From contig JANQLF010000212.1 of the NCBI GenBank assembly GCA_028280785.1, positions 93,444 to 157,443 of the forward strand: a DNA stretch of 64,000 bases, in the 5' to 3' direction. A model generated the notes under the pieces. The model saw only the letters and a program-made list of their open reading frames with translations. It had not been told where the DNA came from and made no database searches. A program made the translations under genes and the position numbers. The first letter of the stretch is position 1. Each line of letters starts with the position of its first letter. Positions 1-64,000 of this stretch are shown piece after piece. The DNA comes from Planctomycetota bacterium (lineage in GTDB: Bacteria > Planctomycetota > UBA11346).

Positions 1-1
1 T

Positions 2-673
2 TTATTTATCGATTCACGTCAATCTGCAACAGCACTAAAAAATGCCATTCAAAATCTAGCTTATCAGCATGCCGTTGATCGCCTCCTTATCATACCACCA
101 CGTGGTCAGGAAGATCAGTTTAGCGAACTTATCGATCCCTTTCGCCGTTACTTTTCAGTTGCCTGGATGGATCGTGCGCCACAAAACACAGTCGACGCAA
201 CCTTTATCTGTGATTACACCGCCGTGGTGAAACTTGCCTTTGAACAATTCAACGATCAGCAAGTTGATTCTTACGTCTATTTTTCCAGGCAAGCGGAAGA
301 TAAATCAGTCTTTTCAACTATGCGCAAAAGTTTTAAACAATGTTTAAAACAATCTGCCAAAACCGGACAAATTGTGAATAGCATTGATGTGATGCTACAA
401 TTAGTCGATAAACAGAACCTCGTAATCATTTGCGAAACCGACGAGGAAGGCTTATACTTACAAAGTAATTTACTCGGACGTGGCATTAGCATTGGCGATG
501 AAATTAAATTAATTAGCTGTGACAGCAGCCCATTAGCACGACTAGCCTATCCGCCTCTACCAAGTATTGATCCTGGGTTTAAACAGATTGGTCAAGCAGT
601 TGCCCAATGGATTAATAGCGAGCATCAACAAACACATTTTGTCACCAGCCCAGTATTATTAGAGGATAATTAA
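2..673 (+). CDS. LacI/GalR-family regulator, C-terminal effector-binding half (5' end lies outside the window)
   Basis: The frame of the listed 167..673 ORF stays open back to nt 2 (LFIDSRQSATALKNAIQNLAYQHAVDRLLIIPP...), so the listed Met is internal. The stretch ...GISIGDEIKLISCDSSPLARLAYPPLPSIDPGFKQIGQAVAQWI... has the usual layout of LacI-family C-terminal domains. The stop lies 11 nt before araD. Confidence 0.6.
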   Translation, partial: LFIDSRQSATALKNAIQNLAYQHAVDRLLIIPPRGQEDQFSELIDPFRRYFSVAWMDRAPQNTVDATFICDYTAVVKLAFEQFNDQQVDSYVYFSRQAEDKSVFSTMRKSFKQCLKQSAKTGQIVNSIDVMLQLVDKQNLVIICETDEEGLYLQSNLLGRGISIGDEIKLISCDSSPLARLAYPPLPSIDPGFKQIGQAVAQWINSEHQQTHFVTSPVLLEDN

Positions 674-684
674 GACGTGTAGCC

Positions 685-1380
685 ATGTACGCAATTCGAG
701 AACGAGTATTTCAAGGCAATATGCAATTAAAACAGGAAGGTTTAATCACCTTAACCTGGGGAAATGCTAGTGCGATTGACGAAAACCGTGAGCGTCTCTT
801 TATTAAACCGAGCGGCGTACCTTATGATCAACTCAAACCCGAACATATAGTAGAAGTCGATATTAAAACTGGGGAAACTATTAATTCGGCATTAAAACCG
901 TCGTCAGATCTTAAAACACATTTAGAATTATACCGACACTTCGACAGTATCGGTGGTGTTGTCCACACACATTCAACCCATGCCACTGCCTGGGCTCAAG
1001 CGAATCGCGAAATCCCATGCTTCGGTACAACCCATGCTGATTATTTTTATGGCAGCATACCAGTGAGCCGCCCCCTCAGCGAACAAGAGATAAATGAAGA
1101 TTATGAAACTCATTCCGGCAAAGTCATTATAGAAACACTGACGCAGTTAAATCGTAATCCACAATCAACACCTGGCATTTTACTGGGCAGCCACGCGCCA
1201 TTTACATGGGGCAGTGACATCGAAGAATCTGTGTATAATGCTATTGTCCTTGAAGAAGTCGCTAAAATGGCGTGGCTTACCTTACAGATTAACCCACAAG
1301 CCAAACCAGCTGCCTCGTATTTAATGGATAAACATTATCAACGTAAACATGGGCCGAACGCCTATTATGGGCAAAACTAA
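685..1380 (+). CDS. araD: L-ribulose-5-phosphate 4-epimerase (class II aldolase fold; AraD/SgbE/UlaF family)
   Basis: 231 aa, the same length as E. coli AraD and alignable end to end from memory: LTWGNASAID..., IKPSGVPYD, zinc-ligand region VVHTHSTHATAWAQ, GTTHADYFYG, HAPFTWG, AIVLEEVA, LMDKHYQRKHGPNAYYGQ. Confidence 0.93.
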   Translation: MYAIRERVFQGNMQLKQEGLITLTWGNASAIDENRERLFIKPSGVPYDQLKPEHIVEVDIKTGETINSALKPSSDLKTHLELYRHFDSIGGVVHTHSTHATAWAQANREIPCFGTTHADYFYGSIPVSRPLSEQEINEDYETHSGKVIIETLTQLNRNPQSTPGILLGSHAPFTWGSDIEESVYNAIVLEEVAKMAWLTLQINPQAKPAASYLMDKHYQRKHGPNAYYGQN

Positions 1381-1381
1381 G

Positions 1382-2209
1382 ATGACGATAACTGACATTG
1401 AACATGTTATTGAAGAAAAGAATATCATTTTCTTCGCTCCACATTTTGACGACATGCTCTTCTGCCTTGGTGGCTACATCGACAGCCTGAAACAGGCAAG
1501 CTTATTAGATAGCAAATCATTTCATGTTCACCTACTCTTTTCGCGCAGCAATTACCAAGCACGCGATGATGGCGGTAACCTAAAAACCGATGACGCGCGC
1601 ATTCAATATGCCAGCGGCGTTCGCCTGATCGAAGATCAGAATTGTCTCGATGAACTGATTGGTGAACACCATTACACCTACCAATTACACGGGTTTCGCG
1701 AATGTTTTGCACGTGGAAAACAATTTGCTGATAGTGAAATGGAATTTCCACATGGCATGTTCGAAGATTTTGACGATCAGGACAAGGCGCTCTTCGAAGT
1801 AACAAAAACTATTATTCGATCGCAGATGAACCGAGATAACACTGCACTGGTGTTTCTCACTGCCATCAAAGAACACATCGATCATTTTATTGTTCGTGAA
1901 GCAGCTATTCAAGTTGCACAAGAACATCCTCAGCATCAAGCCGCATTTTATTTTGCTGAAGATAAACCCTATGGCGGCTTGGCTACAGATGAAGAGATGG
2001 CTCGCTACCAAAACTTTATCGATACGAATACACTTGAAACGCGCTCTTATACCTACAGACCTCAGTCAATGGTCGACCTAGCATTTAAGCATTATGTTTC
2101 TCAAGTCGAAGACTGCTATAAAGATGGTATTCTCAAACGTGCAGAACAATTATGCGAGCAGTATCAAAGTGATGCCACTGGCATTGATCTCATCCATCGC
2201 CTACCCTAA
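1382..2209 (+). CDS. PIG-L/LmbE-family deacetylase-like protein
   Basis: N-terminal IIFFAPHFDDMLFCLGG resembles the (A/P)HPDDE..GCGG zinc motif. A later ...EHIDHFIVREAA... resembles the HPDH motif. The ATG at 1382 starts 1 nt after the araD stop (TAAGATG); the track's 1349 start would overlap araD by 32 nt. Confidence 0.6.
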   Translation: MTITDIEHVIEEKNIIFFAPHFDDMLFCLGGYIDSLKQASLLDSKSFHVHLLFSRSNYQARDDGGNLKTDDARIQYASGVRLIEDQNCLDELIGEHHYTYQLHGFRECFARGKQFADSEMEFPHGMFEDFDDQDKALFEVTKTIIRSQMNRDNTALVFLTAIKEHIDHFIVREAAIQVAQEHPQHQAAFYFAEDKPYGGLATDEEMARYQNFIDTNTLETRSYTYRPQSMVDLAFKHYVSQVEDCYKDGILKRAEQLCEQYQSDATGIDLIHRLP

Positions 2210-3108
2210 GAGTGTACGACTGACTGTGGTGCAAATGATTGGTAAACTATTTTACAAATCTTACCAATATAATCGGCACCGATATACAGGTTTTCTTCAG
2301 ATTTATCACTTAAACTTAAAACTACTGCTAGCATGGGTCCACTAGGCAAGTAGACGATCCCAGCTTCAGACTGAATACGTTCTGATCCGCCGGTTTTGGT
2401 AGCTGTTCTAATATCGGCCGATAAATACTCGCGAAAGCGTCCACCTGGGCAGGCCTCCATCATCGCATGCATGTGCTGAGATGCACTTTCACTGATTAAT
2501 TTCCCTGAATATATCAATTCAATTATTTCCAGTAAATCAGCAACTGAGGCAACATTATTCTTTAGGCTACCGCTGTATGGCAATGTTTTATCAGCATCAC
2601 CTGTCAATTTTTTCGCCAATAACAATTCATCATTTTCTCTGCTAGGGGTTTCCACACTACCGCGCATTAAATAATGCCAGGCCCCGAGGGTCATTGACGT
2701 ACGCGTGTGTTGTAAACCCAGCTGTTCCATACATTGGTTGATTAATTCCGGCGTAAGCGCATTAATCAGCATATCTGTCGCAATATTATCACTGTTCGCC
2801 ATCATTAGACGACAATAATCACCGAGACTTAATTCTGGATTATCCTGACACTGCTTCAGTAAACCCGTGCCACATCGAGAAATGTCATCAGTTACACGAT
2901 ACCGATCCGTTAATGCAAGTCGCTTCTTTTCGACAGCATCAAATAACGTGATCATAACGGCAATTTTACAAACACTCGCTACCGTCATCGCTTGATCGGC
3001 ATTGCGCAGAAACACAGTACCGGACTGCAGATCCTTAAATCCCACAGCAATTGTACCTGGAAATTCTTGGATCAATACATCTATTTCTTGTTCAGGAAAT
3101 GCTAGCAT
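2206..3108 (-). CDS. class A beta-lactamase-like serine hydrolase, leaderless
   Basis: SxxK (ASVCK), SDN (MANSDNIATD) and KTG (TATKTGGSE) motifs occur in the canonical order and spacing. There is no N-terminal signal peptide (MLAFPEQEIDVLIQEF...). Confidence 0.7.
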   Translation of the reverse strand: MLAFPEQEIDVLIQEFPGTIAVGFKDLQSGTVFLRNADQAMTVASVCKIAVMITLFDAVEKKRLALTDRYRVTDDISRCGTGLLKQCQDNPELSLGDYCRLMMANSDNIATDMLINALTPELINQCMEQLGLQHTRTSMTLGAWHYLMRGSVETPSRENDELLLAKKLTGDADKTLPYSGSLKNNVASVADLLEIIELIYSGKLISESASQHMHAMMEACPGGRFREYLSADIRTATKTGGSERIQSEAGIVYLPSGPMLAVVLSLSDKSEENLYIGADYIGKICKIVYQSFAPQSVVHS

Positions 3109-3177
3109 ACTGCAAGTTTAATCAGTCAGGTGCTAAGCACTGAATAAAGCCGAGTCAAAATCGTCAATTAATTATGA

Positions 3178-3525
3178 TTATTTTAAGCGTGAGCCAATTT
3201 CTTGCATCAAGGCATTGGACTTGAGCTTATCTCCAAACAAGCCTATTTGGATGGTAATTGTCGATGCTTTAAGCGTTAACAATTCACAATGAATCGTTAC
3301 CTTCGAACCGTCAGCATAACTACCAACGACCAAAGCGGTCATTTCATCGATTTTATTTTCTTCGATAGTGATTTTCTGGACACGTAGTGTTTCCACGACT
3401 GCTTTATGAAGCTCCGGAAGTGCTGCATCAACGTGCTGACGTAGCTCACCCGACACGCCTCCGCGTGCAAAACAAGAGCCGAAGAAGAGCAGTAAAAAGA
3501 GTAAAGCAACGCTGTATTTGATCAT
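3178..3525 (-). CDS. small secreted protein or possible lipoprotein, function unknown
   Basis: 115 aa with a signal peptide MIKYSVALLFLLLFFGSCFA (possible lipobox FGSC). I recognise no catalytic motif. Confidence 0.55.
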   Translation of the reverse strand: MIKYSVALLFLLLFFGSCFARGGVSGELRQHVDAALPELHKAVVETLRVQKITIEENKIDEMTALVVGSYADGSKVTIHCELLTLKASTITIQIGLFGDKLKSNALMQEIGSRLK

Positions 3526-3613
3526 GGATGATATCTAGCCACACCAGTGCTTTGAGTCAAGAGCAACTGATGCCTACTTTACCACCCTTCACGCACAGTC
3601 ATGATACGAGAAC

Positions 3614-5527
3614 ATGGCCGACGAAAACGATGAAACTCTTGTTGCCGCAGATGCTAACAACGATGAAACCGTCGCTGCTGGATCCGCAGATACATCGGTG
3701 TCCGCAATAGCCATTGGAACAAGGATCGATCAGTATGAGATCATCGAACAGCTAGGCTCAGGCGGCATGGCTCAGGTTTATAAAGCGACTGACCAGGATT
3801 TGAAACGCACCGTCGCTCTCAAATTTCTCCATCCGCATTTGCAAGGTGATGAAAAGGTCAAGCAACGCTTTTTGCGTGAAGGTCAAGCCGTAGCAAAAAT
3901 AACTCATGCGCATGTTGTTGGTATTCATGGCATCATCGACAACGACGAACATCTTTACATGGCGCTCGAATATATTGATGGTGATGATTTACATGGACTA
4001 TTAAAAAAGAATGGCCCTTTTGAAATCGATCAAGCCGTTGAAATAATAGAGGCCGCAACCAAGGGCTTAGACGCCCTCCATCAGGCTGGCATCATTCACC
4101 GCGATATTAAACCACACAATATCTTTATTACTTCTGATGGTATTATTAAAATTGGTGATTTTGGTCTGGCTCGTAACGACGAGCAGGACTATGATCTTAC
4201 CACCAGTGGAGAAATTCTTGGTACTCCTGTATTCATGAGTCCAGAGCAAGTTAAATCAGACAAGCAAATTGACATACGATCAGACATTCATGCGCTTGGT
4301 GCGACCTTATTTAATTTAATCACCAACGAACAGCCGTTCGCTGGTGAAACGATGTACACCCTCTGTGATAATATCGTTAAAGGCGAACGACCTGATATTC
4401 GCAAGCACCATAAGAAAGCTGATAAACATTTATCAACGCTCATTAACTGCATGATGGCAAAATCAGCTGATCAACGCTATCAAGATCCTCAAGAATTATT
4501 ACAAGCCATCCAACAATATAAAAATGGTAAAGATCCCGGCATTTCACATACACATGATCTAAGCAACGAGCCGGATACTATTAAAACTATAAAAACACAT
4601 AACACTCATAAAAAACTATCACCACAACATATTATCATCATTTCCTGTGTTTTCTTTTTCTGCTGCATTGCATTTATCGGTATGTCGAGTGGTCCAATTT
4701 GGTCCAATTCACAAGGCAGCCTGTATAATGGCAGCGATCGCTACGGCAATTGGATAGAACTACGTTTTGAAGACGTACGCATGCGATTTCGACGAGTGCA
4801 ACGTGGCACATGGACCATCGGCAGTCCAAACACGGAAATAGGTCGTGGTAAAAATGAGACACAACGAAGCGTAGAATTCACAAAAGAACTGTGGTTAGCA
4901 GAAAACGAGTGCACTGAACAAATATGGCAACGTCTTAAAGAGCCCGATTCCCAGGGAGACGCTAAATCGTCAGCTGCAAAAACCAATATTAGCCTCGAAG
5001 ACATAGAAGTGCTGTTAACACAGCTTAATGAAGACTATAATGATCTAGGGGTATTTCGCTTACCTACAGAATCAGAATGGGAAGTTGCCTGCCGCGCGAA
5101 CATCGATTCGGCCTACGCCTTTGGTAACGAAAAATCTGATTTATCTCAGTATGGAAATTTTGCCGATAAGAGCAGTGGCCTTGAATGGGCCGACAAGGAA
5201 ATTAACGATAAACATAAAGTTGTCGCTGAAGTCGCATCATACAGACCGAATCATTGGGGTTTTTATGACATGCATGGTAATGTATGGGAATGGTGCGCCG
5301 ATGCTTATACCGCAAATCCTGCTAGAAAAATGAGCGGTAAGACACTGCTTGATCCATTAAACACCAAAGGATCAACTCAAGTTATTCGCGGTGGCAGCTG
5401 GCAAGAAGCCAGTGAATACTGCCGCAGCGCTAGTCGTCGTGGCACCAACCCCGACACACGTGACCCGGCAATTGGTTTCCGCTTCGCACTTGTATTAAGT
5501 AACGAAGTCCAGCAATTTATTGAATAA
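3614..5527 (+). CDS. membrane Ser/Thr protein kinase with C-terminal FGE/SUMF1-type domain
   Basis: Hanks kinase motifs are present: GSGGMAQVY, VALK, HRDIKPHN, DFG, SPE. There is one TM segment (IIIISCVFFFCCIAFIGM, about nt 4630-4690). The C-terminal FGE-sulfatase-type domain shows LPTESEWEVACR, HWGFYDMHGNVWEWCADAY and RGGSWQEASEYCRSASRR...GFRFA. Confidence 0.88.
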   Translation: MADENDETLVAADANNDETVAAGSADTSVSAIAIGTRIDQYEIIEQLGSGGMAQVYKATDQDLKRTVALKFLHPHLQGDEKVKQRFLREGQAVAKITHAHVVGIHGIIDNDEHLYMALEYIDGDDLHGLLKKNGPFEIDQAVEIIEAATKGLDALHQAGIIHRDIKPHNIFITSDGIIKIGDFGLARNDEQDYDLTTSGEILGTPVFMSPEQVKSDKQIDIRSDIHALGATLFNLITNEQPFAGETMYTLCDNIVKGERPDIRKHHKKADKHLSTLINCMMAKSADQRYQDPQELLQAIQQYKNGKDPGISHTHDLSNEPDTIKTIKTHNTHKKLSPQHIIIISCVFFFCCIAFIGMSSGPIWSNSQGSLYNGSDRYGNWIELRFEDVRMRFRRVQRGTWTIGSPNTEIGRGKNETQRSVEFTKELWLAENECTEQIWQRLKEPDSQGDAKSSAAKTNISLEDIEVLLTQLNEDYNDLGVFRLPTESEWEVACRANIDSAYAFGNEKSDLSQYGNFADKSSGLEWADKEINDKHKVVAEVASYRPNHWGFYDMHGNVWEWCADAYTANPARKMSGKTLLDPLNTKGSTQVIRGGSWQEASEYCRSASRRGTNPDTRDPAIGFRFALVLSNEVQQFIE

Positions 5528-5529
5528 AA

Positions 5530-6402
5530 TTATTTCCAGTTTTTTGGCGTACACCCAATTTGTTTTTTAAAAACTGTACAAAAATATTCAGCCGAAGAAA
5601 AACCACAGCGCATGGCCACCTCGATCATGCGCAAATTGCCGCTGCTTAATAAGCGCTTAGCGCGCGCAATGCGTTGTTCGGTAATATAATCGATAAAGCG
5701 TTGACCAGCATGCTTGCGAAATAAACGCGATATATGATTTGGATGTAAATGACAAGCAACAGCAACAGCACCACGATCGATATTATCATGCAGATGATCA
5801 TCAATCCAATCACAAACGCGTAACCAAGTTTGTCCCTCACTACTTTGGGTGTCTGGGTTTTCCAACTCGCGTATGCATTGCTGAATTAATGATCCACTTA
5901 ATTGATGCAGTAAATCAGCCTGATTCTGCTGTGGCAATAAATGTTCGCAGGCCGCAACTAAATGACGAGTACAGGCGTCAGGTGCACGATTCACCCAAGA
6001 AATGCATGCGGTACCGGGCTTTGACCCTGGACCGGTTGTCTTGCGCAAGTAATAACGAATCCGATCTAATTTAAAATCAATACACAAAAAACATTTGGCA
6101 TATGTATGTAGTGGATTATTCCATGCCTGCTGATCGATAAAACACAAGTCACCACGGCGCAAGGTTGGCGCTATAATTTCTGCTGCCTGCGGGATCTCCA
6201 TTTTATTGCGGCCGTCGATGGACAAAATAAGCCGGGTAGAGTTAGAAACGGTCGCTGCTTCAGGCGGTGCAGCGCTGCCCCAGGCAGGAAAGACTTTTTT
6301 GAGACCTTGATCACAGTAGCGATGCAATGTTTTGAGTATCAACTCGTTGCCGACACCAAGCACACTGCGGTCTAGCTGACCAATATCCACCATCTGTTGC
6401 AT
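5530..6402 (-). CDS. AraC-family transcriptional regulator
   Basis: C-terminal double HTH: HISRLFRKHAGQRFIDYITEQRIARAKRLLSSGNLRMIEVAMRCGFSSAEYFCTVFKKQIGCTPKNW. It is divergent from the sulfatase gene across an 85-nt spacer. Confidence 0.9.
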   Translation of the reverse strand: MQQMVDIGQLDRSVLGVGNELILKTLHRYCDQGLKKVFPAWGSAAPPEAATVSNSTRLILSIDGRNKMEIPQAAEIIAPTLRRGDLCFIDQQAWNNPLHTYAKCFLCIDFKLDRIRYYLRKTTGPGSKPGTACISWVNRAPDACTRHLVAACEHLLPQQNQADLLHQLSGSLIQQCIRELENPDTQSSEGQTWLRVCDWIDDHLHDNIDRGAVAVACHLHPNHISRLFRKHAGQRFIDYITEQRIARAKRLLSSGNLRMIEVAMRCGFSSAEYFCTVFKKQIGCTPKNWK

Positions 6403-6487
6403 GTTACAAATTTAAAGTTTTGAGTCAAAATCACAATAGCCAAAGTAGAGAAACCTACCTATACTCTGTGTTTTACTGGAGTTATAT

Positions 6488-7861
6488 ATGTCAAATAAGC
6501 CTAATATTGTCTACCTCAACAGCCATGATACCGGGCGCTACCTTCGCCCCTATGGTTACGATATCGAAACACCACATCTGCAAGCCTTAGCAGAATCGGG
6601 TACACTTTTTCGCAATTGTCATTGCGCCGGGCCAACCTGCTCACCAAGTCGAGCGAGTTTAATGACTGGCCAATATCCACATAAAAATGGCATGCTTGGC
6701 TTGGCGCATCGTGGACATCGCCTCAACAATTATGAGCACACCCTCTCCTCCTTATTAAAAAATAATGGCTATGAGTGCGCTGCTTGGGGTATGGCCACGA
6801 ATCACTGTTTAAAAGAAGATGGAGATAAGCAGGCTGCCGCAGAAAAAATGGGTTATCATAAAATGCTCGGCTGGGATTTAGATGACTCGCTGAATTTTAT
6901 AAAAGGAAAACACGACAAACCGTTTTTCTTATCAATGAGCTGGGGCTTGACTCATCGCGGTGGCCCACGCGGCCCTGAAGGTTTTGGCGCAGATCCAACA
7001 CCGGAGCGTTATGATCCACGTTACACCATGCCGCCAGAACCATTACCCGATACCGCAGACTGCCGCGAGGATTGGACCTTATTCTGTGCTGCAGCGACTG
7101 AACTCGATAAACAGATGGGCGCAGTCATTTCCTGTTTAGAGGAACAAGGTTTATCGGACAACACTTTAATTATCGCCACTACTGATCACGGCGTACCTTT
7201 CCCTGGCATGAAATGCTCGCTGACCAAATTTGGCACTGGTGTCTTTTTAATTATGCGCGGACCTGGTGGATTTACTGGTGGTCAAGCCATTGATCACATG
7301 GTGAGCCACATCGACATTTGGCCAACCGTTGCCGCATTAATTGGCGCAGACATCCCCGAACGCATTGACGGTCATAATTTATCGCGCGCCGTTGGCGAGG
7401 ATCATGTTCCTATACATGATGAAATTTTTGGTGAGGTAACGTTTCACGCCGCCTACGAACCAAAGCGCAGCCTGCGCACCGACCGCTTTCTCTATATACA
7501 ACGTTTTGGTAAACGTCGTCAGTCCGTTTTGCCAAACTGCGACCGTTCCTTATCAAAAGATGAATGGCTCAAGGCTGGTTGGGCACAATTAGAAGAAGAC
7601 GATGAAGAATTATATGACCTGACCTTTGATCCACAGGAGCGCAATAATTTAGCTGATCATCCTCGTTATGAACACATCCTTCATGAATATCGCATGCGCT
7701 TGCAAGAATGGATGGAGAAAACCGAAGATCCGTTGCTTGCTGGCGAGGTCCCACTCCCGGATAATTGCGTTACTACCAATGTCGATGATCTCGATCCGCG
7801 CAGCCCACGTTTAATAAAAGGCGGCATTCCCGAATATGGGCGCATTGGTGATCATGTCTAA
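6488..7861 (+). CDS. type I sulfatase (Cys-type), leaderless
   Basis: Formylglycine motif C-S-P-S-R within CAGPTCSPSRASLMTGQYP. N-terminal metal site IVYLNSHDTG and a later TTDHG. No signal peptide. Confidence 0.92.
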   Translation: MSNKPNIVYLNSHDTGRYLRPYGYDIETPHLQALAESGTLFRNCHCAGPTCSPSRASLMTGQYPHKNGMLGLAHRGHRLNNYEHTLSSLLKNNGYECAAWGMATNHCLKEDGDKQAAAEKMGYHKMLGWDLDDSLNFIKGKHDKPFFLSMSWGLTHRGGPRGPEGFGADPTPERYDPRYTMPPEPLPDTADCREDWTLFCAAATELDKQMGAVISCLEEQGLSDNTLIIATTDHGVPFPGMKCSLTKFGTGVFLIMRGPGGFTGGQAIDHMVSHIDIWPTVAALIGADIPERIDGHNLSRAVGEDHVPIHDEIFGEVTFHAAYEPKRSLRTDRFLYIQRFGKRRQSVLPNCDRSLSKDEWLKAGWAQLEEDDEELYDLTFDPQERNNLADHPRYEHILHEYRMRLQEWMEKTEDPLLAGEVPLPDNCVTTNVDDLDPRSPRLIKGGIPEYGRIGDHV

Positions 7862-7884
7862 TTAGCACAAATCACCCATCGCCT

Positions 7885-7898
7885 AGGATAATTATCCT
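7885..7898. repeat. perfect 14-bp palindrome AGGATAATTATCCT between the sulfatase and the GH-like gene (function unknown)
   Basis: Read directly from the sequence: aggataa/ttatcct followed by tattta. It could be a weak hairpin or a dimeric-regulator operator. Confidence 0.5.
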
Positions 7899-7971
7899 TA
7901 TTTACCGAATATAGATTTTCGACACAGCATTCTAATACTTGTAAGCATTGGGTTTATGTAAAAATGCTCAA

Positions 7972-10900
7972 ATGCCTTTACAACAAGAACTCTTTCAGAA
8001 TCCCCCTGCATCAATGCGCGGGGCTCCATTTTGGTCACTCAACTGCGACATGAATGATCATGAGCGCCTCTTTGAGCACATCGATGCTTTTGAAGAAATG
8101 GGCCTTGGTGGTTACCACCTGCATGTTCGTCCCGGATTAAAAACGCCTTACTTAAGTGAAGATTTTCTTACTGCACTGCGTGTCGCTCGTGACCACGGCA
8201 ACAGCAAAGGCATGCTCAGTTATTTATATGATGAAGACACCTGGCCTTCTGGTTTTGCCGGTGGTGTGGTTACTGAAGATTTAGCTTATCGCCAACGCTG
8301 GATGCAAATCAGTAGCGACAAACCTGAAGAAAACAAATTCGTTAACATAATTGCTGCTTACGAAATTGAATCAAACGACAGCGGTTATTTGATCAACGCT
8401 AAGCAAGTAGATCCAGAGACTACATCGGAACAGCTTTGGTACGCCAGCCTCTGCATCGCTCCTGATAATGATCGCTTTAATGGCGCGGCATATTTGGACG
8501 TATTAAATCCACAGGCAATTGATAAATTTATTGAGTGCACTCACAGTGCTTTTTTAAATACTTTTGATGGTGCATTCCCCAAAGACGTTCCAGCAATTTT
8601 TACCGACGAACCGCAGATGGCCTGCGCTCAAGAAATGGCGGGACCTTTTTCAGGTACTGCACGTATTCCTTGGACTGATGATTTAGCCGATTCTTTTCAA
8701 CAAGCATACAACGTTGATATCATTGAACGTTTGCCATTTATATTCTGGCCCACAGTAAAAGGCCCAGACTGCATCCGATGGAAATATTGGGATCATGTCA
8801 CGGAACGTTTTGCCAGCGCATTTGCTGATCGCATCGGTGATTGGTGCGAGAAAAACCAGATTGCCTTAACTGGTCACATGAATGCCGAAGCCGATTTACA
8901 TGGTCAAATCGGATTTCTCGGCGAAGCGATGCGCCATTATCGTGGCTTTCAAATTCCTGGCATCGATATCTTGTGCGATAAATATGAACCTGCGACTGCT
9001 AAGCAGGCAGTCAGCGTTGCTCGACAAGATGGCCGTCAACAAGTCATGAGTGAATTATATGGTGTCACTAATTGGGACTTCCCCTTTAGTGGACATAAAT
9101 GCCAGGGTGATTGGCAAGCAGCCATGGGGATTAATTTACGCGTGCCGCATTTAGCTTGGACTAGCATGGAAGGCCAAAGCAAACGCGATTATCCCGCAGC
9201 CATCGGCATTCAATCGCCGTGGTATAAAGAATATAAAATTATTGAAGATCACTTTGCCCGCGTGCATACAGCATTAGCTACCGGCAATGCACTCGTTCGT
9301 GTTGGCGTTATTCATAGCATCGAAAGTGCGTGGCTGCATAAAGGCGTTGTCAGCTTAGACCGCCAAGCCTTCGATGAACAACAGATGCATTTTCAAAATT
9401 GCATGGAATGGTTAATTGACGGACAAATTGATTTCGATTTCATCGCCGAATCCTTATTACCACAACAACACCAAGGAAATAACAGAAAACAATTACAAGT
9501 AGGTGAAATGCACTACGATGTAATTATCCTGCCGTCGCTCGAAAATATTCGTCAAAGCACTTTGGATATTTTGCAAGCATTTGTTAAAAACGGCGGAAGT
9601 GTTTTGGTTGCAGGTTCATTTCCGCAATACTGTAACGGTGAAAAACACAGCGATATCCAATCACAATTAGAAAATGCCACCCATGTCGAGATGAATGAAG
9701 CAGCACTACTCGAGGCACTTGATTCCTGGCGCGAAATCAGCATTGATACCAAAGGAGGCACACGACGTCGTTTAATCAATCATCAACTGCGTCAGGATGA
9801 CGATGAGCGTATTTTATTTTGCAGCTATCGTCTGCGCCAAGAAAACATCCCGGCACCCTGGGCAATGAACGATACCCCTTACAAAGTAGATAGTTCAAAC
9901 AGTGATCACATTCGCATGCGCGGCGAGTGGGAAGTCCGTGAATTAAATACCATGACCGGGCATGAAGAAGACTGTGCCTTTTATCAAGACAATGGTTGGA
10001 CCTACGTTCCCTGGAATATCTTCCCACATGACCACCGTTTATTACGTTTTATTCCTGGCACAGGCCAACAAGACAGCAGCAATAAAAATTGGCAAGTCAT
10101 CAACGAATGCGCAGAACCACAAACCGTAATACGCAGTGAGGATAATGTACTATTGCTCGATCAGCCTGAATGGCGCGTCGATGATGAAGAATGGCAGCCT
10201 GCGCAAGATAGTATAACTACGCAATTATCACTGCTTGATCGCTTTGGCTGGCCGGATTGGGCCCAACCCTACAGCGTCAAAGATCCTGCACCCTATCATA
10301 AAGTCAGCCGTCGATTTACTATTCACAGCGACATTCCTTTATCGAACGCACGTTTAATGTGCGAGCGTATGAATGAAGCGATATTTATTTTAAATGGCGA
10401 AACCATTAATTTAAAAAGCGATTCGTGGTGGGTCGATCGCGATTTAACCTGCGGCACCCTCCCAGACCTAGAAGCCGGTACTCATACGCTCGAAGTTCAA
10501 TTAATGCTCGATGGCGTTAACCGTCATTTAGAATGGTGTTATTTACTCGGTGATTTTGGTGTTGAAATTCGCGGCGCTCATGCGCGCATTATTGCTAGCG
10601 ATAAACCCTGTTATTGGGGTGATCTGGTCAACCAAGACATGCCATTTTATGGCGGCAATAACGATTATCACTTTGACATTACCATCGAAGAAGATGGCGA
10701 CTATGCTTTACGCATCCCATGCTTTGGCGGATCACTGCTGCGTGTTTTCTGCGAAAATAAAGATTGTGGTCCAATAGCCTTTGCCCCATTTCGTGCAGAA
10801 CTCGGCCGATTAAATGCTGGCACACATATGATTCGCATCTGCGCATACGGCAATCGCCACAATTGTTTTGGTGCTTTACATAATTCCACACCTGGCTGGA

Positions 10901-11010
10901 AATGGTTCGGTCCACCTGCCTGGCGTAGCCAAGACCTCTACAGCAATCGCATTTGGCAATTAAAACCAAGTGGCATTTTACGCACACCGTTTTTAGAGAA
11001 GCTAGGCTAA
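7972..11010 (+). CDS. large leaderless glycoside-hydrolase-like protein (GH106-like or unclassified family; tentative)
   Basis: The N-terminus FQNPPASMRGAPFWSLN...EEMGLGGYHLHVRPGLKTPYLSEDF follows the 'F.NPP...R..P.W.WN....G.GG' pattern I associate with GH106-type and related bacterial glycosidases. The first ATG in frame is at 7972; the track start at 7948 is TTG. Confidence 0.6.
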   Translation: MPLQQELFQNPPASMRGAPFWSLNCDMNDHERLFEHIDAFEEMGLGGYHLHVRPGLKTPYLSEDFLTALRVARDHGNSKGMLSYLYDEDTWPSGFAGGVVTEDLAYRQRWMQISSDKPEENKFVNIIAAYEIESNDSGYLINAKQVDPETTSEQLWYASLCIAPDNDRFNGAAYLDVLNPQAIDKFIECTHSAFLNTFDGAFPKDVPAIFTDEPQMACAQEMAGPFSGTARIPWTDDLADSFQQAYNVDIIERLPFIFWPTVKGPDCIRWKYWDHVTERFASAFADRIGDWCEKNQIALTGHMNAEADLHGQIGFLGEAMRHYRGFQIPGIDILCDKYEPATAKQAVSVARQDGRQQVMSELYGVTNWDFPFSGHKCQGDWQAAMGINLRVPHLAWTSMEGQSKRDYPAAIGIQSPWYKEYKIIEDHFARVHTALATGNALVRVGVIHSIESAWLHKGVVSLDRQAFDEQQMHFQNCMEWLIDGQIDFDFIAESLLPQQHQGNNRKQLQVGEMHYDVIILPSLENIRQSTLDILQAFVKNGGSVLVAGSFPQYCNGEKHSDIQSQLENATHVEMNEAALLEALDSWREISIDTKGGTRRRLINHQLRQDDDERILFCSYRLRQENIPAPWAMNDTPYKVDSSNSDHIRMRGEWEVRELNTMTGHEEDCAFYQDNGWTYVPWNIFPHDHRLLRFIPGTGQQDSSNKNWQVINECAEPQTVIRSEDNVLLLDQPEWRVDDEEWQPAQDSITTQLSLLDRFGWPDWAQPYSVKDPAPYHKVSRRFTIHSDIPLSNARLMCERMNEAIFILNGETINLKSDSWWVDRDLTCGTLPDLEAGTHTLEVQLMLDGVNRHLEWCYLLGDFGVEIRGAHARIIASDKPCYWGDLVNQDMPFYGGNNDYHFDITIEEDGDYALRIPCFGGSLLRVFCENKDCGPIAFAPFRAELGRLNAGTHMIRICAYGNRHNCFGALHNSTPGWKWFGPPAWRSQDLYSNRIWQLKPSGILRTPFLEKLG

Positions 11011-11116
11011 CTATATATGGCAAAGAATTTAGGGAAAATGCGAATAATTGTCATTTTAAGCAATTTATATCTATCACGCCATCTCCAAGCCAATAAAAAA
11101 ACTGTAAACTACGATT

Positions 11117-11719
11117 ATGCATCATCTCATAATCGATTCACTTCTTGAGCCTGCCTGCCTAGTCAATCACAATGCCGAAGCACTCAGGGCATATCCGTTT
11201 ATATTTTATTGGCTGCTAGCGTTCATTTTCTGGAATGCATTCTTAGGGAATTATCTAACATATAAAATAAAAAAAGAATCAAAGGTAGATGTCGAATACC
11301 CCATTTGGGCGGTACTAAAATATTATCTCCCAGTCTATGTTTTGTTAATATTCATTCAAATGCACAAATACTCACCCATTGGGCTTATGGTTTCACTTAT
11401 AGTTTTACAAGAAATCAGACATTACCTAGCTGTTTCAAAAATATACTTTCAAGATAAATACAACGCACATATACCCGTAGTTTTAATATCTACACTAGTG
11501 TTATTCTACACTGTTAAGCCATACGGCTTCGTATATCCTATATTATACATTTCTGCTATTTGGATTGGCCAACTCACCTTTCATGCATGGTCATCTAATT
11601 CTTCAGAGTGGAAACGATACCATATCTACATCCTATTCACCCTATTGTCATTATTCGTATTAAGCTATAAAAAATTAGTATTAAATTTTGTAGAAGATAT
11701 ATTTGTATTCTTTATTTGA
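11117..11719 (+). CDS. polytopic membrane protein, function unknown
   Basis: 200 aa with about 6 hydrophobic segments rich in F/I/L/Y. The gene and its upstream spacer look more A+T-rich than the flanks. No recognisable motif. Confidence 0.6.
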   Translation: MHHLIIDSLLEPACLVNHNAEALRAYPFIFYWLLAFIFWNAFLGNYLTYKIKKESKVDVEYPIWAVLKYYLPVYVLLIFIQMHKYSPIGLMVSLIVLQEIRHYLAVSKIYFQDKYNAHIPVVLISTLVLFYTVKPYGFVYPILYISAIWIGQLTFHAWSSNSSEWKRYHIYILFTLLSLFVLSYKKLVLNFVEDIFVFFI

Positions 11720-11735
11720 AAAGATTACTCTTAGC

Positions 11736-13196
11736 CTAACTGAGGTTCAATAAAACTTGGCCACCTTCTTCTTTAACGCTAAAGGTTTTTAAACCTTTAC
11801 ACACGGGTTTGCGCTGCGGTAAACCGTCACGGATATCGAAACGACCATTATGTTTGGGGCATTCAACTTGCTGCCCTTTAACTAAACCTTCGGATAAATG
11901 GACTTTGCCGTGGGTACAAATACCAGAGGTCGCAAATAAATTGCCTTCGGCGTTACGATAAATAGCAAAGGTCTTTTCAGCGTGGTCAAAGCGCACCACA
12001 GACTCGGGCAGAATATCGAGTGCATCACAAACAGAAATCCAACCGGCTAACTGCTGTGGATCGGCGGAAACATAGGTTTGCGCACGCTTAGCTTCTTGTT
12101 TCGGTTCTGGCAATGGACGATCAACAAAATAAGTCGGATCTTTACGCTGCTTTAAGACCGCTGGAATAATTTCTTTCCAGGCATCGTAAATACTCGTATA
12201 TGGCGGCGGTGTGTCGTCTTTTATTAATGCATGTAATTTTGGTAAGTTATGATAAGGAACCAGCGGGAACATATGGTGTTCGATATGATAATTCATATTC
12301 CAATATAAAAAGCGATTAATGATGTTCATGTTAACGGTGCGGCAATTTAGGCGATGATCTAAAACATTTTCTGCCAAGCCAGCGTGCTGGGTTAAGCCAT
12401 AGAGCGGCATGAGCCAGCCACCATATAAACTTGGTAGACCGACAAACATCAACGGTAATAAGCTACTATAATAATAAGCCGCACCGAGTGTCGCTGCATA
12501 AATTAAAAGGTGCACTCGTGCCACCCAATAGACACGATTCCATTGATCTTTGGCCACATACGTTTGCTCATCAGCATGCATAATACCGAAGGCATGCGGA
12601 ATAACTTTTTTGACGTAAGACAACATTTGTGGAATGCCAATAAAACCCAAACATATCATTAACAATGACGGTGGACGCGGTGAAGCAATTTCTGGATCAC
12701 GACCGACAATAATGGTATCACTGTGGTGTCGGGTATGACTCCAGCGCCACAAGGTCGATTCACGCATCACCATAAATGAAGCAATTTCATAAAGCACATT
12801 ATTCATCCAATCTGTTTTAAATGCCGTACCATGACTCGATTCATGCCAGCGCGAATCGGCACTACCACCATAAATCATGCCGTAAATTAAAAATGGAATA
12901 ATAGCCCACCAGGTTCCCCATAAATAAAATCCAGCAGCACCACTACCAATTAATATGCCGAACCAAAATATCGAATCACGTATAGCTGGCCAATTGCGAC
13001 GCGCGAGCAGCTTGCGCATTTCTGCAGGCTCCACTGGACACTGATACCAATCAGCTTCAGCGTAGCCTTTTTGAATGGCTTCTTGGGTCCGTTCACCCAC
13101 GAGACTGTAGTCGTTTGGAGTCTCCCACTCTGTCTTGTGCTGCGCTGCTGCCGTGCTGGCCTTGGTCTGTGGTGGCGGGGTAACCGTTGCGCTCAT
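11736..13196 (-). CDS. membrane fatty-acid-desaturase/hydroxylase-family di-iron oxygenase fused to a C-terminal Rieske [2Fe-2S] domain
   Basis: His boxes HESSH, HTRHH and HIEHH. Rieske motif C-T-H-X16-C-P-K-H (CTHGKVHLSEGLVKGQQVECPKH). The ATG at 13196 is preceded by AGGAG with a 7-nt spacer. An upstream in-frame ATG at 13223 is the alternative start. Confidence 0.85.
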   Translation of the reverse strand: MSATVTPPPQTKASTAAAQHKTEWETPNDYSLVGERTQEAIQKGYAEADWYQCPVEPAEMRKLLARRNWPAIRDSIFWFGILIGSGAAGFYLWGTWWAIIPFLIYGMIYGGSADSRWHESSHGTAFKTDWMNNVLYEIASFMVMRESTLWRWSHTRHHSDTIIVGRDPEIASPRPPSLLMICLGFIGIPQMLSYVKKVIPHAFGIMHADEQTYVAKDQWNRVYWVARVHLLIYAATLGAAYYYSSLLPLMFVGLPSLYGGWLMPLYGLTQHAGLAENVLDHRLNCRTVNMNIINRFLYWNMNYHIEHHMFPLVPYHNLPKLHALIKDDTPPPYTSIYDAWKEIIPAVLKQRKDPTYFVDRPLPEPKQEAKRAQTYVSADPQQLAGWISVCDALDILPESVVRFDHAEKTFAIYRNAEGNLFATSGICTHGKVHLSEGLVKGQQVECPKHNGRFDIRDGLPQRKPVCKGLKTFSVKEEGGQVLLNLS

Positions 13197-13283
13197 GCAA
13201 ATGCTCCTGAAGCCATCTATCATATCGAGTCAGATTTAGGAAAGAATGCTTCTATTTGTCGAAAACATATCTAAAAGTGTCAT

Positions 13284-14141
13284 ATGCTGATAGATAAGGC
13301 CTTTCGCATCGGACGCGTCCAATACGGCCCAGGTAGTGCCCTGGGGCCGCGCGACACCATTGGCTATGAGTTTGTACGCATCCTCAAAGGCAATGTCGAG
13401 TGGACCTACGATAAAGAAGTCCATCAGCTTGGGCCCGGGTCCTTCCTGCTCTCACAGCCAGGGCACATCGAACATTATCGTTGGGACCAAGATGATTTAA
13501 CGCAACACGACTACATTCATTTTTATGCCGACCATTTACCAGATGATTTTCCAGCACCCAATGAATGGGCATTATGTCAAAGACTCCCCGCGCAAAATAT
13601 TCTACACGCTCAATTTCAATATATTATTGACTTGTATCGCAGTAATCATCCGCAGGCCATGCAATTAATTATGCATACACTTGAGCAGATCTTACGTGCA
13701 TGGGCCTATGATCTTCATCAATTTGAAGACCGCGGTTTCCGCGATTATACGGGGCCTGTACAACAAGTTCTTGATATGGTACATGCGCGGTGGCGCCAAC
13801 AAGAATTTCGTCCGCCAGCCATGGAATTAATTGTGCAAGCCAGCGGCGTTTCACGCTCAAGTATTATTCGCGCTTTTAAAAAAGAATGTGGTGACAGCCC
13901 GAGCAAATTTTTTGAACAGCAATGTTTATTATTTGGGCGTTTATTACTGCTCGAAACCAATCGCAGCATTGAAGCAATAAGTGATGAACTCGGTTACCCT
14001 AATCCCTTTCACTTCAGCAAAAATTTCAAAAATGCCTTTGGTCTTTCACCGCGTGCTTATAGACAAAAGCCGCCACCAGAAGAAGGCCCTTATCGCTTTC
14101 GACATATATTTGAGCTGCTTTCAGCCACCCAGAGCATCTGA
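13284..14141 (+). CDS. AraC-family transcriptional regulator (cupin-like N-domain)
   Basis: C-terminal HTH pair ...SGVSRSSIIRAFKKECGDSPSKFFEQQCLLFGRLLLLETNRSIEAISDELGYPNPFHFSKNFKNAFGLSPRAYR. It is divergent from the desaturase-Rieske gene. Confidence 0.9.
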   Translation: MLIDKAFRIGRVQYGPGSALGPRDTIGYEFVRILKGNVEWTYDKEVHQLGPGSFLLSQPGHIEHYRWDQDDLTQHDYIHFYADHLPDDFPAPNEWALCQRLPAQNILHAQFQYIIDLYRSNHPQAMQLIMHTLEQILRAWAYDLHQFEDRGFRDYTGPVQQVLDMVHARWRQQEFRPPAMELIVQASGVSRSSIIRAFKKECGDSPSKFFEQQCLLFGRLLLLETNRSIEAISDELGYPNPFHFSKNFKNAFGLSPRAYRQKPPPEEGPYRFRHIFELLSATQSI

Positions 14142-14192
14142 GATACCTGCATACACTTTGTAAGCTCTACACTGATAATTCATCTAGTTGTC

Positions 14193-14918
14193 ATGCTCCG
14201 TTGCTATTCTTCTCCCATGATCGCACGCATCAGCCTTATTTGTTGTCTATTAGTAGCAGCGCAATACAGCCTGTTTGCACAAGATGAGTATCCACAAGGT
14301 ACGGCTATGCTTGGAGTTATGCTCCACCCTGTACCACTACATCGGCTTGAGCAGGTAGGCCTTGCCCCAGGTCAAGGGACCATGATTACCCGCGTGTGGC
14401 CAAACAGTGCAGCCGATCGTATGGGTCTGCAAGTTGGTGATGTGATCGTTAATGTGAATGGAACCGACGTCGATTCGCGCCGTGATGTGCGCACCACCGT
14501 TATTAGCCACAACGAGGGCGATGACGCACAAGTCACCGTTCTTCGTAACAGCAACCAACCTATCGAATTAAATGATAGGTTTGGTGCATTGCCCCCTTGG
14601 TTAGAAGAACGATTAAAGCGCTACATCCCACGCATGACGACGCGTTGGGAAGACCATGTCGCAGCACGCCAACGCGCTATTTTAGCCGCTCAAGAAAAAC
14701 AGTTAGAAAAACTTGCTGAAGACGTCAACGCATTAGAAAAGCAACACGCTGCTGATGCAAACCCACTTCAATTGCTACAACCATTAGATTACTCAAAACG
14801 CACTTACAAAGAGCACAGCCCGTCAAGTGAAGCAGCATGGACTTTTACTTATTCATGGACCTTAAAACCCAGTAAAAAGGAAAAATCGTGCGCTTCATCA
14901 TCGCTTGTACATTTTTAA
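14193..14918 (+). CDS. secreted PDZ-domain protein with coiled-coil tail
   Basis: Signal peptide (MIARISLICCLLVAAQYSLFA if translation starts at 14217). PDZ core GLQVGDVIVNVNGTDVDSRRDV...VTVLRN. No protease domain. Confidence 0.75.
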   Translation: MLRCYSSPMIARISLICCLLVAAQYSLFAQDEYPQGTAMLGVMLHPVPLHRLEQVGLAPGQGTMITRVWPNSAADRMGLQVGDVIVNVNGTDVDSRRDVRTTVISHNEGDDAQVTVLRNSNQPIELNDRFGALPPWLEERLKRYIPRMTTRWEDHVAARQRAILAAQEKQLEKLAEDVNALEKQHAADANPLQLLQPLDYSKRTYKEHSPSSEAAWTFTYSWTLKPSKKEKSCASSSLVHF

Positions 14919-15517
14919 TTCTGTTTTCTCACATTTATGCCGAAGAAAACATTCGGCCGAAGGCCAAGCTCGGCATCAGCATAGATAAAAGTGATACCAA
15001 TTTTGATGACAACCCTGGCGTCGCTATTGTTGCCATCGAAGAAAACTCCAATGCCGCACGCATCGGTCTCTTAGTTGGCGACCGCATCATTGCTGTTAAT
15101 GACGATGCCATTACTTCACTGGAATTACTCGGCACTGCACTTGGTAAACTAGAAGTCGATACTGAAATGAAAGTTACGGTTCTACGCAACGGTAAAGAAA
15201 GCACGCTTTCTGGCAAACTGAAGCCAATTATCAGCGCCAAAACTATTAAAGAGCGTCAAGCAGAACTCGAAAAACAGATTAAAGAAGCGACGCAATCAAA
15301 AAACCGCGATCGCTATAGTTTGCAAGACTTATTAATTATATTACGTCAAATCGAACATGATTTGCCAATCGCCGCACGCGAGTTTAAAGAAATTTATCCC
15401 AATGGTCGCTTCAAACTGTCAATAGACATCGATATTGATACCGACACGACCAAGGACGACACCGAAAAAATCAACATTAACGATAACCCAAAACCAAAAA
15501 CCGAAAAAACGGAGTAA
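14888..15517 (+). CDS. secreted PDZ-domain protein (paralog-like of the preceding gene)
   Basis: GTG start and signal peptide MRFIIACTFLILFSHIYA. PDZ core GLLVGDRIIAVNDDAITSLELL...VTVLRNGKE. It overlaps the upstream gene by 31 nt. Confidence 0.75.
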   Translation: MRFIIACTFLILFSHIYAEENIRPKAKLGISIDKSDTNFDDNPGVAIVAIEENSNAARIGLLVGDRIIAVNDDAITSLELLGTALGKLEVDTEMKVTVLRNGKESTLSGKLKPIISAKTIKERQAELEKQIKEATQSKNRDRYSLQDLLIILRQIEHDLPIAAREFKEIYPNGRFKLSIDIDIDTDTTKDDTEKININDNPKPKTEKTE

Positions 15518-15520
15518 TCC

Positions 15521-16246
15521 ATGTATTTACGTATTTTATCAGTCATCGTACTAACTTGCACTATTCTCTTCGCGCTAAGCGCCCAAGAAAATCGCCGTCG
15601 CGGTGGTAATAACTGGGGCAATTGGGGAAGCTGGGGTGCCGCCAACTCATTCGATAAATTGAGTAAATCCGACAAACCCGAAGATCTCGAGCAAGCAGCA
15701 TTCACAGCAATACTCGAAGATATTAATTTTCAAATGGCTGCGATTCGTTCAAAAACCATTAACGAGGATGCCAGCGTTCAAGCAGCTTATCAAAAAGCCA
15801 TTGAAGCGCAGAAAGCCTATCTAGCCGTCTTTGAAGACATTACCGAGCTTAAAGAATTAGGAGCAAAGCGCAAAGAATTAGAAACAAATATCCGCAGCAT
15901 GGAACGCAATCAAATGCGCGAAGCCTGGGGTCAAATCCGCGAACTACAAACGCAGCAAAGTGACATTCTCAAAAATAACGAAGCCGTTAAAGCATTAAAG
16001 GAAGCGCGTATCGCTGCTGACAGTGCATTTACCGTAGCCTTACGCGAAGCCCTTACTGCTGTTGCCGAATACACTGAACTGCAAGCGCAAAAAGAACAAA
16101 TCGAAAGCATGCAAAAAATGATTCGCGAAGCCCAATACGCCGATCGCATGAAGGCCTGGAATGATCGCAATCGCCAACGCGGTAATCCAGAAAAAGACAA
16201 GCAAGAAGAAGGCAAGAAAAAAGGCCAGGATCTTAAAGAATTCTAA
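15521..16246 (+). CDS. secreted coiled-coil protein, function unknown
   Basis: Signal peptide MYLRILSVIVLTCTILFALSA, then a GNNWGNWGSWG patch, then a long A/E/K/Q-rich helical region. GGAG lies 6 nt before the ATG, and the gene starts 3 nt after the upstream stop. Confidence 0.6.
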   Translation: MYLRILSVIVLTCTILFALSAQENRRRGGNNWGNWGSWGAANSFDKLSKSDKPEDLEQAAFTAILEDINFQMAAIRSKTINEDASVQAAYQKAIEAQKAYLAVFEDITELKELGAKRKELETNIRSMERNQMREAWGQIRELQTQQSDILKNNEAVKALKEARIAADSAFTVALREALTAVAEYTELQAQKEQIESMQKMIREAQYADRMKAWNDRNRQRGNPEKDKQEEGKKKGQDLKEF

Positions 16247-16264
16247 ATAAAGCGCATCCAAGAC

Positions 16265-16295
16265 AAAAAGGGCAGCCAAACGGCTGCCTTTTTTA
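16265..16295. terminator. bidirectional intrinsic terminator between convergent genes
   Basis: aaaaag GGCAGCC aaac GGCTGCC ttttttatt: a 7-bp GC-rich stem (16271-16277 / 16282-16288), a 4-nt loop, a T-tract on the + strand and an A-tract upstream (a T-tract for the - strand). Confidence 0.75.
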
Positions 16296-17849
16296 TTAAA
16301 ACGCTTTTTGTCTATAAAAATATACATCAAAAATCTTATTATCTGCCATCGTGTTGCAGGCTAATTGCCAATACGCATCCGAGGAGACATAGGAATCTGC
16401 TTGTTCAGGAAATGGATGATCAAACGTATCGAGGTGTTTACGCAAACGCGTCTGCATGTCTGACTGCACACTCTTTAATTTAGGGCTATTCCACAAATTA
16501 ATTCGTTCATCTGGATCCACTGATAAATCATAGAGTTGATCAACATCCCAAAACTCTGGATGTAAATGCATAGAATAATCGCCGCTTAGTTTACCCATCA
16601 GATTAAACGCATTCGACACAGTACCGGATTTCATTTGCTCAAGCTGCTCATCGGAGTGGCGCCACGAAATATATTTCCAACGTTTGGTACGCACTGCTCG
16701 CGAATAACCCCACTCGAAATAGAGATCTTCACGATCATCACCTGCACCTAGTAATTGATCAAAACGGTTAATACCATCAACATTCTCTGGCTGATTAATT
16801 CCACAGGCCTTGCATAAAGTCGGATAAAGATCGACATTTTGCAATAATGCATGGGTCTCAGAACCAGCGTCTATATGCCCGTCCCAATGCATACTAAATG
16901 GAATACGTACGCCTCCTTGGTAACAAGAAAATTTACTATTGGCTGTTCCAATGCCGTGATCCGTTGAAAACACCACGATCGTATTGTTATCCAAACCTAG
17001 TTCGACCACCTTCTGCCAAATAGCTGCGAAGGAATCATCAGTCCACAAGACACCGGCAGTGCGATGATTTATCGGCAGATCTGCCTCAGATAATCGCGTT
17101 CTAATACTTTCTCGTGACGCCTGCACATCAGTAATAGGCTCGTCCAATAAGCCATATTCAGTCACCAATGCACCATCATCGATAGATTCTACATGTTCTG
17201 GACCATGCATGGTACTGCTTGCCACATTTAAAAAGAACGGTTTATCATTGTGTACATGCTCTTCTAAGAAATTACAGGCTGCTTGGGTTTGCCACTCTAA
17301 ATTATGATAATGCAGTGCTTTTAACGGGCGATTATCAGTATTTCCCCAATTAATACCTTCTGCGTAGTCAAAGCCACCGCCACGCACAAATGCACGCATT
17401 GAATCATAATCTTCTTGTAATTTCTTTGAAACGTCAGGATCTCTTGGATCATCGTCAGGATTAAATTCATGACCATTAAATGTTTTGCGCGGCACACCGG
17501 TATGACATTTGCCAACAAAGCCAGTATGATAACCCGCATTTTGAAAACTTTGAGCCATGGTTTGTGTACCTGGCATAATATCGACATTAAACCCAACATT
17601 ATATATTTGATCAGTTGGGTTACCTTTAAGAAAGCGCGGTGCCGTACAGTGGCCAGGATGCACACCACTCATGTACGAAAAGCGGCTTGGTCCGCAGGCT
17701 GGCGCTGAACAATGAAATTCTGTTGCTCGCACACCGCGCTCTGCAATGGAATCTATATACGGCGTTAAAACGGGTCCATTGTGATAACCCAGCATACCAA
17801 AACCGGTATCATCAGTAATAAACCATAAAACATTAGGCTGCTCGCTCAT
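16296..17849 (-). CDS. type I sulfatase (Cys-type), leaderless
   Basis: NVLWFITDDTGFG metal site and formylglycine motif C-G-P-S-R in HCSAPACGPSRFSYMSG, then STDHG. No signal peptide. Confidence 0.92.
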   Translation of the reverse strand: MSEQPNVLWFITDDTGFGMLGYHNGPVLTPYIDSIAERGVRATEFHCSAPACGPSRFSYMSGVHPGHCTAPRFLKGNPTDQIYNVGFNVDIMPGTQTMAQSFQNAGYHTGFVGKCHTGVPRKTFNGHEFNPDDDPRDPDVSKKLQEDYDSMRAFVRGGGFDYAEGINWGNTDNRPLKALHYHNLEWQTQAACNFLEEHVHNDKPFFLNVASSTMHGPEHVESIDDGALVTEYGLLDEPITDVQASRESIRTRLSEADLPINHRTAGVLWTDDSFAAIWQKVVELGLDNNTIVVFSTDHGIGTANSKFSCYQGGVRIPFSMHWDGHIDAGSETHALLQNVDLYPTLCKACGINQPENVDGINRFDQLLGAGDDREDLYFEWGYSRAVRTKRWKYISWRHSDEQLEQMKSGTVSNAFNLMGKLSGDYSMHLHPEFWDVDQLYDLSVDPDERINLWNSPKLKSVQSDMQTRLRKHLDTFDHPFPEQADSYVSSDAYWQLACNTMADNKIFDVYFYRQKAF

Positions 17850-18135
17850 AGTCGCTAATCCTCCGAGACCAGCGATACTAATAAGGGAACATGAGGAGCA
17901 AGTAATTGATTTATGAATCTAACATTTGGTTTATCAGGGCACAGCTTCCCCGTATCTACATTCATTTTTGCATGCAGTAAAACTCAAATCACCATTCTAC
18001 TACACTTACATTGCAATTTATTCAAAAAGGGTGCACACTTTGTGTTAAGGATGTTAGGAATCACACATCCAATCAATTAATTTCAGGCATACGTGTACAC
18101 AGCCTGCAGATTCTTTTTCCCATGGATGTTCAATC

Positions 18136-20283
18136 ATGTCTCGCATACTACTTTCGACTTTAGGAATCATCATGACTGTATTAACTGCCAACGAACTGAT
18201 CAGTGTTGAAATCGCCAAAGCCCACGATGGTGGTGAAATTCGCTACGATGGGATTTGCTATGACTATCGCGATGCCAAAGCACAAAAAGGCATCAAGCTG
18301 TGGCTACCACCAATCGATGAACCCATTCGGGCTATTTTATTTTTTGGCAATCCAGGTTCTGGTGGCGACACACGCGACAAAGCGTTAAATCGCACTTGGC
18401 AAGACTGGGCCGCACAACGTCAATTGGGTATTGCTGGTGTTACTTGGTTTCGCGGTGGTGAAATTTATCACAAAACCGGAAAAAATATTCTTGCTGTTTT
18501 TAATTCATGGGCAGAGCTTGGTCATCATCCTGAGTTAGCAGACATTCCATTTATTCCACGTGGCAGCAGCAATGCTGGCATGACTGCTTACGGTTTATCG
18601 TGTTATGTGCCTGAACGCATTGTCTGCTTTACCTCTAATGTCGGTGCGCGATACAATCCTTTTATGCCTTCAGAAAAAGCACTGCAAATCCCCGCCCTAC
18701 AACACATTGGTCCGGTTGATCGCTTTATGCCACTCGGTCTTAAAGATACGGCTGAATTGTATCAACGTATTCGCCCATTTAATTCGCTTTGGGCTTGGGA
18801 CGCTGAAGAAGGAAAAGGTCATCAGGATTTCAGCCAGCTACATATCGACTTAGCCTTTTATTCAGAAATTCTTGATAGACGTTTACCCCAAGCAGGTGCA
18901 GATATCCAAACGGTTCAATACGACGAAGCATGGTTAGCCGACACCAGTACCTGGGCCAATCGCTGGCCACCACGTCCGTGCCACATTGCCAGTTTTAAAG
19001 ATTATAAAGGCAATAAAGATACCGCCGTTTGGCTTGCTGGTGAAGCCACTGCCAAGGCCTACCAAGCTGCCGCCTCTTATCATAAACGCATTCAATTAAC
19101 AATCGACGACCTTGTTACAGTCGGTCCAGCCGACGGACAATGGAATATTAATGATGCTGATTTACCTACGGTCAATCCTGATGAAGAAATTGTTCTGCGT
19201 ATTAAACCCTTGCAAAAGAATCGCATGATTAATTGGAGCAAAATCGAATTCTTTAATGGTTCTCAATTAATTGGCACTGTCACTCAAGGCAATGAGCCTG
19301 TGTTGAAAACCAAAGCACTCCCAGGGAAAATTGAACAAGTATTCACCGTTATTGCATACGACGATGAAAGTGGTGCTGAATACGTTGCTAATCCCTTTGG
19401 TGTGGTTGTTCGCAATAAATCTATGAGTGATCGCATCGGTGAACAAATGCAAACTTATCATCAAGCAATCGCAGCACCATCAGTCCCACACGGAACCGCA
19501 CTAGACAAGCTTGCTTCGATCGAAACAGGAAATGACAAACTAATTGCGCACGCATTAAATGAACAACAAAGTGCTGAACTTATACAGTCGGACTCCCTGC
19601 CTGGCTTTTGGCAAGATGTTCCGGTCACATCACTTGCTCAGATTACCCGACATGATCATAGCGTTGGGCGTGATAAAGCGAAAAAGCCACAAGATATAGG
19701 TGTGGAAATGCGCGCGGTGTATTGTCGCGCTGGCCTCGGCCTTTTGTGCTTAGTCACTGATGACGACCTCAATGTTAAAGATGGTTTTGATTGGCATTGT
19801 TCATGGCAAGACCCGCGTGAATTTTCCAAGAAATCCGTTTTAGAAAATTATATTACTGGCGAACGTGATTTATTATTAGAAGCAGTACAATATCATGCCA
19901 GCTTTGAACAAGCAGGTGGAACATTGATCCGCAATATTCCGCGCGGTGGCTTGCTACACTTAGGCGATCGCAAGCAAACATTGCAAGAAGCATTTGAACA
20001 AGAAGGCATTAAAATTACTTTCCAAAATTGGTCTGATGGACGTCAAGCCGTGCAATGGTTTTTACCATGGTCGGCCGTTGGTATACCTGCGCAACGCGAA
20101 CAGCCAGTTGCCGGAACACATTTAGCATTAGTACTTGGCGTTAATGATCACGATGAACAAGATGATAATTCCAGCCTACGTTGGCCACATGCTCGTGATC
20201 CATGGCATAATCATGACTTTGATCATCCACATCCACAAGTGTGGGGCTCGCTCGTTCTTGGGTCTGCTTTACCTAGAAAATAA
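18136..20283 (+). CDS. secreted or anchored protein of unknown function (possible alpha/beta-hydrolase-like N-domain; tentative)
   Basis: N-terminal hydrophobic segment MSRILLSTLGIIMTVLTA. The ILFFGNPGSGGD and PRGSSNAGMTAYG segments vaguely resemble an oxyanion hole and nucleophile elbow. The C-terminal half has no motif I can name with confidence. Confidence 0.45.
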   Translation: MSRILLSTLGIIMTVLTANELISVEIAKAHDGGEIRYDGICYDYRDAKAQKGIKLWLPPIDEPIRAILFFGNPGSGGDTRDKALNRTWQDWAAQRQLGIAGVTWFRGGEIYHKTGKNILAVFNSWAELGHHPELADIPFIPRGSSNAGMTAYGLSCYVPERIVCFTSNVGARYNPFMPSEKALQIPALQHIGPVDRFMPLGLKDTAELYQRIRPFNSLWAWDAEEGKGHQDFSQLHIDLAFYSEILDRRLPQAGADIQTVQYDEAWLADTSTWANRWPPRPCHIASFKDYKGNKDTAVWLAGEATAKAYQAAASYHKRIQLTIDDLVTVGPADGQWNINDADLPTVNPDEEIVLRIKPLQKNRMINWSKIEFFNGSQLIGTVTQGNEPVLKTKALPGKIEQVFTVIAYDDESGAEYVANPFGVVVRNKSMSDRIGEQMQTYHQAIAAPSVPHGTALDKLASIETGNDKLIAHALNEQQSAELIQSDSLPGFWQDVPVTSLAQITRHDHSVGRDKAKKPQDIGVEMRAVYCRAGLGLLCLVTDDDLNVKDGFDWHCSWQDPREFSKKSVLENYITGERDLLLEAVQYHASFEQAGGTLIRNIPRGGLLHLGDRKQTLQEAFEQEGIKITFQNWSDGRQAVQWFLPWSAVGIPAQREQPVAGTHLALVLGVNDHDEQDDNSSLRWPHARDPWHNHDFDHPHPQVWGSLVLGSALPRK

Positions 20284-20284
20284 T

Positions 20285-21547
20285 TTAGGCAGCGCGCAGG
20301 GCTTCTATTGGAACGACCTGTGCCGCTTGCTTAGCTGGCCAATAACCAAAAACAATGCCAGTAATAACCGCGGCAATAAAGCCAACGGATATATTTGCTA
20401 AGGTTACTAAAACTGGCCAACCCGCATAATTGGCGACCGCTAAAGTTAAACCGTAGCCAAGCGCAATGCCAAGCAGGCCTCCAAACGCAGAGAGCACACT
20501 CGCCTCAAAACAAAATTGAAATAAAATATCACGTTGTCGTGCACCGAGCGCACGCCGGGTTCCAATCTCGCGCTTACGTTCAGAGACATTAGCCAACATA
20601 ATATTCATAATGCCAATTCCTCCGACCAATAAAGAAATACCTGCAATAGTTGTCATAACTAACGAAAAAATTCGCTTAGTGCTTTCCTGCTGACGTAAAA
20701 TAGCCAAGGGAATTTGCATACTGCAATCACCTATGCGGTTTTCTTTATCTAACCAACGACGTAAACGCAATGCCATTGGCTGAACAAATTTGGCAGACTC
20801 GAGATCAACCATAATTGCATCAATTTGGGCAATTGGTTGGTTTTGCTCATCAAAGTAAGGATCACCACTCACATTGATCGCTGTGGCTAATGGGATAAAA
20901 ATAACATCGTCTATGTCAGTTCCCGCCAACGCAGTTGTATCATTCGTATTATCAAGCACACCAACTACGGTAAACGGCATGCCTAAAATATCGATGTGTT
21001 TACCAATAGGATCGTTAAATAAGAAGATACTACGCGCGGCTTTCTTACCGATAACACAATGATTTGCCAATCGTTGTTCATCGAGATCATTTAAAAAGCG
21101 ACCGCTGGTCATTGTTGCGCCAACTAATTGCTGATAAATTGCATTGGTAGCCACCACCGAAACAGCAGTCTCGCGCCCTTGCATCGAAAACACACTCGAT
21201 TTTAAAATGCGTGCAGCTGCAATATGTTCAACACCAGGCATATTTTCACGGATATGCTGACAGTCCTTCAGCAGCAAACCTGGCCGTTCTACTTTGGCAA
21301 TTTCACTATCTTCTTCATCTAAGGTTTTTTCAACTAACTCGGTGCGCAAAAATATTTTATCGACACCAAGTGTGGCAATACCGGCCAAGGCTTCTTCTTT
21401 AGCCCCTTCACCGATACATAACATAGCCTGAACAGCTGCGACACCAAAAACAATACCAAGCGTTGCTAGTGCTGTGCGAAAACGCCTAAAATAAAGGTCG
21501 GCGATCGAAACAGAGACCGCATCAATAATATTCATACGACCAGACAC
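20285..21547 (-). CDS. MacB/DevC/LolC-type ABC transporter permease (FtsX fold with periplasmic domain)
   Basis: The N-terminus ...FRRFRTALATLGIVFGVAAVQAMLCIGEGAKE is the typical TM1. A roughly 230-aa periplasmic domain follows, then three C-terminal TMs with ...ERKREIGTRRALGARQRDILFQF.... It overlaps the ATPase gene by 16 nt. Confidence 0.88.
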   Translation of the reverse strand: MSGRMNIIDAVSVSIADLYFRRFRTALATLGIVFGVAAVQAMLCIGEGAKEEALAGIATLGVDKIFLRTELVEKTLDEEDSEIAKVERPGLLLKDCQHIRENMPGVEHIAAARILKSSVFSMQGRETAVSVVATNAIYQQLVGATMTSGRFLNDLDEQRLANHCVIGKKAARSIFLFNDPIGKHIDILGMPFTVVGVLDNTNDTTALAGTDIDDVIFIPLATAINVSGDPYFDEQNQPIAQIDAIMVDLESAKFVQPMALRLRRWLDKENRIGDCSMQIPLAILRQQESTKRIFSLVMTTIAGISLLVGGIGIMNIMLANVSERKREIGTRRALGARQRDILFQFCFEASVLSAFGGLLGIALGYGLTLAVANYAGWPVLVTLANISVGFIAAVITGIVFGYWPAKQAAQVVPIEALRAA

Positions 21548-22212
21548 CCATCGCGCATTTTTAAGACTTTTTGTACACGACTTTGATACTCGCTATTATG
21601 CGTCACCATGATAATGGTTTTACCCGCATCAATAAGACCATCGAATATATCAAGTATCTCTTCGCCACGTTGCTGGTCTAAATTACCGGTTGGTTCATCT
21701 GCCAGTATTAATGGTGGATCAATTGATAATGCACGAGCAATAGCAACACGTTGCATTTCACCGCCTGATAATTGGCTGGGTCGATTATAAAGGCGATGAC
21801 TTAATCCGACTCGTTCAGCCAGCGCTTCGGCACGATCTTGGCGTTCCTGACGCGACATCCGCGCATAGAGCATTGGCACCATAATATTGGACAAAACATC
21901 ATACTGCGGAAATAAATTAAAACTTTGGAAAATGAAACCGATTTCTTTATTTCTCACAGCGGCCAAATCATGATCACCAAGATTTGCCACCTCTCGATCA
22001 TTTAAGTGATAGGAACCTTTATCTGGCACATCCAATAGGCCAAGAATGTTTAGCATGGTACTTTTGCCTGAGCCGGAAGGACCCATGATCGCTACATACT
22101 CACCAGGATGAATATCAAAATCGATATCCTTCAAAACCTCTATTGGGGTATGACCAATTTGATAGGTTTTGTGAATATCCTTGAGACTCAGTAATGGCTT
22201 AGTGGCAATCAT
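21532..22212 (-). CDS. ABC transporter ATP-binding protein (MacB/LolD/DevA type)
   Basis: Walker [10 protein letters not shown], signature [15 protein letters not shown], Walker [13 protein letters not shown] and H-loop VTHN. Its start overlaps the MFP stop in ATGA (22209-22212). Confidence 0.95.
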
Positions 22213-23684
22213 TGCATCACAGACGTCAGGTCTTCAGCAGGATCAATTAAAGTAACTACATCCTTTTCTTTGATACCTTCAGCAATTTCCACAACAAATG
22301 CATTCATAATGCCGAGCTTCACATCACGTCGAATAAATTCTTCCGCATCTTTTACGTAACAGAAATACGCCCCATCTTCGCTAAAAATCGCTTCAATCGG
22401 AACAGCTATTATCGCCTCTTTGGTTTCACCAATTAAGGTCACACGCGCGGTCATGCCACTGACCATCCGTGAATCATGACCCGTTAATTCAACCGTACCG
22501 GTATACACTTTTGGACTTGATGGATTATTGCGCTGACGCGGTTTGGCTAATTGAGATATAGATTGCAGAACACCTTCTATCATTAATCCAGGAATGGCTG
22601 GGATCTCTATCTGCGCCTTGCAACCAACAGCTATACGTCCACGTGCATGTTCAGAAATAGGCACCTGCACCGAGAATTTACTCATATCCGGAATAGTCAT
22701 CAGTGTATAATTCCGATACGCATTACCCCCAGCTTTTAACTCACGACGTATCCAATGCTGATTGCCTGCTTTTGGATCGCCATAAATAACCACACCAGAA
22801 ACTGGTGCGGTTACTTCACATTTACCCAAAGCTTCGGTGGCCTTCGTTAGTCGACGTTTATATTGTTCTATTTGCTTTTCTAAATTGGTTAATTTATTTT
22901 TATGATTAACCATGGCCTGTTTGGCCCGTCCTTTTTCCTTATCCACTTCTAATCGAGCCCGTTCTAAATCACGCTGGCGCTTTAACATCTCCTTTGGATA
23001 AGTGCGGCTTTTGTAGAGATTTTTTTCGTTGATAGCAGCTTCCAATTGCTTCAATGTGTTGGTTATCGATGTTTTCGCCGCATTGAATTCTTTTTCTAAC
23101 TTTTCACGGACATCAGCTTCAACAAATACGCTTTCATCAAGCTTATTTTGTTTTTTATCAAATTCAGTTCGTGACTGAGTCAACTTCTGTTCAGCATCCT
23201 CGATCTTTTTATCTAACTCGTTGCTCTTTTTAATACTATCGATCTGCTTAAATTTACGCAGCGCTTCCTTTGCTTCATCATATTTAATCTGTGCATCTTC
23301 GATCCAACTTTGAGCAATATTTTCTTCGGTCTCAGTGGCTTCAGTGTAGAAGATCAAATCTTCTTCCTTTTTCTTCAATTCTATAGTATTATTTTTAATT
23401 TCATCTTCGTACTGCTTACGCTCCAACACTAATACCTTATCACCTTTTTTAACTTCAGTTCCCTCTTTGATGATCCACTCAATTTTTCCACGAATTGAAC
23501 GCACACCATGTGATTTGACGGCCTGCAATTGTCCGCTTTCAACGGTACCAACCGAAATATCTTGGCGTTCAACAGTGTACAACAACGCTTCGTCAATTTG
23601 ATGCTTTTCAGGCAAGACATCACCGCTCAGGTACCACCAGGCACCTGCAGCGATGAGTAGACAGATACTAACCCATTTAATCAT
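22209..23684 (-). CDS. HlyD/MacA-family membrane fusion protein (periplasmic adaptor) with an extended coiled-coil hairpin
   Basis: N-terminal TM anchor MIKWVSICLLIAAGAWWYL. Lipoyl-like halves (...GTEVKKGDKVLVLE... / ...VTAPVSGVVIYG...) bracket a K/E-rich heptad region of about 200 residues (roughly aa 90-290). Confidence 0.88.
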   Translation of the reverse strand: MIKWVSICLLIAAGAWWYLSGDVLPEKHQIDEALLYTVERQDISVGTVESGQLQAVKSHGVRSIRGKIEWIIKEGTEVKKGDKVLVLERKQYEDEIKNNTIELKKKEEDLIFYTEATETEENIAQSWIEDAQIKYDEAKEALRKFKQIDSIKKSNELDKKIEDAEQKLTQSRTEFDKKQNKLDESVFVEADVREKLEKEFNAAKTSITNTLKQLEAAINEKNLYKSRTYPKEMLKRQRDLERARLEVDKEKGRAKQAMVNHKNKLTNLEKQIEQYKRRLTKATEALGKCEVTAPVSGVVIYGDPKAGNQHWIRRELKAGGNAYRNYTLMTIPDMSKFSVQVPISEHARGRIAVGCKAQIEIPAIPGLMIEGVLQSISQLAKPRQRNNPSSPKVYTGTVELTGHDSRMVSGMTARVTLIGETKEAIIAVPIEAIFSEDGAYFCYVKDAEEFIRRDVKLGIMNAFVVEIAEGIKEKDVVTLIDPAEDLTSVMQ

Positions 23685-23693
23685 CGCTGCACC

Positions 23694-25007
23694 TTACTGA
23701 ATCAAATCTTGTTGTTGCTCTAAGGCTTTCTTCTCGGCCTCTTTCTTTAATCGCAGTTTTTCTTTCTTCGGATCACGCATCTCTGGTGGCGTTAATAAAT
23801 CACCATCGAGCTGTTCCATGCCACGACCCGGAATATGAATACGCGCTTCGCCACTTTTCCCGTCATCCAAAATATGAATGCGTAAGAAAAATAAGAGCTG
23901 CGTACGCGCGTGCGTTTCGCGACGGCTGCGGAACAAAGCACCTAATAATGGAATATCCCCAAGTATTGGGGTTTTACGAATACTCTCGCGATCTTCTTCA
24001 CGAACCAATCCACCAATTGATAAGACTTCACCATCTTTAAGACGTAATGTCGCACGCATTTGTCGAACTGCCAAAATCGGACTCGTTGCACCTTCAGGAC
24101 CAGTAGAAAAACCAGTTACTGCTGAGACCTCAGGATTCACTTCAATTTCAGCTGTGTCGCCGGCAATTTGCAGAGCCTTAACCCGTAACTTTACACCCAC
24201 CTGTTTAAATGTTGTCGATACCTGAATATTACCACCGGAAAAGGTTGAAGAGAAAATAGGAACTTCTTCACCAGTAATAATGCTGGTTTGCCCACCAGCA
24301 GCGACGACGACATTAGGGCTTGATAAAATATTCGCCTGCCCTTTGTTTACTAAAGCGCGAAAAAACGTGTCCAAGCGTTTTAAACCATCAGTACTGGTCC
24401 ACGGACGTAAATTTAACAATGAACCCTGATCAACTAAGGGCGCATTGCCTGGTGTATCTAAATCAATTTCAGAGCCGGTTTGCACACCACCACGCAAACC
24501 ACCAGATGTTTGAGTGAACAAATGATTGAGCTCAATTTCCAAATCATCATCCAAATTCACTTCTACGAGTCGTGCTTCCACCAATAGCTGTGGTCGCGAC
24601 TGATCGAGCTCTTTTAACAATTCGAGCAGCTCAGAAACCCGTCCCGACATTTCGGATAAAATAACCGCGTTCAACTCACCGGATATCGACAGCGTGCCCT
24701 CGAGACCAATAAAGGATTTAACAGCATCACGCAGCGTTTCTGGGCGTTGATGTTTACAATAATAAATCAAATGAGACCGATCACCGGTATTAACAATACG
24801 TGGCTCTGGCACTGCGTGCACAATCCCTGTATTATTAATCATATTCCTGATTACTAATGGGGGCGTTTCACTAAAAAGTACTGAGCCAGTAACTTGTTTA
24901 CGCGGTTTGCTGCAGGCGCTTACAGCTAAGCAGCACATGACCATTCCGGTCAGGATAATCGATTTTCTCAAAGCTAATCTCGATACGATAGAGTGGTGGA
25001 TGCGCAC
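23694..25007 (-). CDS. secretin-family outer-membrane channel, predicted lipoprotein
   Basis: GTG start and signal peptide with lipobox (...GMVMCCLAVSAC). One secretin-N-type domain. Canonical C-domain ANILSSPNVVVAAGGQTSIITGEEVPIF...VGVKLRVKA...LKDGEVLSIGGL...TPILGDIPLLGALFRS. Lys/Glu-rich C-terminal tail. The stop lies 9 nt before the MFP start. Confidence 0.88.
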   Translation of the reverse strand: MRIHHSIVSRLALRKSIILTGMVMCCLAVSACSKPRKQVTGSVLFSETPPLVIRNMINNTGIVHAVPEPRIVNTGDRSHLIYYCKHQRPETLRDAVKSFIGLEGTLSISGELNAVILSEMSGRVSELLELLKELDQSRPQLLVEARLVEVNLDDDLEIELNHLFTQTSGGLRGGVQTGSEIDLDTPGNAPLVDQGSLLNLRPWTSTDGLKRLDTFFRALVNKGQANILSSPNVVVAAGGQTSIITGEEVPIFSSTFSGGNIQVSTTFKQVGVKLRVKALQIAGDTAEIEVNPEVSAVTGFSTGPEGATSPILAVRQMRATLRLKDGEVLSIGGLVREEDRESIRKTPILGDIPLLGALFRSRRETHARTQLLFFLRIHILDDGKSGEARIHIPGRGMEQLDGDLLTPPEMRDPKKEKLRLKKEAEKKALEQQQDLIQ

Positions 25008-25067
25008 GAGACGTAGAGAATTTCAGAACCTGTCCGGGTTTTTATAACAGATAAGGGGTTCAAAGCA

Positions 25068-25535
25068 TTAAGCAGCGATAGCGTTGCTCCACTTCTGGTC
25101 TAGTGCTGTTTTTATTTGTTTACGCTGCATTTGATAAGCCTCGTTGCTGAGGCACCACTTTAAAAACCGTATGACCGCGCGTCGTTGCTTAATGTTTAAG
25201 GTAGCAAATCGACCTTGGCCACGATGGCTCACATTGGTCAGATGAAAGAGAATCTTATGATTCCCTTCGCCGCGCAATTCCGCCAACATATAAGCTGGTA
25301 AATGAAAACGCATGCCATCGGCATTAAAAAAGTGTAGAGAGGTCTCACATTCAATGAGTGTTTCGGTAGTCAATCTACCCCAATCTCGCTTTTCATCATT
25401 ATCGCGGATCTTTCGCAACGTGTCGAGATCAAGTTCTTCATCTATCCCTTGAGCCTCACGCAATCCTATCCCATCACCTAACTCGACACCTTGAAAGGCT
25501 TTTTGAATACACTTCATGATTTTCTCAGAGTCCAT
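25068..25535 (-). CDS. small cytoplasmic protein of an uncharacterised conserved family
   Basis: The start is taken at the internal ATG (25535), which is preceded by GGAGG with a 5-nt spacer. The sequence MDSEKIMKCIQKAFQGVELGDGIGLREAQ...FFNADGMRFHLPAYMLAE... resembles a DUF-type family I cannot name with certainty. Confidence 0.55.
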   Translation of the reverse strand: MDSEKIMKCIQKAFQGVELGDGIGLREAQGIDEELDLDTLRKIRDNDEKRDWGRLTTETLIECETSLHFFNADGMRFHLPAYMLAELRGEGNHKILFHLTNVSHRGQGRFATLNIKQRRAVIRFLKWCLSNEAYQMQRKQIKTALDQKWSNAIAA

Positions 25536-25712
25536 GATGACCTCCCTACTATAATTTAGTGGTCGCTGAATGGCAAAAGTGGACAAAGTTTTTAAATCTA
25601 ATGAGAAACTTAACTTACAAATAATCCTTATTCGCATCGGGTTGGTTACAAATCTTTTACGCACTAACGGCCTTCTTAATCGTCTAATGGTCTGAACAGA
25701 AGGAGATAAACC

Positions 25713-26861
25713 ATGAACGGTTTTCTGACATTGCCTTGTGCACTCATTAGCGCCCTCGCCTGCCTTGCCCCCATTCAAAGTACAAACGCCAGTGAAATAT
25801 TTTCACCAGCTATCGTTACAGCACAGAGCCAACATGCACACCCGCATGAACAACGCCCTCAAATTCAAATTGCTATTTTGCTTGATAATTCAGGAAGCAT
25901 GACCGGCCTCATTGAACAAGCGAAATCGCAAATTTGGTCTTTAGTCAACGAATTTACCCACGCTAAACATAATGGTCTGCAGCCAGAATTGCATGTTTCC
26001 ATTATTACCTATGGCGATCCGCCACCACAGATGCGTCTCTTATTAAGCACCGATCTTGATCGCGTCTCACAAGAATTATTTGGTATTAAAATTAGTGGTG
26101 GTACAGAATATTGTGGCCAAGTCATTCAGCATGCGATTGATAACTTAGAATGGTCCACTGATAAAAACGCACTTAAAGTTATTTTTATCGCTGGCAACGA
26201 ACCATTTACCCAAGGACCCAAGGATTACCGCGAAGCGTGCGAAGATGCTGCGAGCAAAGGTATCATCGTAAATACCATTCATTGCGGCAATGGCATACCC
26301 GCTGGTTGGCGCGATGGAGCGCTTATTGGCAAAGGTAAAGCCATGAGTATCGATCATAATAAAACCGTTGTTCATGTTGCTACACCTTACGACAAACATA
26401 TTCATGAACTAAATATTAAATTAAATACTACGTATATTCATTATGGTAAAGCTGGGAAAAAGCGCAAAGACTTGCAAGTCGAGCAAGATGCGAATGCCAA
26501 AAAACAATCTATCGGTTCCTCAATTCAACGCTCGGTCTCAAAAGCTAATATCTATTACAATAACCGCAGCTGGGATATGGTCGATGCCTGTAAAGATAAT
26601 TGGGAAGTCTTAAAAGAGGCGAAGGAAGAAGAACTTCCAGCACAATTAAAAAATAAAACTTTTGAACAACAAAAATCCTATATCGAAGAACAACGCCAAA
26701 CACGCATTGCCATTCAAAAACAAATCAACGATTTTAATGAGAAGCGCAACACCTATCTTGCCAAACAAAGCAAAGAATCAGGCAAAAGCACTCTCAACGA
26801 TGCTATGAAAGCCTCCCTCGTCAAACAAGCCGAAGGCAAAGGCTACACTTTTAAGAAATAA
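25713..26861 (+). CDS. secreted von Willebrand factor type A (vWA) domain protein with coiled-coil tail
   Basis: Signal peptide MNGFLTLPCALISALACLAPIQS and MIDAS motif DNSGSM (IAILLDNSGSMTG). The C-terminal K/E/Q-rich helix follows. AAGGAG lies upstream of the ATG. Confidence 0.8.
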   Translation: MNGFLTLPCALISALACLAPIQSTNASEIFSPAIVTAQSQHAHPHEQRPQIQIAILLDNSGSMTGLIEQAKSQIWSLVNEFTHAKHNGLQPELHVSIITYGDPPPQMRLLLSTDLDRVSQELFGIKISGGTEYCGQVIQHAIDNLEWSTDKNALKVIFIAGNEPFTQGPKDYREACEDAASKGIIVNTIHCGNGIPAGWRDGALIGKGKAMSIDHNKTVVHVATPYDKHIHELNIKLNTTYIHYGKAGKKRKDLQVEQDANAKKQSIGSSIQRSVSKANIYYNNRSWDMVDACKDNWEVLKEAKEEELPAQLKNKTFEQQKSYIEEQRQTRIAIQKQINDFNEKRNTYLAKQSKESGKSTLNDAMKASLVKQAEGKGYTFKK

Positions 26862-26884
26862 GCAACGACATTAACAAAACTTTG

Positions 26885-26920
26885 TGACCAGCAACAGTTC
26901 TCTGTTGTTGGTCATTTTTG
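26885..26920 (+). terminator. intrinsic terminator after the vWA gene
   Basis: TGACCAGCAACAG ttct CTGTTGTTGGTCA tttttg: a 13-bp stem with one G-U pair, a 4-nt loop and a T-tract. Confidence 0.75.
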
Positions 26921-27030
26921 TATAGAGTGTGTCTGATTGATACCCTTTCCCATACATGTAGGCAAAGTAGGCTGTTAGGTCAGCAGCGAAGCCTTCAAAT
27001 GTTCGCAGAAGGCCATCCACAGGAGTCACT

Positions 27031-29676
27031 ATGCGTACACTCAATATCGTTCTTTTAATTGCATGCATTTGTTCATTAGTTCCAGCAGCGGAACTCATTT
27101 GGATTGAAGGCGAAGATGCGAAACGACACACCTTCAAGACACATAGCTGGTATTTCGATGTAACCAAGACCGGCCTCTCTGGAAACAACGCCATTAACAA
27201 CTATCAAAACGACGCCGAGGCTCATTACGAATTTACAGCCGCATCGAAAGGTGATTTTCACTTTTGGATTCGGGCCAACCCAGTCGCTGGGCCGAAAATG
27301 GAATACAATCTCAACGGCGCCGGATGGAAAAATATCAATTTTGGTCAACCAATCGATAATACGAACATCGCATCCAATGGCGCGCCAGACATGCGATTCA
27401 TTGCCTGGATAAACATTGGCAGCGCTAAACTCAAAAAGGGCAACAACGAAGTCAGCTTCCGTATTAATGGTGGCAATCAAAAACATGGCTACATTGATTG
27501 CTTTGTTTTTTCAGGTGGCCCTTTTGTGCCTAATGGTTCTGCAAAACCAGGCCAACGTACCGGAAAAGCTAACCCTGGATTTTTTGCCTGGGAACCGGCA
27601 CCAGATGATTTTAACAAGTCTGCACTCATTGACTTAAGCTTTCTCAACGAAGATGTGGCAGGTGAAAAAGGCCCAGTTTCACGCAAAGGCAATGATTTCA
27701 TTCTTGGCAATGGTAAGAAAGTAAAATTCTGGGCAGCCAATGCCGGTCCAGCTATCTGCGCTTTGGATCATGCGTCGCATATTTATTTAGCAAAAAATTT
27801 GGCTAAGCGCGGTATTAACATGGTACGCCTACATGGTGGTATTTATGACCAAAACAATCCAGCGGTTTCGATGAAACGCATCGACCACCTCCATCACCTA
27901 ATTCATGCCTTAAAACAAGAAGGCATTTACACCAAGTTAAGTATTTACTTTCCCGCCTGGTTTCGCCTCAATGATCATTTTTATAACAACCAAAAATGGC
28001 CAGTTACTTTACTTTTCTATGACAAACAAATGCAGGGTTACTACTTTAAATGGTGCGAGACCTTATTTAAAACTAAAAATCCATACACTGGCATACCTTT
28101 AGCCAAAGATCCAGCTGTTGCTATTTTTGAAATTCAAAATGAAGACAGCCAATTCTTCTGGACCTTTGGCGAAAAAAGCGTTGCCCCTGAACGTTGGCAG
28201 GCCTACAGCAAGATGTTTGGCAGCTGGTGTAAGAAAAAATATGGATCTATCGATAAAGCCTATGCCGCATGGAACGGTGCTAAGCATGCTAAGGACAAAC
28301 CAGCCGAAGGCGTCATACATCTTGGCGGTGCCTGGGAAATGACGCGTAAAGGCAGCGATCAAAATGCTAATAAACGAAAACGCATTAATGATCAGGTTGC
28401 ATTCCTCACTGAAAACATGCGCGAGTTCTACCAAATGGCGATCAAAAAAATCAACGGTTACGGATACAAAGGTATGATTTCTTGTGGCAACTGGCACACC
28501 GCCGACTCGACGACACTGGATGCATTAGAGCGTTATTGCTACACTGCAGGCGATGTCATTGATCACCACGGATATTTTGATCACAATCACAAAGGTCAAT
28601 TTGCCTCGTGGTCCGTACGGCCCGGTGATACGTTTACCAGTCAATCAGCGTTAAAATTTACACACGGCAACCCCCTTCCCTATGTCGAAACCGACGGTCA
28701 CCCACATATTATTTCTGAAATTGGTTGGCCAGCACCGAATGCCTACCGAAGCGAATTCACCTTTTTAAATTCGTGTTATTTATCACTGCAAGGCTGTGAT
28801 GGCATCTTCAACTTCGCAATAGGTAGTCCGGCATGGGACAATTCATTAGCCAAATTTCCATTAAATACCCCAGTCACCCTTGCTTGCTTCCCTGCTGCGG
28901 CACTTGTCTATCGCAATCAATATGTGCAAGAAGCAGAAACGATTGTTATGGACAACCTCAACATCAAAGAGCAGATGGCCCTCAAGGGTACTGCAGTCAA
29001 TGTTAAGCCAGCTCTTGACCAATTCCGCGCAAAACAAATACCCGGTGGCAAAAAGCAAGAAGGCAAAGTGGATGCTATCGACCCCATGAGTTTTTATGTC
29101 GGTCGTGTAGCTCGCAACTTTGAAGGTAAACCCGAAAAATCTTATCAAAAAGGCATTAATGAATTTATCGATCGCAGCAACAAAACGATTACCAGCATTA
29201 CCGGCGAATTAATGTGGGACTATGGCACAGGTGTAGCAACGATGAACACACCTAAAGCACAGGGCGCTTGCGGCTTCCTGAAAGCCAAAGGCAGTATCGC
29301 GCTCGATAATCTGACCATTAATTCAAATAATGCTTACGCCAATATTTCATTGGTAGCTATGGACAATAAAGACATCGCCACCTCCAAAAAATTGCTCTTA
29401 CAAGTCATGACCATCGAACAGCCCTACAATTTCAAAACCAGTAGTGGTGATGGCATGGGCGGCAGCATCCAAAATATGGGTGGCGCTCCATTTGGTATCA
29501 AAAAATTCAGTGGCTCTGTTACACTCAAACTGAAAGGCGCTAAACCTAAATCAGTTACAGCCTGTGATGAAAATGGTTATGCATTTGAAGGCAAAAAGGT
29601 AAACAACAGCGGTTCAGGATCGAAATTTAAAATCGATTTGAACGAGGATGTTGTCTATTACGTCATTCAACGTTAA
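27031..29676 (+). CDS. secreted glycoside-hydrolase-like protein: N-terminal CBM-like beta-sandwich plus clan GH-A-like TIM barrel (tentative)
   Basis: Signal peptide MRTLNIVLLIACICSLVPAAE. N-terminal module IWIEGEDAKRHTF...GYIDCFVF. Later ...GINMVRLHGG... and ...AIFEIQNEDSQFFW... provide a candidate acid/base NE. Confidence 0.6.
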   Translation: MRTLNIVLLIACICSLVPAAELIWIEGEDAKRHTFKTHSWYFDVTKTGLSGNNAINNYQNDAEAHYEFTAASKGDFHFWIRANPVAGPKMEYNLNGAGWKNINFGQPIDNTNIASNGAPDMRFIAWINIGSAKLKKGNNEVSFRINGGNQKHGYIDCFVFSGGPFVPNGSAKPGQRTGKANPGFFAWEPAPDDFNKSALIDLSFLNEDVAGEKGPVSRKGNDFILGNGKKVKFWAANAGPAICALDHASHIYLAKNLAKRGINMVRLHGGIYDQNNPAVSMKRIDHLHHLIHALKQEGIYTKLSIYFPAWFRLNDHFYNNQKWPVTLLFYDKQMQGYYFKWCETLFKTKNPYTGIPLAKDPAVAIFEIQNEDSQFFWTFGEKSVAPERWQAYSKMFGSWCKKKYGSIDKAYAAWNGAKHAKDKPAEGVIHLGGAWEMTRKGSDQNANKRKRINDQVAFLTENMREFYQMAIKKINGYGYKGMISCGNWHTADSTTLDALERYCYTAGDVIDHHGYFDHNHKGQFASWSVRPGDTFTSQSALKFTHGNPLPYVETDGHPHIISEIGWPAPNAYRSEFTFLNSCYLSLQGCDGIFNFAIGSPAWDNSLAKFPLNTPVTLACFPAAALVYRNQYVQEAETIVMDNLNIKEQMALKGTAVNVKPALDQFRAKQIPGGKKQEGKVDAIDPMSFYVGRVARNFEGKPEKSYQKGINEFIDRSNKTITSITGELMWDYGTGVATMNTPKAQGACGFLKAKGSIALDNLTINSNNAYANISLVAMDNKDIATSKKLLLQVMTIEQPYNFKTSSGDGMGGSIQNMGGAPFGIKKFSGSVTLKLKGAKPKSVTACDENGYAFEGKKVNNSGSGSKFKIDLNEDVVYYVIQR

Positions 29677-29683
29677 GCGCATG

Positions 29684-29716
29684 TGCTGCGCACAGATTGG
29701 TGCGCAGCATTTATTT
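29684..29716. terminator. intrinsic terminator between convergent genes
   Basis: TGCTGCGCAC agattg GTGCGCAGCA followed by tttattt: a perfect 10-bp stem (29684-29693 / 29700-29709). The T-run overlaps the stop codon of the minus-strand gene. Confidence 0.75.
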
Positions 29717-32700
29717 AGCCGTGACAGCTGTTGGGATTAACTCCAAAACGAGTTCCGGATGATTATCAGGATTACCATTTTCGGTGCTAAATCCCGAACA
29801 AGCCTTATTGGTTTTTATATAAACACCGCGATTAGCTTCCCCGTCAACCCAACGTTGTGTGATTTCACTAATGTCCAAATCTGACCACTCGCCGCCCTTC
29901 ATGGTCGGCATCGTGTAAGTTAAAAACGGATCAGCAGCGTGGACTATTCCTGACCACGCAGCTGCGGACCAAACTGTTCCATCGCCAAGTCGCTGAATGG
30001 CATTCACTTGATTTTCTTCCCATGACAGCAGCGTTTCATAAAGATTAATTTCGACGTTTTTATTGCCCGATATAAAACGAATACGTAGATAGGCCTTATC
30101 AATAACCATGCCCTCAGGTACAGCTGCTCCTACGTTTGGAATTTTCACAAATGCACTGCGTTCATCCCCTGAGTTGAGTCTACCAAAGTACATATAATCC
30201 CAGGTACCGCGCTTGCTCCCCTGGTTCAGCGTCGAAACACTGACGTCCTCGATATAAGTCGGACCTTTTAAGGTGACGGTCGTTGGCTCAATAAGCTCTT
30301 GAACACTAATGGTGATAGTGCTTGTTGTTGCTAATTCGCCATCATGAACGCGCAGCTCTAATTCATAATCACCAGCAACAGGAAAGGTGATCGTAGGTGC
30401 GGCACTTTGATTATCAGGAGCAAAGGTTACTTCGGAACCGCTGATTTGCGTCCATTGTATAGTTAAATCAACTAGTTCAGTCTGATCATCACTGATTACA
30501 GGATTTAATCTTAGCTGATTATCAGGTAACTGGAGCGTCGCTGTTGCTGGCAAAGTGATCTCTGGTGCTTTATTTACTGGTTCAGCATCCCCATATTCGA
30601 TAATGAGCTCCGGATGATAGGCGACTGTTGAACTCTCTGTACTGTTGGCTGCTCCTGCTTTGTTTAAATATATAAATAATCCGTGATTGCTGTCACCATT
30701 AACCCAATCTTGTACTGCACTCGTCACGTCTAGATCCGTCCATACCCCTTTAGCTAAGGGTATTAATTCAGATCCAATGACGGTATCATCATAGACGTCT
30801 GTCCAATCACCCGGCCACGCCGTCCCATCCGCCAAGCGCTGCAATCCATTAGCTGCGCCTTCATCCCAACTCAAAAGCATTTTATGTGCTTGAATCGAAA
30901 TGTTTCTATTACCAGACTGTAGGCGCAACCGTAAGCGTGCGTTAGTAATGCTTATATTACTCGGTAGTAAACTTTGTAGATTAGGCGCTTTAATTAATAC
31001 TCGAGATATGCGTCCATTGTTAAGTGTGCCATAGTATAAGTAGTCGTAATGGCCCTTCGTCACATTTTCGTTATTTATAAAACACACGGTTGTGTCCTCT
31101 ATTTCCTCTGGACCTTTAAGCGTCAAGGTACCTCCTGGACTTGATTCAGGTTCTGCCGGCAAACTATTTATCCATTCGGTTACCGTATTAATTGCAGCAA
31201 GATCTTTTTTGCTACTCGCAATATACGGCATGCGAATGCCGGGCGTCAAGCTATCCATACGATGGAGCAATATCGAGCGTTCAGGTCGACCTGGGTCAAC
31301 AACTTTGGCATTAGCTATACCTAAATTATCTCCAATACTCGCACTAATTATATTTTGACTGGCAAGTGGTGTATTGAATCGAAAATCCATGATACCAGGT
31401 GAAGTCCCGGTATGGCACATTGCACAATTGACATCTAAATAAGATCGCACGCGATGTTCCAGAGATTCACTCGCAGCATCGACTTTTGCTAATCTGTCTA
31501 AAGTATTTATTTCAGCATCAGTAATTAACTCTGTAAAAATTCCTACATCGCTTAGCGCGCGAATTTGATTACTGGCACGTTGAGTTGCGGGATAAATGTA
31601 ATCACCATTTAATTGGCGCGTATTTAAACCGAGGGTCCACCCAGAGCCTGCATTATGACACTGCAGACAATCATTTGGAGATGGATAAGACCACGTCAAT
31701 GAAGTACTGTCGTAATTAATCGTTTCACTCAAACCATCTGTCAACAATTCAGCATCCGAATGATCAGCACGCCAACGATAGGTGACGCCATAATTAGTGC
31801 CATCTGCTTTCGTAACTAAAAGACGAGTTTCAACGCGCCTACGCTCAGTGCCTAACTCAAAATGTTTTATAGTGACGCTTCCAGCCGGCAATATCCATTG
31901 TTGTTGCGCATCATAGTTAACGTGCTGTCCACTCGGCACTGCTAACCAACGTTTTTTATAAGCGCCATCGGACCACAATGGTGAATTAACAGTATAGGGA
32001 ATAATACCTGTGCTTGGCACCAAGTTCTGGACATCGCTAAATGCACCTGTTTGCGACAAGAGCGCAGGAATGTCCCCGCTTTCAGTTGTTGGCATATTTA
32101 AATACGGGTTAACGGCATGACGTTCTGGAATGGCCTGCGGATTACTAGGCCGCCATAATACCGACATCGGCACTTCAACGCGTGTGTAACCATTACCCTG
32201 AACTTCTAATTTTAAATTCTGCCCTCCGGTCCCTTGCATATAATCAATACGAATAAAATGCATACCTGCACGTAAACCTAGTACACCTGTTCGTGTTTGC
32301 CCGCCATGAACGCCGTCATTATCAACCACTTCGATTCCATGCACATACAGTCGCGCACCGTCATCACTGCTTAAATAAAACGTAACTGGTCCGTCAGTAG
32401 GAAAATCAATATAGCCTTCCAAGCGCAGTCCATAATGCGTATCGCGATCACGCTGCGATAAATCAAAGATACTTTGTGTACCTGACTTTTTCGCCGTCAT
32501 ACTTGCATAATCAGGCAATTGTGCCCAAGGCGTAGAATCATTTTCAAAGTAAATGTAATCAATACCTTGGGCCAAGGTTCCTAAACCAGTTTCTGCTGGG
32601 ATTAAATCATGAACAGTAATTTGAAATGATTGTGATGCATGTGGCAAAACACCGTTACTCGCCTGCACCGTCACGTTAAAGGTACCTGCAACACTCGGTA

Positions 32701-34084
32701 TCCAAGTAATTATTCCTGTTGTAGGATCAATGCTCATACCACTTGGATTTGTGGTCAACGTAAAACTTGGTTGTGGCGTACCACCTGCATTGATATCGAG
32801 TGAAAATGGTGAATTAATATAGGATTCTTGATCGGCTATCGGCGCCATACTTGGAGCAACACCAACGGGCTCTCCTGCTGCAATTATTTTATGAATGGCA
32901 CCATTGTCATAATCAACAATATATAGTTCACCGTCAGGATCTTCTGCAAAGCTTGATACACGACCAGCCGGATTTAATAATGCCGTCAGATCTTCATCGC
33001 TTGAGCCAATAACACTACCATCCCCTGACAATGACATGACGTACATTTTGTAGAGTTTAAAATCTGCATAAAAATACTTGCCATAATAATCCGGCAGCAA
33101 ACTACCTCGATAGCGATAACCACCAATGGCAACTTTTACATTTGAAGAATGCAATACTCGAATTGGAGGCGTAAATGCACCACTATGTGGATCGACCTCT
33201 TTAAGAACCGTTGGTAATTTGGTTTCTTCTGTAATCCGATCACCCTCCCATATCGGCCAGCCAAAATTTTGCCCGGATGTCCCACTATCAATTCTATTAA
33301 TTTCCTCTCGGCTACCCCAACCAACATCACCAATATATACATCACCATTTAATTTATCAAAACTACAACGCCACGGATTGCGCAACCCGTATGCCCATAC
33401 TTCTGGCGCAGCAAATCCAGGATTGTCATTCGGGATGCGATAGGGTTTTCCATTCGCAGATCCATTCACATCAATGCGTACAATAGCACCAAAGAAATTA
33501 CTTGGATCTTGTGCATCCGCACCGTTGATAGTCACATTACCTCCACCATCGCCAAAGCAGGTATACAGATAGCCATCATGTGGTCCAAAATCTATCCACC
33601 CGCCATTATGATTCCATTCTTTCTGCTGAAACTTAATAAGCTCTAACGCTGAATTAATATCTAATTGATCTGGATTCACTCCAACCTGAAATCGCATAAC
33701 TGTGCTAAAAAATTTCTTAAGCCCCGGCAACACTTCCTCGCGAGTATTGAAATTTATATATACATAGCCATTGCTGGTAAAATTCGGATGAACGGCCATC
33801 CCAAGGAGGCCTAATTCACCTTGAAATCGCACCTTTAAATGCTCAGGCAACGTAGACTTGGTTAAATCTAAAAACGGCGTCGCTTGGACTACGCCGTTCT
33901 TTATCAATTTTATTCTGCCAGCTTGCTCAACTACGAACACGCGTTGCTGGGCATCATTAGGGACAAATTCGACATCAACCGGAAAATTAAATCCATCCTT
34001 GAACAATTCAGTAGTAATGTCATCGACTGCAAGAACAGACTGACTGCATAAAAATGAAATGAATAATAGGACACATAAACGCAT
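29711..34084 (-). CDS. giant secreted mosaic protein: PQQ-type sugar dehydrogenase-like beta-propeller + Ig-like + PA14 + region with two CxxCH haem motifs + two DNRLRE-like repeats separated by a PKD/Ig-like domain
   Basis: Start at the ATG at 34084 (GGAG 6 nt upstream), giving signal peptide MRLCVLLFISFLCSQSVLA. SGDH motifs GLLGMAVHPNF, HNGGWIDFGPHDGYLY, GLRNPWRCSFD. PA14 region LRLEGYIDFPTDGPVTFYLSSDDGARLYVHG. Haem motifs CLQCH and CAMCH. Two internal repeats of about 190 aa (TLKGPEEIEDTTV...HPELIIEYG / TLKGPTYIEDVSV...HPELVLELI). Confidence 0.8.
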   Translation of the reverse strand: MRLCVLLFISFLCSQSVLAVDDITTELFKDGFNFPVDVEFVPNDAQQRVFVVEQAGRIKLIKNGVVQATPFLDLTKSTLPEHLKVRFQGELGLLGMAVHPNFTSNGYVYINFNTREEVLPGLKKFFSTVMRFQVGVNPDQLDINSALELIKFQQKEWNHNGGWIDFGPHDGYLYTCFGDGGGNVTINGADAQDPSNFFGAIVRIDVNGSANGKPYRIPNDNPGFAAPEVWAYGLRNPWRCSFDKLNGDVYIGDVGWGSREEINRIDSGTSGQNFGWPIWEGDRITEETKLPTVLKEVDPHSGAFTPPIRVLHSSNVKVAIGGYRYRGSLLPDYYGKYFYADFKLYKMYVMSLSGDGSVIGSSDEDLTALLNPAGRVSSFAEDPDGELYIVDYDNGAIHKIIAAGEPVGVAPSMAPIADQESYINSPFSLDINAGGTPQPSFTLTTNPSGMSIDPTTGIITWIPSVAGTFNVTVQASNGVLPHASQSFQITVHDLIPAETGLGTLAQGIDYIYFENDSTPWAQLPDYASMTAKKSGTQSIFDLSQRDRDTHYGLRLEGYIDFPTDGPVTFYLSSDDGARLYVHGIEVVDNDGVHGGQTRTGVLGLRAGMHFIRIDYMQGTGGQNLKLEVQGNGYTRVEVPMSVLWRPSNPQAIPERHAVNPYLNMPTTESGDIPALLSQTGAFSDVQNLVPSTGIIPYTVNSPLWSDGAYKKRWLAVPSGQHVNYDAQQQWILPAGSVTIKHFELGTERRRVETRLLVTKADGTNYGVTYRWRADHSDAELLTDGLSETINYDSTSLTWSYPSPNDCLQCHNAGSGWTLGLNTRQLNGDYIYPATQRASNQIRALSDVGIFTELITDAEINTLDRLAKVDAASESLEHRVRSYLDVNCAMCHTGTSPGIMDFRFNTPLASQNIISASIGDNLGIANAKVVDPGRPERSILLHRMDSLTPGIRMPYIASSKKDLAAINTVTEWINSLPAEPESSPGGTLTLKGPEEIEDTTVCFINNENVTKGHYDYLYYGTLNNGRISRVLIKAPNLQSLLPSNISITNARLRLRLQSGNRNISIQAHKMLLSWDEGAANGLQRLADGTAWPGDWTDVYDDTVIGSELIPLAKGVWTDLDVTSAVQDWVNGDSNHGLFIYLNKAGAANSTESSTVAYHPELIIEYGDAEPVNKAPEITLPATATLQLPDNQLRLNPVISDDQTELVDLTIQWTQISGSEVTFAPDNQSAAPTITFPVAGDYELELRVHDGELATTSTITISVQELIEPTTVTLKGPTYIEDVSVSTLNQGSKRGTWDYMYFGRLNSGDERSAFVKIPNVGAAVPEGMVIDKAYLRIRFISGNKNVEINLYETLLSWEENQVNAIQRLGDGTVWSAAAWSGIVHAADPFLTYTMPTMKGGEWSDLDISEITQRWVDGEANRGVYIKTNKACSGFSTENGNPDNHPELVLELIPTAVTAK

Positions 34085-34280
34085 GGCATTCTCCGTTTCG
34101 GTGCTGACCTCTCTCATTCAAGCCAACAGGAACGCTGCTACGGTAGAACTAACTGGGAAATTTAACAAATGAATTCATAGGTCTCTATCACCATGAATTG
34201 GAGCAGTGTCTTATGGTGGTCCCATTACTGTTACCATTTTAACAATGTAAATAGACGCTTGAGTGCTAATGCGCCAAAGC

Positions 34281-35177
34281 TTATTTCTTTATAAACTGGC
34301 CATCTTTTTCAATAAAGCTACGATCCCACAATCGACCTTGAGATTGGGTTTTATCATAATCATATTCGACTGGAAATGGGACGTCGCTTGCAAGGCTACG
34401 TGTACACATATCAATCAGCTGTTCTTCATTATTTATCGTAAACATTTTACAATCAAATGGAGCTTCTAAGAAGGCACTCGTCGTAACGAAATGACAATTA
34501 TAGTCGCTCACATACATGTTATGATGTGTGTGTCCACCGACGACAACACGCAAATGCGGGTGACGCTTACATAAAGTCTCGAAGCATTGAATAAATCCTT
34601 CATCAGCCGCATGGGTTCCCATCCCTGGCCCAACTTGTTCCTGATCAATTCCAAAGACAGGAGAATGAGTTACCACAAAATGGAAAACATCAGGGCGTTG
34701 CTCTAAGGCTGTATTCAAAAATGTGAGTTGCTCATCCAAAAAAGTGGCTTTTTGTGTGGTGGTCCAGGTATATGCCTCATCACCCCATTGATTGGGTACC
34801 ATATGAATAACACAATCATCACAGTTAAGCGAATAATTAATTTGGTTATTTGGAAAAAAGCTGGGTGCATGCTCTAACCACCACAATTGTGCATCTGAAT
34901 CATCTAGATCATGATTGCCCAAGCATAAATATAACGGAACTGGTAAGGCAGCGAACAATTTGTGCACTGATTGAATCTGTTCGACTGAAGCAGAATCTAT
35001 GATGTCACCACTATGAACGACAAAATCGATGGACTCGGACTCGATCAGACGGGACAAGGAATTTACAATTTCTTCATCGTGATCGTGATATCCTTTTTGA
35101 ATATGATAATTAACTGTATTGTATTTTTCTTGATCCACACCTACATGTGAATCGCTAATGCAAATAAATTTAGTCAT
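34281..35177 (-). CDS. calcineurin-like metallophosphoesterase
   Basis: Motifs in order: ICISDSHVG, VHSGDIID, GNHD, VTHSP, GGHTHH. Confidence 0.85.
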   Translation of the reverse strand: MTKFICISDSHVGVDQEKYNTVNYHIQKGYHDHDEEIVNSLSRLIESESIDFVVHSGDIIDSASVEQIQSVHKLFAALPVPLYLCLGNHDLDDSDAQLWWLEHAPSFFPNNQINYSLNCDDCVIHMVPNQWGDEAYTWTTTQKATFLDEQLTFLNTALEQRPDVFHFVVTHSPVFGIDQEQVGPGMGTHAADEGFIQCFETLCKRHPHLRVVVGGHTHHNMYVSDYNCHFVTTSAFLEAPFDCKMFTINNEEQLIDMCTRSLASDVPFPVEYDYDKTQSQGRLWDRSFIEKDGQFIKK

Positions 35178-35204
35178 AAGAGTCCTGGTGTTTGTCGACT
35201 CATA

Positions 35205-35600
35205 CTAGTCTATTGTTTCAAGAAAATGATCAACATCGACTGGCGTTATATTACTCGCCGGCCCTTCAATGATTTTTAAATTCTCTTGTCGTATATAGTC
35301 ATTGAGTTTCTCTAGACTCTGACGTATTCGCTCCCGATCCTTAATCGATTTAATGCGTTCTATTTCCGCATAGACATAGCGACGCAATTCCAAACCTTCC
35401 GAATTGATCGCATGTAAATCTTCACGCTCAATTAAATCCTTCAGCCACCAATCTGGATCATAAGGCTTGTCGAGACCTTTGATTTTACCACCTTTGGCTG
35501 GCTTAAAATCCCCGCGTTCTTCGGCTTCGCGCAGTGCGCGATCAACCCAGGATTCCCACTTCATCCCGGCAGGCTTGCGATTACTGATATTGTTCATCAC
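35205..35600 (-). CDS. DnaJC28-like conserved-domain protein (DUF1992-type)
   Basis: WESWVDRALREAEERGDFKPAKGGKIKGLDKPYDPDWW matches the conserved N-terminal block of that family as I remember it. Confidence 0.65.
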   Translation of the reverse strand: MMNNISNRKPAGMKWESWVDRALREAEERGDFKPAKGGKIKGLDKPYDPDWWLKDLIEREDLHAINSEGLELRRYVYAEIERIKSIKDRERIRQSLEKLNDYIRQENLKIIEGPASNITPVDVDHFLETID

Positions 35601-35817
35601 CTAGATCCTCCATGAAAAATGGCCTTGAGTTTTAGTATTCATGCTAAGCAGCAATCAGACAGATCAAACAAAGAAAATCTAAACTAGATCACATCAAGGT
35701 GTTTGTAAGTATAATTATATCATGCATTTAAAAAATAATTGTACTTCGCATGCTGAGCGTCGGTAGTCTAGTAGAATCCCTGATTCTGTTTCTGATAACC
35801 CTATCGAAAGAACAGAT

Positions 35818-37836
35818 ATGCATTTGCTCATCGCCCTACTCCTCTGCTGTATTCCCGTTGTTGCTTGCGCGCAATCGGGCGCCCTCAAACCGATTGAACT
35901 TGTTGATAATTATAGCAAAGAACATCCACGCCTCTTATTTAACAGCTCATTTAAAAAAGAACTGCAAGAGCGTGCACGTAAACAGCCAAGCATTTGGGCT
36001 GCCATGGAAGCCGCATCAAAACGCTTGCTCTCCTATGTACCCAATGACAAGGACGTTCGTCATGGCGCAAAATATTATCGTGCAGATTGGATGCTCGCCG
36101 CGTCCATGGCTTATTTCATTAATGGCAAAAAGGAATATCGCGATCAATGCATTAAATGGATGAAAGCACATTGCGTAGTCGATATTTGGGGAACTGGATG
36201 GGGAGAAAATGTTGATATTCCTGCTAATTGGTATCTCTATTATATTTCATTATCGTATGATATTTTATATGATGACATATCCGAGGCAGATCGCAAAATA
36301 ATCGTTAAAGGTCTGTCTGATCACGCCAAAGCTATTTATGACGTATGGAAAAAGAAAACGACTAAAATTCGCTACGATCAAAACCACACCTATGTCCCGA
36401 TTATTTCTTTGGCAACCGCTGCCTTGGTACTGATGGAAGAAGAGCCACAAGCTGTAGAATGGCTCGCTTATAGCCATGCAATGATGAAAAAGTGTCGACA
36501 GGTTTTATCTGATGACGGTTATTACTATGAAGGTACTGCCTACTGGGAGTATGCCTTTCATTGGCATGTCCGTTACGCCGATTTAATTAGCCGCGCAACA
36601 GGTGAAGCTGCTCATGATTTGCCAATGTTTAAAAAGAATTATTTATTCCCAATCCACCTATCTTTACCTGGCGCCCCCTACCGTTGGGACATGGGTGATT
36701 CCGGATGGGGTAAAGGCCGCCGTACGAGCAAGGCACGTTTTGGACGTCAAAGCATGCTCTATCGTATGGCTGACTTGCACAACAACGCCGAAGCACAAGG
36801 CGTTTCAAATTATTTACGCGATCAAGGCGGCGACTTTGATGACCCCGGCATGTATCTCTACTGGTATAATCCAAATATAAAAAGCACACCTATCAGTAAA
36901 TTTTCTAAACATCATCATTTCGAAGATTATGGTGTAATCACCTGGCGCTCATCTTGGGGAAAAGACGCAAGCGTCTACATGTTCAAAGCCGGACCACCAA
37001 ATGGCTATAGTTCCTTTGACAAAATGAAAACCTTAACCGAATGGTATCCCAATTCAGGTCACGTGCATCCTGACATTGGTATGTTCTGGATGTACGCTCA
37101 CGGTGAATATTTAGCAACGGACACTGGCTACACCCAACGTAAACGCACCCGCGATCACAATACCATTCTCGTCGATGGTGAAGGCATGGGTGAAGACTAT
37201 AATTATTGGATTTATTCTGGGTTCCCTGATCGCAACATTCCCTATGAGAAATGGACAAAAGTAAAATTAAATAAAGTGCATCTCGAAGATGCTTACGGCT
37301 ACGCCATGGCTGACTTTTCTTCGGCTTACGAAGAACACTTAGGGAAATTACAAATACATCGCCACTGCATTATGACCAAAGAAGCGCTGATTATTTTTGA
37401 TGATTTAAAAGGTGAAAAAGAGCACAGCTTCACCAGCTTAGTCCACGCAGATTATGAATTCAAACAAATTGGCACCGGCATCATGAAAGCGAGCGTTGGC
37501 GATGCCCATTTAATTAACTACACCCTCAATCCGGATTCGTGCACCCTTAAAAATGAAGCAGCCATCGTCTTTGGTGGCAAGAAACCAAATAAAGGCGCCG
37601 ATGAACAGCGCGGCTTTCAGTTAACACAAAAATCTATCAAACCCACCAAGCATCAACAGTTTATCAATGTTTTGATTCCAACCAAAAAAGACCAAGCCGA
37701 TCCACAATCAGTAAAACTGATCGAGCTCTCTAAAAAGTATCTGCGTATTCAAGTTAATTTCGACAGTAAAAACAGCAGAACGTACAGCATTGATTTGTCT
37801 TGGAAAAAAGGCAAGAAAGGACCGGTCACATGGTAA
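35818..37836 (+). CDS. secreted heparinase II/III-family polysaccharide lyase-like protein
   Basis: Signal peptide MHLLIALLLCCIPVVACA. N-terminal alginate-lyase-like toroid (HPRLLF..., DQNHTYV, YYYEGTAYWEYAF). Hallmark block GHVHPDIGMFWMYAHGEYLATDTGY...DHNTILVDGEG. Confidence 0.8.
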   Translation: MHLLIALLLCCIPVVACAQSGALKPIELVDNYSKEHPRLLFNSSFKKELQERARKQPSIWAAMEAASKRLLSYVPNDKDVRHGAKYYRADWMLAASMAYFINGKKEYRDQCIKWMKAHCVVDIWGTGWGENVDIPANWYLYYISLSYDILYDDISEADRKIIVKGLSDHAKAIYDVWKKKTTKIRYDQNHTYVPIISLATAALVLMEEEPQAVEWLAYSHAMMKKCRQVLSDDGYYYEGTAYWEYAFHWHVRYADLISRATGEAAHDLPMFKKNYLFPIHLSLPGAPYRWDMGDSGWGKGRRTSKARFGRQSMLYRMADLHNNAEAQGVSNYLRDQGGDFDDPGMYLYWYNPNIKSTPISKFSKHHHFEDYGVITWRSSWGKDASVYMFKAGPPNGYSSFDKMKTLTEWYPNSGHVHPDIGMFWMYAHGEYLATDTGYTQRKRTRDHNTILVDGEGMGEDYNYWIYSGFPDRNIPYEKWTKVKLNKVHLEDAYGYAMADFSSAYEEHLGKLQIHRHCIMTKEALIIFDDLKGEKEHSFTSLVHADYEFKQIGTGIMKASVGDAHLINYTLNPDSCTLKNEAAIVFGGKKPNKGADEQRGFQLTQKSIKPTKHQQFINVLIPTKKDQADPQSVKLIELSKKYLRIQVNFDSKNSRTYSIDLSWKKGKKGPVTW

Positions 37837-37860
37837 AAGCCTTGGCTTTTACCTGTATAT

Positions 37861-39024
37861 ATGAACGACGCCGCCCTCTTACAGCGCTTTATTAAGCATG
37901 GATCCAATGAGGCATTCAGCACATTGGTCGAAGTCCACTGGCAACACGTTTACCGTGCTTGCCAGCGGCGTTGTGTATACAGCAGTGATGCAGATGAAGC
38001 TTGCCAAGCCGTTTTTATCGCCTTGGCACAAAAACCCAAACGTTGTCCTCCGCAAGCTATCTTACCTTGGCTATTACGCGTCGCTAAGTATGTGTGCATT
38101 GATATGAATCGTTCTCGCCAACGCCGCGATAAACATGAACAAGCAGCCGCTCAAGCGCAACGACAAAAAAAGGTCGACGCAGCAGAACAATCAAATGATG
38201 AGTGGGATCAGATTAAATACCTACTTGATGATAGCATTGATGCATTGCCCGCCAAACAACGTGACGCGATCATCGCACATTATTTCGAAGGCAAGACTTA
38301 TAAGGACATTGCGAAATCATCGAATGCCAAAGCAAGCACCATACAAATGCGCATCAAAGCTGGTCTCGAAAAATTGAAAACACAATTTGCTAAGCGTGGC
38401 GTCGCCGTATCTGTTCTTACCCTTACAGGTTTATTTCAAAATCAAATTCACGCTGCTGTCGCTTCACAGTCAATAAGTGCCAGTAGCATTTGCACCGCAT
38501 CTTTGTCTGCTATTGGTTCTGCCAGCGGTAGTGTCGCTATTGCAAGTGCACAACACGCTCTCGATGCCTTGATGTGGTTAAAAATAAAATTATTTGGGAT
38601 CGCTGTGATTACTGCCACCGCTTGTGCTAGTGCTGGGATTGTGGCAATTCAATCTATTGGATATCATTATGCCAAACCTGTAAATGCATTTCTAGAAGAG
38701 CCAGTGCTTGGTTTGGAAATCCCAAAAATCATTCGATTTGGTGATACCATCACCGCCAAGGTTCACTGTGAAGGTTTTAATCCAGATCATTTATTACGCT
38801 GTGACGTGCATTGGTTTGATAAAAATGGCAAGCGTCGTGAAAAATATCTACATTCACCATTTGAACAACGCGTTGAATCTGATGGCAGTAAAGAATTCTC
38901 TTTTACCATTGATAAACACAAAGATGAAATTGATATCATCTTTGTCGTTGCCTATGTCTGTGTTTCAGATTGGGACGATGTCGTAAAACAGGTCACCTCC
39001 CAAGAAATTACAATTAAGCGTTAA
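37861..39024 (+). CDS. ECF-type sigma-70 family factor fused to a TM segment and a C-terminal domain of about 115 aa
   Basis: Region 2 (...DADEACQAVFIALAQK...WLLRVAKYVCIDMNR) and region 4 (LPAKQRDAIIAHYFEGKTYKDIAKSSNAKASTIQMRIKAGLEKLK) occupy aa 1-180. Then come an Ala/Ser-rich linker, a TM segment (LFGIAVITATACASAGIVAIQSIG) and a beta-rich C-terminal domain. The gene starts 24 nt after the lyase gene. Confidence 0.8.
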   Translation: MNDAALLQRFIKHGSNEAFSTLVEVHWQHVYRACQRRCVYSSDADEACQAVFIALAQKPKRCPPQAILPWLLRVAKYVCIDMNRSRQRRDKHEQAAAQAQRQKKVDAAEQSNDEWDQIKYLLDDSIDALPAKQRDAIIAHYFEGKTYKDIAKSSNAKASTIQMRIKAGLEKLKTQFAKRGVAVSVLTLTGLFQNQIHAAVASQSISASSICTASLSAIGSASGSVAIASAQHALDALMWLKIKLFGIAVITATACASAGIVAIQSIGYHYAKPVNAFLEEPVLGLEIPKIIRFGDTITAKVHCEGFNPDHLLRCDVHWFDKNGKRREKYLHSPFEQRVESDGSKEFSFTIDKHKDEIDIIFVVAYVCVSDWDDVVKQVTSQEITIKR

Positions 39025-39902
39025 CGCGTAATACTATTGTACACCGACTCTCGATAAGGCTGGTCATTTAAATCATATTCAAAACTATGGTGCACGCGTT
39101 TAGCATAGCCCATAAAATCAAATTCATGATCGCCGGACATATATCGCCATTGGCGAATTCGATTCATCCATTCCAGCGGATGTTCGCCACCGATCCAAGC
39201 ATGGCCACGCAGCATAATTTGTGCGACTGCCTCTTGGTCCATATCCTCGGTATTCCATAGACGAATTTGCGGAACACACGGATTAAATCGTGCGAGAAAC
39301 ATAATCCGGTCACTCTCACTGCGATTGGGTCGACCTGAATGCCATATATTACCGTGCCACAGAACGACTGTACCTGCTGCACAGACTAATTGCTTACTGC
39401 CACGCACATGCTGATAGCGATACATATTTGAATTGTGCACCTTGCGATACTGACTGCCTGGTAAAAACATTGTACCACCCATTTCAGGTGTGATTTCCTG
39501 TGGATAAATACTGACATTGATATCAAAGGTATAGGGCCGCATGTCGACCATGCAGTCTTGATGATAGTGCAGAAAATTTAAATGTGCATTGTCCGTCAAC
39601 GGCTGAGTACGATGAACTCGATAATGATCAAATTGTGGGTTTGTGCCAACCAAGCTTTCAATGGCCTGGGCTACCTGCGGCAACTCGAGGATCTCTTTAT
39701 AAACGCTATCCTGTAATGCTTCATCCCAGGAAAAATGGTGCCGCTGTTCGCGAATACTCGTATACGCGTCTTGTGCTTCTTTCTCTCGTGTTTCATCAAT
39801 CGCTTGATGGCATAAATGCTCAGGAATGACGCCTTCTAAAATAATATATCCTTCATCAACAAAATGAGCCATCTGTATCGTGTTAAGTAAATAATTATTC
39901 AT
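39021..39902 (-). CDS. PhyH-family Fe(II)/2-oxoglutarate dioxygenase
   Basis: HxD in LHYHQDCMVD. Distal His and Arg in VVLWHGNIWHSGRPNRSESDRIMFLARF. Confidence 0.75.
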   Translation of the reverse strand: MNNYLLNTIQMAHFVDEGYIILEGVIPEHLCHQAIDETREKEAQDAYTSIREQRHHFSWDEALQDSVYKEILELPQVAQAIESLVGTNPQFDHYRVHRTQPLTDNAHLNFLHYHQDCMVDMRPYTFDINVSIYPQEITPEMGGTMFLPGSQYRKVHNSNMYRYQHVRGSKQLVCAAGTVVLWHGNIWHSGRPNRSESDRIMFLARFNPCVPQIRLWNTEDMDQEAVAQIMLRGHAWIGGEHPLEWMNRIRQWRYMSGDHEFDFMGYAKRVHHSFEYDLNDQPYRESVYNSITR

Positions 39903-40174
39903 GCCACATCCTCCAGTTTTTCTAAAATAAATTCAAAAGGAAAGGGGCCAGTTCGATAGGCGTTTTCACTGGTCGCGGCTTGGTCACTGGGAAATTGAAT
40001 AACCCGCCAACCATCCTTCATCGCTTCCAACACGCTCCAATACGGCGGTTCGGTTTCCATGGCACCGGTGTAGGGATGTTTCCCCGTGCCGTCATATTCA
40101 GCCCACGCAGTAGTTTCACTGGCTAAGCACGCCGTGCTGAGATACATGATCAGGATACGCTGTCGCTGCGACAT
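39899..40174 (-). CDS. 91-aa protein of unknown function, translationally coupled to the PhyH gene
   Basis: Its stop overlaps the PhyH start in ATGA (39899-39902). The N-terminus MSQRQRILIMYLSTACLASETTAWA looks signal-peptide-like. No motif recognised. Confidence 0.5.
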   Translation of the reverse strand: MSQRQRILIMYLSTACLASETTAWAEYDGTGKHPYTGAMETEPPYWSVLEAMKDGWRVIQFPSDQAATSENAYRTGPFPFEFILEKLEDVA

Positions 40175-40230
40175 AACTATGACTCCAATAGTTTATCCTT
40201 GTCATTTTATACCGCTAAGCTTAGTTTTCT

Positions 40231-41076
40231 ATGTATTCTAGAGGATATTTTGTGTCTTATTCGGTAATGCCACAGTTTAACCGGACTCCACTCCAGGATA
40301 TCTATCCAACATTCGAGGCTATTCCGCAGCGTCTCGGCTGGGTCGACATGGGTGCAGGTCTCACCGATCACTTTTCTGACGTGTGGTGGCGTTTTTATGT
40401 TAATGCCGATGCAGGCATGCGCATACAAGGGCCTGGCGCTGCACTGAAAGCCCCCGCCCAACGATTGGTCATTCTGCCAGCCTGGATTTCCTGGCAGTTG
40501 GAGATGCGCAATCCTCTCCGACATTTTTTTCTCGAAGTTGAATGCCCACAAATAAGCGCACGACAAATTGCATCACGCTATAATAAAGCGATCCTCATCC
40601 CACAACAACAAGGCACATTATTTGTCGACGTCGCTCAACGGATGCAAGCTGAGGAACAAGCAGCAGATATCGGGCATCAAATGCACGCCGCAGTGCACTT
40701 AGCCATGAGTCATATTGCTCAAGATTTTGCCGATATAACAGCGCAACCAAACGTACTGCAACAGATAATGACTTTTATTGAAGCAGATTTACAAGCAGAC
40801 CTGCGTGTACCAACGCTGGCCCAGCAATTTCACTGCAGCCCAAAACATATAACTAATTTATTCAATGAGCACTTACAAATAACGCCTGCCGCCTTCGTTC
40901 GCGAACGCCGCATTGTTCAAGCATGCAAGCTACTACGTGAAACGGAAGATAGCATCGAGCACATTGCCGAAGCCTGCGGTTTCGCTAATCGAGCCTATAT
41001 GAGCAGGGTTATGCAGCAGCAAGTGCATATTGCCCCAGCTGCTTATCGCAAACTTTCAAGCGCAATAGCAACGTGA
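40231..41076 (+). CDS. AraC-family transcriptional regulator
   Basis: C-terminal HTH pair ...LAQQFHCSPKHITNLFNEHLQITPAAFVRERRIVQACKLLRETEDSIEHIAEACGFANRAYMSRVMQQQVHIAPAAYRK. It is divergent from the 91-aa/PhyH operon across a 56-nt spacer. Confidence 0.88.
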   Translation: MYSRGYFVSYSVMPQFNRTPLQDIYPTFEAIPQRLGWVDMGAGLTDHFSDVWWRFYVNADAGMRIQGPGAALKAPAQRLVILPAWISWQLEMRNPLRHFFLEVECPQISARQIASRYNKAILIPQQQGTLFVDVAQRMQAEEQAADIGHQMHAAVHLAMSHIAQDFADITAQPNVLQQIMTFIEADLQADLRVPTLAQQFHCSPKHITNLFNEHLQITPAAFVRERRIVQACKLLRETEDSIEHIAEACGFANRAYMSRVMQQQVHIAPAAYRKLSSAIAT

Positions 41077-41214
41077 CAAATTCATAGTCAAATAAATGAC
41101 GTAATACTACGATTAGGAATAGGGCAGATGGGGCTTGAATCTTCAGCAAATAATTTGAGACCGAAACGCTGATCACTAAGATAGCGGCAGTTTCAGCTAT
41201 TTCTGGAGTCCATC

Positions 41215-43401
41215 ATGTATAAAGCCCTGCCCACAATTGCCCTTTTATGTTATCTTTGTTGCCAATGCACCATTGCTGCAGTGGAAATACCGAAGCCACG
41301 TAAAAAGCTGCCTAGAAACGCCATCGCAATTACCAAACCAGGCTATTATGCTGAAGCCGGTAAAACCTACGTTTTAATGAGAGATATTAAAGCAGATGGC
41401 ACTGCCTTGTATTTGGGCAATAACGTCACTCTCGATCTCAATGGTCACAGCATCACCTTTGCTGCTGCAGACTATAAGCAGGTTCCCAATTATGGATTTG
41501 AAGAAGGACTCAAGCATTGGGATATCAGTAAGGCACCTGGGGCTAAGGCCGTAGACTCAAACGTCATGCCCATTGTGGGTACGCGCATTCTCGAATTACC
41601 AGTCGGTGAAGAGATTGTATCTGACTTTGTACACTTACCGGTAGCCAATCGCTCGTATTATGCCACCTGTGCCAATGATCGCGATCAACGCATTGAATTA
41701 CGTGTTGAAGACGAAAATGGCAAAGAAATAACCTGCAATTTTCAAACCAGCAACGGCAATAAAGTCGGTTGCCCTGTTCTTAATAAAAAACTGCCCCACG
41801 GCGGTGGCGTCATTTTTGCTCATCTGCATAATCTGCCAGCTGGTAAATATCGCATTCGCGTCAAAGCACTTGCTAGTAATAATAAAAGCAAAACCTGTTA
41901 TTTAGACGAGATAAATATATTACCTGCACTTGATGCCGGTATCGCCATGGTGAGCTATCTCAAGCCCTTTGCTAATTACGATGCTGTCATGGCATGGCAC
42001 CCCTGTGCGTTTTTTGATGCCAATAAAAATGCTGCGCAAGCAGCACAAGGTAAAGCCATGCCATTTGTAGCACTTGATGGCTTACCACTCGTCAGCGGCA
42101 AAGGTACCATCACGATTAAAAATGGTGTCATTAAAAACGGATCGCCTGTCGCACGATCTTATGCGATTCATGCAAATTCCGGTGATGCATTGGTCGTCTT
42201 AGACAATGTTTTAGTGCAAAATTCAGGATTGAACGCCAACGCCGCTTCACTGGGCAAAGCAAAAATCACCAATTCACGTTTTGAAATCAACACACCTTTT
42301 ATCATTAATCGTCACTACTTGAATGCCTGTTCGGTCACGGTTTCACATCATGCGGAAGAAATCGCCTTCAATGAATTCATTGGTGGACAAGGCAATCTCT
42401 ACACCCCTGGTGGCAATGGTAATATTCACGATAATTATTTCGAAAATCATCAAACGGTTGTCAACCATTATACCCTTACACCAGGAACTGGCGATAAAGT
42501 GTATAAGAATAAATTCCACCCAAAAAGAGGAGCAGGAATCAACCTCTATCGTTGTCAAAATGTCGAAGTTTATGACAACGAATTTAAAATTCATACTATG
42601 GCCCCACCAGCAGAATATCGTTACAAGATGCTCACTACGCCAGCTATACGTATGGCCGACTATGGCGCCAAGAAAGGCAGCAAAGACGGCAGCTTCAACA
42701 ATAAAATATACCAAAATACGTTTCACATCACTGGGAAAAACCATATGGCATTCAAAGGCTATCAAGGACGCGCAACAGCTTTCTTTGTGAGCGCCAATGG
42801 CGGTCAAAATTATATCTACGACAATGACATCATATTACGTAACGACCACGCTGATGATATCAGCGAAGCCTATGCCTTTTTCATAGGCTCAAGCAATCCT
42901 GGCGGTGAGATTAAAAACAATCGCATTGATGCGAACTGCACGGTGGGATGGATGGGCAATTACTACGGCAATGCCGATAATGTAACTATTATCAATAATA
43001 CATTTAAACGTCATCCACAAACACCAAAAAATGAAGTGTTATTTAGACTCGGCAACGGCGGTAATGCTGCGCGAAACATTCGCTTTATTTCCAATCAAAG
43101 GGATGAATGGAAAACCCTAAGTAATAACTATACACAATTGCTATCGTATACTGTTGAATCAACGCTCTTCATTCAAACTAAACCTGGTGCAACGGTGCAG
43201 GTTACTGTCCCCAAATTGGACAAAACTATTCAAGCAACAGCTGACAAAAAAGGTCATGCTACCGTTCATGTGCCGGTTTATCGCCAAGATGCCAAAGCAA
43301 AAACACAGTACCCAAGTGCAAACATAGTGGCCAAATTAGGTGAATGGAGCAAGAATAAACAGGTTCAAGTCTCCAAAGACATGAAACTGAAGCTCAAGTA
43401 G
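41215..43401 (+). CDS. secreted right-handed beta-helix-like protein with an inserted CBM-like module (tentative)
   Basis: Signal peptide MYKALPTIALLCYLCCQCTIAA. Repeated N-x-(I/V/F) rungs (NNVTLDLNGHSITF, NSRFEIN, HDNYFENH, YDNEFKIH, YQNTFHI, YDNDIIL, KNNRIDAN, INNTFKRH). An inserted segment NYGFEEGLKHWDI... looks like a CBM4/9-type sandwich. Confidence 0.55.
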   Translation: MYKALPTIALLCYLCCQCTIAAVEIPKPRKKLPRNAIAITKPGYYAEAGKTYVLMRDIKADGTALYLGNNVTLDLNGHSITFAAADYKQVPNYGFEEGLKHWDISKAPGAKAVDSNVMPIVGTRILELPVGEEIVSDFVHLPVANRSYYATCANDRDQRIELRVEDENGKEITCNFQTSNGNKVGCPVLNKKLPHGGGVIFAHLHNLPAGKYRIRVKALASNNKSKTCYLDEINILPALDAGIAMVSYLKPFANYDAVMAWHPCAFFDANKNAAQAAQGKAMPFVALDGLPLVSGKGTITIKNGVIKNGSPVARSYAIHANSGDALVVLDNVLVQNSGLNANAASLGKAKITNSRFEINTPFIINRHYLNACSVTVSHHAEEIAFNEFIGGQGNLYTPGGNGNIHDNYFENHQTVVNHYTLTPGTGDKVYKNKFHPKRGAGINLYRCQNVEVYDNEFKIHTMAPPAEYRYKMLTTPAIRMADYGAKKGSKDGSFNNKIYQNTFHITGKNHMAFKGYQGRATAFFVSANGGQNYIYDNDIILRNDHADDISEAYAFFIGSSNPGGEIKNNRIDANCTVGWMGNYYGNADNVTIINNTFKRHPQTPKNEVLFRLGNGGNAARNIRFISNQRDEWKTLSNNYTQLLSYTVESTLFIQTKPGATVQVTVPKLDKTIQATADKKGHATVHVPVYRQDAKAKTQYPSANIVAKLGEWSKNKQVQVSKDMKLKLK

Positions 43402-43512
43402 CACGTTTGTTCAGGCTCATGGAACGATTTGTTTCCACTCTATGAACAGCAATTAATTTGATTTGTACACCCTATTCCGACGCGCACTATTGCGCGCCGG
43501 AGAAATTATCAC

Positions 43513-44844
43513 ATGTATTTACGATTTTTTGTTTTGCTTAGCTGTTTTTGTTGCTTCCTATCGCTGCATGCAATAGACCCACTCGACAATGGTGCACATA
43601 TAGTGGTCTATAGTGACGGCATCATTGATCCGTTACTTAAAGTTGCCGAAAGTGAAGTTAGCAAAGAACTCAAAGCCCAGAAAATAAAAATTACACATCG
43701 CAAGAAAAAAGGGTTAACTTCTGCACTTGCCTTGGAGAGTCTTGAAAAAGATGTACTCAAGAAAAAGCCACAATTAGTCCTGCTTTCCATTGGTCTGGCC
43801 GATATCTTCGACTTAAAGAAAGACAAGCTTTTAGAAAATGCTGATATTGAAGCAAGTATCAACAATAGTGAATTGCTTATCAGTAAAATCACCGACGCAG
43901 GAATTAAAGTTGTTTGGGTAACACCAGGCTTGTTCGGCGAATTCCCAGATAAACTCAGTGAAGAAAATTCAGCCCTGGATTCACTTGTTGCGCAACAAAA
44001 AGCCTTGTGCGTGAAGCTCAATATCGACTGTTTCGACTTACGTAGCACAAGTCTCCGTGCAGTCGAGAAAATGAAGCGTGCAGGTAAATATAAAAAGGAA
44101 CGCCCCTACCTCACTAAAAATGGTTTTGAATGGTCGAAAGATGGTGCCGCCGAGTTAGGCAACGCACTCCAGCGCTACCTCGGCGTCAACAAATCCGGCA
44201 TTGGTCGCAAAATTAAAGCAGACGATTACGTGTGTTTCTTCTTGGGATTTGACTATGGCCTCAAAAAGAACATCGCACAAATGGAAATTGAAATCAAAGA
44301 ACCTTTTGCAGATAAACCCAAAAGCCCTCGTTTAAAACCAATTAAATTAGCTGCCCAATTTTATAATGGCGACACCGATTTCCCCGAAGTGACCAGTCAA
44401 AAACCAACGGTCGCCGTAGTCCAGCTCGGTCTCACTGTACCCACCCATTCAACACTTGGCGTGGCTAAATTACCGGCTTCCTATGATGTACTCATGAAAA
44501 CGTTACTGTCACAAAGTAAAGATGTTTTTATTATGACCCCACCGCTCCCTATGGAAACAGGCACGAGTAAAGTGGACACCAATGGCAAGGCTTACAAGAA
44601 GACACAACAAGTCATCGAAATCATCAACACCTCAGCCAAGAAACACGGCATTCCAGTTATTGATATATTTAGCCTCATGGAAGCACATCACAAAGAACAT
44701 CCCGATGCCTTCCTGTATGGGCGTAACAATAAGCAAGGCATCGAAATGGGAGCTGCCTATATAAGAATCGTTACCCAAGAATTACGCAAAGTTGTCGGCC
44801 TTCCCCCAAGTGACAACGTGTATATTCACAGCGCCAATAAATAA
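43513..44844 (+). CDS. secreted two-domain protein, SGNH/GDSL-hydrolase-like fold (tentative); paralog of 52718..54079
   Basis: Signal peptide MYLRFFVLLSCFCCFLSLHA. Block layout HIVVYSDGI / LVLLSIGLADI / VVWVTPG / LTKNGFEW resembles SGNH blocks I, II-III and V, but with non-canonical residues. It aligns along its length with the 453-aa protein at 52718..54079. Confidence 0.5.
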   Translation: MYLRFFVLLSCFCCFLSLHAIDPLDNGAHIVVYSDGIIDPLLKVAESEVSKELKAQKIKITHRKKKGLTSALALESLEKDVLKKKPQLVLLSIGLADIFDLKKDKLLENADIEASINNSELLISKITDAGIKVVWVTPGLFGEFPDKLSEENSALDSLVAQQKALCVKLNIDCFDLRSTSLRAVEKMKRAGKYKKERPYLTKNGFEWSKDGAAELGNALQRYLGVNKSGIGRKIKADDYVCFFLGFDYGLKKNIAQMEIEIKEPFADKPKSPRLKPIKLAAQFYNGDTDFPEVTSQKPTVAVVQLGLTVPTHSTLGVAKLPASYDVLMKTLLSQSKDVFIMTPPLPMETGTSKVDTNGKAYKKTQQVIEIINTSAKKHGIPVIDIFSLMEAHHKEHPDAFLYGRNNKQGIEMGAAYIRIVTQELRKVVGLPPSDNVYIHSANK

Positions 44845-44847
44845 TAA

Positions 44848-45504
44848 CTATTCGTGCTCCTTAAGAAATGCCATCAGCACATCGTGCAGTGGCGTTTTGC
44901 GTTCGTCCATCTCTTCAAGCGGCACGTCTTCACCACGCATGCGGCAGCTGACCATGTGCATGCAACGATGAATTTCATCGATGTGCCAAGAATTTTCTAA
45001 CTCAGCGCTTTCTTTTTTAAACTCTAATTCGTTAACCCGATAAATTAAATCGGTGAGTCGCTGATTGCGATGCTGGTATTGCTGACTCGTCATGTGTATC
45101 AATAAGAACATCATTTGCCTTAAGGTGACAATGTCTGGTTGTGCTCCAGGTGGTAATTTATCTAAACGATTTTGTACACTGTGACCGTAATCAACAAACT
45201 CGGCCTCTTCAAAGTCGTGCTCATCTTTTCTGAAGCATTCAAAAAACGTCGCCCACATCTCCATCACTAATTGGGCTAGAATTGGATCAGCAACACGTTG
45301 ATTTAATTCGTGTATGCGCTCGGAGCGTTTGGCTGGAGCATCAAACATCATCTGGCTATCGATACGCTTCTGCTTGCGATAGACACCAGTCATACTCTGT
45401 TCGTCTGCTACTTCGCCTACCTCAAAATCATCAGGTGTGATACTGATGTTATGCTTCTTATTCCAATTTTTTACCTTGCTTAATAATTCTCGATGCGCAG
45501 TCAT
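44848..45504 (-). CDS. cytoplasmic protein of unknown function
   Basis: 218-aa ORF with no signal peptide, no TM segment and no motif recognised. It sits between convergent and co-directional neighbours with short spacers. Confidence 0.5.
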   Translation of the reverse strand: MTAHRELLSKVKNWNKKHNISITPDDFEVGEVADEQSMTGVYRKQKRIDSQMMFDAPAKRSERIHELNQRVADPILAQLVMEMWATFFECFRKDEHDFEEAEFVDYGHSVQNRLDKLPPGAQPDIVTLRQMMFLLIHMTSQQYQHRNQRLTDLIYRVNELEFKKESAELENSWHIDEIHRCMHMVSCRMRGEDVPLEEMDERKTPLHDVLMAFLKEHE

Positions 45505-45643
45505 GGCTTATACCTCCTTATTAAAAAGGCACTGATGTTTCTCTGCCCTTGAACGCAGTCAGTATACGCCACTTAGCTTTGCTATCTTGTTTTTTCTCAG
45601 AGGATGAAGGCTTTATGCATTATAGGTATGCATATGTATGAGT

Positions 45644-47524
45644 TTAACGCTCGTAGCCTTCCCAATACCCGATTTGCATTTCATCCCAAGTTTGCTCACC
45701 ATGACGAACGATGGCCGTCGGATCTGGATTAGCTGGATTTGAGGCAGAATTATTAAATACACCTGTCGTTCGCAGAATACTGCCGGGCATCACACGAATT
45801 GGTTCAGCTAATTGATAACGCAATTGCCAGTTAAAATCATAATCAGGAATATGCAGTATCGTTTCTACAGATTTATCTGGCTTAATAAGTTCGTAGGTAT
45901 AGCCACTCCCGCGCACATGCATGTGTGGCATAAAAGCCGTGAAAATGGTTTCGCGACGGATACGACGCTGAGCGATAACTTTATGTGCTTCGGCATGTGG
46001 CGGAATTTGAAAACGAACATTAGCAGCACTACGCGTTACCATGACATGTTTTGGTGGCTCTTTGGCAAAACGAAATCCAATTTGGGTTTGGTCTATCATT
46101 TCAGTGCCATTCGTCGTATAGTGCATTTGAAAACGCAGGATCGCCCCAGCTGGTAATTTTTTTGCAAAGCCAGGTGCATAGGTCAGTGCATCCTGACCAG
46201 GCACCATACCCGCAAAAAACCCCTGAATGCCGCCCTGACGCTGTCCATCCACCGACGCAAAGACCAGAACGTGGTGTACGACTTCCGGTGCAGTTGGTTT
46301 AATTTGATAGGCCTCAATCCAACGGTCTTCCTTCAACGGATTTCTGACTGCTAAATTCACATAAGGAATCGTACCTTCGGCTTGAACCGTCACCTTGCGC
46401 GGCAATTGGAGAATTAAATCGGGCTTACCGATCTTCCAATTTTTTGCTGGCGTTTGCATGGTAATGCCATCATTAGGATTGCCTTCTGGACAACCTGCAT
46501 CGATCCAGGCCAATAAATCTTTTTTATCGTCGGCATTAAGGCGACGATCATTCGACCATGTCTGATGTTTTGGATCGGCAAACCACGGTGGCATTAAATC
46601 CATATCCACGATATCGGAGATCATCCCCTTACGCCGACCACTTACTTGTTTATAGGTTTCCAAGGCAAACGGCCCGGCTCCACCTTGATGATGGCACTCT
46701 ACGCAGTTGCGCTGCATGATGCGACTAATGCGGTTATGCCAAGTTATGGCACCTTGCTTTTTATTTGGGCGTAAATCCAAGCTGCATCCTGGTGCCGCTG
46801 TGGCAACAATAGCTGGCTCGCGATTATCAATAACTGCTTCGACAGCATCGCGTAAAAAATTAAATTGCGCCTTATCTTTAGTAAATCCAATGCCGTATTG
46901 GTCATCAATGGCACCACGATAGCGCAAAGTCATGGTCTTATCTAAAACGAAAACTTCAGTCGTTGTCTTAGCTTGAAACGTTTGACAGAGCCTTGCGTTT
47001 TTATCGTGTATATAATGCCCTACAAAATTATGCTTTTTCTTATCTTGTAATCCGCAATTCCGTTCATCACCAATGTGCAAATAAATAACAAAGGCTCCCT
47101 TAGCTGCCATTTGTTGCGTTACCCGCGCAAGTGCTGGTGCGACCTTGGCAGCAACCGGACAATCAGGATCACGCAAAGCCACAATAACTGCTTTGGCGTT
47201 TTCAGAAATGACAACGCTTTTGCCATTGATGTCCTTGAGGCTGCCCAAATCCATACGTCGTCCAAGCAATGCTGCTTGGTTTGCTGGAATGACAGTTGGA
47301 GCCATGGTTAATGGCGGAGCATCCGGTTCTGTCAAACCTAATTCAGTGCGCGTAATAACACCGTCTTTGTTGCGATCTAATAATTTAAAAATACGTGGCA
47401 GCTTCAGCTCTTGCTGAGTAACCTTGCCATCTGCATTTAAATCATGTTTAACAAATTGTTCTTCCGTAACCTCTGCTGCGGAAAGCAACACCAAACAAAG
47501 AGTAAACAACGAGAGAATACGCAT
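45644..47524 (-). CDS. secreted composite redox protein: EF-hand pair + thioredoxin-like domain + CxxCH cytochrome c motif + PHM/DBH-like copper monooxygenase domain
   Basis: Signal peptide MRILSLFTLCLVLLSAAEV. EF-hand loops DLNADGKVTQQE and DRNKDGVITRTE. Redoxin-like region with a single Cys (RDPDCPVAAK). CVECH at nt 46691-46705. Candidate Cu ligands H417/H418 (EVVHHVLVF), H468 (FQMHYT), H534/H536 (PHMHVRG) and M616 (WDEMQIGY). Confidence 0.75.
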   Translation of the reverse strand: MRILSLFTLCLVLLSAAEVTEEQFVKHDLNADGKVTQQELKLPRIFKLLDRNKDGVITRTELGLTEPDAPPLTMAPTVIPANQAALLGRRMDLGSLKDINGKSVVISENAKAVIVALRDPDCPVAAKVAPALARVTQQMAAKGAFVIYLHIGDERNCGLQDKKKHNFVGHYIHDKNARLCQTFQAKTTTEVFVLDKTMTLRYRGAIDDQYGIGFTKDKAQFNFLRDAVEAVIDNREPAIVATAAPGCSLDLRPNKKQGAITWHNRISRIMQRNCVECHHQGGAGPFALETYKQVSGRRKGMISDIVDMDLMPPWFADPKHQTWSNDRRLNADDKKDLLAWIDAGCPEGNPNDGITMQTPAKNWKIGKPDLILQLPRKVTVQAEGTIPYVNLAVRNPLKEDRWIEAYQIKPTAPEVVHHVLVFASVDGQRQGGIQGFFAGMVPGQDALTYAPGFAKKLPAGAILRFQMHYTTNGTEMIDQTQIGFRFAKEPPKHVMVTRSAANVRFQIPPHAEAHKVIAQRRIRRETIFTAFMPHMHVRGSGYTYELIKPDKSVETILHIPDYDFNWQLRYQLAEPIRVMPGSILRTTGVFNNSASNPANPDPTAIVRHGEQTWDEMQIGYWEGYER

Positions 47525-47647
47525 GGAAAAATACTATCCTTAAGCAGTCAATAAAATTGTAGTATTAGCCCACAAAATTAAGGTCATAAATAAGCAATCA
47601 ATGGTATAAACCTTAGAAACACACTCTTTTACGGATATAGTCCTATC

Positions 47648-48412
47648 ATGCATCAACTCTTAGAAAAACTCTGTAACCACGATGGTCTATCGGTGTTGTG
47701 GTTAGGCAATAATAGTTGGCTTTTCCATCATGATGGTTTACTCGTCGCTAATGACATTGATTTAGCCTCTGACTACCGCATCAACCCCTCGCCCATTAGT
47801 GCCCTGGAACTTGCCCCACACATCGATGTTCATTTTATGGGCCATAGTCATGGCGATCATTTTAATCATGACATGAACCTTATTTTTCAAGAACACGGCC
47901 ATTGCACGTTTGTCATTCCGAGCAACTGCGAGCAGACAGCCATAGAATGGGGACTCAGTCCTGAACGCCTCCATGTATGCAAACCAGAAGACCGATTTGA
48001 AATCAAAGGGATTAAAACGCAGGCTATTCGCGCACTGCATGGTGGTAAAGACTTTGCCGTTTATGAATTTGCGAATTTAGAGGACTGCGGTTTTTTGTGG
48101 GAAATCAATGATCTGCGAATCTTACAACCTGGCGACACCGTGCTCCTTACTCAGCACCTCCATTTAGAACATGTCGATGTGCTGTTTGTCTCGCCGACTG
48201 AACACAATATGCACATTCAGCAATCTCAAATTCTTATCGATCGCTTGTCTCCTTCTTATATTTTTCCGCAGCACCATAGTACCAATGTTGTGAATGAGCA
48301 GACCTATTTCTGGACCAAAGGCTATCAGGATGAATTGTTTGCAGTGCTGAAACCTGAGCAGCAACAACGGTTTAAGAAGCTGTCTATCGGTGACATACAT
48401 CGCATACACTAG
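47648..48412 (+). CDS. metallo-beta-lactamase-fold hydrolase
   Basis: HxHxDH motif in HFMGHSHGDHF, with later His/Asp residues in MBL-like spacing. No signal peptide. Confidence 0.75.
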   Translation: MHQLLEKLCNHDGLSVLWLGNNSWLFHHDGLLVANDIDLASDYRINPSPISALELAPHIDVHFMGHSHGDHFNHDMNLIFQEHGHCTFVIPSNCEQTAIEWGLSPERLHVCKPEDRFEIKGIKTQAIRALHGGKDFAVYEFANLEDCGFLWEINDLRILQPGDTVLLTQHLHLEHVDVLFVSPTEHNMHIQQSQILIDRLSPSYIFPQHHSTNVVNEQTYFWTKGYQDELFAVLKPEQQQRFKKLSIGDIHRIH

Positions 48413-48522
48413 TTCCTAGTCACCCGCTTTGCCCGTCACACTGTTAGTGATTTGCACGCTTATATTTTGTTGGCTGTCTAACATCTGTGATAGATTTTGC
48501 AGCCTTTTGACGGGAGCCTTAA

Positions 48523-51102
48523 ATGACGCAATTTTCTGTTCATAATTGTCGAACACTGCCAGCTAAACATCTTGTATTGATCATATGTCTGATGTTTTCG
48601 ACGCCTGGATTCGCTGCTGACCAAGTTGTCCCGGGAGACATCCCCATCCTGATCAGGCCGGAGGCTAAACTCCTGAATCAAGAAAGCCTCCAAGCAGCGA
48701 TGCAGGAATCGGTCCAATCCGGGGTCCTGTTGATCCTAGAAGAAATGATGGCACCCGGAAATGAAACCCGCCTTGCCTACCGCGAACACGCTGCGATTAA
48801 AAAGATTGGCGAAAAAATTGTTGAGCGACGTTATCGCAAAGAAAAACGACCTATTTATGAAACGAAAAAAGTTGAACGTCTCGTGCCGAAGCGTGATGAC
48901 TATGGTGGCATCATCGGCTACGAGAAAAAATGGGTCGAAGTTCGCGCCAGCGATAAAATTGTTGGACATCGTGATATATTAGTTGGCGATGCTGAGGGCG
49001 ATATCGTTAGAAAGATTACCGTGCCAATCTTAGACCGCAGCAATAAAATGTTACCACGTGGCTGGTATGGTATGAACGCACAAGCAATTGTTTTATTAAC
49101 ACGCTGTGGTCTCGGTAATAATGGCGAAACACGCAAGATGGCTCGCGAACTCGAACGCCTGATGAATATGTTTGGTATTCCTGATAATACCTGGGATCAG
49201 TCGTGGTTAGCCATAGCCTGGATGGAATTAGCACAGTTAGATGACAACTTCGCGCCACGTCGCGATGCTATTATCGGTCGCATCATTGATGGTGCTTTAA
49301 CCAATGCTTCGAAAAAGAATCCTGGCAAAGGTATGTGGGGACCTGTCTCCATTCATCACGGTGCTAATGTAAAATTATTTTTAATTGAATTACAATTACA
49401 GACCTTATTTCAGGAAACTGAAGCAGCATTAGAAGCAGCTGATAAACGTAAAAAGAAAAAACTGCAAGAGGAATTCCGAAAGGTAACGACTGCACTCGGC
49501 GAGGTAAAACGCGCTACGCGCACAATTTCTCAACAGGGTAAACGACTCAGTGAAGTTGAGCGCCCTTGGAAAATGAATGAGACCATCAAAACCGGTGGGC
49601 ACTCCTACTATATTTATAACCGCGATATCACCGACATCGATTCAACAGCCATTGTCACCATGGTGCTCAATGAAGCTAAGAAACGTGGCTGTCTGCCTGA
49701 AATTACACCCCGTGATAAAGTACAGGGAAAAACTTTAGTTCGTGGTATAAAAAGCGAAGACGTTATTGAAGACTGTTATAATGCCTTGTTCGAATTAATT
49801 GGCGAAGGCGGTAACTTTCACACCTGCGGCAACCTCTATGCCGTCAACGCCTATGATAAAGTACCAAACCTAGCCGGTGTACCGTTAACTACTAAATTAC
49901 AGCAATTGCTCCATCCAGAAACATGGCGCTCAAATGCCGCTGGTTTTGCAGCCATTCAATTTCTCGATCCCCTCATCAGCGATCGGACCAAAGGCCGTAT
50001 TCGTGACCGTGACGAACTCGTTGCTAAAAGCCGCGCCCGTGTTCTAGAAATTATCAAAGCGTATTTAGTACGTGACCCCCATTTCAAAGAGTGGGCAGGA
50101 CCGCATAAAGATGAGACCGACTCGCTGAAGGATTTAAGCGCTAATGGTGGATGGCCGAAACAACCGAAGAAGAAAAAGAAGGCCCCCACCCCGGACATTA
50201 ATAGTTTAAGCGTCGGTTACTCTCGTACACCACGCAGCATGCTCGAAAGCCTGATGGTTCTATTCCGTCAAAAAGAAGATTCGGCAGTAAAAGACAGCAT
50301 TAATAGTCTCGCCTATCGCCTACTCATTGAGCAACAAGATGACGGTTCGTGGATGCCGCAATGTTCTATTCGTATTTCCCCTCCTGGTTTAAGTTCTGGA
50401 GAATGGGCGTTTTTAATCAGTAAATTAGCCCGACGTCATTTATGGCAAGCCGAAGATGACAAGAAAAAGAAACCGGAAGATCCATTGACTGAAGCCTTTA
50501 CACGTGAGGGACCTTACATTTTCCGCCACAGTAAAAAATTACGTAAATATCCCCACATCAATAATATTGCGTTTCGGGGTGAAGGTAACGAACCACATCG
50601 CCATGGTTACAGCAGCTCAGATTATTATTCGACCGATACGCGCATGAGCGAAACACTTGCTGCGCTCATGTATTTAAGTGCCGGTTTAGATAAGCACCCT
50701 GCAGTTGACAAAAATTTAATATTTGAATTGATTAAGCGCGGACAAGAAGCGCAAGTCGCCTATGAAACCGTCCTCCAAGAAGCACAGGACAAAGAGGTAA
50801 CTGAGGAATATACCGAAAAACAAAAAGCAAAAGATGTTAAGGCCATTGAAAAAGAAGGTCCACAAGTGGAGCCTTTAGCTAAGGGTCACCGCGCTGCACT
50901 ACACGAGGTCTGGAAGCATATTCTTATCGGCAACGGCATGGATGACCGATTGGGTGTGCTTGAACCCGAAGAGGAAGAAACAGAAGAAAAAGCTGAAGAC
51001 GCGGAGGGCGAGGACGCAGAGAAAAAAGATGGCGATAAGGAAGAGGAAAAAGAAGACAGCGTCGACAGCAAACTTGATGATATCCTTGGTGGTGAGGATT
51101 AA
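48523..51102 (+). CDS. large secreted protein of unknown function (possible alpha/alpha-toroid, prenyltransferase-like repeats) with a poly-acidic C-terminal tail
   Basis: Signal peptide ...LVLIICLMFSTPGFAA and GGGAG upstream of the ATG. Scattered W/DGSW-type segments (WDQSWLAIAWMEL, GMWGPVS, QQDDGSWMPQ). A KKKKK patch. The last 50 or so residues are almost entirely E/D/K. Confidence 0.5.
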   Translation: MTQFSVHNCRTLPAKHLVLIICLMFSTPGFAADQVVPGDIPILIRPEAKLLNQESLQAAMQESVQSGVLLILEEMMAPGNETRLAYREHAAIKKIGEKIVERRYRKEKRPIYETKKVERLVPKRDDYGGIIGYEKKWVEVRASDKIVGHRDILVGDAEGDIVRKITVPILDRSNKMLPRGWYGMNAQAIVLLTRCGLGNNGETRKMARELERLMNMFGIPDNTWDQSWLAIAWMELAQLDDNFAPRRDAIIGRIIDGALTNASKKNPGKGMWGPVSIHHGANVKLFLIELQLQTLFQETEAALEAADKRKKKKLQEEFRKVTTALGEVKRATRTISQQGKRLSEVERPWKMNETIKTGGHSYYIYNRDITDIDSTAIVTMVLNEAKKRGCLPEITPRDKVQGKTLVRGIKSEDVIEDCYNALFELIGEGGNFHTCGNLYAVNAYDKVPNLAGVPLTTKLQQLLHPETWRSNAAGFAAIQFLDPLISDRTKGRIRDRDELVAKSRARVLEIIKAYLVRDPHFKEWAGPHKDETDSLKDLSANGGWPKQPKKKKKAPTPDINSLSVGYSRTPRSMLESLMVLFRQKEDSAVKDSINSLAYRLLIEQQDDGSWMPQCSIRISPPGLSSGEWAFLISKLARRHLWQAEDDKKKKPEDPLTEAFTREGPYIFRHSKKLRKYPHINNIAFRGEGNEPHRHGYSSSDYYSTDTRMSETLAALMYLSAGLDKHPAVDKNLIFELIKRGQEAQVAYETVLQEAQDKEVTEEYTEKQKAKDVKAIEKEGPQVEPLAKGHRAALHEVWKHILIGNGMDDRLGVLEPEEEETEEKAEDAEGEDAEKKDGDKEEEKEDSVDSKLDDILGGED

Positions 51103-51893
51103 TCCACCAAGGAGCCATGTTGATGTCGTGCCACCGTCTCGGCGTGCTCACTGCCTAACATAATGGGCAAGCGGTAATTGCCTGCATCTAAGCGCATGAA
51201 TTCTGAAGATTCACCGCTTATTTGCACACCGGTTTCTGGGTAAATATTTCCATCCATCTGATAAGCGTCAGCAGCACGGTAACTATAAACCAAAGCTCGT
51301 CGTGGTGAACCTGATCTATTAACGGGCGAGCCATGCATGCACAAGCCATGATGAATACTGACATCACCTGACTGCATTTCTAAAGCCACCTCATCATGTT
51401 TATTCCAGGTATTTTTTTCCATACAGCATCCAGCAAAGACCCCCTCATGATGATGATTTAATAATCCCCATTTATGACTACCCGGCACCACATACAGACA
51501 TCCATTTTCTGGCGTACACGCATCGAGGGCAATAAAGACCGCACACACATCTAAATTGGTATGTGGGTAATAAGCAAAATCTTGATGCATACCAAAGGCA
51601 CCCGTATCTGGAGTCTGTGGTTTCACGGCTAATTTACTGTGCTGCAATTGAATATTTAAACCGATGCACTGCTGTAATTTTTCAACGATGAGTGGATGGC
51701 GAGCCAGTTTTGCGAAATGATTACTCGATGTATACAAATTTAAATGATGACGCGTCGCTTCTTTAGGTTGTTCGTAAAGTCTATCCACTTCATTTCGCAA
51801 GGTCTGTACTTCCGTATCGTTCAATAGCGATGGGAGCACCGCATAACCTTGATCTTGGTATTCCTCGGTTATCGACTGTTCTAGCAACATCAT
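51099..51893 (-). CDS. PhyH-family Fe(II)/2-oxoglutarate dioxygenase
   Basis: HxD in GMHQDFAYYPH. Distal His and Arg in DVSIHHGLCMHGSPVNRSGSPRRALVYSY. Confidence 0.8.
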   Translation of the reverse strand: MMLLEQSITEEYQDQGYAVLPSLLNDTEVQTLRNEVDRLYEQPKEATRHHLNLYTSSNHFAKLARHPLIVEKLQQCIGLNIQLQHSKLAVKPQTPDTGAFGMHQDFAYYPHTNLDVCAVFIALDACTPENGCLYVVPGSHKWGLLNHHHEGVFAGCCMEKNTWNKHDEVALEMQSGDVSIHHGLCMHGSPVNRSGSPRRALVYSYRAADAYQMDGNIYPETGVQISGESSEFMRLDAGNYRLPIMLGSEHAETVARHQHGSLVD

Positions 51894-51973
51894 CTTCTCC
51901 TATGGATAAAACGTTACTATAATGGTACAATTTATTGTTTACCATAGATAGAATATCTATATATATGGACTAA

Positions 51974-52717
51974 ATGACTATTTCGGCCAAGTTGCAGCAC
52001 ATAGGCGCATACAACAATGACAGTGGCACCGACCTACACCAACACCCCGGTTGTGAATTAGTAGTTGTCGCCAGTGGGCGTTGTCAGATATCGATTCCTG
52101 AGCGTGATTGGTCAGCCATGGGAGTAAGTGGAAGCCTATTTATTTTACCAGGACGTGAGCCACATATTCAGAAGGACTTCGGTCAATGCCGCACAGCGTA
52201 TTTAAGTTCTGCTGATATCGGATCTTTTTTTGCAACGCATGCAGACTGCATTGGACTCGGAGCAGATAGTGATCGCATCCTCGCTTGGTTTGAAGATTGT
52301 CATGCACTATTTCTTGAGAACGATCCAGCTGCGCAAAGTTTATTTCATTGTATTTGCCAACGCATTGCACGAATACGCGGCGATAATGAAAAACTCGAAT
52401 CCTACCACCCCGCCCTCAAAAATGCGATTGCCTATATTCATGCGCATCCACATCAAAATGTTGATAACAAGCAATTAGCACAGCACGTTGGTGTGAGCCC
52501 TAGTTATTTACTCGCCTTATTTCGCAAAACGTTTAATTGTGGACCACGTGCATGGCAAATACAACAACGCATACAACAAGCCAAACAATTATTAAGCGAT
52601 CCCTACCTCAGCATTGATGAAATAGCCCAGCGCTGTGGTTATGAGGATGCCCTATATTTTTCCCGCCAATTCAAAAAGAATGAAGGTCTAGCGCCATCAC
52701 AATGGCGTAAGCAGTGA
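51974..52717 (+). CDS. AraC-family transcriptional regulator (cupin-like N-domain)
   Basis: C-terminal HTH pair ...LAQHVGVSPSYLLALFRKTFNCGPRAWQIQQRIQQAKQLLSDPYLSIDEIAQRCGYEDALYFSRQFKKNEGLAPSQWR. It is divergent from the PhyH gene across an 80-nt spacer. Confidence 0.9.
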   Translation: MTISAKLQHIGAYNNDSGTDLHQHPGCELVVVASGRCQISIPERDWSAMGVSGSLFILPGREPHIQKDFGQCRTAYLSSADIGSFFATHADCIGLGADSDRILAWFEDCHALFLENDPAAQSLFHCICQRIARIRGDNEKLESYHPALKNAIAYIHAHPHQNVDNKQLAQHVGVSPSYLLALFRKTFNCGPRAWQIQQRIQQAKQLLSDPYLSIDEIAQRCGYEDALYFSRQFKKNEGLAPSQWRKQ

Positions 52718-54079
52718 TTATTTTTCGTCGGATTCTTCGATTAAGCCTAAAACACGCTTGATTTCATCAAACATCATCTGCTTGCCGGCAAGTGATGGAT
52801 ACACGTTACCAACACTCTCACCGCTAAACTCTTTTCCAAAAATAGTCACTTTATTCTTTTTATGGATTTGCTCGCATAGCGCAAATAAATCGATCACTTC
52901 GACATTATATTTATTAGCATACTTATTTACCAATTCTGATGTGTGTTTACAACGCTCATAGCGCGTTCCCTTACTCAAAGCCTTCTCACCATCCTCAACA
53001 CCCCATAAGTGAGTCATGACATAAATAGGAAAGTCTTGCTGAGCAAAAGCCTTCATCATTTCCTCAACATAATCATCAAGTCGTGAGGTATCAGTTACGG
53101 TTTTGCGCGTACCATAGCCAAACAATGGGTACACAAACGCCACCGTTGGCTTGTGATCGGTTAATGATTTCACCGCGTAGGCTTCTGGATATTCCTTATA
53201 AGCACCAAGAACACAATTAGGTCCATTGACACCAGGCCTATTAAATCCTGCAGGGGCTTCTTTTGGTCCGGCAGCCTTGAGATCTTTTGCTAAACGATTT
53301 TCCATTAAATTGCCACCAGGAAACGAGAGAATCCAGGACTCCAAAGGTGCATGAATAACAATACGCTCGTCCCATTTAATTGGACGATTAATGCCGTTAC
53401 CACCGCTCAATCCGAGAGCACGCATAAATTTCGGTCGAATGAGTTCTTTGCCGTCTTTATCCCATTTATAGCCATCTTTGGTTAATTGATTTCTGCCTTT
53501 TTTCTTCGGTGGATTTGCTTTAAGCCACTGTTCTGCTGATTCATGAATATTGACTACAGCTACTTCATTGCTCTTTGCATAGGAAACGATCATACGCGCC
53601 AAGGCGTTAACGCGCATATGCTGTGGTTTGCTTAAATCCTCGCTACAAAGCCCAGGAGTAATGAGAACCAAGCGTGCGTTTGCTGCCTTTATTTTCTCAT
53701 GCACGGCAACTATATCCGACTCTATATCCTTGAGAACATGGCGCAGCAATTCTTTTTTCTTCGGATTATACATATGATAAAGACCAAAGGATAGAACTAC
53801 GATCTGTGGTTTCTTTTTAATAACATCTTTATCAAATGACGATAATATTGACTTAAATGTTCCGGATTTCTCGCTTTTAACCGTCCATTTTATTTTACGT
53901 TTCTTAAAATTACCCTTCAGCTCTTTGCCAACATCTTTTGCTATATCAGCAAACAACCCATCGTCATAAATAAAGACATGCTCGCCATCACCGATAGCTT
54001 CAACGGCACTAACAATCGGTGTCATGAAACAGACTGCCAAACTAAGGCATCCGAGGTAAAAATAATTCATTGTATACAC
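52718..54079 (-). CDS. secreted two-domain protein, SGNH/GDSL-hydrolase-like fold (tentative); paralog of 43513..44844
   Basis: Signal peptide (...YFYLGCLSLAVCFMTPIVSA). Blocks HVFIYDDGL / IVVLSFGLYHM / LVLITPG / LTKDGYKW align with the paralog. Confidence 0.5.
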   Translation of the reverse strand: MYTMNYFYLGCLSLAVCFMTPIVSAVEAIGDGEHVFIYDDGLFADIAKDVGKELKGNFKKRKIKWTVKSEKSGTFKSILSSFDKDVIKKKPQIVVLSFGLYHMYNPKKKELLRHVLKDIESDIVAVHEKIKAANARLVLITPGLCSEDLSKPQHMRVNALARMIVSYAKSNEVAVVNIHESAEQWLKANPPKKKGRNQLTKDGYKWDKDGKELIRPKFMRALGLSGGNGINRPIKWDERIVIHAPLESWILSFPGGNLMENRLAKDLKAAGPKEAPAGFNRPGVNGPNCVLGAYKEYPEAYAVKSLTDHKPTVAFVYPLFGYGTRKTVTDTSRLDDYVEEMMKAFAQQDFPIYVMTHLWGVEDGEKALSKGTRYERCKHTSELVNKYANKYNVEVIDLFALCEQIHKKNKVTIFGKEFSGESVGNVYPSLAGKQMMFDEIKRVLGLIEESDEK

Positions 54080-54317
54080 TCTCAGCTAAGGATCGGTGCA
54101 GGTCATACGCACACGGCGTATTCAATTCAAGTGATGCCTCAGTATTGGTGCACCATTTTCTCTGGGAACAGTGGAATATGCCACAGTACTGATCTATGCA
54201 CAATCACACCAAATCCGATTTTGAAATCTGCATATACTGTGATTACAACGAGTTAGACCATTTGCTCCAATTGCACCTCGATCGAGAGCATTAAGCTCGC
54301 ATAACGGAGAAGCCACT

Positions 54318-55307
54318 ATGCCTACCACTGTTGCCATTATCGGCTGCGGAAAACGCAGCGTTATGTTTGTTGAAGCCATGTTAGCAGCCAAAGACACGAC
54401 GTTTGTCGCTGCTGTTGATCCATTTCCAGAGGGTCGCGATAAAATTGTCGAGCAATTTGGTGGCAAGGGTTTTGACAGCGTTGAAAGCATGCTTGCCGAA
54501 GTCGTTCCTGATTTTGTGTGTATGGTGACGCGACCAAACGTGCGTCTGGAACCCATCACGACTTGTGCCAAGGCTGGCGTTAAAGGCTTCCACAGTGAAA
54601 AACCAACTGGCGACGCACTTGGTGTTGCCCGTCAATCGCATGCGGTTGCGACCGAGCACGGCATGAAATTAACTTATTCCCATCAACGCCGCTTTAATGC
54701 CAACTTTACAAAAGCCAAAGAGTTAATTGATGCAGGTACAATAGGTGAAGTAAAACACATCGATACCAACTGTGATAATTTTTACGATTGGGGTACGCAC
54801 TGGTTCGACATGATGCACTATTTAAATAATGAAGAACCTGCTGAATGGATAATTGCCCAAGCCCAACGTACTGATCCAAAAATGGTCTTTGATCAACCTA
54901 TGGATCGTTGTGGCGTTGGTGTCGTCCATTTTAAAAATGGTGTCATTGGCAGCATGCACACTGGTGAAGCACAGTCACAGCACACGCGCTTTTGTGTCGA
55001 AGGCACGGAAGGGCGTATCGTCATTAATGGCTGCGATACTCCTATCGTCGATGTATGGAAAGAGTCTGGTTTCGAACGCATAGACATGACCGACGACAGT
55101 GAGAACCACCATCATCAAGTTGCACAAGCTACAATAGATGCGATTAACTGTGTGCGTGAGGATAAAGAATCACGTTGCTCGAGCCGTTTTGCACTCGCCG
55201 CAACCGAGTGTATTTTTGCCAGTTACGCTTCAGCCATACGTGGTGAGCGCATTCATTTACCATTAGAAGGTGATTTGAGTTTGGCTGACGTATTCAACAC
55301 CAAATAA
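54318..55307 (+). CDS. Gfo/Idh/MocA-family NAD(P)-dependent oxidoreductase
   Basis: N-terminal Rossmann motif TVAIIGCGKRS, then FHSEKP (the EKP motif) and a C-terminal alpha/beta dimerisation domain. Confidence 0.88.
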   Translation: MPTTVAIIGCGKRSVMFVEAMLAAKDTTFVAAVDPFPEGRDKIVEQFGGKGFDSVESMLAEVVPDFVCMVTRPNVRLEPITTCAKAGVKGFHSEKPTGDALGVARQSHAVATEHGMKLTYSHQRRFNANFTKAKELIDAGTIGEVKHIDTNCDNFYDWGTHWFDMMHYLNNEEPAEWIIAQAQRTDPKMVFDQPMDRCGVGVVHFKNGVIGSMHTGEAQSQHTRFCVEGTEGRIVINGCDTPIVDVWKESGFERIDMTDDSENHHHQVAQATIDAINCVREDKESRCSSRFALAATECIFASYASAIRGERIHLPLEGDLSLADVFNTK

Positions 55308-55398
55308 CTCATTCAGACGCTTTCAATTGACTCGCTAATCCAGTCACAGCCCAGACATGGGTTAGTTCACTGTATATATGGGTCGAATTTACCAACTA

Positions 55399-55427
55399 TG
55401 TGTACTATATTCCTCGCTGTGTACTAT
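55399..55427 (+). repeat. two copies of the 10-nt direct repeat TGTGTACTAT, 19 nt apart, just upstream of the GT2 fusion gene
   Basis: Copies lie at 55399-55408 and 55418-55427, and the ATG is at 55442. Read directly from the sequence. This is a candidate operator or promoter element. Confidence 0.5.
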
Positions 55428-55441
55428 TAAGCTTGGAAAAA

Positions 55442-58400
55442 ATGACTAAAGCAATACTCGCTGAGCAAAAATGGAGCCCCATTCAACGTGCCTTGTTTAT
55501 TGGCACCCTCTTGGGCTGTATTGCTCTCGGTATTGTTGACTTTGAATTATTCGTCTGGCTCTTCAGTCTGTTCTTACTGGTCCTGTATAGCGTCATTGTT
55601 CTGTGCAAAGTGCTGGCAGCATTATTCGGACTGATCAACCGCTTTACCATTTATATTAAAGAAGATGAATACCAGGCACTCAGTGACGATGAATTACCTA
55701 TCTATACCATTCTCTTACCGCTTTATAAAGAATCTGAAGTTGTTGAAAAACTCGTAGCGCATATTGGTTGTCTGGATTACCCCAAAGAAAAACTCGACGT
55801 CAAAGTCCTCCTTGAGCAAGACGATGAAGAAACGCTACAAGCCGTTCAACAATTTGGTTTGCCCGATTGGTGTGATTTAATAATTGTTCCTGATGAAGGA
55901 CCGAAAACCAAACCACGAGCGTGCAATGTAGGTCTAGCTCAAGCACGCGGAGAGTTCTGCGTTATTTATGATGCCGAGGATCAACCAGAACCCGATCAAC
56001 TCAAAAAAGTTATCTGCGCTTACAAGCGACTACCTGAATCAGTCGTATGCTTACAAGCCAAATTAAATTTCTTTAATGCCAAAGAAGGTTTGCTACCACG
56101 TTGCTTTGCGCTTGAATATACAACCTGGTTTGATTTATATTTGCCTGGACTACATGCCTTACATGCGCCCATTCCATTAGGCGGCACCTCTAATCATTTT
56201 AAAACTCAGGCCCTACAAGAACTCGACGGCTGGGATCCTTATAATGTTACCGAAGACTGTGACCTCGGTATTCGCATAGCAGAAGCCGGATACGCAACAC
56301 GCATTGTCGACTCAGTAACCTGGGAAGAAGCTCCATTTAAAGTTAAAGACTGGGTTGGCCAACGTTCACGGTGGATCAAAGGATATTTTCAAACGTTTTG
56401 GGTACACACTCGTCGGCCATGGTATGGATTGCGTCGTCTCGGTTTGTGGGGCTTTTTCCAAATGCTCATCACCGTTGGTGGCCAAGTCGCCACGGTATTT
56501 CTTAATCCGATTTGCTGGCTCATCTTAGCTGCCTGGTGCTATTGGCAGTGGCCTATTATTTATGTGCATTCACCTTACACCCTTGTGTTATTCGCCATTT
56601 CACTGGCCCTTTTCCAATTTAATATTTTATTCATTGGCATACATCTGATAGGTGCACTGCGACGACGCTGCTATTTTCTCATCCCCTACATACTCTTTTT
56701 GCCATTCTATTGGATCTTGGTCAGCATCGGTGCTTGGCGTGGCGTTCTCGAATTTTTCTGGTCGCCTTATAAATGGGTAAAAACATCTCACGGCCTGACT
56801 CAAATGGCCAACACCACCTTAGACATCAAACAACTCGAAACTGAAGAGCAAAACAACGCTGCTTCTGTTTATATTAAACCAGTTATGCAAGGTGGCATTA
56901 TTCATAATTTATGCATGGGCACCTCTATACTCGTTATCACTGCACTAATCACATCATCGTCGCTCATTGCCCCGGTTTATTTTGGCTATACAGATAAGGT
57001 CGAACAAGCATCGATAGCTCTTAAAGATAATTTTATCGAAGTTGAACAAAAAATTCCTTTTGCTGAATCCTCGTGGATGGATTACGATACATTAAATATC
57101 GCCTTAAACATCAAACGAGAATCTTCAAAATTAGAGGAAGCTCTAAGCGTTAAAGACCTTCGCTTGATGTTTTACCTCAAAGTACGCAACGGGGAATGGT
57201 TTCATCAAACAATTGATGCATTTGAAATACAAGACAACACCATCAACGTCCAGTTATCCTTAAATGAACATTGGAACTCATTGCTTAATGACTTTGAGTG
57301 GTCACGAGATCTCTTGCACCGTGTGCGTTCGTTTGGCGTAAAATTATTTTACAAAGAAAGTGATAGCATTACTGCCACGATCACCGCACTGACACCTGTC
57401 GCTAGTACAGCGTCTTCATCTGAAAACACCGATCTTACCATAACATCTTTGGAAGCACCGAATGCCGCATCATGTTACGGTCTTTTTGAAGCACGTTGGC
57501 TACTTAGCAAAACATATAGCAATCCATTTGACAGTGATGTTATTCAGTGCGATGCCACGTTTACACATGAACATGGTAGCTCCATAACAATCCCGGCTTT
57601 TTACACACAAGACTACTATCAGTACAAAAGCAAGGATGGCGAAGTCTTACAACCGCGCGGGCGACCTCACTGGGCAGTCCGACACGCCCCAAGCGAGGCC
57701 GGTAGGTATACTTGGCACATACACGGCAAAGATAAATTCGGCAACACTTTTCAATCAACTCAACAAACACTTGATGTTGAACATCGAGAACACCGAGGCT
57801 TTTTAACACTAGGCAAAAACAAACGATTTTTCGCTTTTGAAAACGGTGAATTTTTCTACCCAATGTCGCTGAACATCCGTTCACCACGAGATGAAGTAAA
57901 TCATGAATATTGGAGCTTTGAAATGCCTAAAAAGGCAGATGGCACCTATGTCATGTTTGAATTTTTATCCAAAATGAAAAAAACAGGCATCAATGTTGGT
58001 CGGGTATGGATGTCACCTTGGTTTGGTAGCATTGAATGGAATAAGGATGAAGATGGTTACCATGGTTTGGGTGTTTATAATTTAAAGAATGCGTATCGTT
58101 TAGATTCAATTTTTAATTTCGCACAAAAGCAAGGCATCCTCATTGAATTAGCTTTAAATCACCACGGTCCGTTTACTCAGCAATATGATTCACAGTGGGT
58201 CTATAATCCGTATAATAAGAAAAACGGCGGTCCCGCAGCGACACCACGACATGTCTTTCCCAATCAAGAGTCACGCAGCTGGTTCAAAAAACGACTGCGC
58301 TATATCGCCGCACGTTATGGTGCTTATGCCAATCTTTATTGCTACGTTTTATGGATCGAAGCAAATGTAGTGGACCCACGACCACACGTCTTAGTAGATT

Positions 58401-59242
58401 GGCATAAGGAATTTGGTCCATACATGAAAGCCATCGATGCCAACCGTCACCTCGTTAGTACTGAATTCAACAATAACGGATACCGTGATATTTGGCGCCA
58501 AAAAGAAATCGAATACACACAAGTTGCTGCCTATAATTTTGGCAAGGGCAATATACACGAAATAATGTCCATTGCGAAAACACTGCGTCCCTACGACAAA
58601 CCCGCAATTGTTGAAGAGTATATGGGTCTACCCTCCGGTGGTCATGAAGATGTATTAGCACATGATTTTCATGATGGATTTTGGGCAAATTGGATGCTGC
58701 CATTTGGCGGTGCCCCCATGCCATGGTGGTGGAATTTTATTTTTGAAAAAGGCATTGATGTTCAATACCAAGTCATCAATGCCTACATTAAAGGCGAAGA
58801 TTTGTCAGACCGCCAATGGAAACATCTTTTTGAAATGCAACTACCTAATGGAGCAGGCCTGCGCGCCTTAGGACGCTTAAGCAAGGACCAGGCCTTTTTC
58901 TGGGTCTACAAAGACACTGCTTCAAACGTTCGTTTTACCGGCGCTTGGCGCAAGCGCCGACAACTAGCTCATCAAGCTTACCGGCAACATGTGCCGCATT
59001 CATTTTCGCCTATCGATCAGATAACCGGAAAAAAAGATAGTGGCTTTATGGATATGAAAAATGTCAAATTAACAATACCCGGTGGAACTTTAGACACTGG
59101 GACCTATATGTTGGAATTTTGGGATACTTGGCAATTAAAAGAGCCCATCACGCAAGAAATTGTGATTGAGTCTTTTCCTTACAATCTTGAGCTTCCAAGA
59201 TTAACCAAAGACATTGCCATTAAGTTGAAAAAATTAAATTGA
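55442..59242 (+). CDS. membrane-embedded processive family-2 glycosyltransferase fused to a large C-terminal glycoside-hydrolase-like region
   Basis: GT2 hallmarks IYDAEDQPEPDQL, VTEDCDLG and QRSRW (nt 56360-56374), flanked by about 2 plus 4-5 TM helices. The C-terminal 750 or so aa contain a beta-sandwich (FYTQDYYQY...GRYTWHIHGKDKFGN, DUF5060-like) and a GH5/clan GH-A-like barrel (GINVGRVWMSPWFGSIEW, YVLWIEANV, PAIVEEYMG). The ATG at 55442 is preferred over the track's GTG at 55400. Confidence 0.85.
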   Translation: MTKAILAEQKWSPIQRALFIGTLLGCIALGIVDFELFVWLFSLFLLVLYSVIVLCKVLAALFGLINRFTIYIKEDEYQALSDDELPIYTILLPLYKESEVVEKLVAHIGCLDYPKEKLDVKVLLEQDDEETLQAVQQFGLPDWCDLIIVPDEGPKTKPRACNVGLAQARGEFCVIYDAEDQPEPDQLKKVICAYKRLPESVVCLQAKLNFFNAKEGLLPRCFALEYTTWFDLYLPGLHALHAPIPLGGTSNHFKTQALQELDGWDPYNVTEDCDLGIRIAEAGYATRIVDSVTWEEAPFKVKDWVGQRSRWIKGYFQTFWVHTRRPWYGLRRLGLWGFFQMLITVGGQVATVFLNPICWLILAAWCYWQWPIIYVHSPYTLVLFAISLALFQFNILFIGIHLIGALRRRCYFLIPYILFLPFYWILVSIGAWRGVLEFFWSPYKWVKTSHGLTQMANTTLDIKQLETEEQNNAASVYIKPVMQGGIIHNLCMGTSILVITALITSSSLIAPVYFGYTDKVEQASIALKDNFIEVEQKIPFAESSWMDYDTLNIALNIKRESSKLEEALSVKDLRLMFYLKVRNGEWFHQTIDAFEIQDNTINVQLSLNEHWNSLLNDFEWSRDLLHRVRSFGVKLFYKESDSITATITALTPVASTASSSENTDLTITSLEAPNAASCYGLFEARWLLSKTYSNPFDSDVIQCDATFTHEHGSSITIPAFYTQDYYQYKSKDGEVLQPRGRPHWAVRHAPSEAGRYTWHIHGKDKFGNTFQSTQQTLDVEHREHRGFLTLGKNKRFFAFENGEFFYPMSLNIRSPRDEVNHEYWSFEMPKKADGTYVMFEFLSKMKKTGINVGRVWMSPWFGSIEWNKDEDGYHGLGVYNLKNAYRLDSIFNFAQKQGILIELALNHHGPFTQQYDSQWVYNPYNKKNGGPAATPRHVFPNQESRSWFKKRLRYIAARYGAYANLYCYVLWIEANVVDPRPHVLVDWHKEFGPYMKAIDANRHLVSTEFNNNGYRDIWRQKEIEYTQVAAYNFGKGNIHEIMSIAKTLRPYDKPAIVEEYMGLPSGGHEDVLAHDFHDGFWANWMLPFGGAPMPWWWNFIFEKGIDVQYQVINAYIKGEDLSDRQWKHLFEMQLPNGAGLRALGRLSKDQAFFWVYKDTASNVRFTGAWRKRRQLAHQAYRQHVPHSFSPIDQITGKKDSGFMDMKNVKLTIPGGTLDTGTYMLEFWDTWQLKEPITQEIVIESFPYNLELPRLTKDIAIKLKKLN

Positions 59243-60463
59243 TTATTTTTGTCCTAGTAAGAAGGACAGGAATGCCTGCTGTATATCAAAACCACCCTCA
59301 TGGCCCATCCGTGGCTTGTCTAAGATCTGCTTCGGCCCCTGAAAAGCATTGTAGGCTGCATAAACCGTTGTTGGTTTACAAGTGCCATCGACAAAGCCAA
59401 TACTCATGATCATCGGCACATTGGTATGCCTAGCAAAATTGACATTATCAAAATATGGTGCTGTCCCCGCAACAGCTTCAGGGCTGCTGTCACCTTCTAA
59501 AAATAATAAATCTGGGCGTGGCCAACCCGTCACACGATCAATGACAAAACCAGTTAAATCACAGCCCGCTGGCACTCCTACCGCCATGGCAGTAACACGC
59601 TTATCTAAATAAGCACCGGCAAACGATTGTAGTGCACCTTGGCTACCGCCCATAATCCACACGTTTTCACCATCCCATAAAGGATCTTCACACATGTAGT
59701 CAAGCGCTCGGCGTACACGTAAAAACATATTACAAAAATAGGCTTGTTCTGGCGGTCCATCGAGGCCCCAACGTGGATAGCCTGCTAATTTATATTCACC
59801 GATGTCCTGATAAAAAGCTGCCTCTTTATTATTTTCCAAGCCGTGGGCATTGATATTCATACTAATACAGCCCTGTAGTGCCTGTTGAGTCGGGGTATGA
59901 AATTGTGAAGAACGGACGCCTGCTCCCTGGCAATTTAATAGTATTGGGTGTGATCCTTTTTGAGGATTGGCAGGACGTGCCAAATAACCACTGACAGGAA
60001 CGTCATCAACACAATCAATCTGTACATCCCACAATTTAACTGCGCCATCGTTGAGCAGTGTTTCTTGACCTTGGATTGGCACCTGTGCTAAACGTTTGAG
60101 CTGGCCATTCCAAAATTCATTAAAATCGCTTGGGCAATCTGTACTTGGTTGAATTTTATCGGCGTCGAATCCAACAGCCATTTTATGCGTCGCCGTTTCG
60201 CCAGTTGGAGCAGTAAATATATACTCACACTCTAAAAAACCAGGTTCCTTTAATGTACCTGAGCATCCTTCACCTTTATTGGCAATATTCACGGTGCCGC
60301 GCTTAATTTCGTCCTGGTTATCTTTTCGCAAGATCCATTCAGCTTCGCCTTCCAACATTGGCCAGCCATCACAGCTTAATACTGGGAAAAAATAAGCTTC
60401 TTCACCACAGGTAAGATGATAAGTATGGATATTGCTGAAAATTTCGATGTTATATTCGGCCAC
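59243..60463 (-). CDS. CE7-family acetyl esterase (acetyl xylan esterase/cephalosporin-C deacetylase type) with an N-terminal extra domain, leaderless
   Basis: Nucleophile elbow WIMGGSQGA. Asp region GFVDGTCKPTTVYAAYNAF. His in PRMGHEGG. GTG start. Confidence 0.85.
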   Translation of the reverse strand: MAEYNIEIFSNIHTYHLTCGEEAYFFPVLSCDGWPMLEGEAEWILRKDNQDEIKRGTVNIANKGEGCSGTLKEPGFLECEYIFTAPTGETATHKMAVGFDADKIQPSTDCPSDFNEFWNGQLKRLAQVPIQGQETLLNDGAVKLWDVQIDCVDDVPVSGYLARPANPQKGSHPILLNCQGAGVRSSQFHTPTQQALQGCISMNINAHGLENNKEAAFYQDIGEYKLAGYPRWGLDGPPEQAYFCNMFLRVRRALDYMCEDPLWDGENVWIMGGSQGALQSFAGAYLDKRVTAMAVGVPAGCDLTGFVIDRVTGWPRPDLLFLEGDSSPEAVAGTAPYFDNVNFARHTNVPMIMSIGFVDGTCKPTTVYAAYNAFQGPKQILDKPRMGHEGGFDIQQAFLSFLLGQK

Positions 60464-60485
60464 GGTGCAACCCTCTGCTTAAGAC

Positions 60486-61661
60486 TTAGCTGATACTCAG
60501 ATCACCTATGTCTATATCAGCAAAGGAGGAATTAAAGTCTCCGACGTTGTTTTCACCGACTTCAGCAAATTCATCAACCTTGAATGGATCCGTTGGATCA
60601 GCTTGAATAAGGTTGTCGTAAATCTTCACCGGGCCATGCGATTCTAATACTTGAATGGCATGATGACCACGACGCTCATCAGAACAAATACGATTATCAT
60701 GAACCGTCACTTCACCACCGTGTTGGACCTCGATCGCTTTATTACAGCCACCAATAATAGTATTGCCACGTATTTCGCCACGCGTGACATCTACAGCTGG
60801 ACCACTTGGATTCCCAAATGAAATCGCCTTATCACAACCTACGAATACATTATTTTCAACGAGTAAATCTTCAGCACCGATCCAAATAAACACCGAGCCA
60901 CGCCCACCGCCATTGTGGCCACGTATGCCAACAAAGACATTATCATGTACGTGAAAGTCTTGGATGCCCATGATATCCATACCGGCGGTATAATCGCCAT
61001 TAAAACCGTCTTCTACATTTTGTTTAATCCGATCATTGATGAATAAACAATGGCGCACAATTCCATGACGAGGACGATTCCATTGAACATGTTCGTCAGC
61101 AGCAGGATTGTAGCCGAGCTCTTCTTCAGTGTAAGGCATATGATCAATACGACTGGTGCCAGTTCCTTTAAAGCCGCGCGCCCAACAATTATGAAACTTC
61201 ACATTATGCATGGTTAAATGATGGACTCGACTATCACCGATAAACATCAGTCCGTATTTTGGGCTATTAGCAAAGGTTAAATCAGCAACTGTAACATGCC
61301 GACATCGGGTTAATTTTAATATTGCTGGCGCATGCATTTTATCCGACAATAAACGCGTACCAAATTTCTTACACTGATCATGGAATTCCATTTCTGCATC
61401 AAGAATCACATCTTCACGATTGCCAGTTTCACCTCTAATCGTCACGTAGTGAGTATCTAAGATTATATCGCGCGGCATGACGTAACGACCCTTGGCAATC
61501 ACAATAGTCGAATGCTCTTCAGCATCTTCGATGGCGCGAACAATGTCCCAAGCGCTGGAGACTTTAACGACCTTACCCTCTGGTTCCGGTAATGGCTCTG
61601 GCGCTTTAACCTGAGCAATCATTTCATTAAGTCGGTCATACTGCGGATCTTTGCTTGTCAT
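60486..61661 (-). CDS. leaderless right-handed beta-helix protein (pectin-lyase fold; possible polysaccharide lyase or hydrolase), tandem paralog A
   Basis: Start at the ATG at 61661 (MTSKDPQYDRL...), 1 nt after the upstream stop. The N-terminal cap KVVKVSSAWDIVRAIEDAEEHSTIVIAKGRYVM resembles beta-helix enzyme caps (PL6/DUF1565-like). It has repeated H/N-rung motifs and is roughly two-thirds identical to the upstream gene by eye. Confidence 0.6.
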   Translation of the reverse strand: MTSKDPQYDRLNEMIAQVKAPEPLPEPEGKVVKVSSAWDIVRAIEDAEEHSTIVIAKGRYVMPRDIILDTHYVTIRGETGNREDVILDAEMEFHDQCKKFGTRLLSDKMHAPAILKLTRCRHVTVADLTFANSPKYGLMFIGDSRVHHLTMHNVKFHNCWARGFKGTGTSRIDHMPYTEEELGYNPAADEHVQWNRPRHGIVRHCLFINDRIKQNVEDGFNGDYTAGMDIMGIQDFHVHDNVFVGIRGHNGGGRGSVFIWIGAEDLLVENNVFVGCDKAISFGNPSGPAVDVTRGEIRGNTIIGGCNKAIEVQHGGEVTVHDNRICSDERRGHHAIQVLESHGPVKIYDNLIQADPTDPFKVDEFAEVGENNVGDFNSSFADIDIGDLSIS

Positions 61662-61662
61662 A

Positions 61663-62874
61663 TTATTGCTTCGCTTCTTCCTTGAGACTGAGATCGCCAA
61701 TTTCTATATCTGCAAATTGATCTTTAAAATCACCAACTTGATTTTCACCAACAGTGACGGTATCACAGCAATTAAATGGTTCGAGCGGATCTATTTGAAT
61801 AATATTATCATAAACTTTCGCTTCGTTAAACATACCAAGGACTTGAATAGCATGGTATTCCTTACGCTCAGAAGAGCAGATACGGTTACCGTAGACTTCC
61901 ATGTTATCACCGTGCTGCACTTCGATACCCTTATTACAACCACCAATAATGGTATTATTGCGAATGACACTATTTTTTATGTGAAAAGCTGAATAACCAC
62001 CTTTGGGTTCTTTGGAGCTAGCAGGACTACCATGTGGATTACCAAGTCCCATCGCCTTATCGCAGTGAATAAATACATTATTCTCTACGACCACATCTTC
62101 GGATTGGACCCAAATAAATACAGCGCCACGACCACGACCGCTCGCACCACGGATACCAACAAAAAGATTGTCGGAAATAACCCAGTCTTGCAGCGCCATC
62201 AAATCCATTGCTGCAATATAATTACCTTCATCTGGATCAACCAAATCTCGCTTGGGATGATCATTAATAAATAAACAATGCTGAACCCTTCCAAATCGAG
62301 GGCGATTCCACTCTAGATGATCATCATTTTTCGGTTCATAGCCAAGCTCTTCTGCAGAATAAAGACTGTGGTCAATTCGGTAAGGTCCTGTGCCCTTTAA
62401 TCCTCGCGCCCAAATATTGTGAAACTTAACATTATAAACGGTTAAATTATGCACGCGACCATCGCCAATCATCATAATACCATACTTGGGGCTATTGTAA
62501 AAAGTTAGATCAGCAATCATCACGTGCTTGCAACGTATTAATTTTAAAATACCAGGTGCACCAAAACGCGTACTTAAGGGTTTGAAATGTTGATCGTATT
62601 CAGCGTTACCGTCCAAGATAACATCTTCACGATTACCAGTTTCACCTCGTATGGTCACATGATTCGTATCTAAAATAAAATCACGCGGCATCACATAATG
62701 ACCTTTAGCAATTACGATAGTGGTATTTTCCTCTGCGTCTTCGACAGCACGAATAATTTCCCAAGCTGTTGAAACGCGCACTACTTTGCCAGTGGGTTCC
62801 GGCAATGGTTCAGCTGGTTTCACCTGAGCCAGCATTTCATCTAAACGGTCATATTGTGGATCTGCAGTAAACAT
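61663..62874 (-). CDS. leaderless right-handed beta-helix protein, tandem paralog B
   Basis: Start at the ATG at 62874 (MFTADPQYDRL...), preceded by GAGAGGG with a 7-nt spacer. It is collinear with paralog A, including the C-terminal FADIEIGDLSL versus FADIDIGDLSI. Confidence 0.6.
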   Translation of the reverse strand: MFTADPQYDRLDEMLAQVKPAEPLPEPTGKVVRVSTAWEIIRAVEDAEENTTIVIAKGHYVMPRDFILDTNHVTIRGETGNREDVILDGNAEYDQHFKPLSTRFGAPGILKLIRCKHVMIADLTFYNSPKYGIMMIGDGRVHNLTVYNVKFHNIWARGLKGTGPYRIDHSLYSAEELGYEPKNDDHLEWNRPRFGRVQHCLFINDHPKRDLVDPDEGNYIAAMDLMALQDWVISDNLFVGIRGASGRGRGAVFIWVQSEDVVVENNVFIHCDKAMGLGNPHGSPASSKEPKGGYSAFHIKNSVIRNNTIIGGCNKGIEVQHGDNMEVYGNRICSSERKEYHAIQVLGMFNEAKVYDNIIQIDPLEPFNCCDTVTVGENQVGDFKDQFADIEIGDLSLKEEAKQ

Positions 62875-63010
62875 GATATTGCCCTCTCGATGCTCACTGT
62901 TATAGCAATTACAAATTGTCCTACAAGCAAACACAAGGTTTTTTACAAAATACCCTTAAACACTTGGTGCACTACATTACTGTTTCGACATAAAGTGTTC
63001 TAAGTTTTAT

Positions 63011-64000
63011 CTATTTACCTAAATCTTTAATCTCTATTTTCGCACTGATGTGCTCAGTGAATTCTTTTACCTGCGTATCTAAGCATTTTTGATAATAGCT
63101 TTTTGCTGATTTCATATCACCCGCAAATCGTTTAGTACATGCTATATAATAATAGGCTTCGCATAATTGATGTTTCTGTGTTTCTTGATTGTCATGTTTT
63201 GCGAGTTTCAACAATTGTTCATCTTGTAATTTTCCGAGCATAAAATCGAGGATCTGTCGTCCCCAGCCTTCTGGTTTATGTTTCTCAACAAATTCCTGTA
63301 AATAGTCATTCCCTTCTTTATCACGTTCTAAATGTTTATAGCACAGCCACACACGCATTGCATAGTAATCTACATCACTGCTATAATCTAGAAGTCCAAT
63401 TCTTGTTTTAAAAGATTGCATCGATTTTTCATAATCACGTTTCTGATCATTAATACCTAGAAAATAGTCCCATGCTTTAAATCGATATTGTACCAAATCA
63501 CCATCAGATTGCTTTCGCTCTTTTTTAGAACGCGCAGTTTTCTTTAATTTTTCCACCAAGGGATCAATTGGATATACACTATTTGGATCTGAATGATGCA
63601 ACATGACTTCTCCAACAGACGAATGAGAAACCAAAGTCCTACCATTTTCCGTAATGAACAAGCCACTCACTGGACGGGCAGAATAGTCTAGCAATAACAA
63701 TTTTTCCCAAGTTTGAGTGTCCCAAACTGATATATCTTTACCGAAATTAGCAACAAATAAACGACTGCCATCTGGTGAGAACGTATAATGTAAAGTATTA
63801 GCCTCAAACCGATCAATGACCGATCCTGTTTCGACATCCCAAACACCCATTTCACCTTGAGTGATTATCCCCACGGCCGTTTGTTCATCTGGTGAAAGTA
63901 ATATGTCACTCCAAAGTTCCGCTTTCTGCTCGAATTGCACCAACTCTCTTCCTGTAAGTACATCAAATATCCCCGAATATCCCTTTATCCCATTATGAAA
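63011..64000 (-). CDS. WD40/beta-propeller-like repeat protein with a TPR-like C-terminal half (5' end outside the window)
   Basis: The frame stays open from the listed TTG (63943) to the window edge (...FHNGIKGYSGIFDVLTGRELVQFEQ...). Repeats of the type SPDGSRLFVANFGKDISVWDTQTWE are present. The C-terminal helical region (YYYIACTKRFAGDMKSAKSYYQKCL) looks TPR-like. The gene is A+T-rich. Confidence 0.55.
   Translation of the reverse strand, partial: FHNGIKGYSGIFDVLTGRELVQFEQKAELWSDILLSPDEQTAVGIITQGEMGVWDVETGSVIDRFEANTLHYTFSPDGSRLFVANFGKDISVWDTQTWEKLLLLDYSARPVSGLFITENGRTLVSHSSVGEVMLHHSDPNSVYPIDPLVEKLKKTARSKKERKQSDGDLVQYRFKAWDYFLGINDQKRDYEKSMQSFKTRIGLLDYSSDVDYYAMRVWLCYKHLERDKEGNDYLQEFVEKHKPEGWGRQILDFMLGKLQDEQLLKLAKHDNQETQKHQLCEAYYYIACTKRFAGDMKSAKSYYQKCLDTQVKEFTEHISAKIEIKDLGK

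Follow-up and report, generated by a model that had tools for sequence, protein, structure and literature searches.

Comparative genomics strongly supports the presence of a short secretin in the TolC position of a MacAB-type pump in a Planctomycetota bacterium. We consider it about 60% probable that the secretin and three neighboring gene products form one tripartite envelope-spanning ABC exporter, in which the secretin, not a TolC-family protein, would be the outer-membrane exit. Secretins are the outer-membrane gates of filament- or needle-driven machines, namely T2SS, T4P, Tad, T3SS and filamentous phage, and tripartite pumps exit through TolC-family ducts. A secretin joined to an ABC pump would, if true, break both rules, as a new co-option of secretins and as an envelope-crossing architecture that is new for Gram-negative cells. 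A hybrid exporter of this kind had been proposed in a preliminary description of the DNA. The secretin in the TolC position was upheld by its pairing with the adaptor, by co-divergence and by an OEP operon in the nearest outgroup, whereas the proposed cargo and the specificity of the long adaptor hairpin were not.

Gene layout and window contents

The window, that is, the whole 64-kb stretch of DNA that was analyzed, contains the cassette at positions 20285-25007. The four tightly packed minus-strand genes described earlier were all recovered as open reading frames, and the features are as follows.

25068..25535, minus strand: DUF6714 gene, 60 nt upstream of the secretin on the same strand
23694..25007, minus strand: short secretin, predicted lipoprotein, 437 aa from a GTG start (PF00263)
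23685..23693, minus strand: secretin-MFP spacer of 9 nt, GGTGCAGCG, junction read base by base
22209..23684, minus strand: MacA-like membrane-fusion (periplasmic adaptor) protein (MFP), 491 aa (HlyD_D23/HlyD_3 by Pfam)
21532..22212, minus strand: ABC ATPase, 226 aa, LolD/MacB-NBD-like (ABC_tran by Pfam)
20285..21547, minus strand: MacB-type permease, 420 aa (GTG at 21547) or 416 aa (ATG at 21535) (MacB_PCD and FtsX)

Base-by-base reading of the junctions agreed with the reported 9-nt gap between the secretin stop and the MFP and with the ATGA in which the MFP stop overlaps the ATPase start. The secretin TAA is followed by the spacer, in which a terminator or promoter would not fit, and then by the MFP ATG; the stop codon and the spacer together make a Shine-Dalgarno-like AAGGTG motif 6 nt before this ATG. 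The reported 16-nt overlap between the ATPase and permease genes holds if the permease GTG at 21547 is used, whereas the alternative in-frame ATG at 21535, which was chosen by the public gene call, gives a second ATGA overlap instead. The DUF6714 gene may be co-transcribed with the cassette here. It lies outside the conserved module; at the other loci, no homologue adjoins the cassette.

In all 46 ORFs that reach at least 150 aa, Pfam scans detected no OEP/TolC, GspC/E/F/G, PilMNOP, Tad or T3SS families in the window, in agreement with the earlier statement that the 64 kb hold no T2SS, pilus, Tad, T3SS or TolC gene. PF02321 (OEP) was also absent next to the cassette in the other loci inspected, and no prepilin motif was present in any frame of the window. 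The vWA gene (25713..26861), which had been suggested as a cargo candidate, is absent from all other cassette loci, as are the other window neighbors of the cassette. Genes for sulfatases and glycoside hydrolases and heparinase-like genes abound in the window.

Secretin, adaptor, ATPase and permease

The product of 23694..25007 is a member of the secretin superfamily, with a PF00263 barrel domain that carries the gate motifs (128 bits, E 3e-37, cut-off 27.5 bits) and an N3-type domain. Its parts are, in order, a signal peptide with lipobox LAVSA-C32, a linker, the N3-like domain (about 70-134), the beta-barrel domain (about 140-380), a conserved C-terminal R-x-H-x-P-G-x-G beta-hairpin (389-399) and a variable K/E-rich tail helix (413-436). 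The single N-domain noted in the preliminary description was recovered as this one N3-like domain by both Pfam and the AlphaFold2 (AF2) model (pLDDT 80). The Secretin_N match was weak (20 bits, below the 28.2-bit cut-off), the HMM alignment extends through GspD N3, and in the model residues 89-134 form a beta-alpha-beta-beta-alpha unit (pLDDT above 90). By the same two approaches N0 is absent, and PF21305 N0, which is present in Vibrio GspD matches, is absent from the secretins of this clade. The gate motifs ITGEEVP, NPEVS, GGL and P-LGDIP-LG are conserved, and G238, G246, P250, P292-E-V-S295 and G333-L334 are invariant. The lipobox was likewise confirmed, and its Cys32 is kept in at least 90% of the 35 closest relatives. 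The lipobox characterizes a subclade and does not extend to the whole family, and it is missing in the Kiritimatiellia/Verrucomicrobia subclade; N-terminal lipidation is likely in the lipobox-bearing subclade, judging from sequence.

The best Foldseek matches of the secretin were T2SS GspD chains (prob 1.0), and its profile matched GspD structures including 6i1x at E 2e-48 and pIV (7ofh) at 2e-31. All NCBIfam secretin equivalogs scored far below their cut-offs, with HofQ among the matches at low score. Assignment as GspD was rejected (TIGR02517, 161 bits versus a cut-off of 351; N0-N1-N2 absent; no Gsp genes nearby), as were assignments as PilQ, MshL and SctC (115 versus 284, 96 versus 250 and 80 versus 238, respectively) and, with no linked Tad genes in the window, as Tad RcpA. 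The secretin belongs to a clade of its own, which comprises about 47 of 34,219 secretin-related 50% clusters.

The adaptor has an N-terminal TM helix (3-20), lipoyl, beta-barrel and membrane-proximal domains and one alpha-hairpin. This MacA-like four-domain architecture was borne out by the AF2 model (pLDDT 85.7) and by Foldseek, in which the best matches were MacA in MacAB-TolC (9qgy_G, E 2e-21; 5nik_D, E 1e-18). Assignment as the HlyD of type I secretion was rejected (type_I_hlyD 42 versus a cut-off of 209). The heptad region of about 200 residues, previously read as an alpha-hairpin, was indeed modeled as a single hairpin whose two helices each have 98 residues (H90-187 and H190-287, pLDDT above 90), about 145 Å long at 1.5 Å per residue. 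A long hairpin does not mark secretin-linked pumps, however: a TolC-linked outgroup adaptor, P0131, has a 228-residue insert compared with 203 residues in the window adaptor. Because the long hairpin is common to the TolC-linked outgroup, it gives no specific support to secretin coupling. The R-x3-L-x6-S (RLS) motif at the MFP hairpin tip is a TolC-docking motif, and none was found at the tip of this adaptor or its aligned relatives. The tip (183-192, KLDESVFVEA) and its aligned counterparts are poorly conserved, and conserved positions lie in mid-hairpin (Y/F145, D149, F224, K225, Y229 and P230).

The ATPase matched ABC_tran with 120 bits, and its best NCBIfam matches, all under equivalog cut-offs, were LolD and the N-terminal half of MacB. 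The permease consists of a periplasmic core domain (MacB_PCD, 106 bits) and an FtsX C-terminal transmembrane domain (73 bits). NF007826 (MacB) aligned to permease residues 9-417 with E 1e-50, and its full-length cut-off was missed because the ATPase is a separate gene. The permease was thereby borne out as MacB-type, the class of MacAB-TolC, with negligible matches to LolC/E and DevC. Rejected candidates for the whole set were LolCDE (lolCE 19.7 versus 362 and LolD 232 versus 308; an MFP is present in the cassette), type I secretion by HlyB-HlyD-TolC (the permease is of MacB/FtsX type and there is no OEP) and DevBCA-HgdD (DevA 180 versus 296 and DevC 21.6 versus 290).

The cassette across genomes

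A survey of secretin-MFP-ABC-MacB neighborhoods, suggested in the preliminary description, showed that the pairing recurs in several phyla. Among species-representative genomes, the orthologous adaptor lies directly downstream of 47 of the 50 evaluable clade secretins and of none of the 14 canonical ones (Fisher p = 1.4e-11). The secretin-adaptor adjacency is no local accident and is far beyond chance; the three clade secretins without an adjacent adaptor are in loci L030, L037 and L040. Hosts are about fifty species of Planctomycetota, Lentisphaeria, Kiritimatiellia, Verrucomicrobiota, Sumerlaeota and Firestonebacteria. All four genes are present in 24 of the 36 loci with enough downstream sequence, and in 11 of the 36 the ABC and permease genes are not adjacent while the secretin-adaptor pair persists. 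The MFP start is no more than 60 nt from the secretin stop in 50/52 related loci, most commonly as a 4-nt overlap. Identical gene order and strand were found amid unrelated flanks in the divergent loci L001, L003, L005, L007 and L009, and all four proteins co-diverge (Mantel r 0.87-0.92 for every pair). Chance adjacency or an annotation artefact, without shared function, is effectively refuted already by these comparative data, given the Fisher test, the translational coupling and the co-divergence. We also looked for the contrary pattern named earlier, in which pumps would lie beside TolC and secretins in pilus or T2SS loci, and saw neither.

In a rough NJ tree without support values, the secretin-linked adaptors are monophyletic and P0131 is their sister. 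The P0131 locus (L090) is an OEP-MFP-ABC-MacB operon with the same gene order, and its first gene encodes a true OEP protein (87 bits). Since the operon around the nearest outgroup adaptor reads TolC(OEP)-adaptor-ATPase-MacB, the secretin occupies the outer-membrane-factor slot. TolC-family OMFs occur in Planctomycetes (Kuenenia; PMC3422733), so the secretin does not make up for a phylum-wide lack of TolC.

Proposed exporter, alternatives and known systems

In the proposed exporter, a MacB-type permease dimer and the separate ATPase would reside in the inner membrane, and the TM-anchored MacA-like adaptor would oligomerize on the permease periplasmic domain to give a tube of roughly 145-Å hairpins across the periplasm. 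The tube would engage a self-piloting lipoprotein secretin through the periplasmic N3 ring or vestibule of the latter; this secretin has lost the N0 with which other secretins bind inner-membrane parts of T2SS, T4P or T3SS. ATP hydrolysis would move cargo from the periplasm or the outer leaflet along the adaptor tube and out by the secretin gate. MacB is one of the type VII ('mechanotransmission') ABC systems, a class acting on substrates that have already left the cytoplasm. We infer the adaptor-secretin docking, the stoichiometry, the outward transport and the kind of cargo. In cis there is no cargo gene, and the cargo is therefore probably a housekeeping or dispersed substrate set, probably small proteins or peptides, a glycolipid or a polymer. 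Besides the comparative data, the missing N0, the adaptor tip without the TolC-docking RLS motif and the lack of T2SS, T4P, Tad or T3SS parts in the window speak for the exporter. Secretins form 12-15-mers whereas MacA-type adaptors form hexamers, so that a mismatch in symmetry and diameter must be accommodated. The lumen of a hexameric MacA-like tube is about 2-3 nm, and such a tube does not obviously need a secretin-sized pore, which counts against the exporter, as do the 11/36 loci without adjacent ABC and permease genes and the three secretins without an adaptor.

The synteny and co-divergence fit equally well a functional link without a continuous conduit, a reading that we regard as unlikely, if still worth serious weight. 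The MacB-type machine and the adaptor would then act on the secretin and not through it: ATP-driven mechanotransmission of the FtsEX-EnvC kind could serve to build the secretin gate, to anchor it or to switch it between open and closed, and cargo would come to the secretin from the periplasm along a different path. The position of the conserved adaptor motif in mid-hairpin and not at the tip, the secretin-adaptor pairs without adjacent ABC genes and a secretin-sized pore that is oversized for a MacA-type lumen are all consistent with this reading. The type VII ABC class includes non-transporting mechanotransducers, and PMC12646458 names FtsEX-EnvC and LolCDE among its members. In contrast, the adaptor has the full MacA four-domain architecture, with its best structural match to MacA in an assembled pump, and the TolC-family duct in the same position of the sister operon argues for equivalence as an exit channel. 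In addition, the lipoprotein secretin of the subclade probably needs no dedicated pilot, for which liposecretins provide a self-piloting precedent.

We consider it quite improbable that the secretin is the pore of a T2SS, T4P or Tad system encoded elsewhere and that the pump uses a TolC encoded elsewhere. Secretins are often encoded away from their systems and are repeatedly co-opted (PMC6668835), only 64 kb of this genome are visible, and the best sequence and structure matches of the pore domain are T2SS GspD. However, a hitch-hiking secretin would not outlast divergence to about 30% identity in at least six phyla, 4-nt overlaps are kept amid otherwise unrelated flanks, and no GspE/F/G or pilus genes adjoin the cassette among about 50 loci. 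N0, the binder of GspC, PilP or PrgH-type partners, is missing, and the NCBIfam cut-offs for GspD, PilQ, MshL and SctC are missed widely. Uptake or gated entry, in which large polysaccharide fragments or DNA would enter an enlarged periplasm through the secretin, and the adaptor and ABC parts would serve retention or gating, seems to us very improbable. Although the hosts are polysaccharide degraders, the window is rich in the corresponding degradative genes, and the secretins PilQ and HofQ (the latter a low-score match here) serve DNA uptake, no pilus or binding-protein genes are linked and the cassette lies outside polysaccharide-utilization genes in other loci. To our knowledge, no characterized MacB-family system is an importer, and all of them act either outward or mechanically.

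Returning to the exporter, we tentatively extend it to a proposal whose odds we put at slightly below even. An ABC-powered secretin system may constitute an unrecognized class of double-membrane-spanning machine that arose once, when a truncated secretin displaced the TolC gene of a MacAB-type operon, with the hairpin tube plugged into the secretin vestibule and mechanotransmission opening the gate. It would by now have spread through the PVC superphylum and neighboring phyla. The belt formed by Y/F145-D149 and F224-K-x3-Y-P230, about 60 Å below the tip, would lie at the N3 ring or gate, and mechanotransmission by the MacB-type permease would open the gate and expel periplasmic cargo, which might include exported enzymes or polymers of these polysaccharide degraders. 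The cassette would also be a candidate route of export in Planctomycetota, Lentisphaerota, Kiritimatiellota and Verrucomicrobiota. Secretion has been little characterized in these polysaccharide-degrading phyla, which are relevant to the environment and the gut, and how their exported enzymes and polymers cross the outer membrane is poorly understood. The cassette has only four genes (two in some lineages) and is therefore unusually tractable for studying how a secretin gate can open in the absence of pilus and needle; a further possible use is as a compact large-pore export module.

Secretins have repeatedly been co-opted by unrelated inner-membrane machines (PMC6668835). Known cases involve type IV filament systems, T3SS and phages, whereas the partner here would be an ABC/MFP pump; in the literature found, no paper describes a secretin-ABC cassette or a co-option by an ABC/MFP pump. 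The cassette shares with E. coli MacAB-TolC (PDB 5nik, 9qgy) a MacB-type permease, a LolD/MacB-like ATPase and a MacA-fold adaptor, and the operon logic of outer-membrane gene, adaptor, ATPase and permease matches the sister operon L090. It differs in having a secretin instead of a TolC-family trimer, separate ATPase and permease polypeptides and a hairpin about twice that of MacA with a tip lacking RLS. With T2SS GspD, it shares the alignable N3 and secretin domains and the gate motifs, although the cassette secretin is only about 400 aa, lacks N0, N1 and N2 and has no GspC/E/F/G/L/M nearby. The minimal secretin pIV of filamentous phage, also of about 400 aa, is similar to it. P. aeruginosa HxcQ is a liposecretin, and N-terminal lipidation as in HxcQ-type proteins is likely in the subclade of the window secretin too. 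Among MacB-family systems, Aat of enteroaggregative E. coli exports a small lipoprotein and cyanobacterial DevBCA-HgdD exports glycolipids, indicating that MacB-type pumps can export proteins and glycolipids already outside the cytoplasm; both differ from the cassette in their TolC-family ducts (AatA and HgdD), and the DevA and DevC cut-offs are unmet here. Although its families differ (an ABC-2 type KpsM, a PCP adaptor and an OPX/Wza-like channel, with no homology), KpsMT-KpsE-KpsD provides a precedent in which an ABC transporter, a coiled-coil periplasmic adaptor and a gated non-TolC outer-membrane channel export a bulky polymer.

Gene content and junctions of the operon

Pfam searches confirmed four minus-strand open reading frames (ORFs), in the families and at the coordinates that the preliminary description had assigned to a single packed operon.

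23694-25007, minus strand: secretin (Pfam Secretin PF00263, 128 bits; weak Secretin_N match)
22209-23684, minus strand: membrane-fusion protein, the adaptor (Pfam HlyD-type)
21532-22212, minus strand: ATPase (Pfam ABC_tran; nearest NCBIfam models LolD and the MacB nucleotide-binding half)
20285-21547, minus strand: permease (Pfam MacB_PCD and FtsX; nearest NCBIfam model MacB, E 1e-50, residues 9-417)

A Lol-like or DevBCA identity of the ABC parts was ruled out by the NCBIfam scores, matches to LolC/E and DevC being negligible. Base-by-base reading upheld the 9-nt spacer between secretin and adaptor, which contains an AAGGTG ribosome-binding-like motif, and the ATGA overlap of the adaptor stop with the ATPase start. 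The reported 16-nt overlap of ATPase and permease requires a small correction: it holds only for a GTG start, and the in-frame ATG at 21535, which is the start in the public gene call, creates a second ATGA overlap. A single base separates the permease stop (20285, minus strand) from the stop of a convergent 715-aa ORF (18136-20283, plus strand; no Pfam match), leaving no terminator space between the two genes. Promoter and terminator scans of positions 19800-26000 gave no excess over shuffled sequence (14 vs 12.8 and 7 vs 5.4) and were uninformative on transcript boundaries.

The reported absence of TolC, secretion-system and pilus genes from the 64-kb window also held up. Pfam detected no OEP/TolC, T2SS, T4P, Tad or T3SS family in any of the 46 ORFs of at least 150 aa, and no prepilin signature turned up when all six frames of the window were scanned for the motif. 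The remaining genes, among them sulfatases, glycoside hydrolases, a heparinase-like protein, AraC regulators and an FGE-sulfatase-kinase fusion, are those of a PVC-type polysaccharide degrader. Unusual fusions in the window join a Ser/Thr kinase to an FGE-sulfatase domain (3614-5527, 637 aa), a fatty-acid desaturase to a Rieske 2Fe-2S domain (11736-13223, 495 aa) and a GT2 glycosyltransferase to DUF5060 (55400-59242, 1,280 aa).

A short secretin and a long-hairpin adaptor

Searches with the window secretin returned a sharply bounded clade of proteins of ~400 aa (E 1e-266 to ~1e-58), followed by Vibrio GspD at 1e-28. When 1.84 billion cluster representatives were searched exhaustively with phmmer, 34,219 proved to be relatives of secretins; only 102 reached E ≤1e-30 and ~47 reached E ≤1e-44, the latter being the level of the adaptor-linked clade. 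The clade alignment showed, from N to C terminus, a signal peptide that ends in a nearly invariant Cys, then a variable linker and a single N-domain, followed by the canonical motifs of barrel and gate (ITGEEVP, NPEVS, GGL and P-LGDIP-LG), an R-x-H-x-P-G-x-G motif and a variable tail. The AlphaFold2 model of the window secretin (pLDDT 80) contained an N3-like unit, the barrel hairpins and a tail helix, with an extra small beta-hairpin where the conserved C-terminal motif lies, and its first-ranking Foldseek matches were T2SS GspD chains. Alignment and model thus bear out the lipobox LAVSAC (Cys32), single N-domain and canonical C-domain originally read from the sequence.

N0, the domain through which GspD, PilQ and InvG contact GspC, PilP and PrgH, is absent from the window secretin, both by Pfam and in the AlphaFold2 model. 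The R-x-H-x-P-G-x-G motif (residues 389-399) is clade-specific and nearly invariant, and its hairpin lies beyond the last barrel strand, where T2SS secretins instead carry a pilotin-binding S-domain. The window secretin scored far below every GspD, PilQ, MshL, SctC and HofQ equivalog cut-off in NCBIfam, which holds no curated model for the short-secretin clade; public annotation calls these proteins 'hypothetical' or 'general secretion pathway protein D'. The pore is a genuine secretin outside the GspD, PilQ, RcpA and SctC subfamilies. Secretin-like domains were also seen at the extreme C-terminus of unusual-looking giant proteins of ~4,000-4,400 aa (cluster representatives P0246, P0260, P0261 and P0267; E ~1e-30 to the window secretin), in one example at residues 3654-3957 of 4,024.

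The AlphaFold2 model of the adaptor (pLDDT 85.7) showed an N-terminal transmembrane helix, MacA-like lipoyl, beta-barrel and membrane-proximal domains and a single hairpin, with MacA in MacAB-TolC as the best structural match (9qgy_G, 5nik_D; Foldseek). The unusually long alpha-hairpin suspected earlier was borne out as two modeled 98-residue helices, ~145 Å at 1.5 Å per residue, and its length was constant among 18 diverse adaptors. Such length is not specific to secretin-linked pumps: the segment between the lipoyl halves measures 203 residues in the window adaptor vs 228 in P0131, a TolC-linked sister adaptor, and ~124 in more distant adaptors. The idea that the long hairpin compensates for a missing TolC tunnel is therefore not supported as stated, and hairpin length may instead reflect the dimensions of the host envelope. 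R-x3-L-x6-S, the hairpin-tip motif of MacA and AcrA for TolC, was not found in the poorly conserved adaptor tip. Conservation in the hairpin is highest at Y/F145, D149, F224, K225, Y229 and P230, which face one another at a level ~40 residues below the tip; this belt could contact the secretin ring or mediate protomer-protomer packing.

The predicted lipid anchor swaps between secretin and adaptor from one subclade to the other. The window belongs to the Planctomycetota-type subclade, where the lipobox is on the secretin (a relaxed x-x-[GA]-C on visual inspection) and the adaptor has a plain transmembrane helix. The Kiritimatiellia/Verrucomicrobia/Lentisphaeraceae subclade has an SPase-I-type signal peptide (..AQQ/AQD..) on the secretin and the lipobox (LLSGC, LCGC) on the adaptor.

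Conservation of the linkage and the TolC position

Secretin, adaptor, ABC_tran and MacB_PCD/FtsX genes lay on one strand in this order in 5/5 divergent loci (L001, L003, L005, L007 and L009; 32-53% identity), whose flanks are mutually unrelated. The gene-neighbourhood survey proposed in the preliminary description was carried out by scanning one genome per GTDB species, which yielded 79 loci that were scored by tblastn with the four window proteins. Clade-level secretins occurred in 54 loci, 50 of them evaluable in having enough downstream sequence. An orthologous adaptor directly followed the secretin in 47/50 of these vs 0/14 evaluable loci with canonical-level secretins (Fisher p = 1.4e-11), so the linkage is conserved. 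The candidate adaptor started at most 60 nt from the secretin stop in 50/52 loci, most commonly with a 4-nt overlap. Of the 36 adaptor-positive loci whose downstream sequence extended to 4.3 kb or more, 24 contained all four genes, 1 added a permease only and 11 had secretin and adaptor only. The distance matrices of the four proteins were pairwise correlated (r = 0.87-0.92, Mantel test), indicating co-inheritance. We analyzed adaptor diversity from translated loci; word-indexed searches with a single sequence or a profile gave only 19-25 proteins, probably because K/E-rich words saturated the candidate list.

The records came from Planctomycetota (Brocadiaceae, Phycisphaerae, Tepidisphaeraceae, Planctomycetaceae), Lentisphaeria, Kiritimatiellia, Verrucomicrobiota, Sumerlaeota and Firestonebacteria; the nearest named relatives in the species scan were Brocadiaceae, Lentisphaeria and Phycisphaerae MAGs. 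Cassette contigs L012 and L027 are labelled 'Candidatus Paceibacterota' and 'Bacillota' MAGs. These are implausible hosts for an outer-membrane secretin, and the two labels probably reflect errors in the binning of these public MAGs.

P0131 (E 3e-88 to the clade profile) is the adaptor that comes nearest to the clade without belonging to it. In a rough NJ tree, the secretin-linked adaptors are monophyletic and P0131 branches as their immediate sister. Its operon (L090) begins with a genuine TolC-family gene (PF02321, 87 bits) that overlaps the adaptor gene by 4 nt, and continues with ABC_tran and MacB_PCD/FtsX genes. Because a TolC-family gene heads this otherwise equivalent operon, the secretin holds the outer-membrane-factor position. 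The arrangement named earlier as contrary evidence, with orthologous pumps beside TolC and the secretin inside pilus or T2SS loci, is the reverse of what was found: the orthologous pumps do not adjoin TolC, and the secretin orthologues do not sit in such loci. The NJ trees of secretins and adaptors mirror each other. Linkage, co-divergence and the sister operon together make a strong comparative case that the secretin occupies the TolC position of a MacAB-type pump. Several TolC-family proteins are listed for Kuenenia (PMC3422733), so the secretin does not compensate for a phylum-wide lack of TolC in Planctomycetes.

Some lineages depart from the four-gene arrangement. In L029 and L035, a MacB-type permease directly follows the adaptor with no detectable ATPase gene between them. 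A Kiritimatiellia/Verrucomicrobia/Lentisphaeraceae lineage (L044-L049, L051, L052, L054, L055, L058, L059, L061 and L063; e.g. L055:5840-9574) has secretin and adaptor only, and any inner-membrane partner is encoded elsewhere. In 13/14 of these loci, the cassette is immediately preceded by a co-directional 277-aa PTS_EIIA_2 plus Zn-ribbon gene, and 9 have radical-SAM and esterase genes in convergent orientation on the downstream side. In a rough NJ tree, the adaptor-less short Planctomycetota secretins L030, L037 and L040 fall within the linked clade, which suggests secondary separation from the adaptor; L008 (P0069), a lone Planctomycetota secretin, is sister to the clade. The partners of these four secretins may be unlinked, or the proteins may serve another role.

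Proposed mechanism, alternatives and relation to known systems

The comparative data support the interpretation of the module as an ABC exporter with a secretin exit. We assign a probability of about 0.6 to a tripartite machine in which a MacB-type permease and ATPase would work at the inner membrane, MacA-like adaptors would oligomerize into a tube across the periplasm, and the truncated secretin, self-piloting in the window's subclade, would form a gated exit. Type VII ABC systems, a class described in PMC12646458, handle substrates already outside the cytoplasm, so the cargo would be picked up in the periplasm or at the inner membrane's outer leaflet. It would then be expelled as ATP hydrolysis moves the periplasmic domain. 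We infer outward transport and docking of the adaptor on the secretin; a presumed hexameric adaptor must then meet a 12-15-mer secretin, which poses a symmetry problem for the tripartite exporter.

The vWA protein (25713..26861), earlier put forward as a candidate cargo, was rejected, as its gene is absent beside the cassettes of all other loci. In tblastn searches of 88 loci, neither vWA nor DUF6714, orf715, orf881 or other window neighbours had a match next to any cassette. All-vs-all clustering of 1,024 flanking ORFs revealed no family common beyond one closely related lineage, in which a PTS-EIIA-like gene recurs upstream and radical-SAM and esterase genes downstream. The loci encode no cargo in cis.

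In the main rival explanation, the secretin is what the ABC-adaptor machine gates, anchors or assembles, and the machine conducts no cargo through it. Mid-hairpin conservation and the loci with secretin and adaptor only fit this explanation at least as well as they fit export, and we consider it unlikely overall but a serious competitor. Much lower odds apply to a hitch-hiking secretin that serves a distant T2SS or T4P, which we regard as improbable, and to an uptake device, which is slightly more improbable still; chance adjacency is scarcely credible.

Type IV filament systems, T3SS and phages are known to have recruited secretins on repeated occasions (PMC6668835). Full-text literature searches (secretin with MacB, MacAB, HlyD, adaptor or PVC) found no description of co-option by an ABC/MFP pump, and we tentatively propose, at a little under even odds, that the module represents a separate and hitherto undescribed class of secretion machine. 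Its permease, ATPase and adaptor have the features of MacAB-like pumps, whereas the cassette has neither the defining TolC partner nor the hairpin-tip motif. KpsMT-KpsE-KpsD is an ABC-adaptor-channel exporter with a non-TolC channel, and the module resembles it functionally as a putative ABC-adaptor-outer-membrane-channel exporter that operates without TolC.

Follow-up and report, generated by a model that had tools for sequence, protein, structure and literature searches.

BcsA is a membrane-embedded processive GT2 synthase with DxD, TED and QxxRW motifs, and its product is acted on in the periplasm by the hydrolase BcsZ, a member of GH8. In the clostridial CcsA/CcsZ system, CcsZ belongs to GH5. 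The GT2 synthase OpgH makes a polymer that the periplasmic glucanases OpgG/OpgD cut into periplasmic oligosaccharides, and AcsAB of Komagataeibacter is a BcsA-BcsB fusion, in which a synthase is joined to its periplasmic partner. Closer in architecture is tunicate CesA, a eukaryotic processive GT2 synthase sharing one polypeptide with a GH6 domain; the fusion is thought to stem from adjacent bacterial genes, and the GH6 domain has lost its catalytic Asp (PMC7464555). In Xanthomonas, a GT2-dependent biofilm polysaccharide is countered by a β-1,4-mannanase (PMC3528676; PMC3609779): biofilm that depends on xag is dispersed by the enzyme (PMC3528676), and XagB and the secreted mannanase ManA are encoded and regulated separately.

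The gene analysed here resembles BcsA plus BcsZ in joining a processive GT2 carrying the same three motifs to a module predicted to act on the product in the periplasm. In contrast to that pair, the putative hydrolase is covalently fused and belongs to the mannanase branch of GH5; PilZ domain, BcsB and BcsC are absent, and a single transmembrane (TM) helix follows the candidate gating loop. It differs from tunicate CesA in carrying a GH5-type domain in which both catalytic Glu residues are invariant. The partners in AcsAB and the Opg system have BcsB and GH186 folds, and we found no sequence relationship between them and the C-terminal module. A literature search returned no publications on the fused synthase-hydrolase family.

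A fusion conserved across phyla

The gene occupies positions 55442..59242 (stop codon included) on the + strand, as do all features below, and its frame runs uninterrupted through 1266 aa to the stop codon, in agreement with the sequence-only reading of a single ORF. GTG 55400 opens a longer alternative frame, but we place the start at 55442 because Met1 is nearly invariant in an alignment of 59 homologues. About 95 full-length homologues, at 30-68% identity, have an identical Pfam architecture, and among the 150 top-ranking cluster representatives for the periplasmic module, about 40 are at least 1200 aa long. The survey of this architecture that had been suggested thus found the fused form in Planctomycetota, Sumerlaeota, Kiritimatiellia, Victivallales and others, in independent NCBI, ENA, JGI and Logan assemblies. 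Conservation in so many full-length homologues excludes a chance architecture, and recurrence across several phyla and independent assemblies establishes that the fusion is real. Two-gene versions do occur elsewhere, which could favor the view that two genes were artificially joined by misassembly or a frameshift; given the continuous frame, the independent homologues and an AF2 model (pLDDT 89.3) that is confident over the synthase-hydrolase junction except for loop 451-485, we regard this explanation as negligible.

A probable processive synthase with BcsA-like helix order

The cytoplasmic GT-A (GT2) catalytic domain (aa 85-300, 55694..56341) was delimited by Pfam (PF13632, PF13641, PF00535), invariant columns and profile matches, with Glyco_trans_2_3 at aa 174-384 (6.5e-23) and Glyco_tranf_2_3 at aa 88-314 (1e-17). 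D128, D177-A-E-D180 (DxD) and T270-E271-D272 (TED) are invariant in the homologue alignment, and the QxxRW motif, Q307-R-S-R-W311, lies in interface helix 2 (aa 301-323, 56342..56410; AF2 helix H301-323), with Q307, R308 and W311 kept in 59/59 homologues. The processive-synthase motifs on which a GT2 core had been proposed were located as described (IYDAEDQ 175-181, TEDCDLG 270-276, QRSRW 307-311). Further downstream, W445-V-K447-T448-S-H450 (WxKTxH, 56774..56791) is invariant in all 59 homologues and constitutes a candidate gating loop. Gating-loop motifs elsewhere are FxVTxK in BcsA and WGTR in hyaluronan synthase (HAS); from order and spacing, we take the WxKTxH loop to be the counterpart of that in BcsA.

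The best PDB profile match of the synthase half is the mannosyltransferase PcManGT (2e-14), followed by BcsA (2e-11), and profile positions 83-402 align collinearly with BcsA 132-467, up to TM6. By Foldseek, this half is structurally closest to BcsA (2e-15); Chlorella virus HAS gives TMt values of 0.52-0.56. The best NCBIfam partial matches, CelA and PgaC, are equally weak (1e-12) and far under their cut-offs, and so do not define the donor sugar; with 46 bits against a CelA cut-off of 699, the protein is not a BcsA orthologue.

Hydropathy and AF2 both reveal the two expected N-terminal TM helices within aa 13-65 (55478..55636; AF2 H13-32 and H34-65). TM helices 3 and 4 (AF2, aa 326-368 and 379-407; 56417..56662) are equivalent to BcsA TM5/TM6, and an RRR cluster at 407-409, just past TM helix 4, marks the cytoplasmic side. 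The following helix (aa 411-440, 56672..56761; AF2 H411-440) has conserved polar residues (AWRG..Q), sits between the RRR cluster and the WxKTxH loop, and corresponds by collinearity to IF3 of BcsA/HAS; it is best read as interface helix 3. The last TM helix spans aa 486-513 (56897..56980; AF2 H486-513). The earlier count of four to five TM helices after the GT2 domain was right as to their presence but too high, AF2 showing three (the two of the TM5/TM6 pair and the last).

Overall, the helix order (IF2, TM, TM, IF3, gating loop, TM) is collinear with BcsA/HAS; in BcsA itself, an interface helix is followed by a pair of TM helices, a second interface helix and a gating-type loop. Around the last TM helix, net charge is +2.2 before versus +0.6 after, in keeping with the positive-inside rule, and K+R counts are 3.1 versus 2.1, higher before the helix in 34/59 sequences and lower in 14/59. 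This helix is missing from the GT2 proteins of two-gene relatives, where it is the partner hydrolase that bears a signal peptide. The helix is probably a former signal anchor with N-in/C-out orientation. Helix order, positive-inside bias and the signal peptides or lipobox on the equivalent module in eight split systems make it most likely that the hydrolase module lies outside the cytoplasm, in the periplasm, the location that the sequence-only reading had proposed with reservations.

A soluble module related to GH5 mannanases

The soluble part (~aa 515-1266, ~750 aa) comprises a jelly-roll, DUF5060, a (β/α)8 barrel and a C-terminal sandwich, with the motifs FYTQDYY at 720-726, GINVGRVW at 849-856, LWIEANV at 970-976 and VEEYMG at 1057-1062. 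The β-sandwich and TIM-barrel-like part described earlier are thus present, as DUF5060 by Pfam and a GH5 barrel by sequence and fold; the jelly-roll (531-653) and the C-terminal sandwich (from 1127) had not been listed. The jelly-roll or mid domain (57032..57400) is an unassigned, CBM-like β-sandwich that AF2 predicts in isolation with pLDDT 88; it had no PDB match at E <= 1e-3, and its resemblance to jelly-roll/CBM folds is weak. DUF5060, which had been predicted, spans aa 667-780 (57440..57781; PF16586, 1.9e-10 over aa 677-761) and aligns with the N-terminal domain of ManDH5, a GH5 β-mannanase of Dictyoglomus thermophilum (PDB 9gmj, 9gpa, 9gpc-g, 9hhj, 9him).

ManDH5 is also the closest solved relative of the barrel (aa 785-1120, 57794..58801), which has no Pfam match but which phmmer, Foldseek and the family profile assign to the mannanase branch of GH5, clan GH-A. 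The barrel region matches 9gmj/9gpc at E 1.4e-55 in phmmer, the predicted fold superposes with TM 0.79 and rmsd 2.5 Å, and the family profile scores 5e-110. Like our protein, ManDH5 (27-30% identity) combines DUF5060, a (β/α)8 barrel and a C-terminal sandwich, here aa 1127-1266 (58820..59239; AF2 strands from residue 1127), and profile positions 658-1234 span ManDH5 residues 21-561 of 568 in the alignment. Unlike our protein, the 568-residue ManDH5 is soluble and stand-alone, without synthase or jelly-roll mid domain. The 25 matches of a PDB profile search contained ManDH5 and ten distinct GH5 endo-β-1,4-mannanases, and no GH5 cellulases. The initial "GH5-type" assignment is hence borne out and sharpened to a mannanase-branch barrel with an unusual -1 subsite.

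The two catalytic Glu residues are shared with ManDH5. The acid/base E973 (codon 58358-58360, checked) pairs with ManDH5 E303, the residue altered in the E303Q crystal mutant, and the nucleophile E1059 (codon 58616-58618, checked) pairs with the GEF nucleophile motif. E973, E1059, Y1031 and W1095 occur in 59/59 homologues, and Y1031, R854 and W1095/1096 vary little or not at all across 30-68% identity. In contrast to ManDH5, which retains the canonical Asn-Glu and His-x-Tyr motifs, our protein has lost both: Asn of the NE motif is replaced by Ile (I 36, G 11, N 8 and S 3 among the 59 homologues), and His of the HxY motif is missing, having changed to Ala. With a -1 subsite that deviates in this way from the GH5 canon, specificity may differ from that of ManDH5, or activity may be reduced.

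Split relatives and genomic context

In eight other genomes (loci L008, L011, L020, L036, L039, L043, L060 and L076; Victivallales, Kiritimatiellia, Schlesneria and Acidobacteriota), a ~500-aa GT2 (43-48% identity) adjoins a separate hydrolase with DUF5060 and barrel. These pairs share with our gene the GT2 family, the DUF5060/barrel module and both catalytic Glu, but use two genes, with a classical signal peptide or lipobox on all eight hydrolases. The mid domain is found in 7/8 of the partners, and that of L060 carries a GH26 domain (4e-44) ahead of DUF5060 and barrel. A PA14-domain protein is encoded as well at the Victivallales-type loci L008, L020, L043 and L076, two of which (L008 and L043) further include a pilin-like gene. 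Together, these data support derivation of the fusion from a two-gene module of GT2 and secreted hydrolase that persists in other bacteria.

GT2-only relatives terminate within 40 aa after WxKTxH in 68/80 cases. The commonest recognisable partner of such relatives is a BcsB-like protein, found next to GT2 proteins of 42-45% identity at 11 of ~75 loci (8 upstream, 3 downstream), an indication that some members of the GT2 family, at least, make a glucan.

No neighbour was conserved across the fused family in nine contexts examined, and neither an outer-membrane export component nor a c-di-GMP receptor was seen near the gene. The claim that no accessory genes flank it holds only approximately: a CE7-type AXE1 esterase directly adjoins its 3′ end, and on the upstream side there is a secreted GDSL esterase. 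Genes for polysaccharide degradation (sulfatase, heparinase-like, rhamnosidase-like, β-helix proteins, esterases) are abundant in the window, the whole 64,000-nucleotide stretch analysed, and in related genomes. This abundance, and the similarity of stand-alone ManDH5-type enzymes to secreted degradative enzymes, would suit independent halves, with the hydrolase degrading environmental mannan for nutrition while membrane-anchored via an unrelated glycosyltransferase. We consider this very improbable: the pairing recurs, fused in several phyla and adjacent in eight genomes with differing orientations, and the mid domain accompanies both fused and synthase-linked split hydrolases while lying outside the ManDH5-matched part, which begins at query residue 65 (~aa 665).

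Proposed mechanism and product

The self-contained synthase-plus-editing reading is supported on the four points where it could have failed, the glycosidase fold, the catalytic carboxylates, the location of the module and the authenticity of the fusion. We propose, with about even confidence, that the gene encodes a complete synthase-dependent system in one polypeptide, in which a tethered retaining hydrolase cleaves the polymer that the synthase makes. This polymer is probably a β-1,4-mannan-like glycan. The cytoplasmic GT2, with its DxD, TED, QxxRW and WxKTxH elements, would polymerise sugar from a nucleotide-sugar donor, and the protein's helix bundle would thread the chain out in the manner of BcsA and hyaluronan synthase. 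The extra TM helix, equivalent to the signal peptide of the once-separate partner, would carry the domain chain into the periplasm, where the CBM-like jelly-roll, DUF5060 and retaining GH5-type barrel, tethered beside the channel exit, could bind the polymer as it emerges and cut it. For cleavage, fold and catalytic residues are in place, and the activity is deduced from them; cutting might free the chain, trim it or set an upper limit on chain length.

Retaining GH5 chemistry also permits transglycosylation, and the C-terminal module might not be mainly a hydrolase: it could transfer chains to an acceptor, for instance a glycan of the cell envelope, or may be a non-catalytic guide or anchor, as BcsB is for cellulose and as tunicate CesA's inactive GH6 domain may be. 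Replacement of both substrate-positioning -1 subsite residues of canonical GH5, the equivalent genomic position of BcsB-like partners beside GT2 relatives, and the tunicate precedent, where the GH-like domain attached to the synthase lacks its catalytic residue (PMC7464555), are consistent with such roles. However, the catalytic Glu pair, Y1031, R854 and W1095/1096, not needed for a purely structural role, are kept over 30-68% identity, and split partners also retain both Glu, so we judge this alternative unlikely.

Product identity is the weakest step. A β-1,4-mannan-like glycan is most likely by analogy, since all relatives of the hydrolase module that have been characterised are β-mannanases; the PcManGT match, the GH26 domain in the L060 partner and the mannanase-only GH5 profile matches are further leads. 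Several GT2 relatives are named XagB by JGI, a pipeline name and a lead only, as is the resemblance to Xanthomonas XagB that it implies. Alternatively, the same machine might make another polymer, a β-glucan (cellulose-like or mixed-linkage) or a HexNAc polymer, with the GH5-type domain in the BcsZ/CcsZ role and the altered -1 subsite reflecting a non-mannose substrate. Such a product, which we hold to be a possible if doubtful outcome, is suggested by the BcsB-like partners, the CelA and PgaC partial matches, the structural match to BcsA, and the Asn-to-Ile and His-to-Ala changes at GH5 -1 sugar contacts, by which ManDH5 specificity is not simply transferable. GH158, an endo-β-1,3-glucanase family, is also among the weak profile matches. 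Against it stand the eleven mannanases without a GH5 cellulase, the GH26 fusion and PcManGT, and BcsB-partnered GT2 proteins lack the hydrolase module and so may mark a different sub-family. A single gene thus probably accounts for synthesis, export and cleavage of a sugar polymer, tasks that known systems divide among separate proteins.

Conservation of the fused gene

The open reading frame extends from an ATG at position 55442 to a stop codon at 59240-59242 of the window, on the forward strand, and translates to 1266 residues. A GTG at 55400 opens a longer frame, and Met1 at 55442 is nearly invariant across homologues. The sequence-only reading had described the product as a GT2 polysaccharide synthase fused to a DUF5060/GH5-type region, and every motif it quoted was located where it had been placed. 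A search of 5.8 billion proteins recovered approximately 95 homologues of 1,210-1,340 residues, with 94-100% query coverage, 30-68% identity and the same Pfam architecture as the ORF. These derive from NCBI, ENA, JGI and Logan assemblies with the labels Planctomycetota, Sumerlaeota, Kiritimatiellae and Victivallales. When GTDB species representatives were scanned, one 'Deltaproteobacteria' MAG and one Planctomycetota MAG carried the fusion. All full-length homologues are annotated 'glycosyltransferase' or 'hypothetical protein', and database names for family members at large add only 'DUF5060 domain-containing protein'. The continuous frame and the many full-length homologues rule out an assembly or frameshift artefact, a possibility that the earlier reading had itself raised.

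The C-terminal, predicted periplasmic module is matched by 982 representatives at E ≤ 1e-30 in a library of 50%-identity representatives, which makes the family common in metagenomes. Among the best 150 of these 982, about 40 are of the fused form (at least 1,200 residues, the match beginning after residue ~500), and about 95 are proteins of 700-900 residues in which the match begins near the N-terminus. Some fused homologues of ~1480-1500 aa (P0062, P0063 and P0073) carry PF16011, a CBM9-type family, in place of a detectable DUF5060 match; the periplasmic part thus varies within the fused family.

Predicted domain architecture

An AlphaFold2 model of residues 1-1200, computed with 59 homologues as input (mean pLDDT 89.3), begins with two TM helices (aa 13-32 and 34-65), followed by a GT-A domain (aa 85-300), a helix bearing QRSRW (aa 301-323), two long helices (aa 326-368 and 379-407), a further helix (aa 411-440), a poorly ordered loop containing W445-V-K-T-S-H450 (aa 441-485) and a last hydrophobic helix (aa 486-513). 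Beyond this helix lie a beta-sandwich (aa 531-653, hereafter the mid domain), a DUF5060 sandwich (aa 667-780), a (beta/alpha)8 barrel (aa 785-1120) and a C-terminal sandwich from aa 1127. Pfam assigns three GT2 models (PF13632, PF13641 and PF00535) across aa 88-384 and DUF5060 at aa 677-761 (1.9e-10). No PilZ, MshEN, FHA or GGDEF domain was found in the ORF by Pfam, and the nearest GT2-only relatives (45-53% identity) often have N-terminal FHA or MshEN domains.

The synthase half

Residues D128, D177, E179, D180, E271, D272, Q307, R308 and W311 are invariant in all 59 aligned homologues and include the DxD (D177/D180), TED (E271/D272) and QxxRW (Q307/R308/W311) motifs of a processive-synthase GT-A domain. 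Foldseek matched the model to BcsA from E. coli and Rhodobacter with E values between 2e-15 and 5e-12. Further matches were the hyaluronan synthases of Chlorella virus and Xenopus (TM-score on target 0.44-0.56; 0.52-0.56 for CvHAS), yeast Chs1 and PcManGT, a minimal cellulose-synthase-like mannosyltransferase. The family profile is collinear with BcsA, aa 83-402 corresponding to BcsA 132-467, through both TM helices after QxxRW. In the AlphaFold2 prediction, the helices after the GT domain would form a TM channel, accompanied by amphipathic interface helices. By order and spacing, helix 411-440 probably corresponds to interface helix 3. Taken together, sequence and prediction assign this half as a GT2 of the processive type with its own helix bundle.

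The cytoplasmic gating loop of processive synthases has a conserved motif of the type aromatic-x-x-Thr-x-basic, which reads FxVTxK in BcsA and WGTR in HAS. In the fused family, W445, K447, T448 and H450 are invariant in 59 of 59 sequences at the position expected for this loop, past residue 402, where the profile alignment to BcsA ends. By order and spacing, we presume WxKTxH to be a candidate gating-loop motif.

The ORF is not a BcsA orthologue: it scores 46 bits against the CelA equivalog TIGR03030 (cut-off 699), has no PilZ domain and lacks a BcsB gene in its neighborhood in the window. The NCBIfam matches, to CelA, PgaC/IcaA and further GT2 equivalogs, were all partial and weak, and none came near its cut-off.

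The hydrolase half

The GT2 and DUF5060 models anticipated by the sequence-only reading were both found, but the barrel had no Pfam family match even at an E of 10, Cellulase (PF00150) included, and was therefore tested by other means. Faint PF00150 matches do occur in some homologues. A phmmer search of PDB sequences returned 9gmj and 9gpc at E 1.4e-55. The Foldseek description line, our sole source for the identity of 9gmj, gives both as ManDH5, 'a beta-D-mannanase of GH5 family from Dictyoglomus thermophilum', and lists E303Q complexes with mannotetraose among the ManDH5 entries. The ORF model fits ManDH5 with a TM-score of 0.79 and an rmsd of 2.5 Å over ~520 columns, and the succession of a DUF5060 sandwich and a (beta/alpha)8 barrel is common to both. 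These matches bear out a glycosidase fold for the region in which a TIM-barrel-like part had been noticed. When the 9gmj sequence was rebuilt from the alignment and searched, it retrieved relatives that were unnamed or called 'DUF5060', the nearest in Dictyoglomaceae; stand-alone relatives often show faint PF00150 or PF26410 matches.

The sole difference between 9gmj and 9gpc is a Glu-to-Gln exchange in FWN(E/Q)VD, at the residue aligned with E973 of LWIEANV. E973 thereby aligns with the acid/base E303 of ManDH5 on strand 4, and E1059 of VEEYMG aligns with the Glu of a VGEF motif, the usual position of the strand-7 nucleophile. Both putative catalytic Glu are retained in 59 of 59 homologues, as are W744, W856, E865, Y879, W919, Y954, R958, Y1031, W1081, W1095 and W1096.

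Searched against the PDB, the whole-family profile matched ManDH5 at 5e-110, ten GH5 endo-beta-1,4-mannanases (3ziz, 1rh9, 1qno, 4qp0, 3wh9, 31ao, 9m20, 3wfl, 3pz9 and 6tn6) at E 1.6e-10 to 1.4e-5, and GH158 entries. These matches comprise eleven mannanases, ManDH5 included, and no cellulase, which places the module in the mannanase branch of GH5 with its catalytic residues kept; the corresponding activity is predicted from relatedness.

Canonical GH5 substrate contacts are partly kept, namely the strand-2 Arg (Arg854, 57 of 59), the strand-6 Tyr (Tyr1031) and the strand-8 Trp (Trp1095). A fully canonical GH5 assignment fails at two other positions. The Asn that normally precedes the acid/base Glu is replaced by Ile972 (window 58355-58357), where the 59 homologues have I (36), G (11), N (8), S (3) or V (1) and the split-form Victivallales proteins have Ser. 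On strand 6, Ala1029 (window 58526-58528), at a position that varies across the family, stands in for the His of His-x-Tyr. Stand-alone ManDH5-type proteins, and the hydrolase encoded beside a GT2 gene in an Acidobacteriota MAG (locus L060), keep both the Asn of the NE motif and the His of His-x-Tyr. Together with the invariant Glu pair, the Ile972 and Ala1029 replacements suggest a changed -1 subsite.

Split forms and membrane topology

Separate HMMs for the GT2, the mid domain and the hydrolase were run against the fetched loci. In eight genomes, a GT2 of ~500-585 residues adjoins a separate DUF5060-barrel gene, with the mid domain ahead of the DUF5060-barrel module in seven of the eight. 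The hydrolase gene lies downstream on the same strand in L008, L011, L039 and L043, is divergent in L020, L060 and L076, and is convergent in L036. Sequence and prediction thus show the synthase-hydrolase linkage to be conserved, either as a fusion or as neighbors.

The split partners open with a classical signal peptide, that of L076 being MIKLLFFLFFPLFVFSAGA/EE; the L039 partner has a lipobox instead (..VFAIGC). The split GT2 proteins terminate directly after WxKTxH, and this motif lies within 40 residues of the C-terminus in 68 of 80 GT2 relatives. In the ORF, the last TM helix thus takes the place of the partner's signal peptide. Across the fused family, net charge around this helix is +2.2 before versus +0.6 after, with 34 sequences higher before and 14 lower. 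Partner signal peptides, charge bias and collinearity with BcsA and HAS together argue strongly, if indirectly, that residues ~515-1266 are extracytoplasmic, in agreement with the periplasmic C-terminal domain of the sequence-only reading. One polypeptide would accordingly hold an inner-membrane synthase and a polymer-cleaving enzyme on its periplasmic side, the latter a GH5-type barrel that retains the two catalytic Glu and is predicted to face outward.

Modelled alone, the mid domain is a confident jelly-roll (AlphaFold2, pLDDT 88). It has no significant structural match in the PDB, the nearest being CIA30/CBM-like modules, galectin and cellulosomal CBMs at E > 2e-3; calling it a CBM would be a guess from fold class. 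The ManDH5 match begins at query residue 65 (~aa 665), leaving the mid domain outside the matched part, and the domain is common to fused and split synthase-linked hydrolases. For these two reasons it is the best candidate for a synthase-docking module, or for one that keeps hold of the nascent chain.

Several split loci have distinctive contents. In L060, the secreted partner (3003-5777, minus strand) adjoins the GT2 gene (5803-7347, plus strand) and consists of a signal peptide, GH26 (Pfam 4.3e-44), DUF5060 and a GH5-like barrel, with canonical WNE and RHGY motifs; two mannanase-family domains thus stand beside one synthase. The Victivallales-type loci L008 (5839-14092), L020, L043 (1595-8894) and L076 encode a conserved PA14-domain protein of ~600-970 aa (24-32% mutual identity) adjoining the signal-peptide hydrolase. 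A pilin-like N_methyl gene separates GT2 and hydrolase in L008 and L043, with DUF1559 in L008 only. No homologue of the PA14 protein or the pilin-like gene was found in the window.

Genomic neighborhood

Upstream of the ORF, on the same strand and across a 134-bp gap, lies a GFO/IDH/MocA oxidoreductase gene (54318-55307); further upstream are genes for a secreted GDSL esterase (52718-54079, minus strand) and an AraC regulator (51974-52717, plus strand). Directly adjoining the ORF at its 3′ end, with no gap, is a convergent gene (59243-60463, minus strand) whose product is an AXE1-type (CE7-like) esterase lacking a signal peptide. Beyond it, two right-handed beta-helix (NosD/pectate-lyase-like) proteins of ~400-420 aa are encoded on the minus strand by genes that overlap by 38 bp (60486-61700 and 61663-62934), and another beta-helix protein is encoded at 41215-43401. 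A promoter/terminator scan found nothing above shuffled sequence near the gene start, and the 64-kb window contains no tRNA gene or Rfam family at gathering score.

Some of these neighbors recur elsewhere. GDSL and GFO/IDH/MocA genes are again nearby in L001, around a homologue of 65% identity, and in L089 (32% identity) GFO/IDH/MocA is nearby and AraC directly upstream; these recurrences are weak, as all three families abound in genomes of this kind. In the Planctomycetota MAG locus L006, an AXE1 homologue (338-1627, plus strand; 35% identity) lies directly upstream of a fused gene (31% identity), a recurrence that possibly reflects a link to acetylated substrates, or else chance. No conserved partner, porin/TPR outer-membrane exporter or c-di-GMP protein was found beside the fused gene in eight other contexts, and no porin/TPR export gene adjoins the ORF in the window.

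The wider gene content, with a sulfatase, an FGE-kinase fusion, heparinase-like, beta-helix and PA14/CBM proteins, fits a PVC-type polysaccharide degrader. Multidomain proteins in the window include a 637-aa protein with a Ser/Thr protein kinase domain and an FGE-sulfatase (sulfatase-modifying-factor-like) domain (3614-5527, plus strand) and, on the minus strand, a 1468-aa protein joining a glucose/sorbosone dehydrogenase beta-propeller to He_PIG, PA14, CBM96 and PKD domains (29711-34117), a 495-aa fatty-acid desaturase with a C-terminal Rieske [2Fe-2S] domain (11736-13223) and a 626-aa protein in which an EF-hand motif precedes an AhpC/TSA (peroxiredoxin-like) domain (45644-47524). Several large ORFs in the window have no Pfam match, among them 18136-20283, 27031-29676 and 48523-51102.

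Polymer identity and proposed mechanism

Given this overall model, we put a mannan-type product at about an even chance. The hydrolase relatives matched in the PDB are mannanases, the L060 partner carries GH26, which is mainly a mannanase family, and PcManGT, which depends on GDP-Man, is the best PDB match to the nucleotide-binding half of the GT2. Several GT2 relatives are also labelled 'XagB' by JGI, although these are pipeline names only; the relatives reached via a gammaproteobacterial GT2 relative, some so labelled, were exclusively MAG proteins. The Xanthomonas xag cluster directs production of an uncharacterised biofilm polysaccharide, and the extracellular beta-1,4-mannanase ManA disperses the biofilm (PMC3528676; PMC3609779). 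Against these points, or neutral to them, are the altered -1 subsite of the hydrolase, the equally weak NCBIfam matches to CelA and PgaC, and BcsB-like proteins flanking GT2-only relatives in 11 of ~75 loci.

These BcsB-flanked relatives (Mucilaginibacter/Chitinophaga and Firmicutes), found among others in Mucilaginibacter, Lachnospiraceae, Oscillospiraceae and Desulforamulus, share 42-45% identity with the GT2 half of the ORF. The BcsB-like gene is upstream in L032, L045, L049, L058, L074 and L078, and downstream in L042, L044 and L056. Extracytoplasmic partners of the GT2 family are therefore of two types or more, BcsB-like and DUF5060-GH5. Surveying the neighbors of GT2-only relatives in the ~75 loci revealed no dominant partner, and most neighbors had no Pfam match. 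A conserved ~520-aa protein without a Pfam match is encoded directly downstream of the GT2 gene in L032 (7368-8933), with homologues in L045, L049, L058, L074 and L078 (Bacteroidota), and is probably a further unrecognised component of the Bacteroidota GT2 system.

In the mechanism that we propose, the polymer would emerge beside the tethered hydrolase module, which would bind it, and the GH5-type barrel would cut the chain by a retaining mechanism, leading to release, trimming or sizing. An extended version, which we consider improbable, is that the family is a self-sufficient bacterial beta-mannan synthase whose tethered hydrolase would serve as a molecular ruler, the jelly-roll and DUF5060 setting its distance from the channel exit. 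The nascent chain would be cut into fixed-length oligomers that PVC-type bacteria would retain in their periplasm or envelope and that would function like osmoregulated periplasmic glucans. The gene has no outer-membrane exporter beside it.

Discussion

The ORF follows the logic of BcsA/BcsZ and similar pairs, in which a synthase is accompanied by a polymer-cleaving hydrolase. Fusion of a synthase to a periplasmic partner has a bacterial precedent in AcsAB. A eukaryotic precedent for joining GT2 to a hydrolase family is tunicate CesA, which combines GT2 and GH6 in one protein, with the catalytic Asp lost (PMC7464555). Our literature searches, of incomplete coverage, found no description of the fused family or of the solved relative ManDH5, and nothing relevant on a bacterial mannan synthase. 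The fused and split forms side by side document how a signal peptide can turn into a connecting TM helix when a synthase ending in the cytoplasm is fused with a secreted partner.

There is continuing debate over why synthase-dependent systems need a hydrolase or lyase (BcsZ, AlgL, PslG, PelA). Since a single gene here carries both predicted activities and the two catalytic Glu are identified, the part played by cleavage in yield, chain length and release becomes directly testable, and E973Q and E1059Q point mutants, or truncation after residue 515, offer a handle on the role of the hydrolase within a single gene. We know of no description of a bacterial beta-mannan synthase in a synthase-dependent pathway, for which this family is a candidate. 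If the product is mannan, the family would supply such a synthase and a one-gene route to these polymers.
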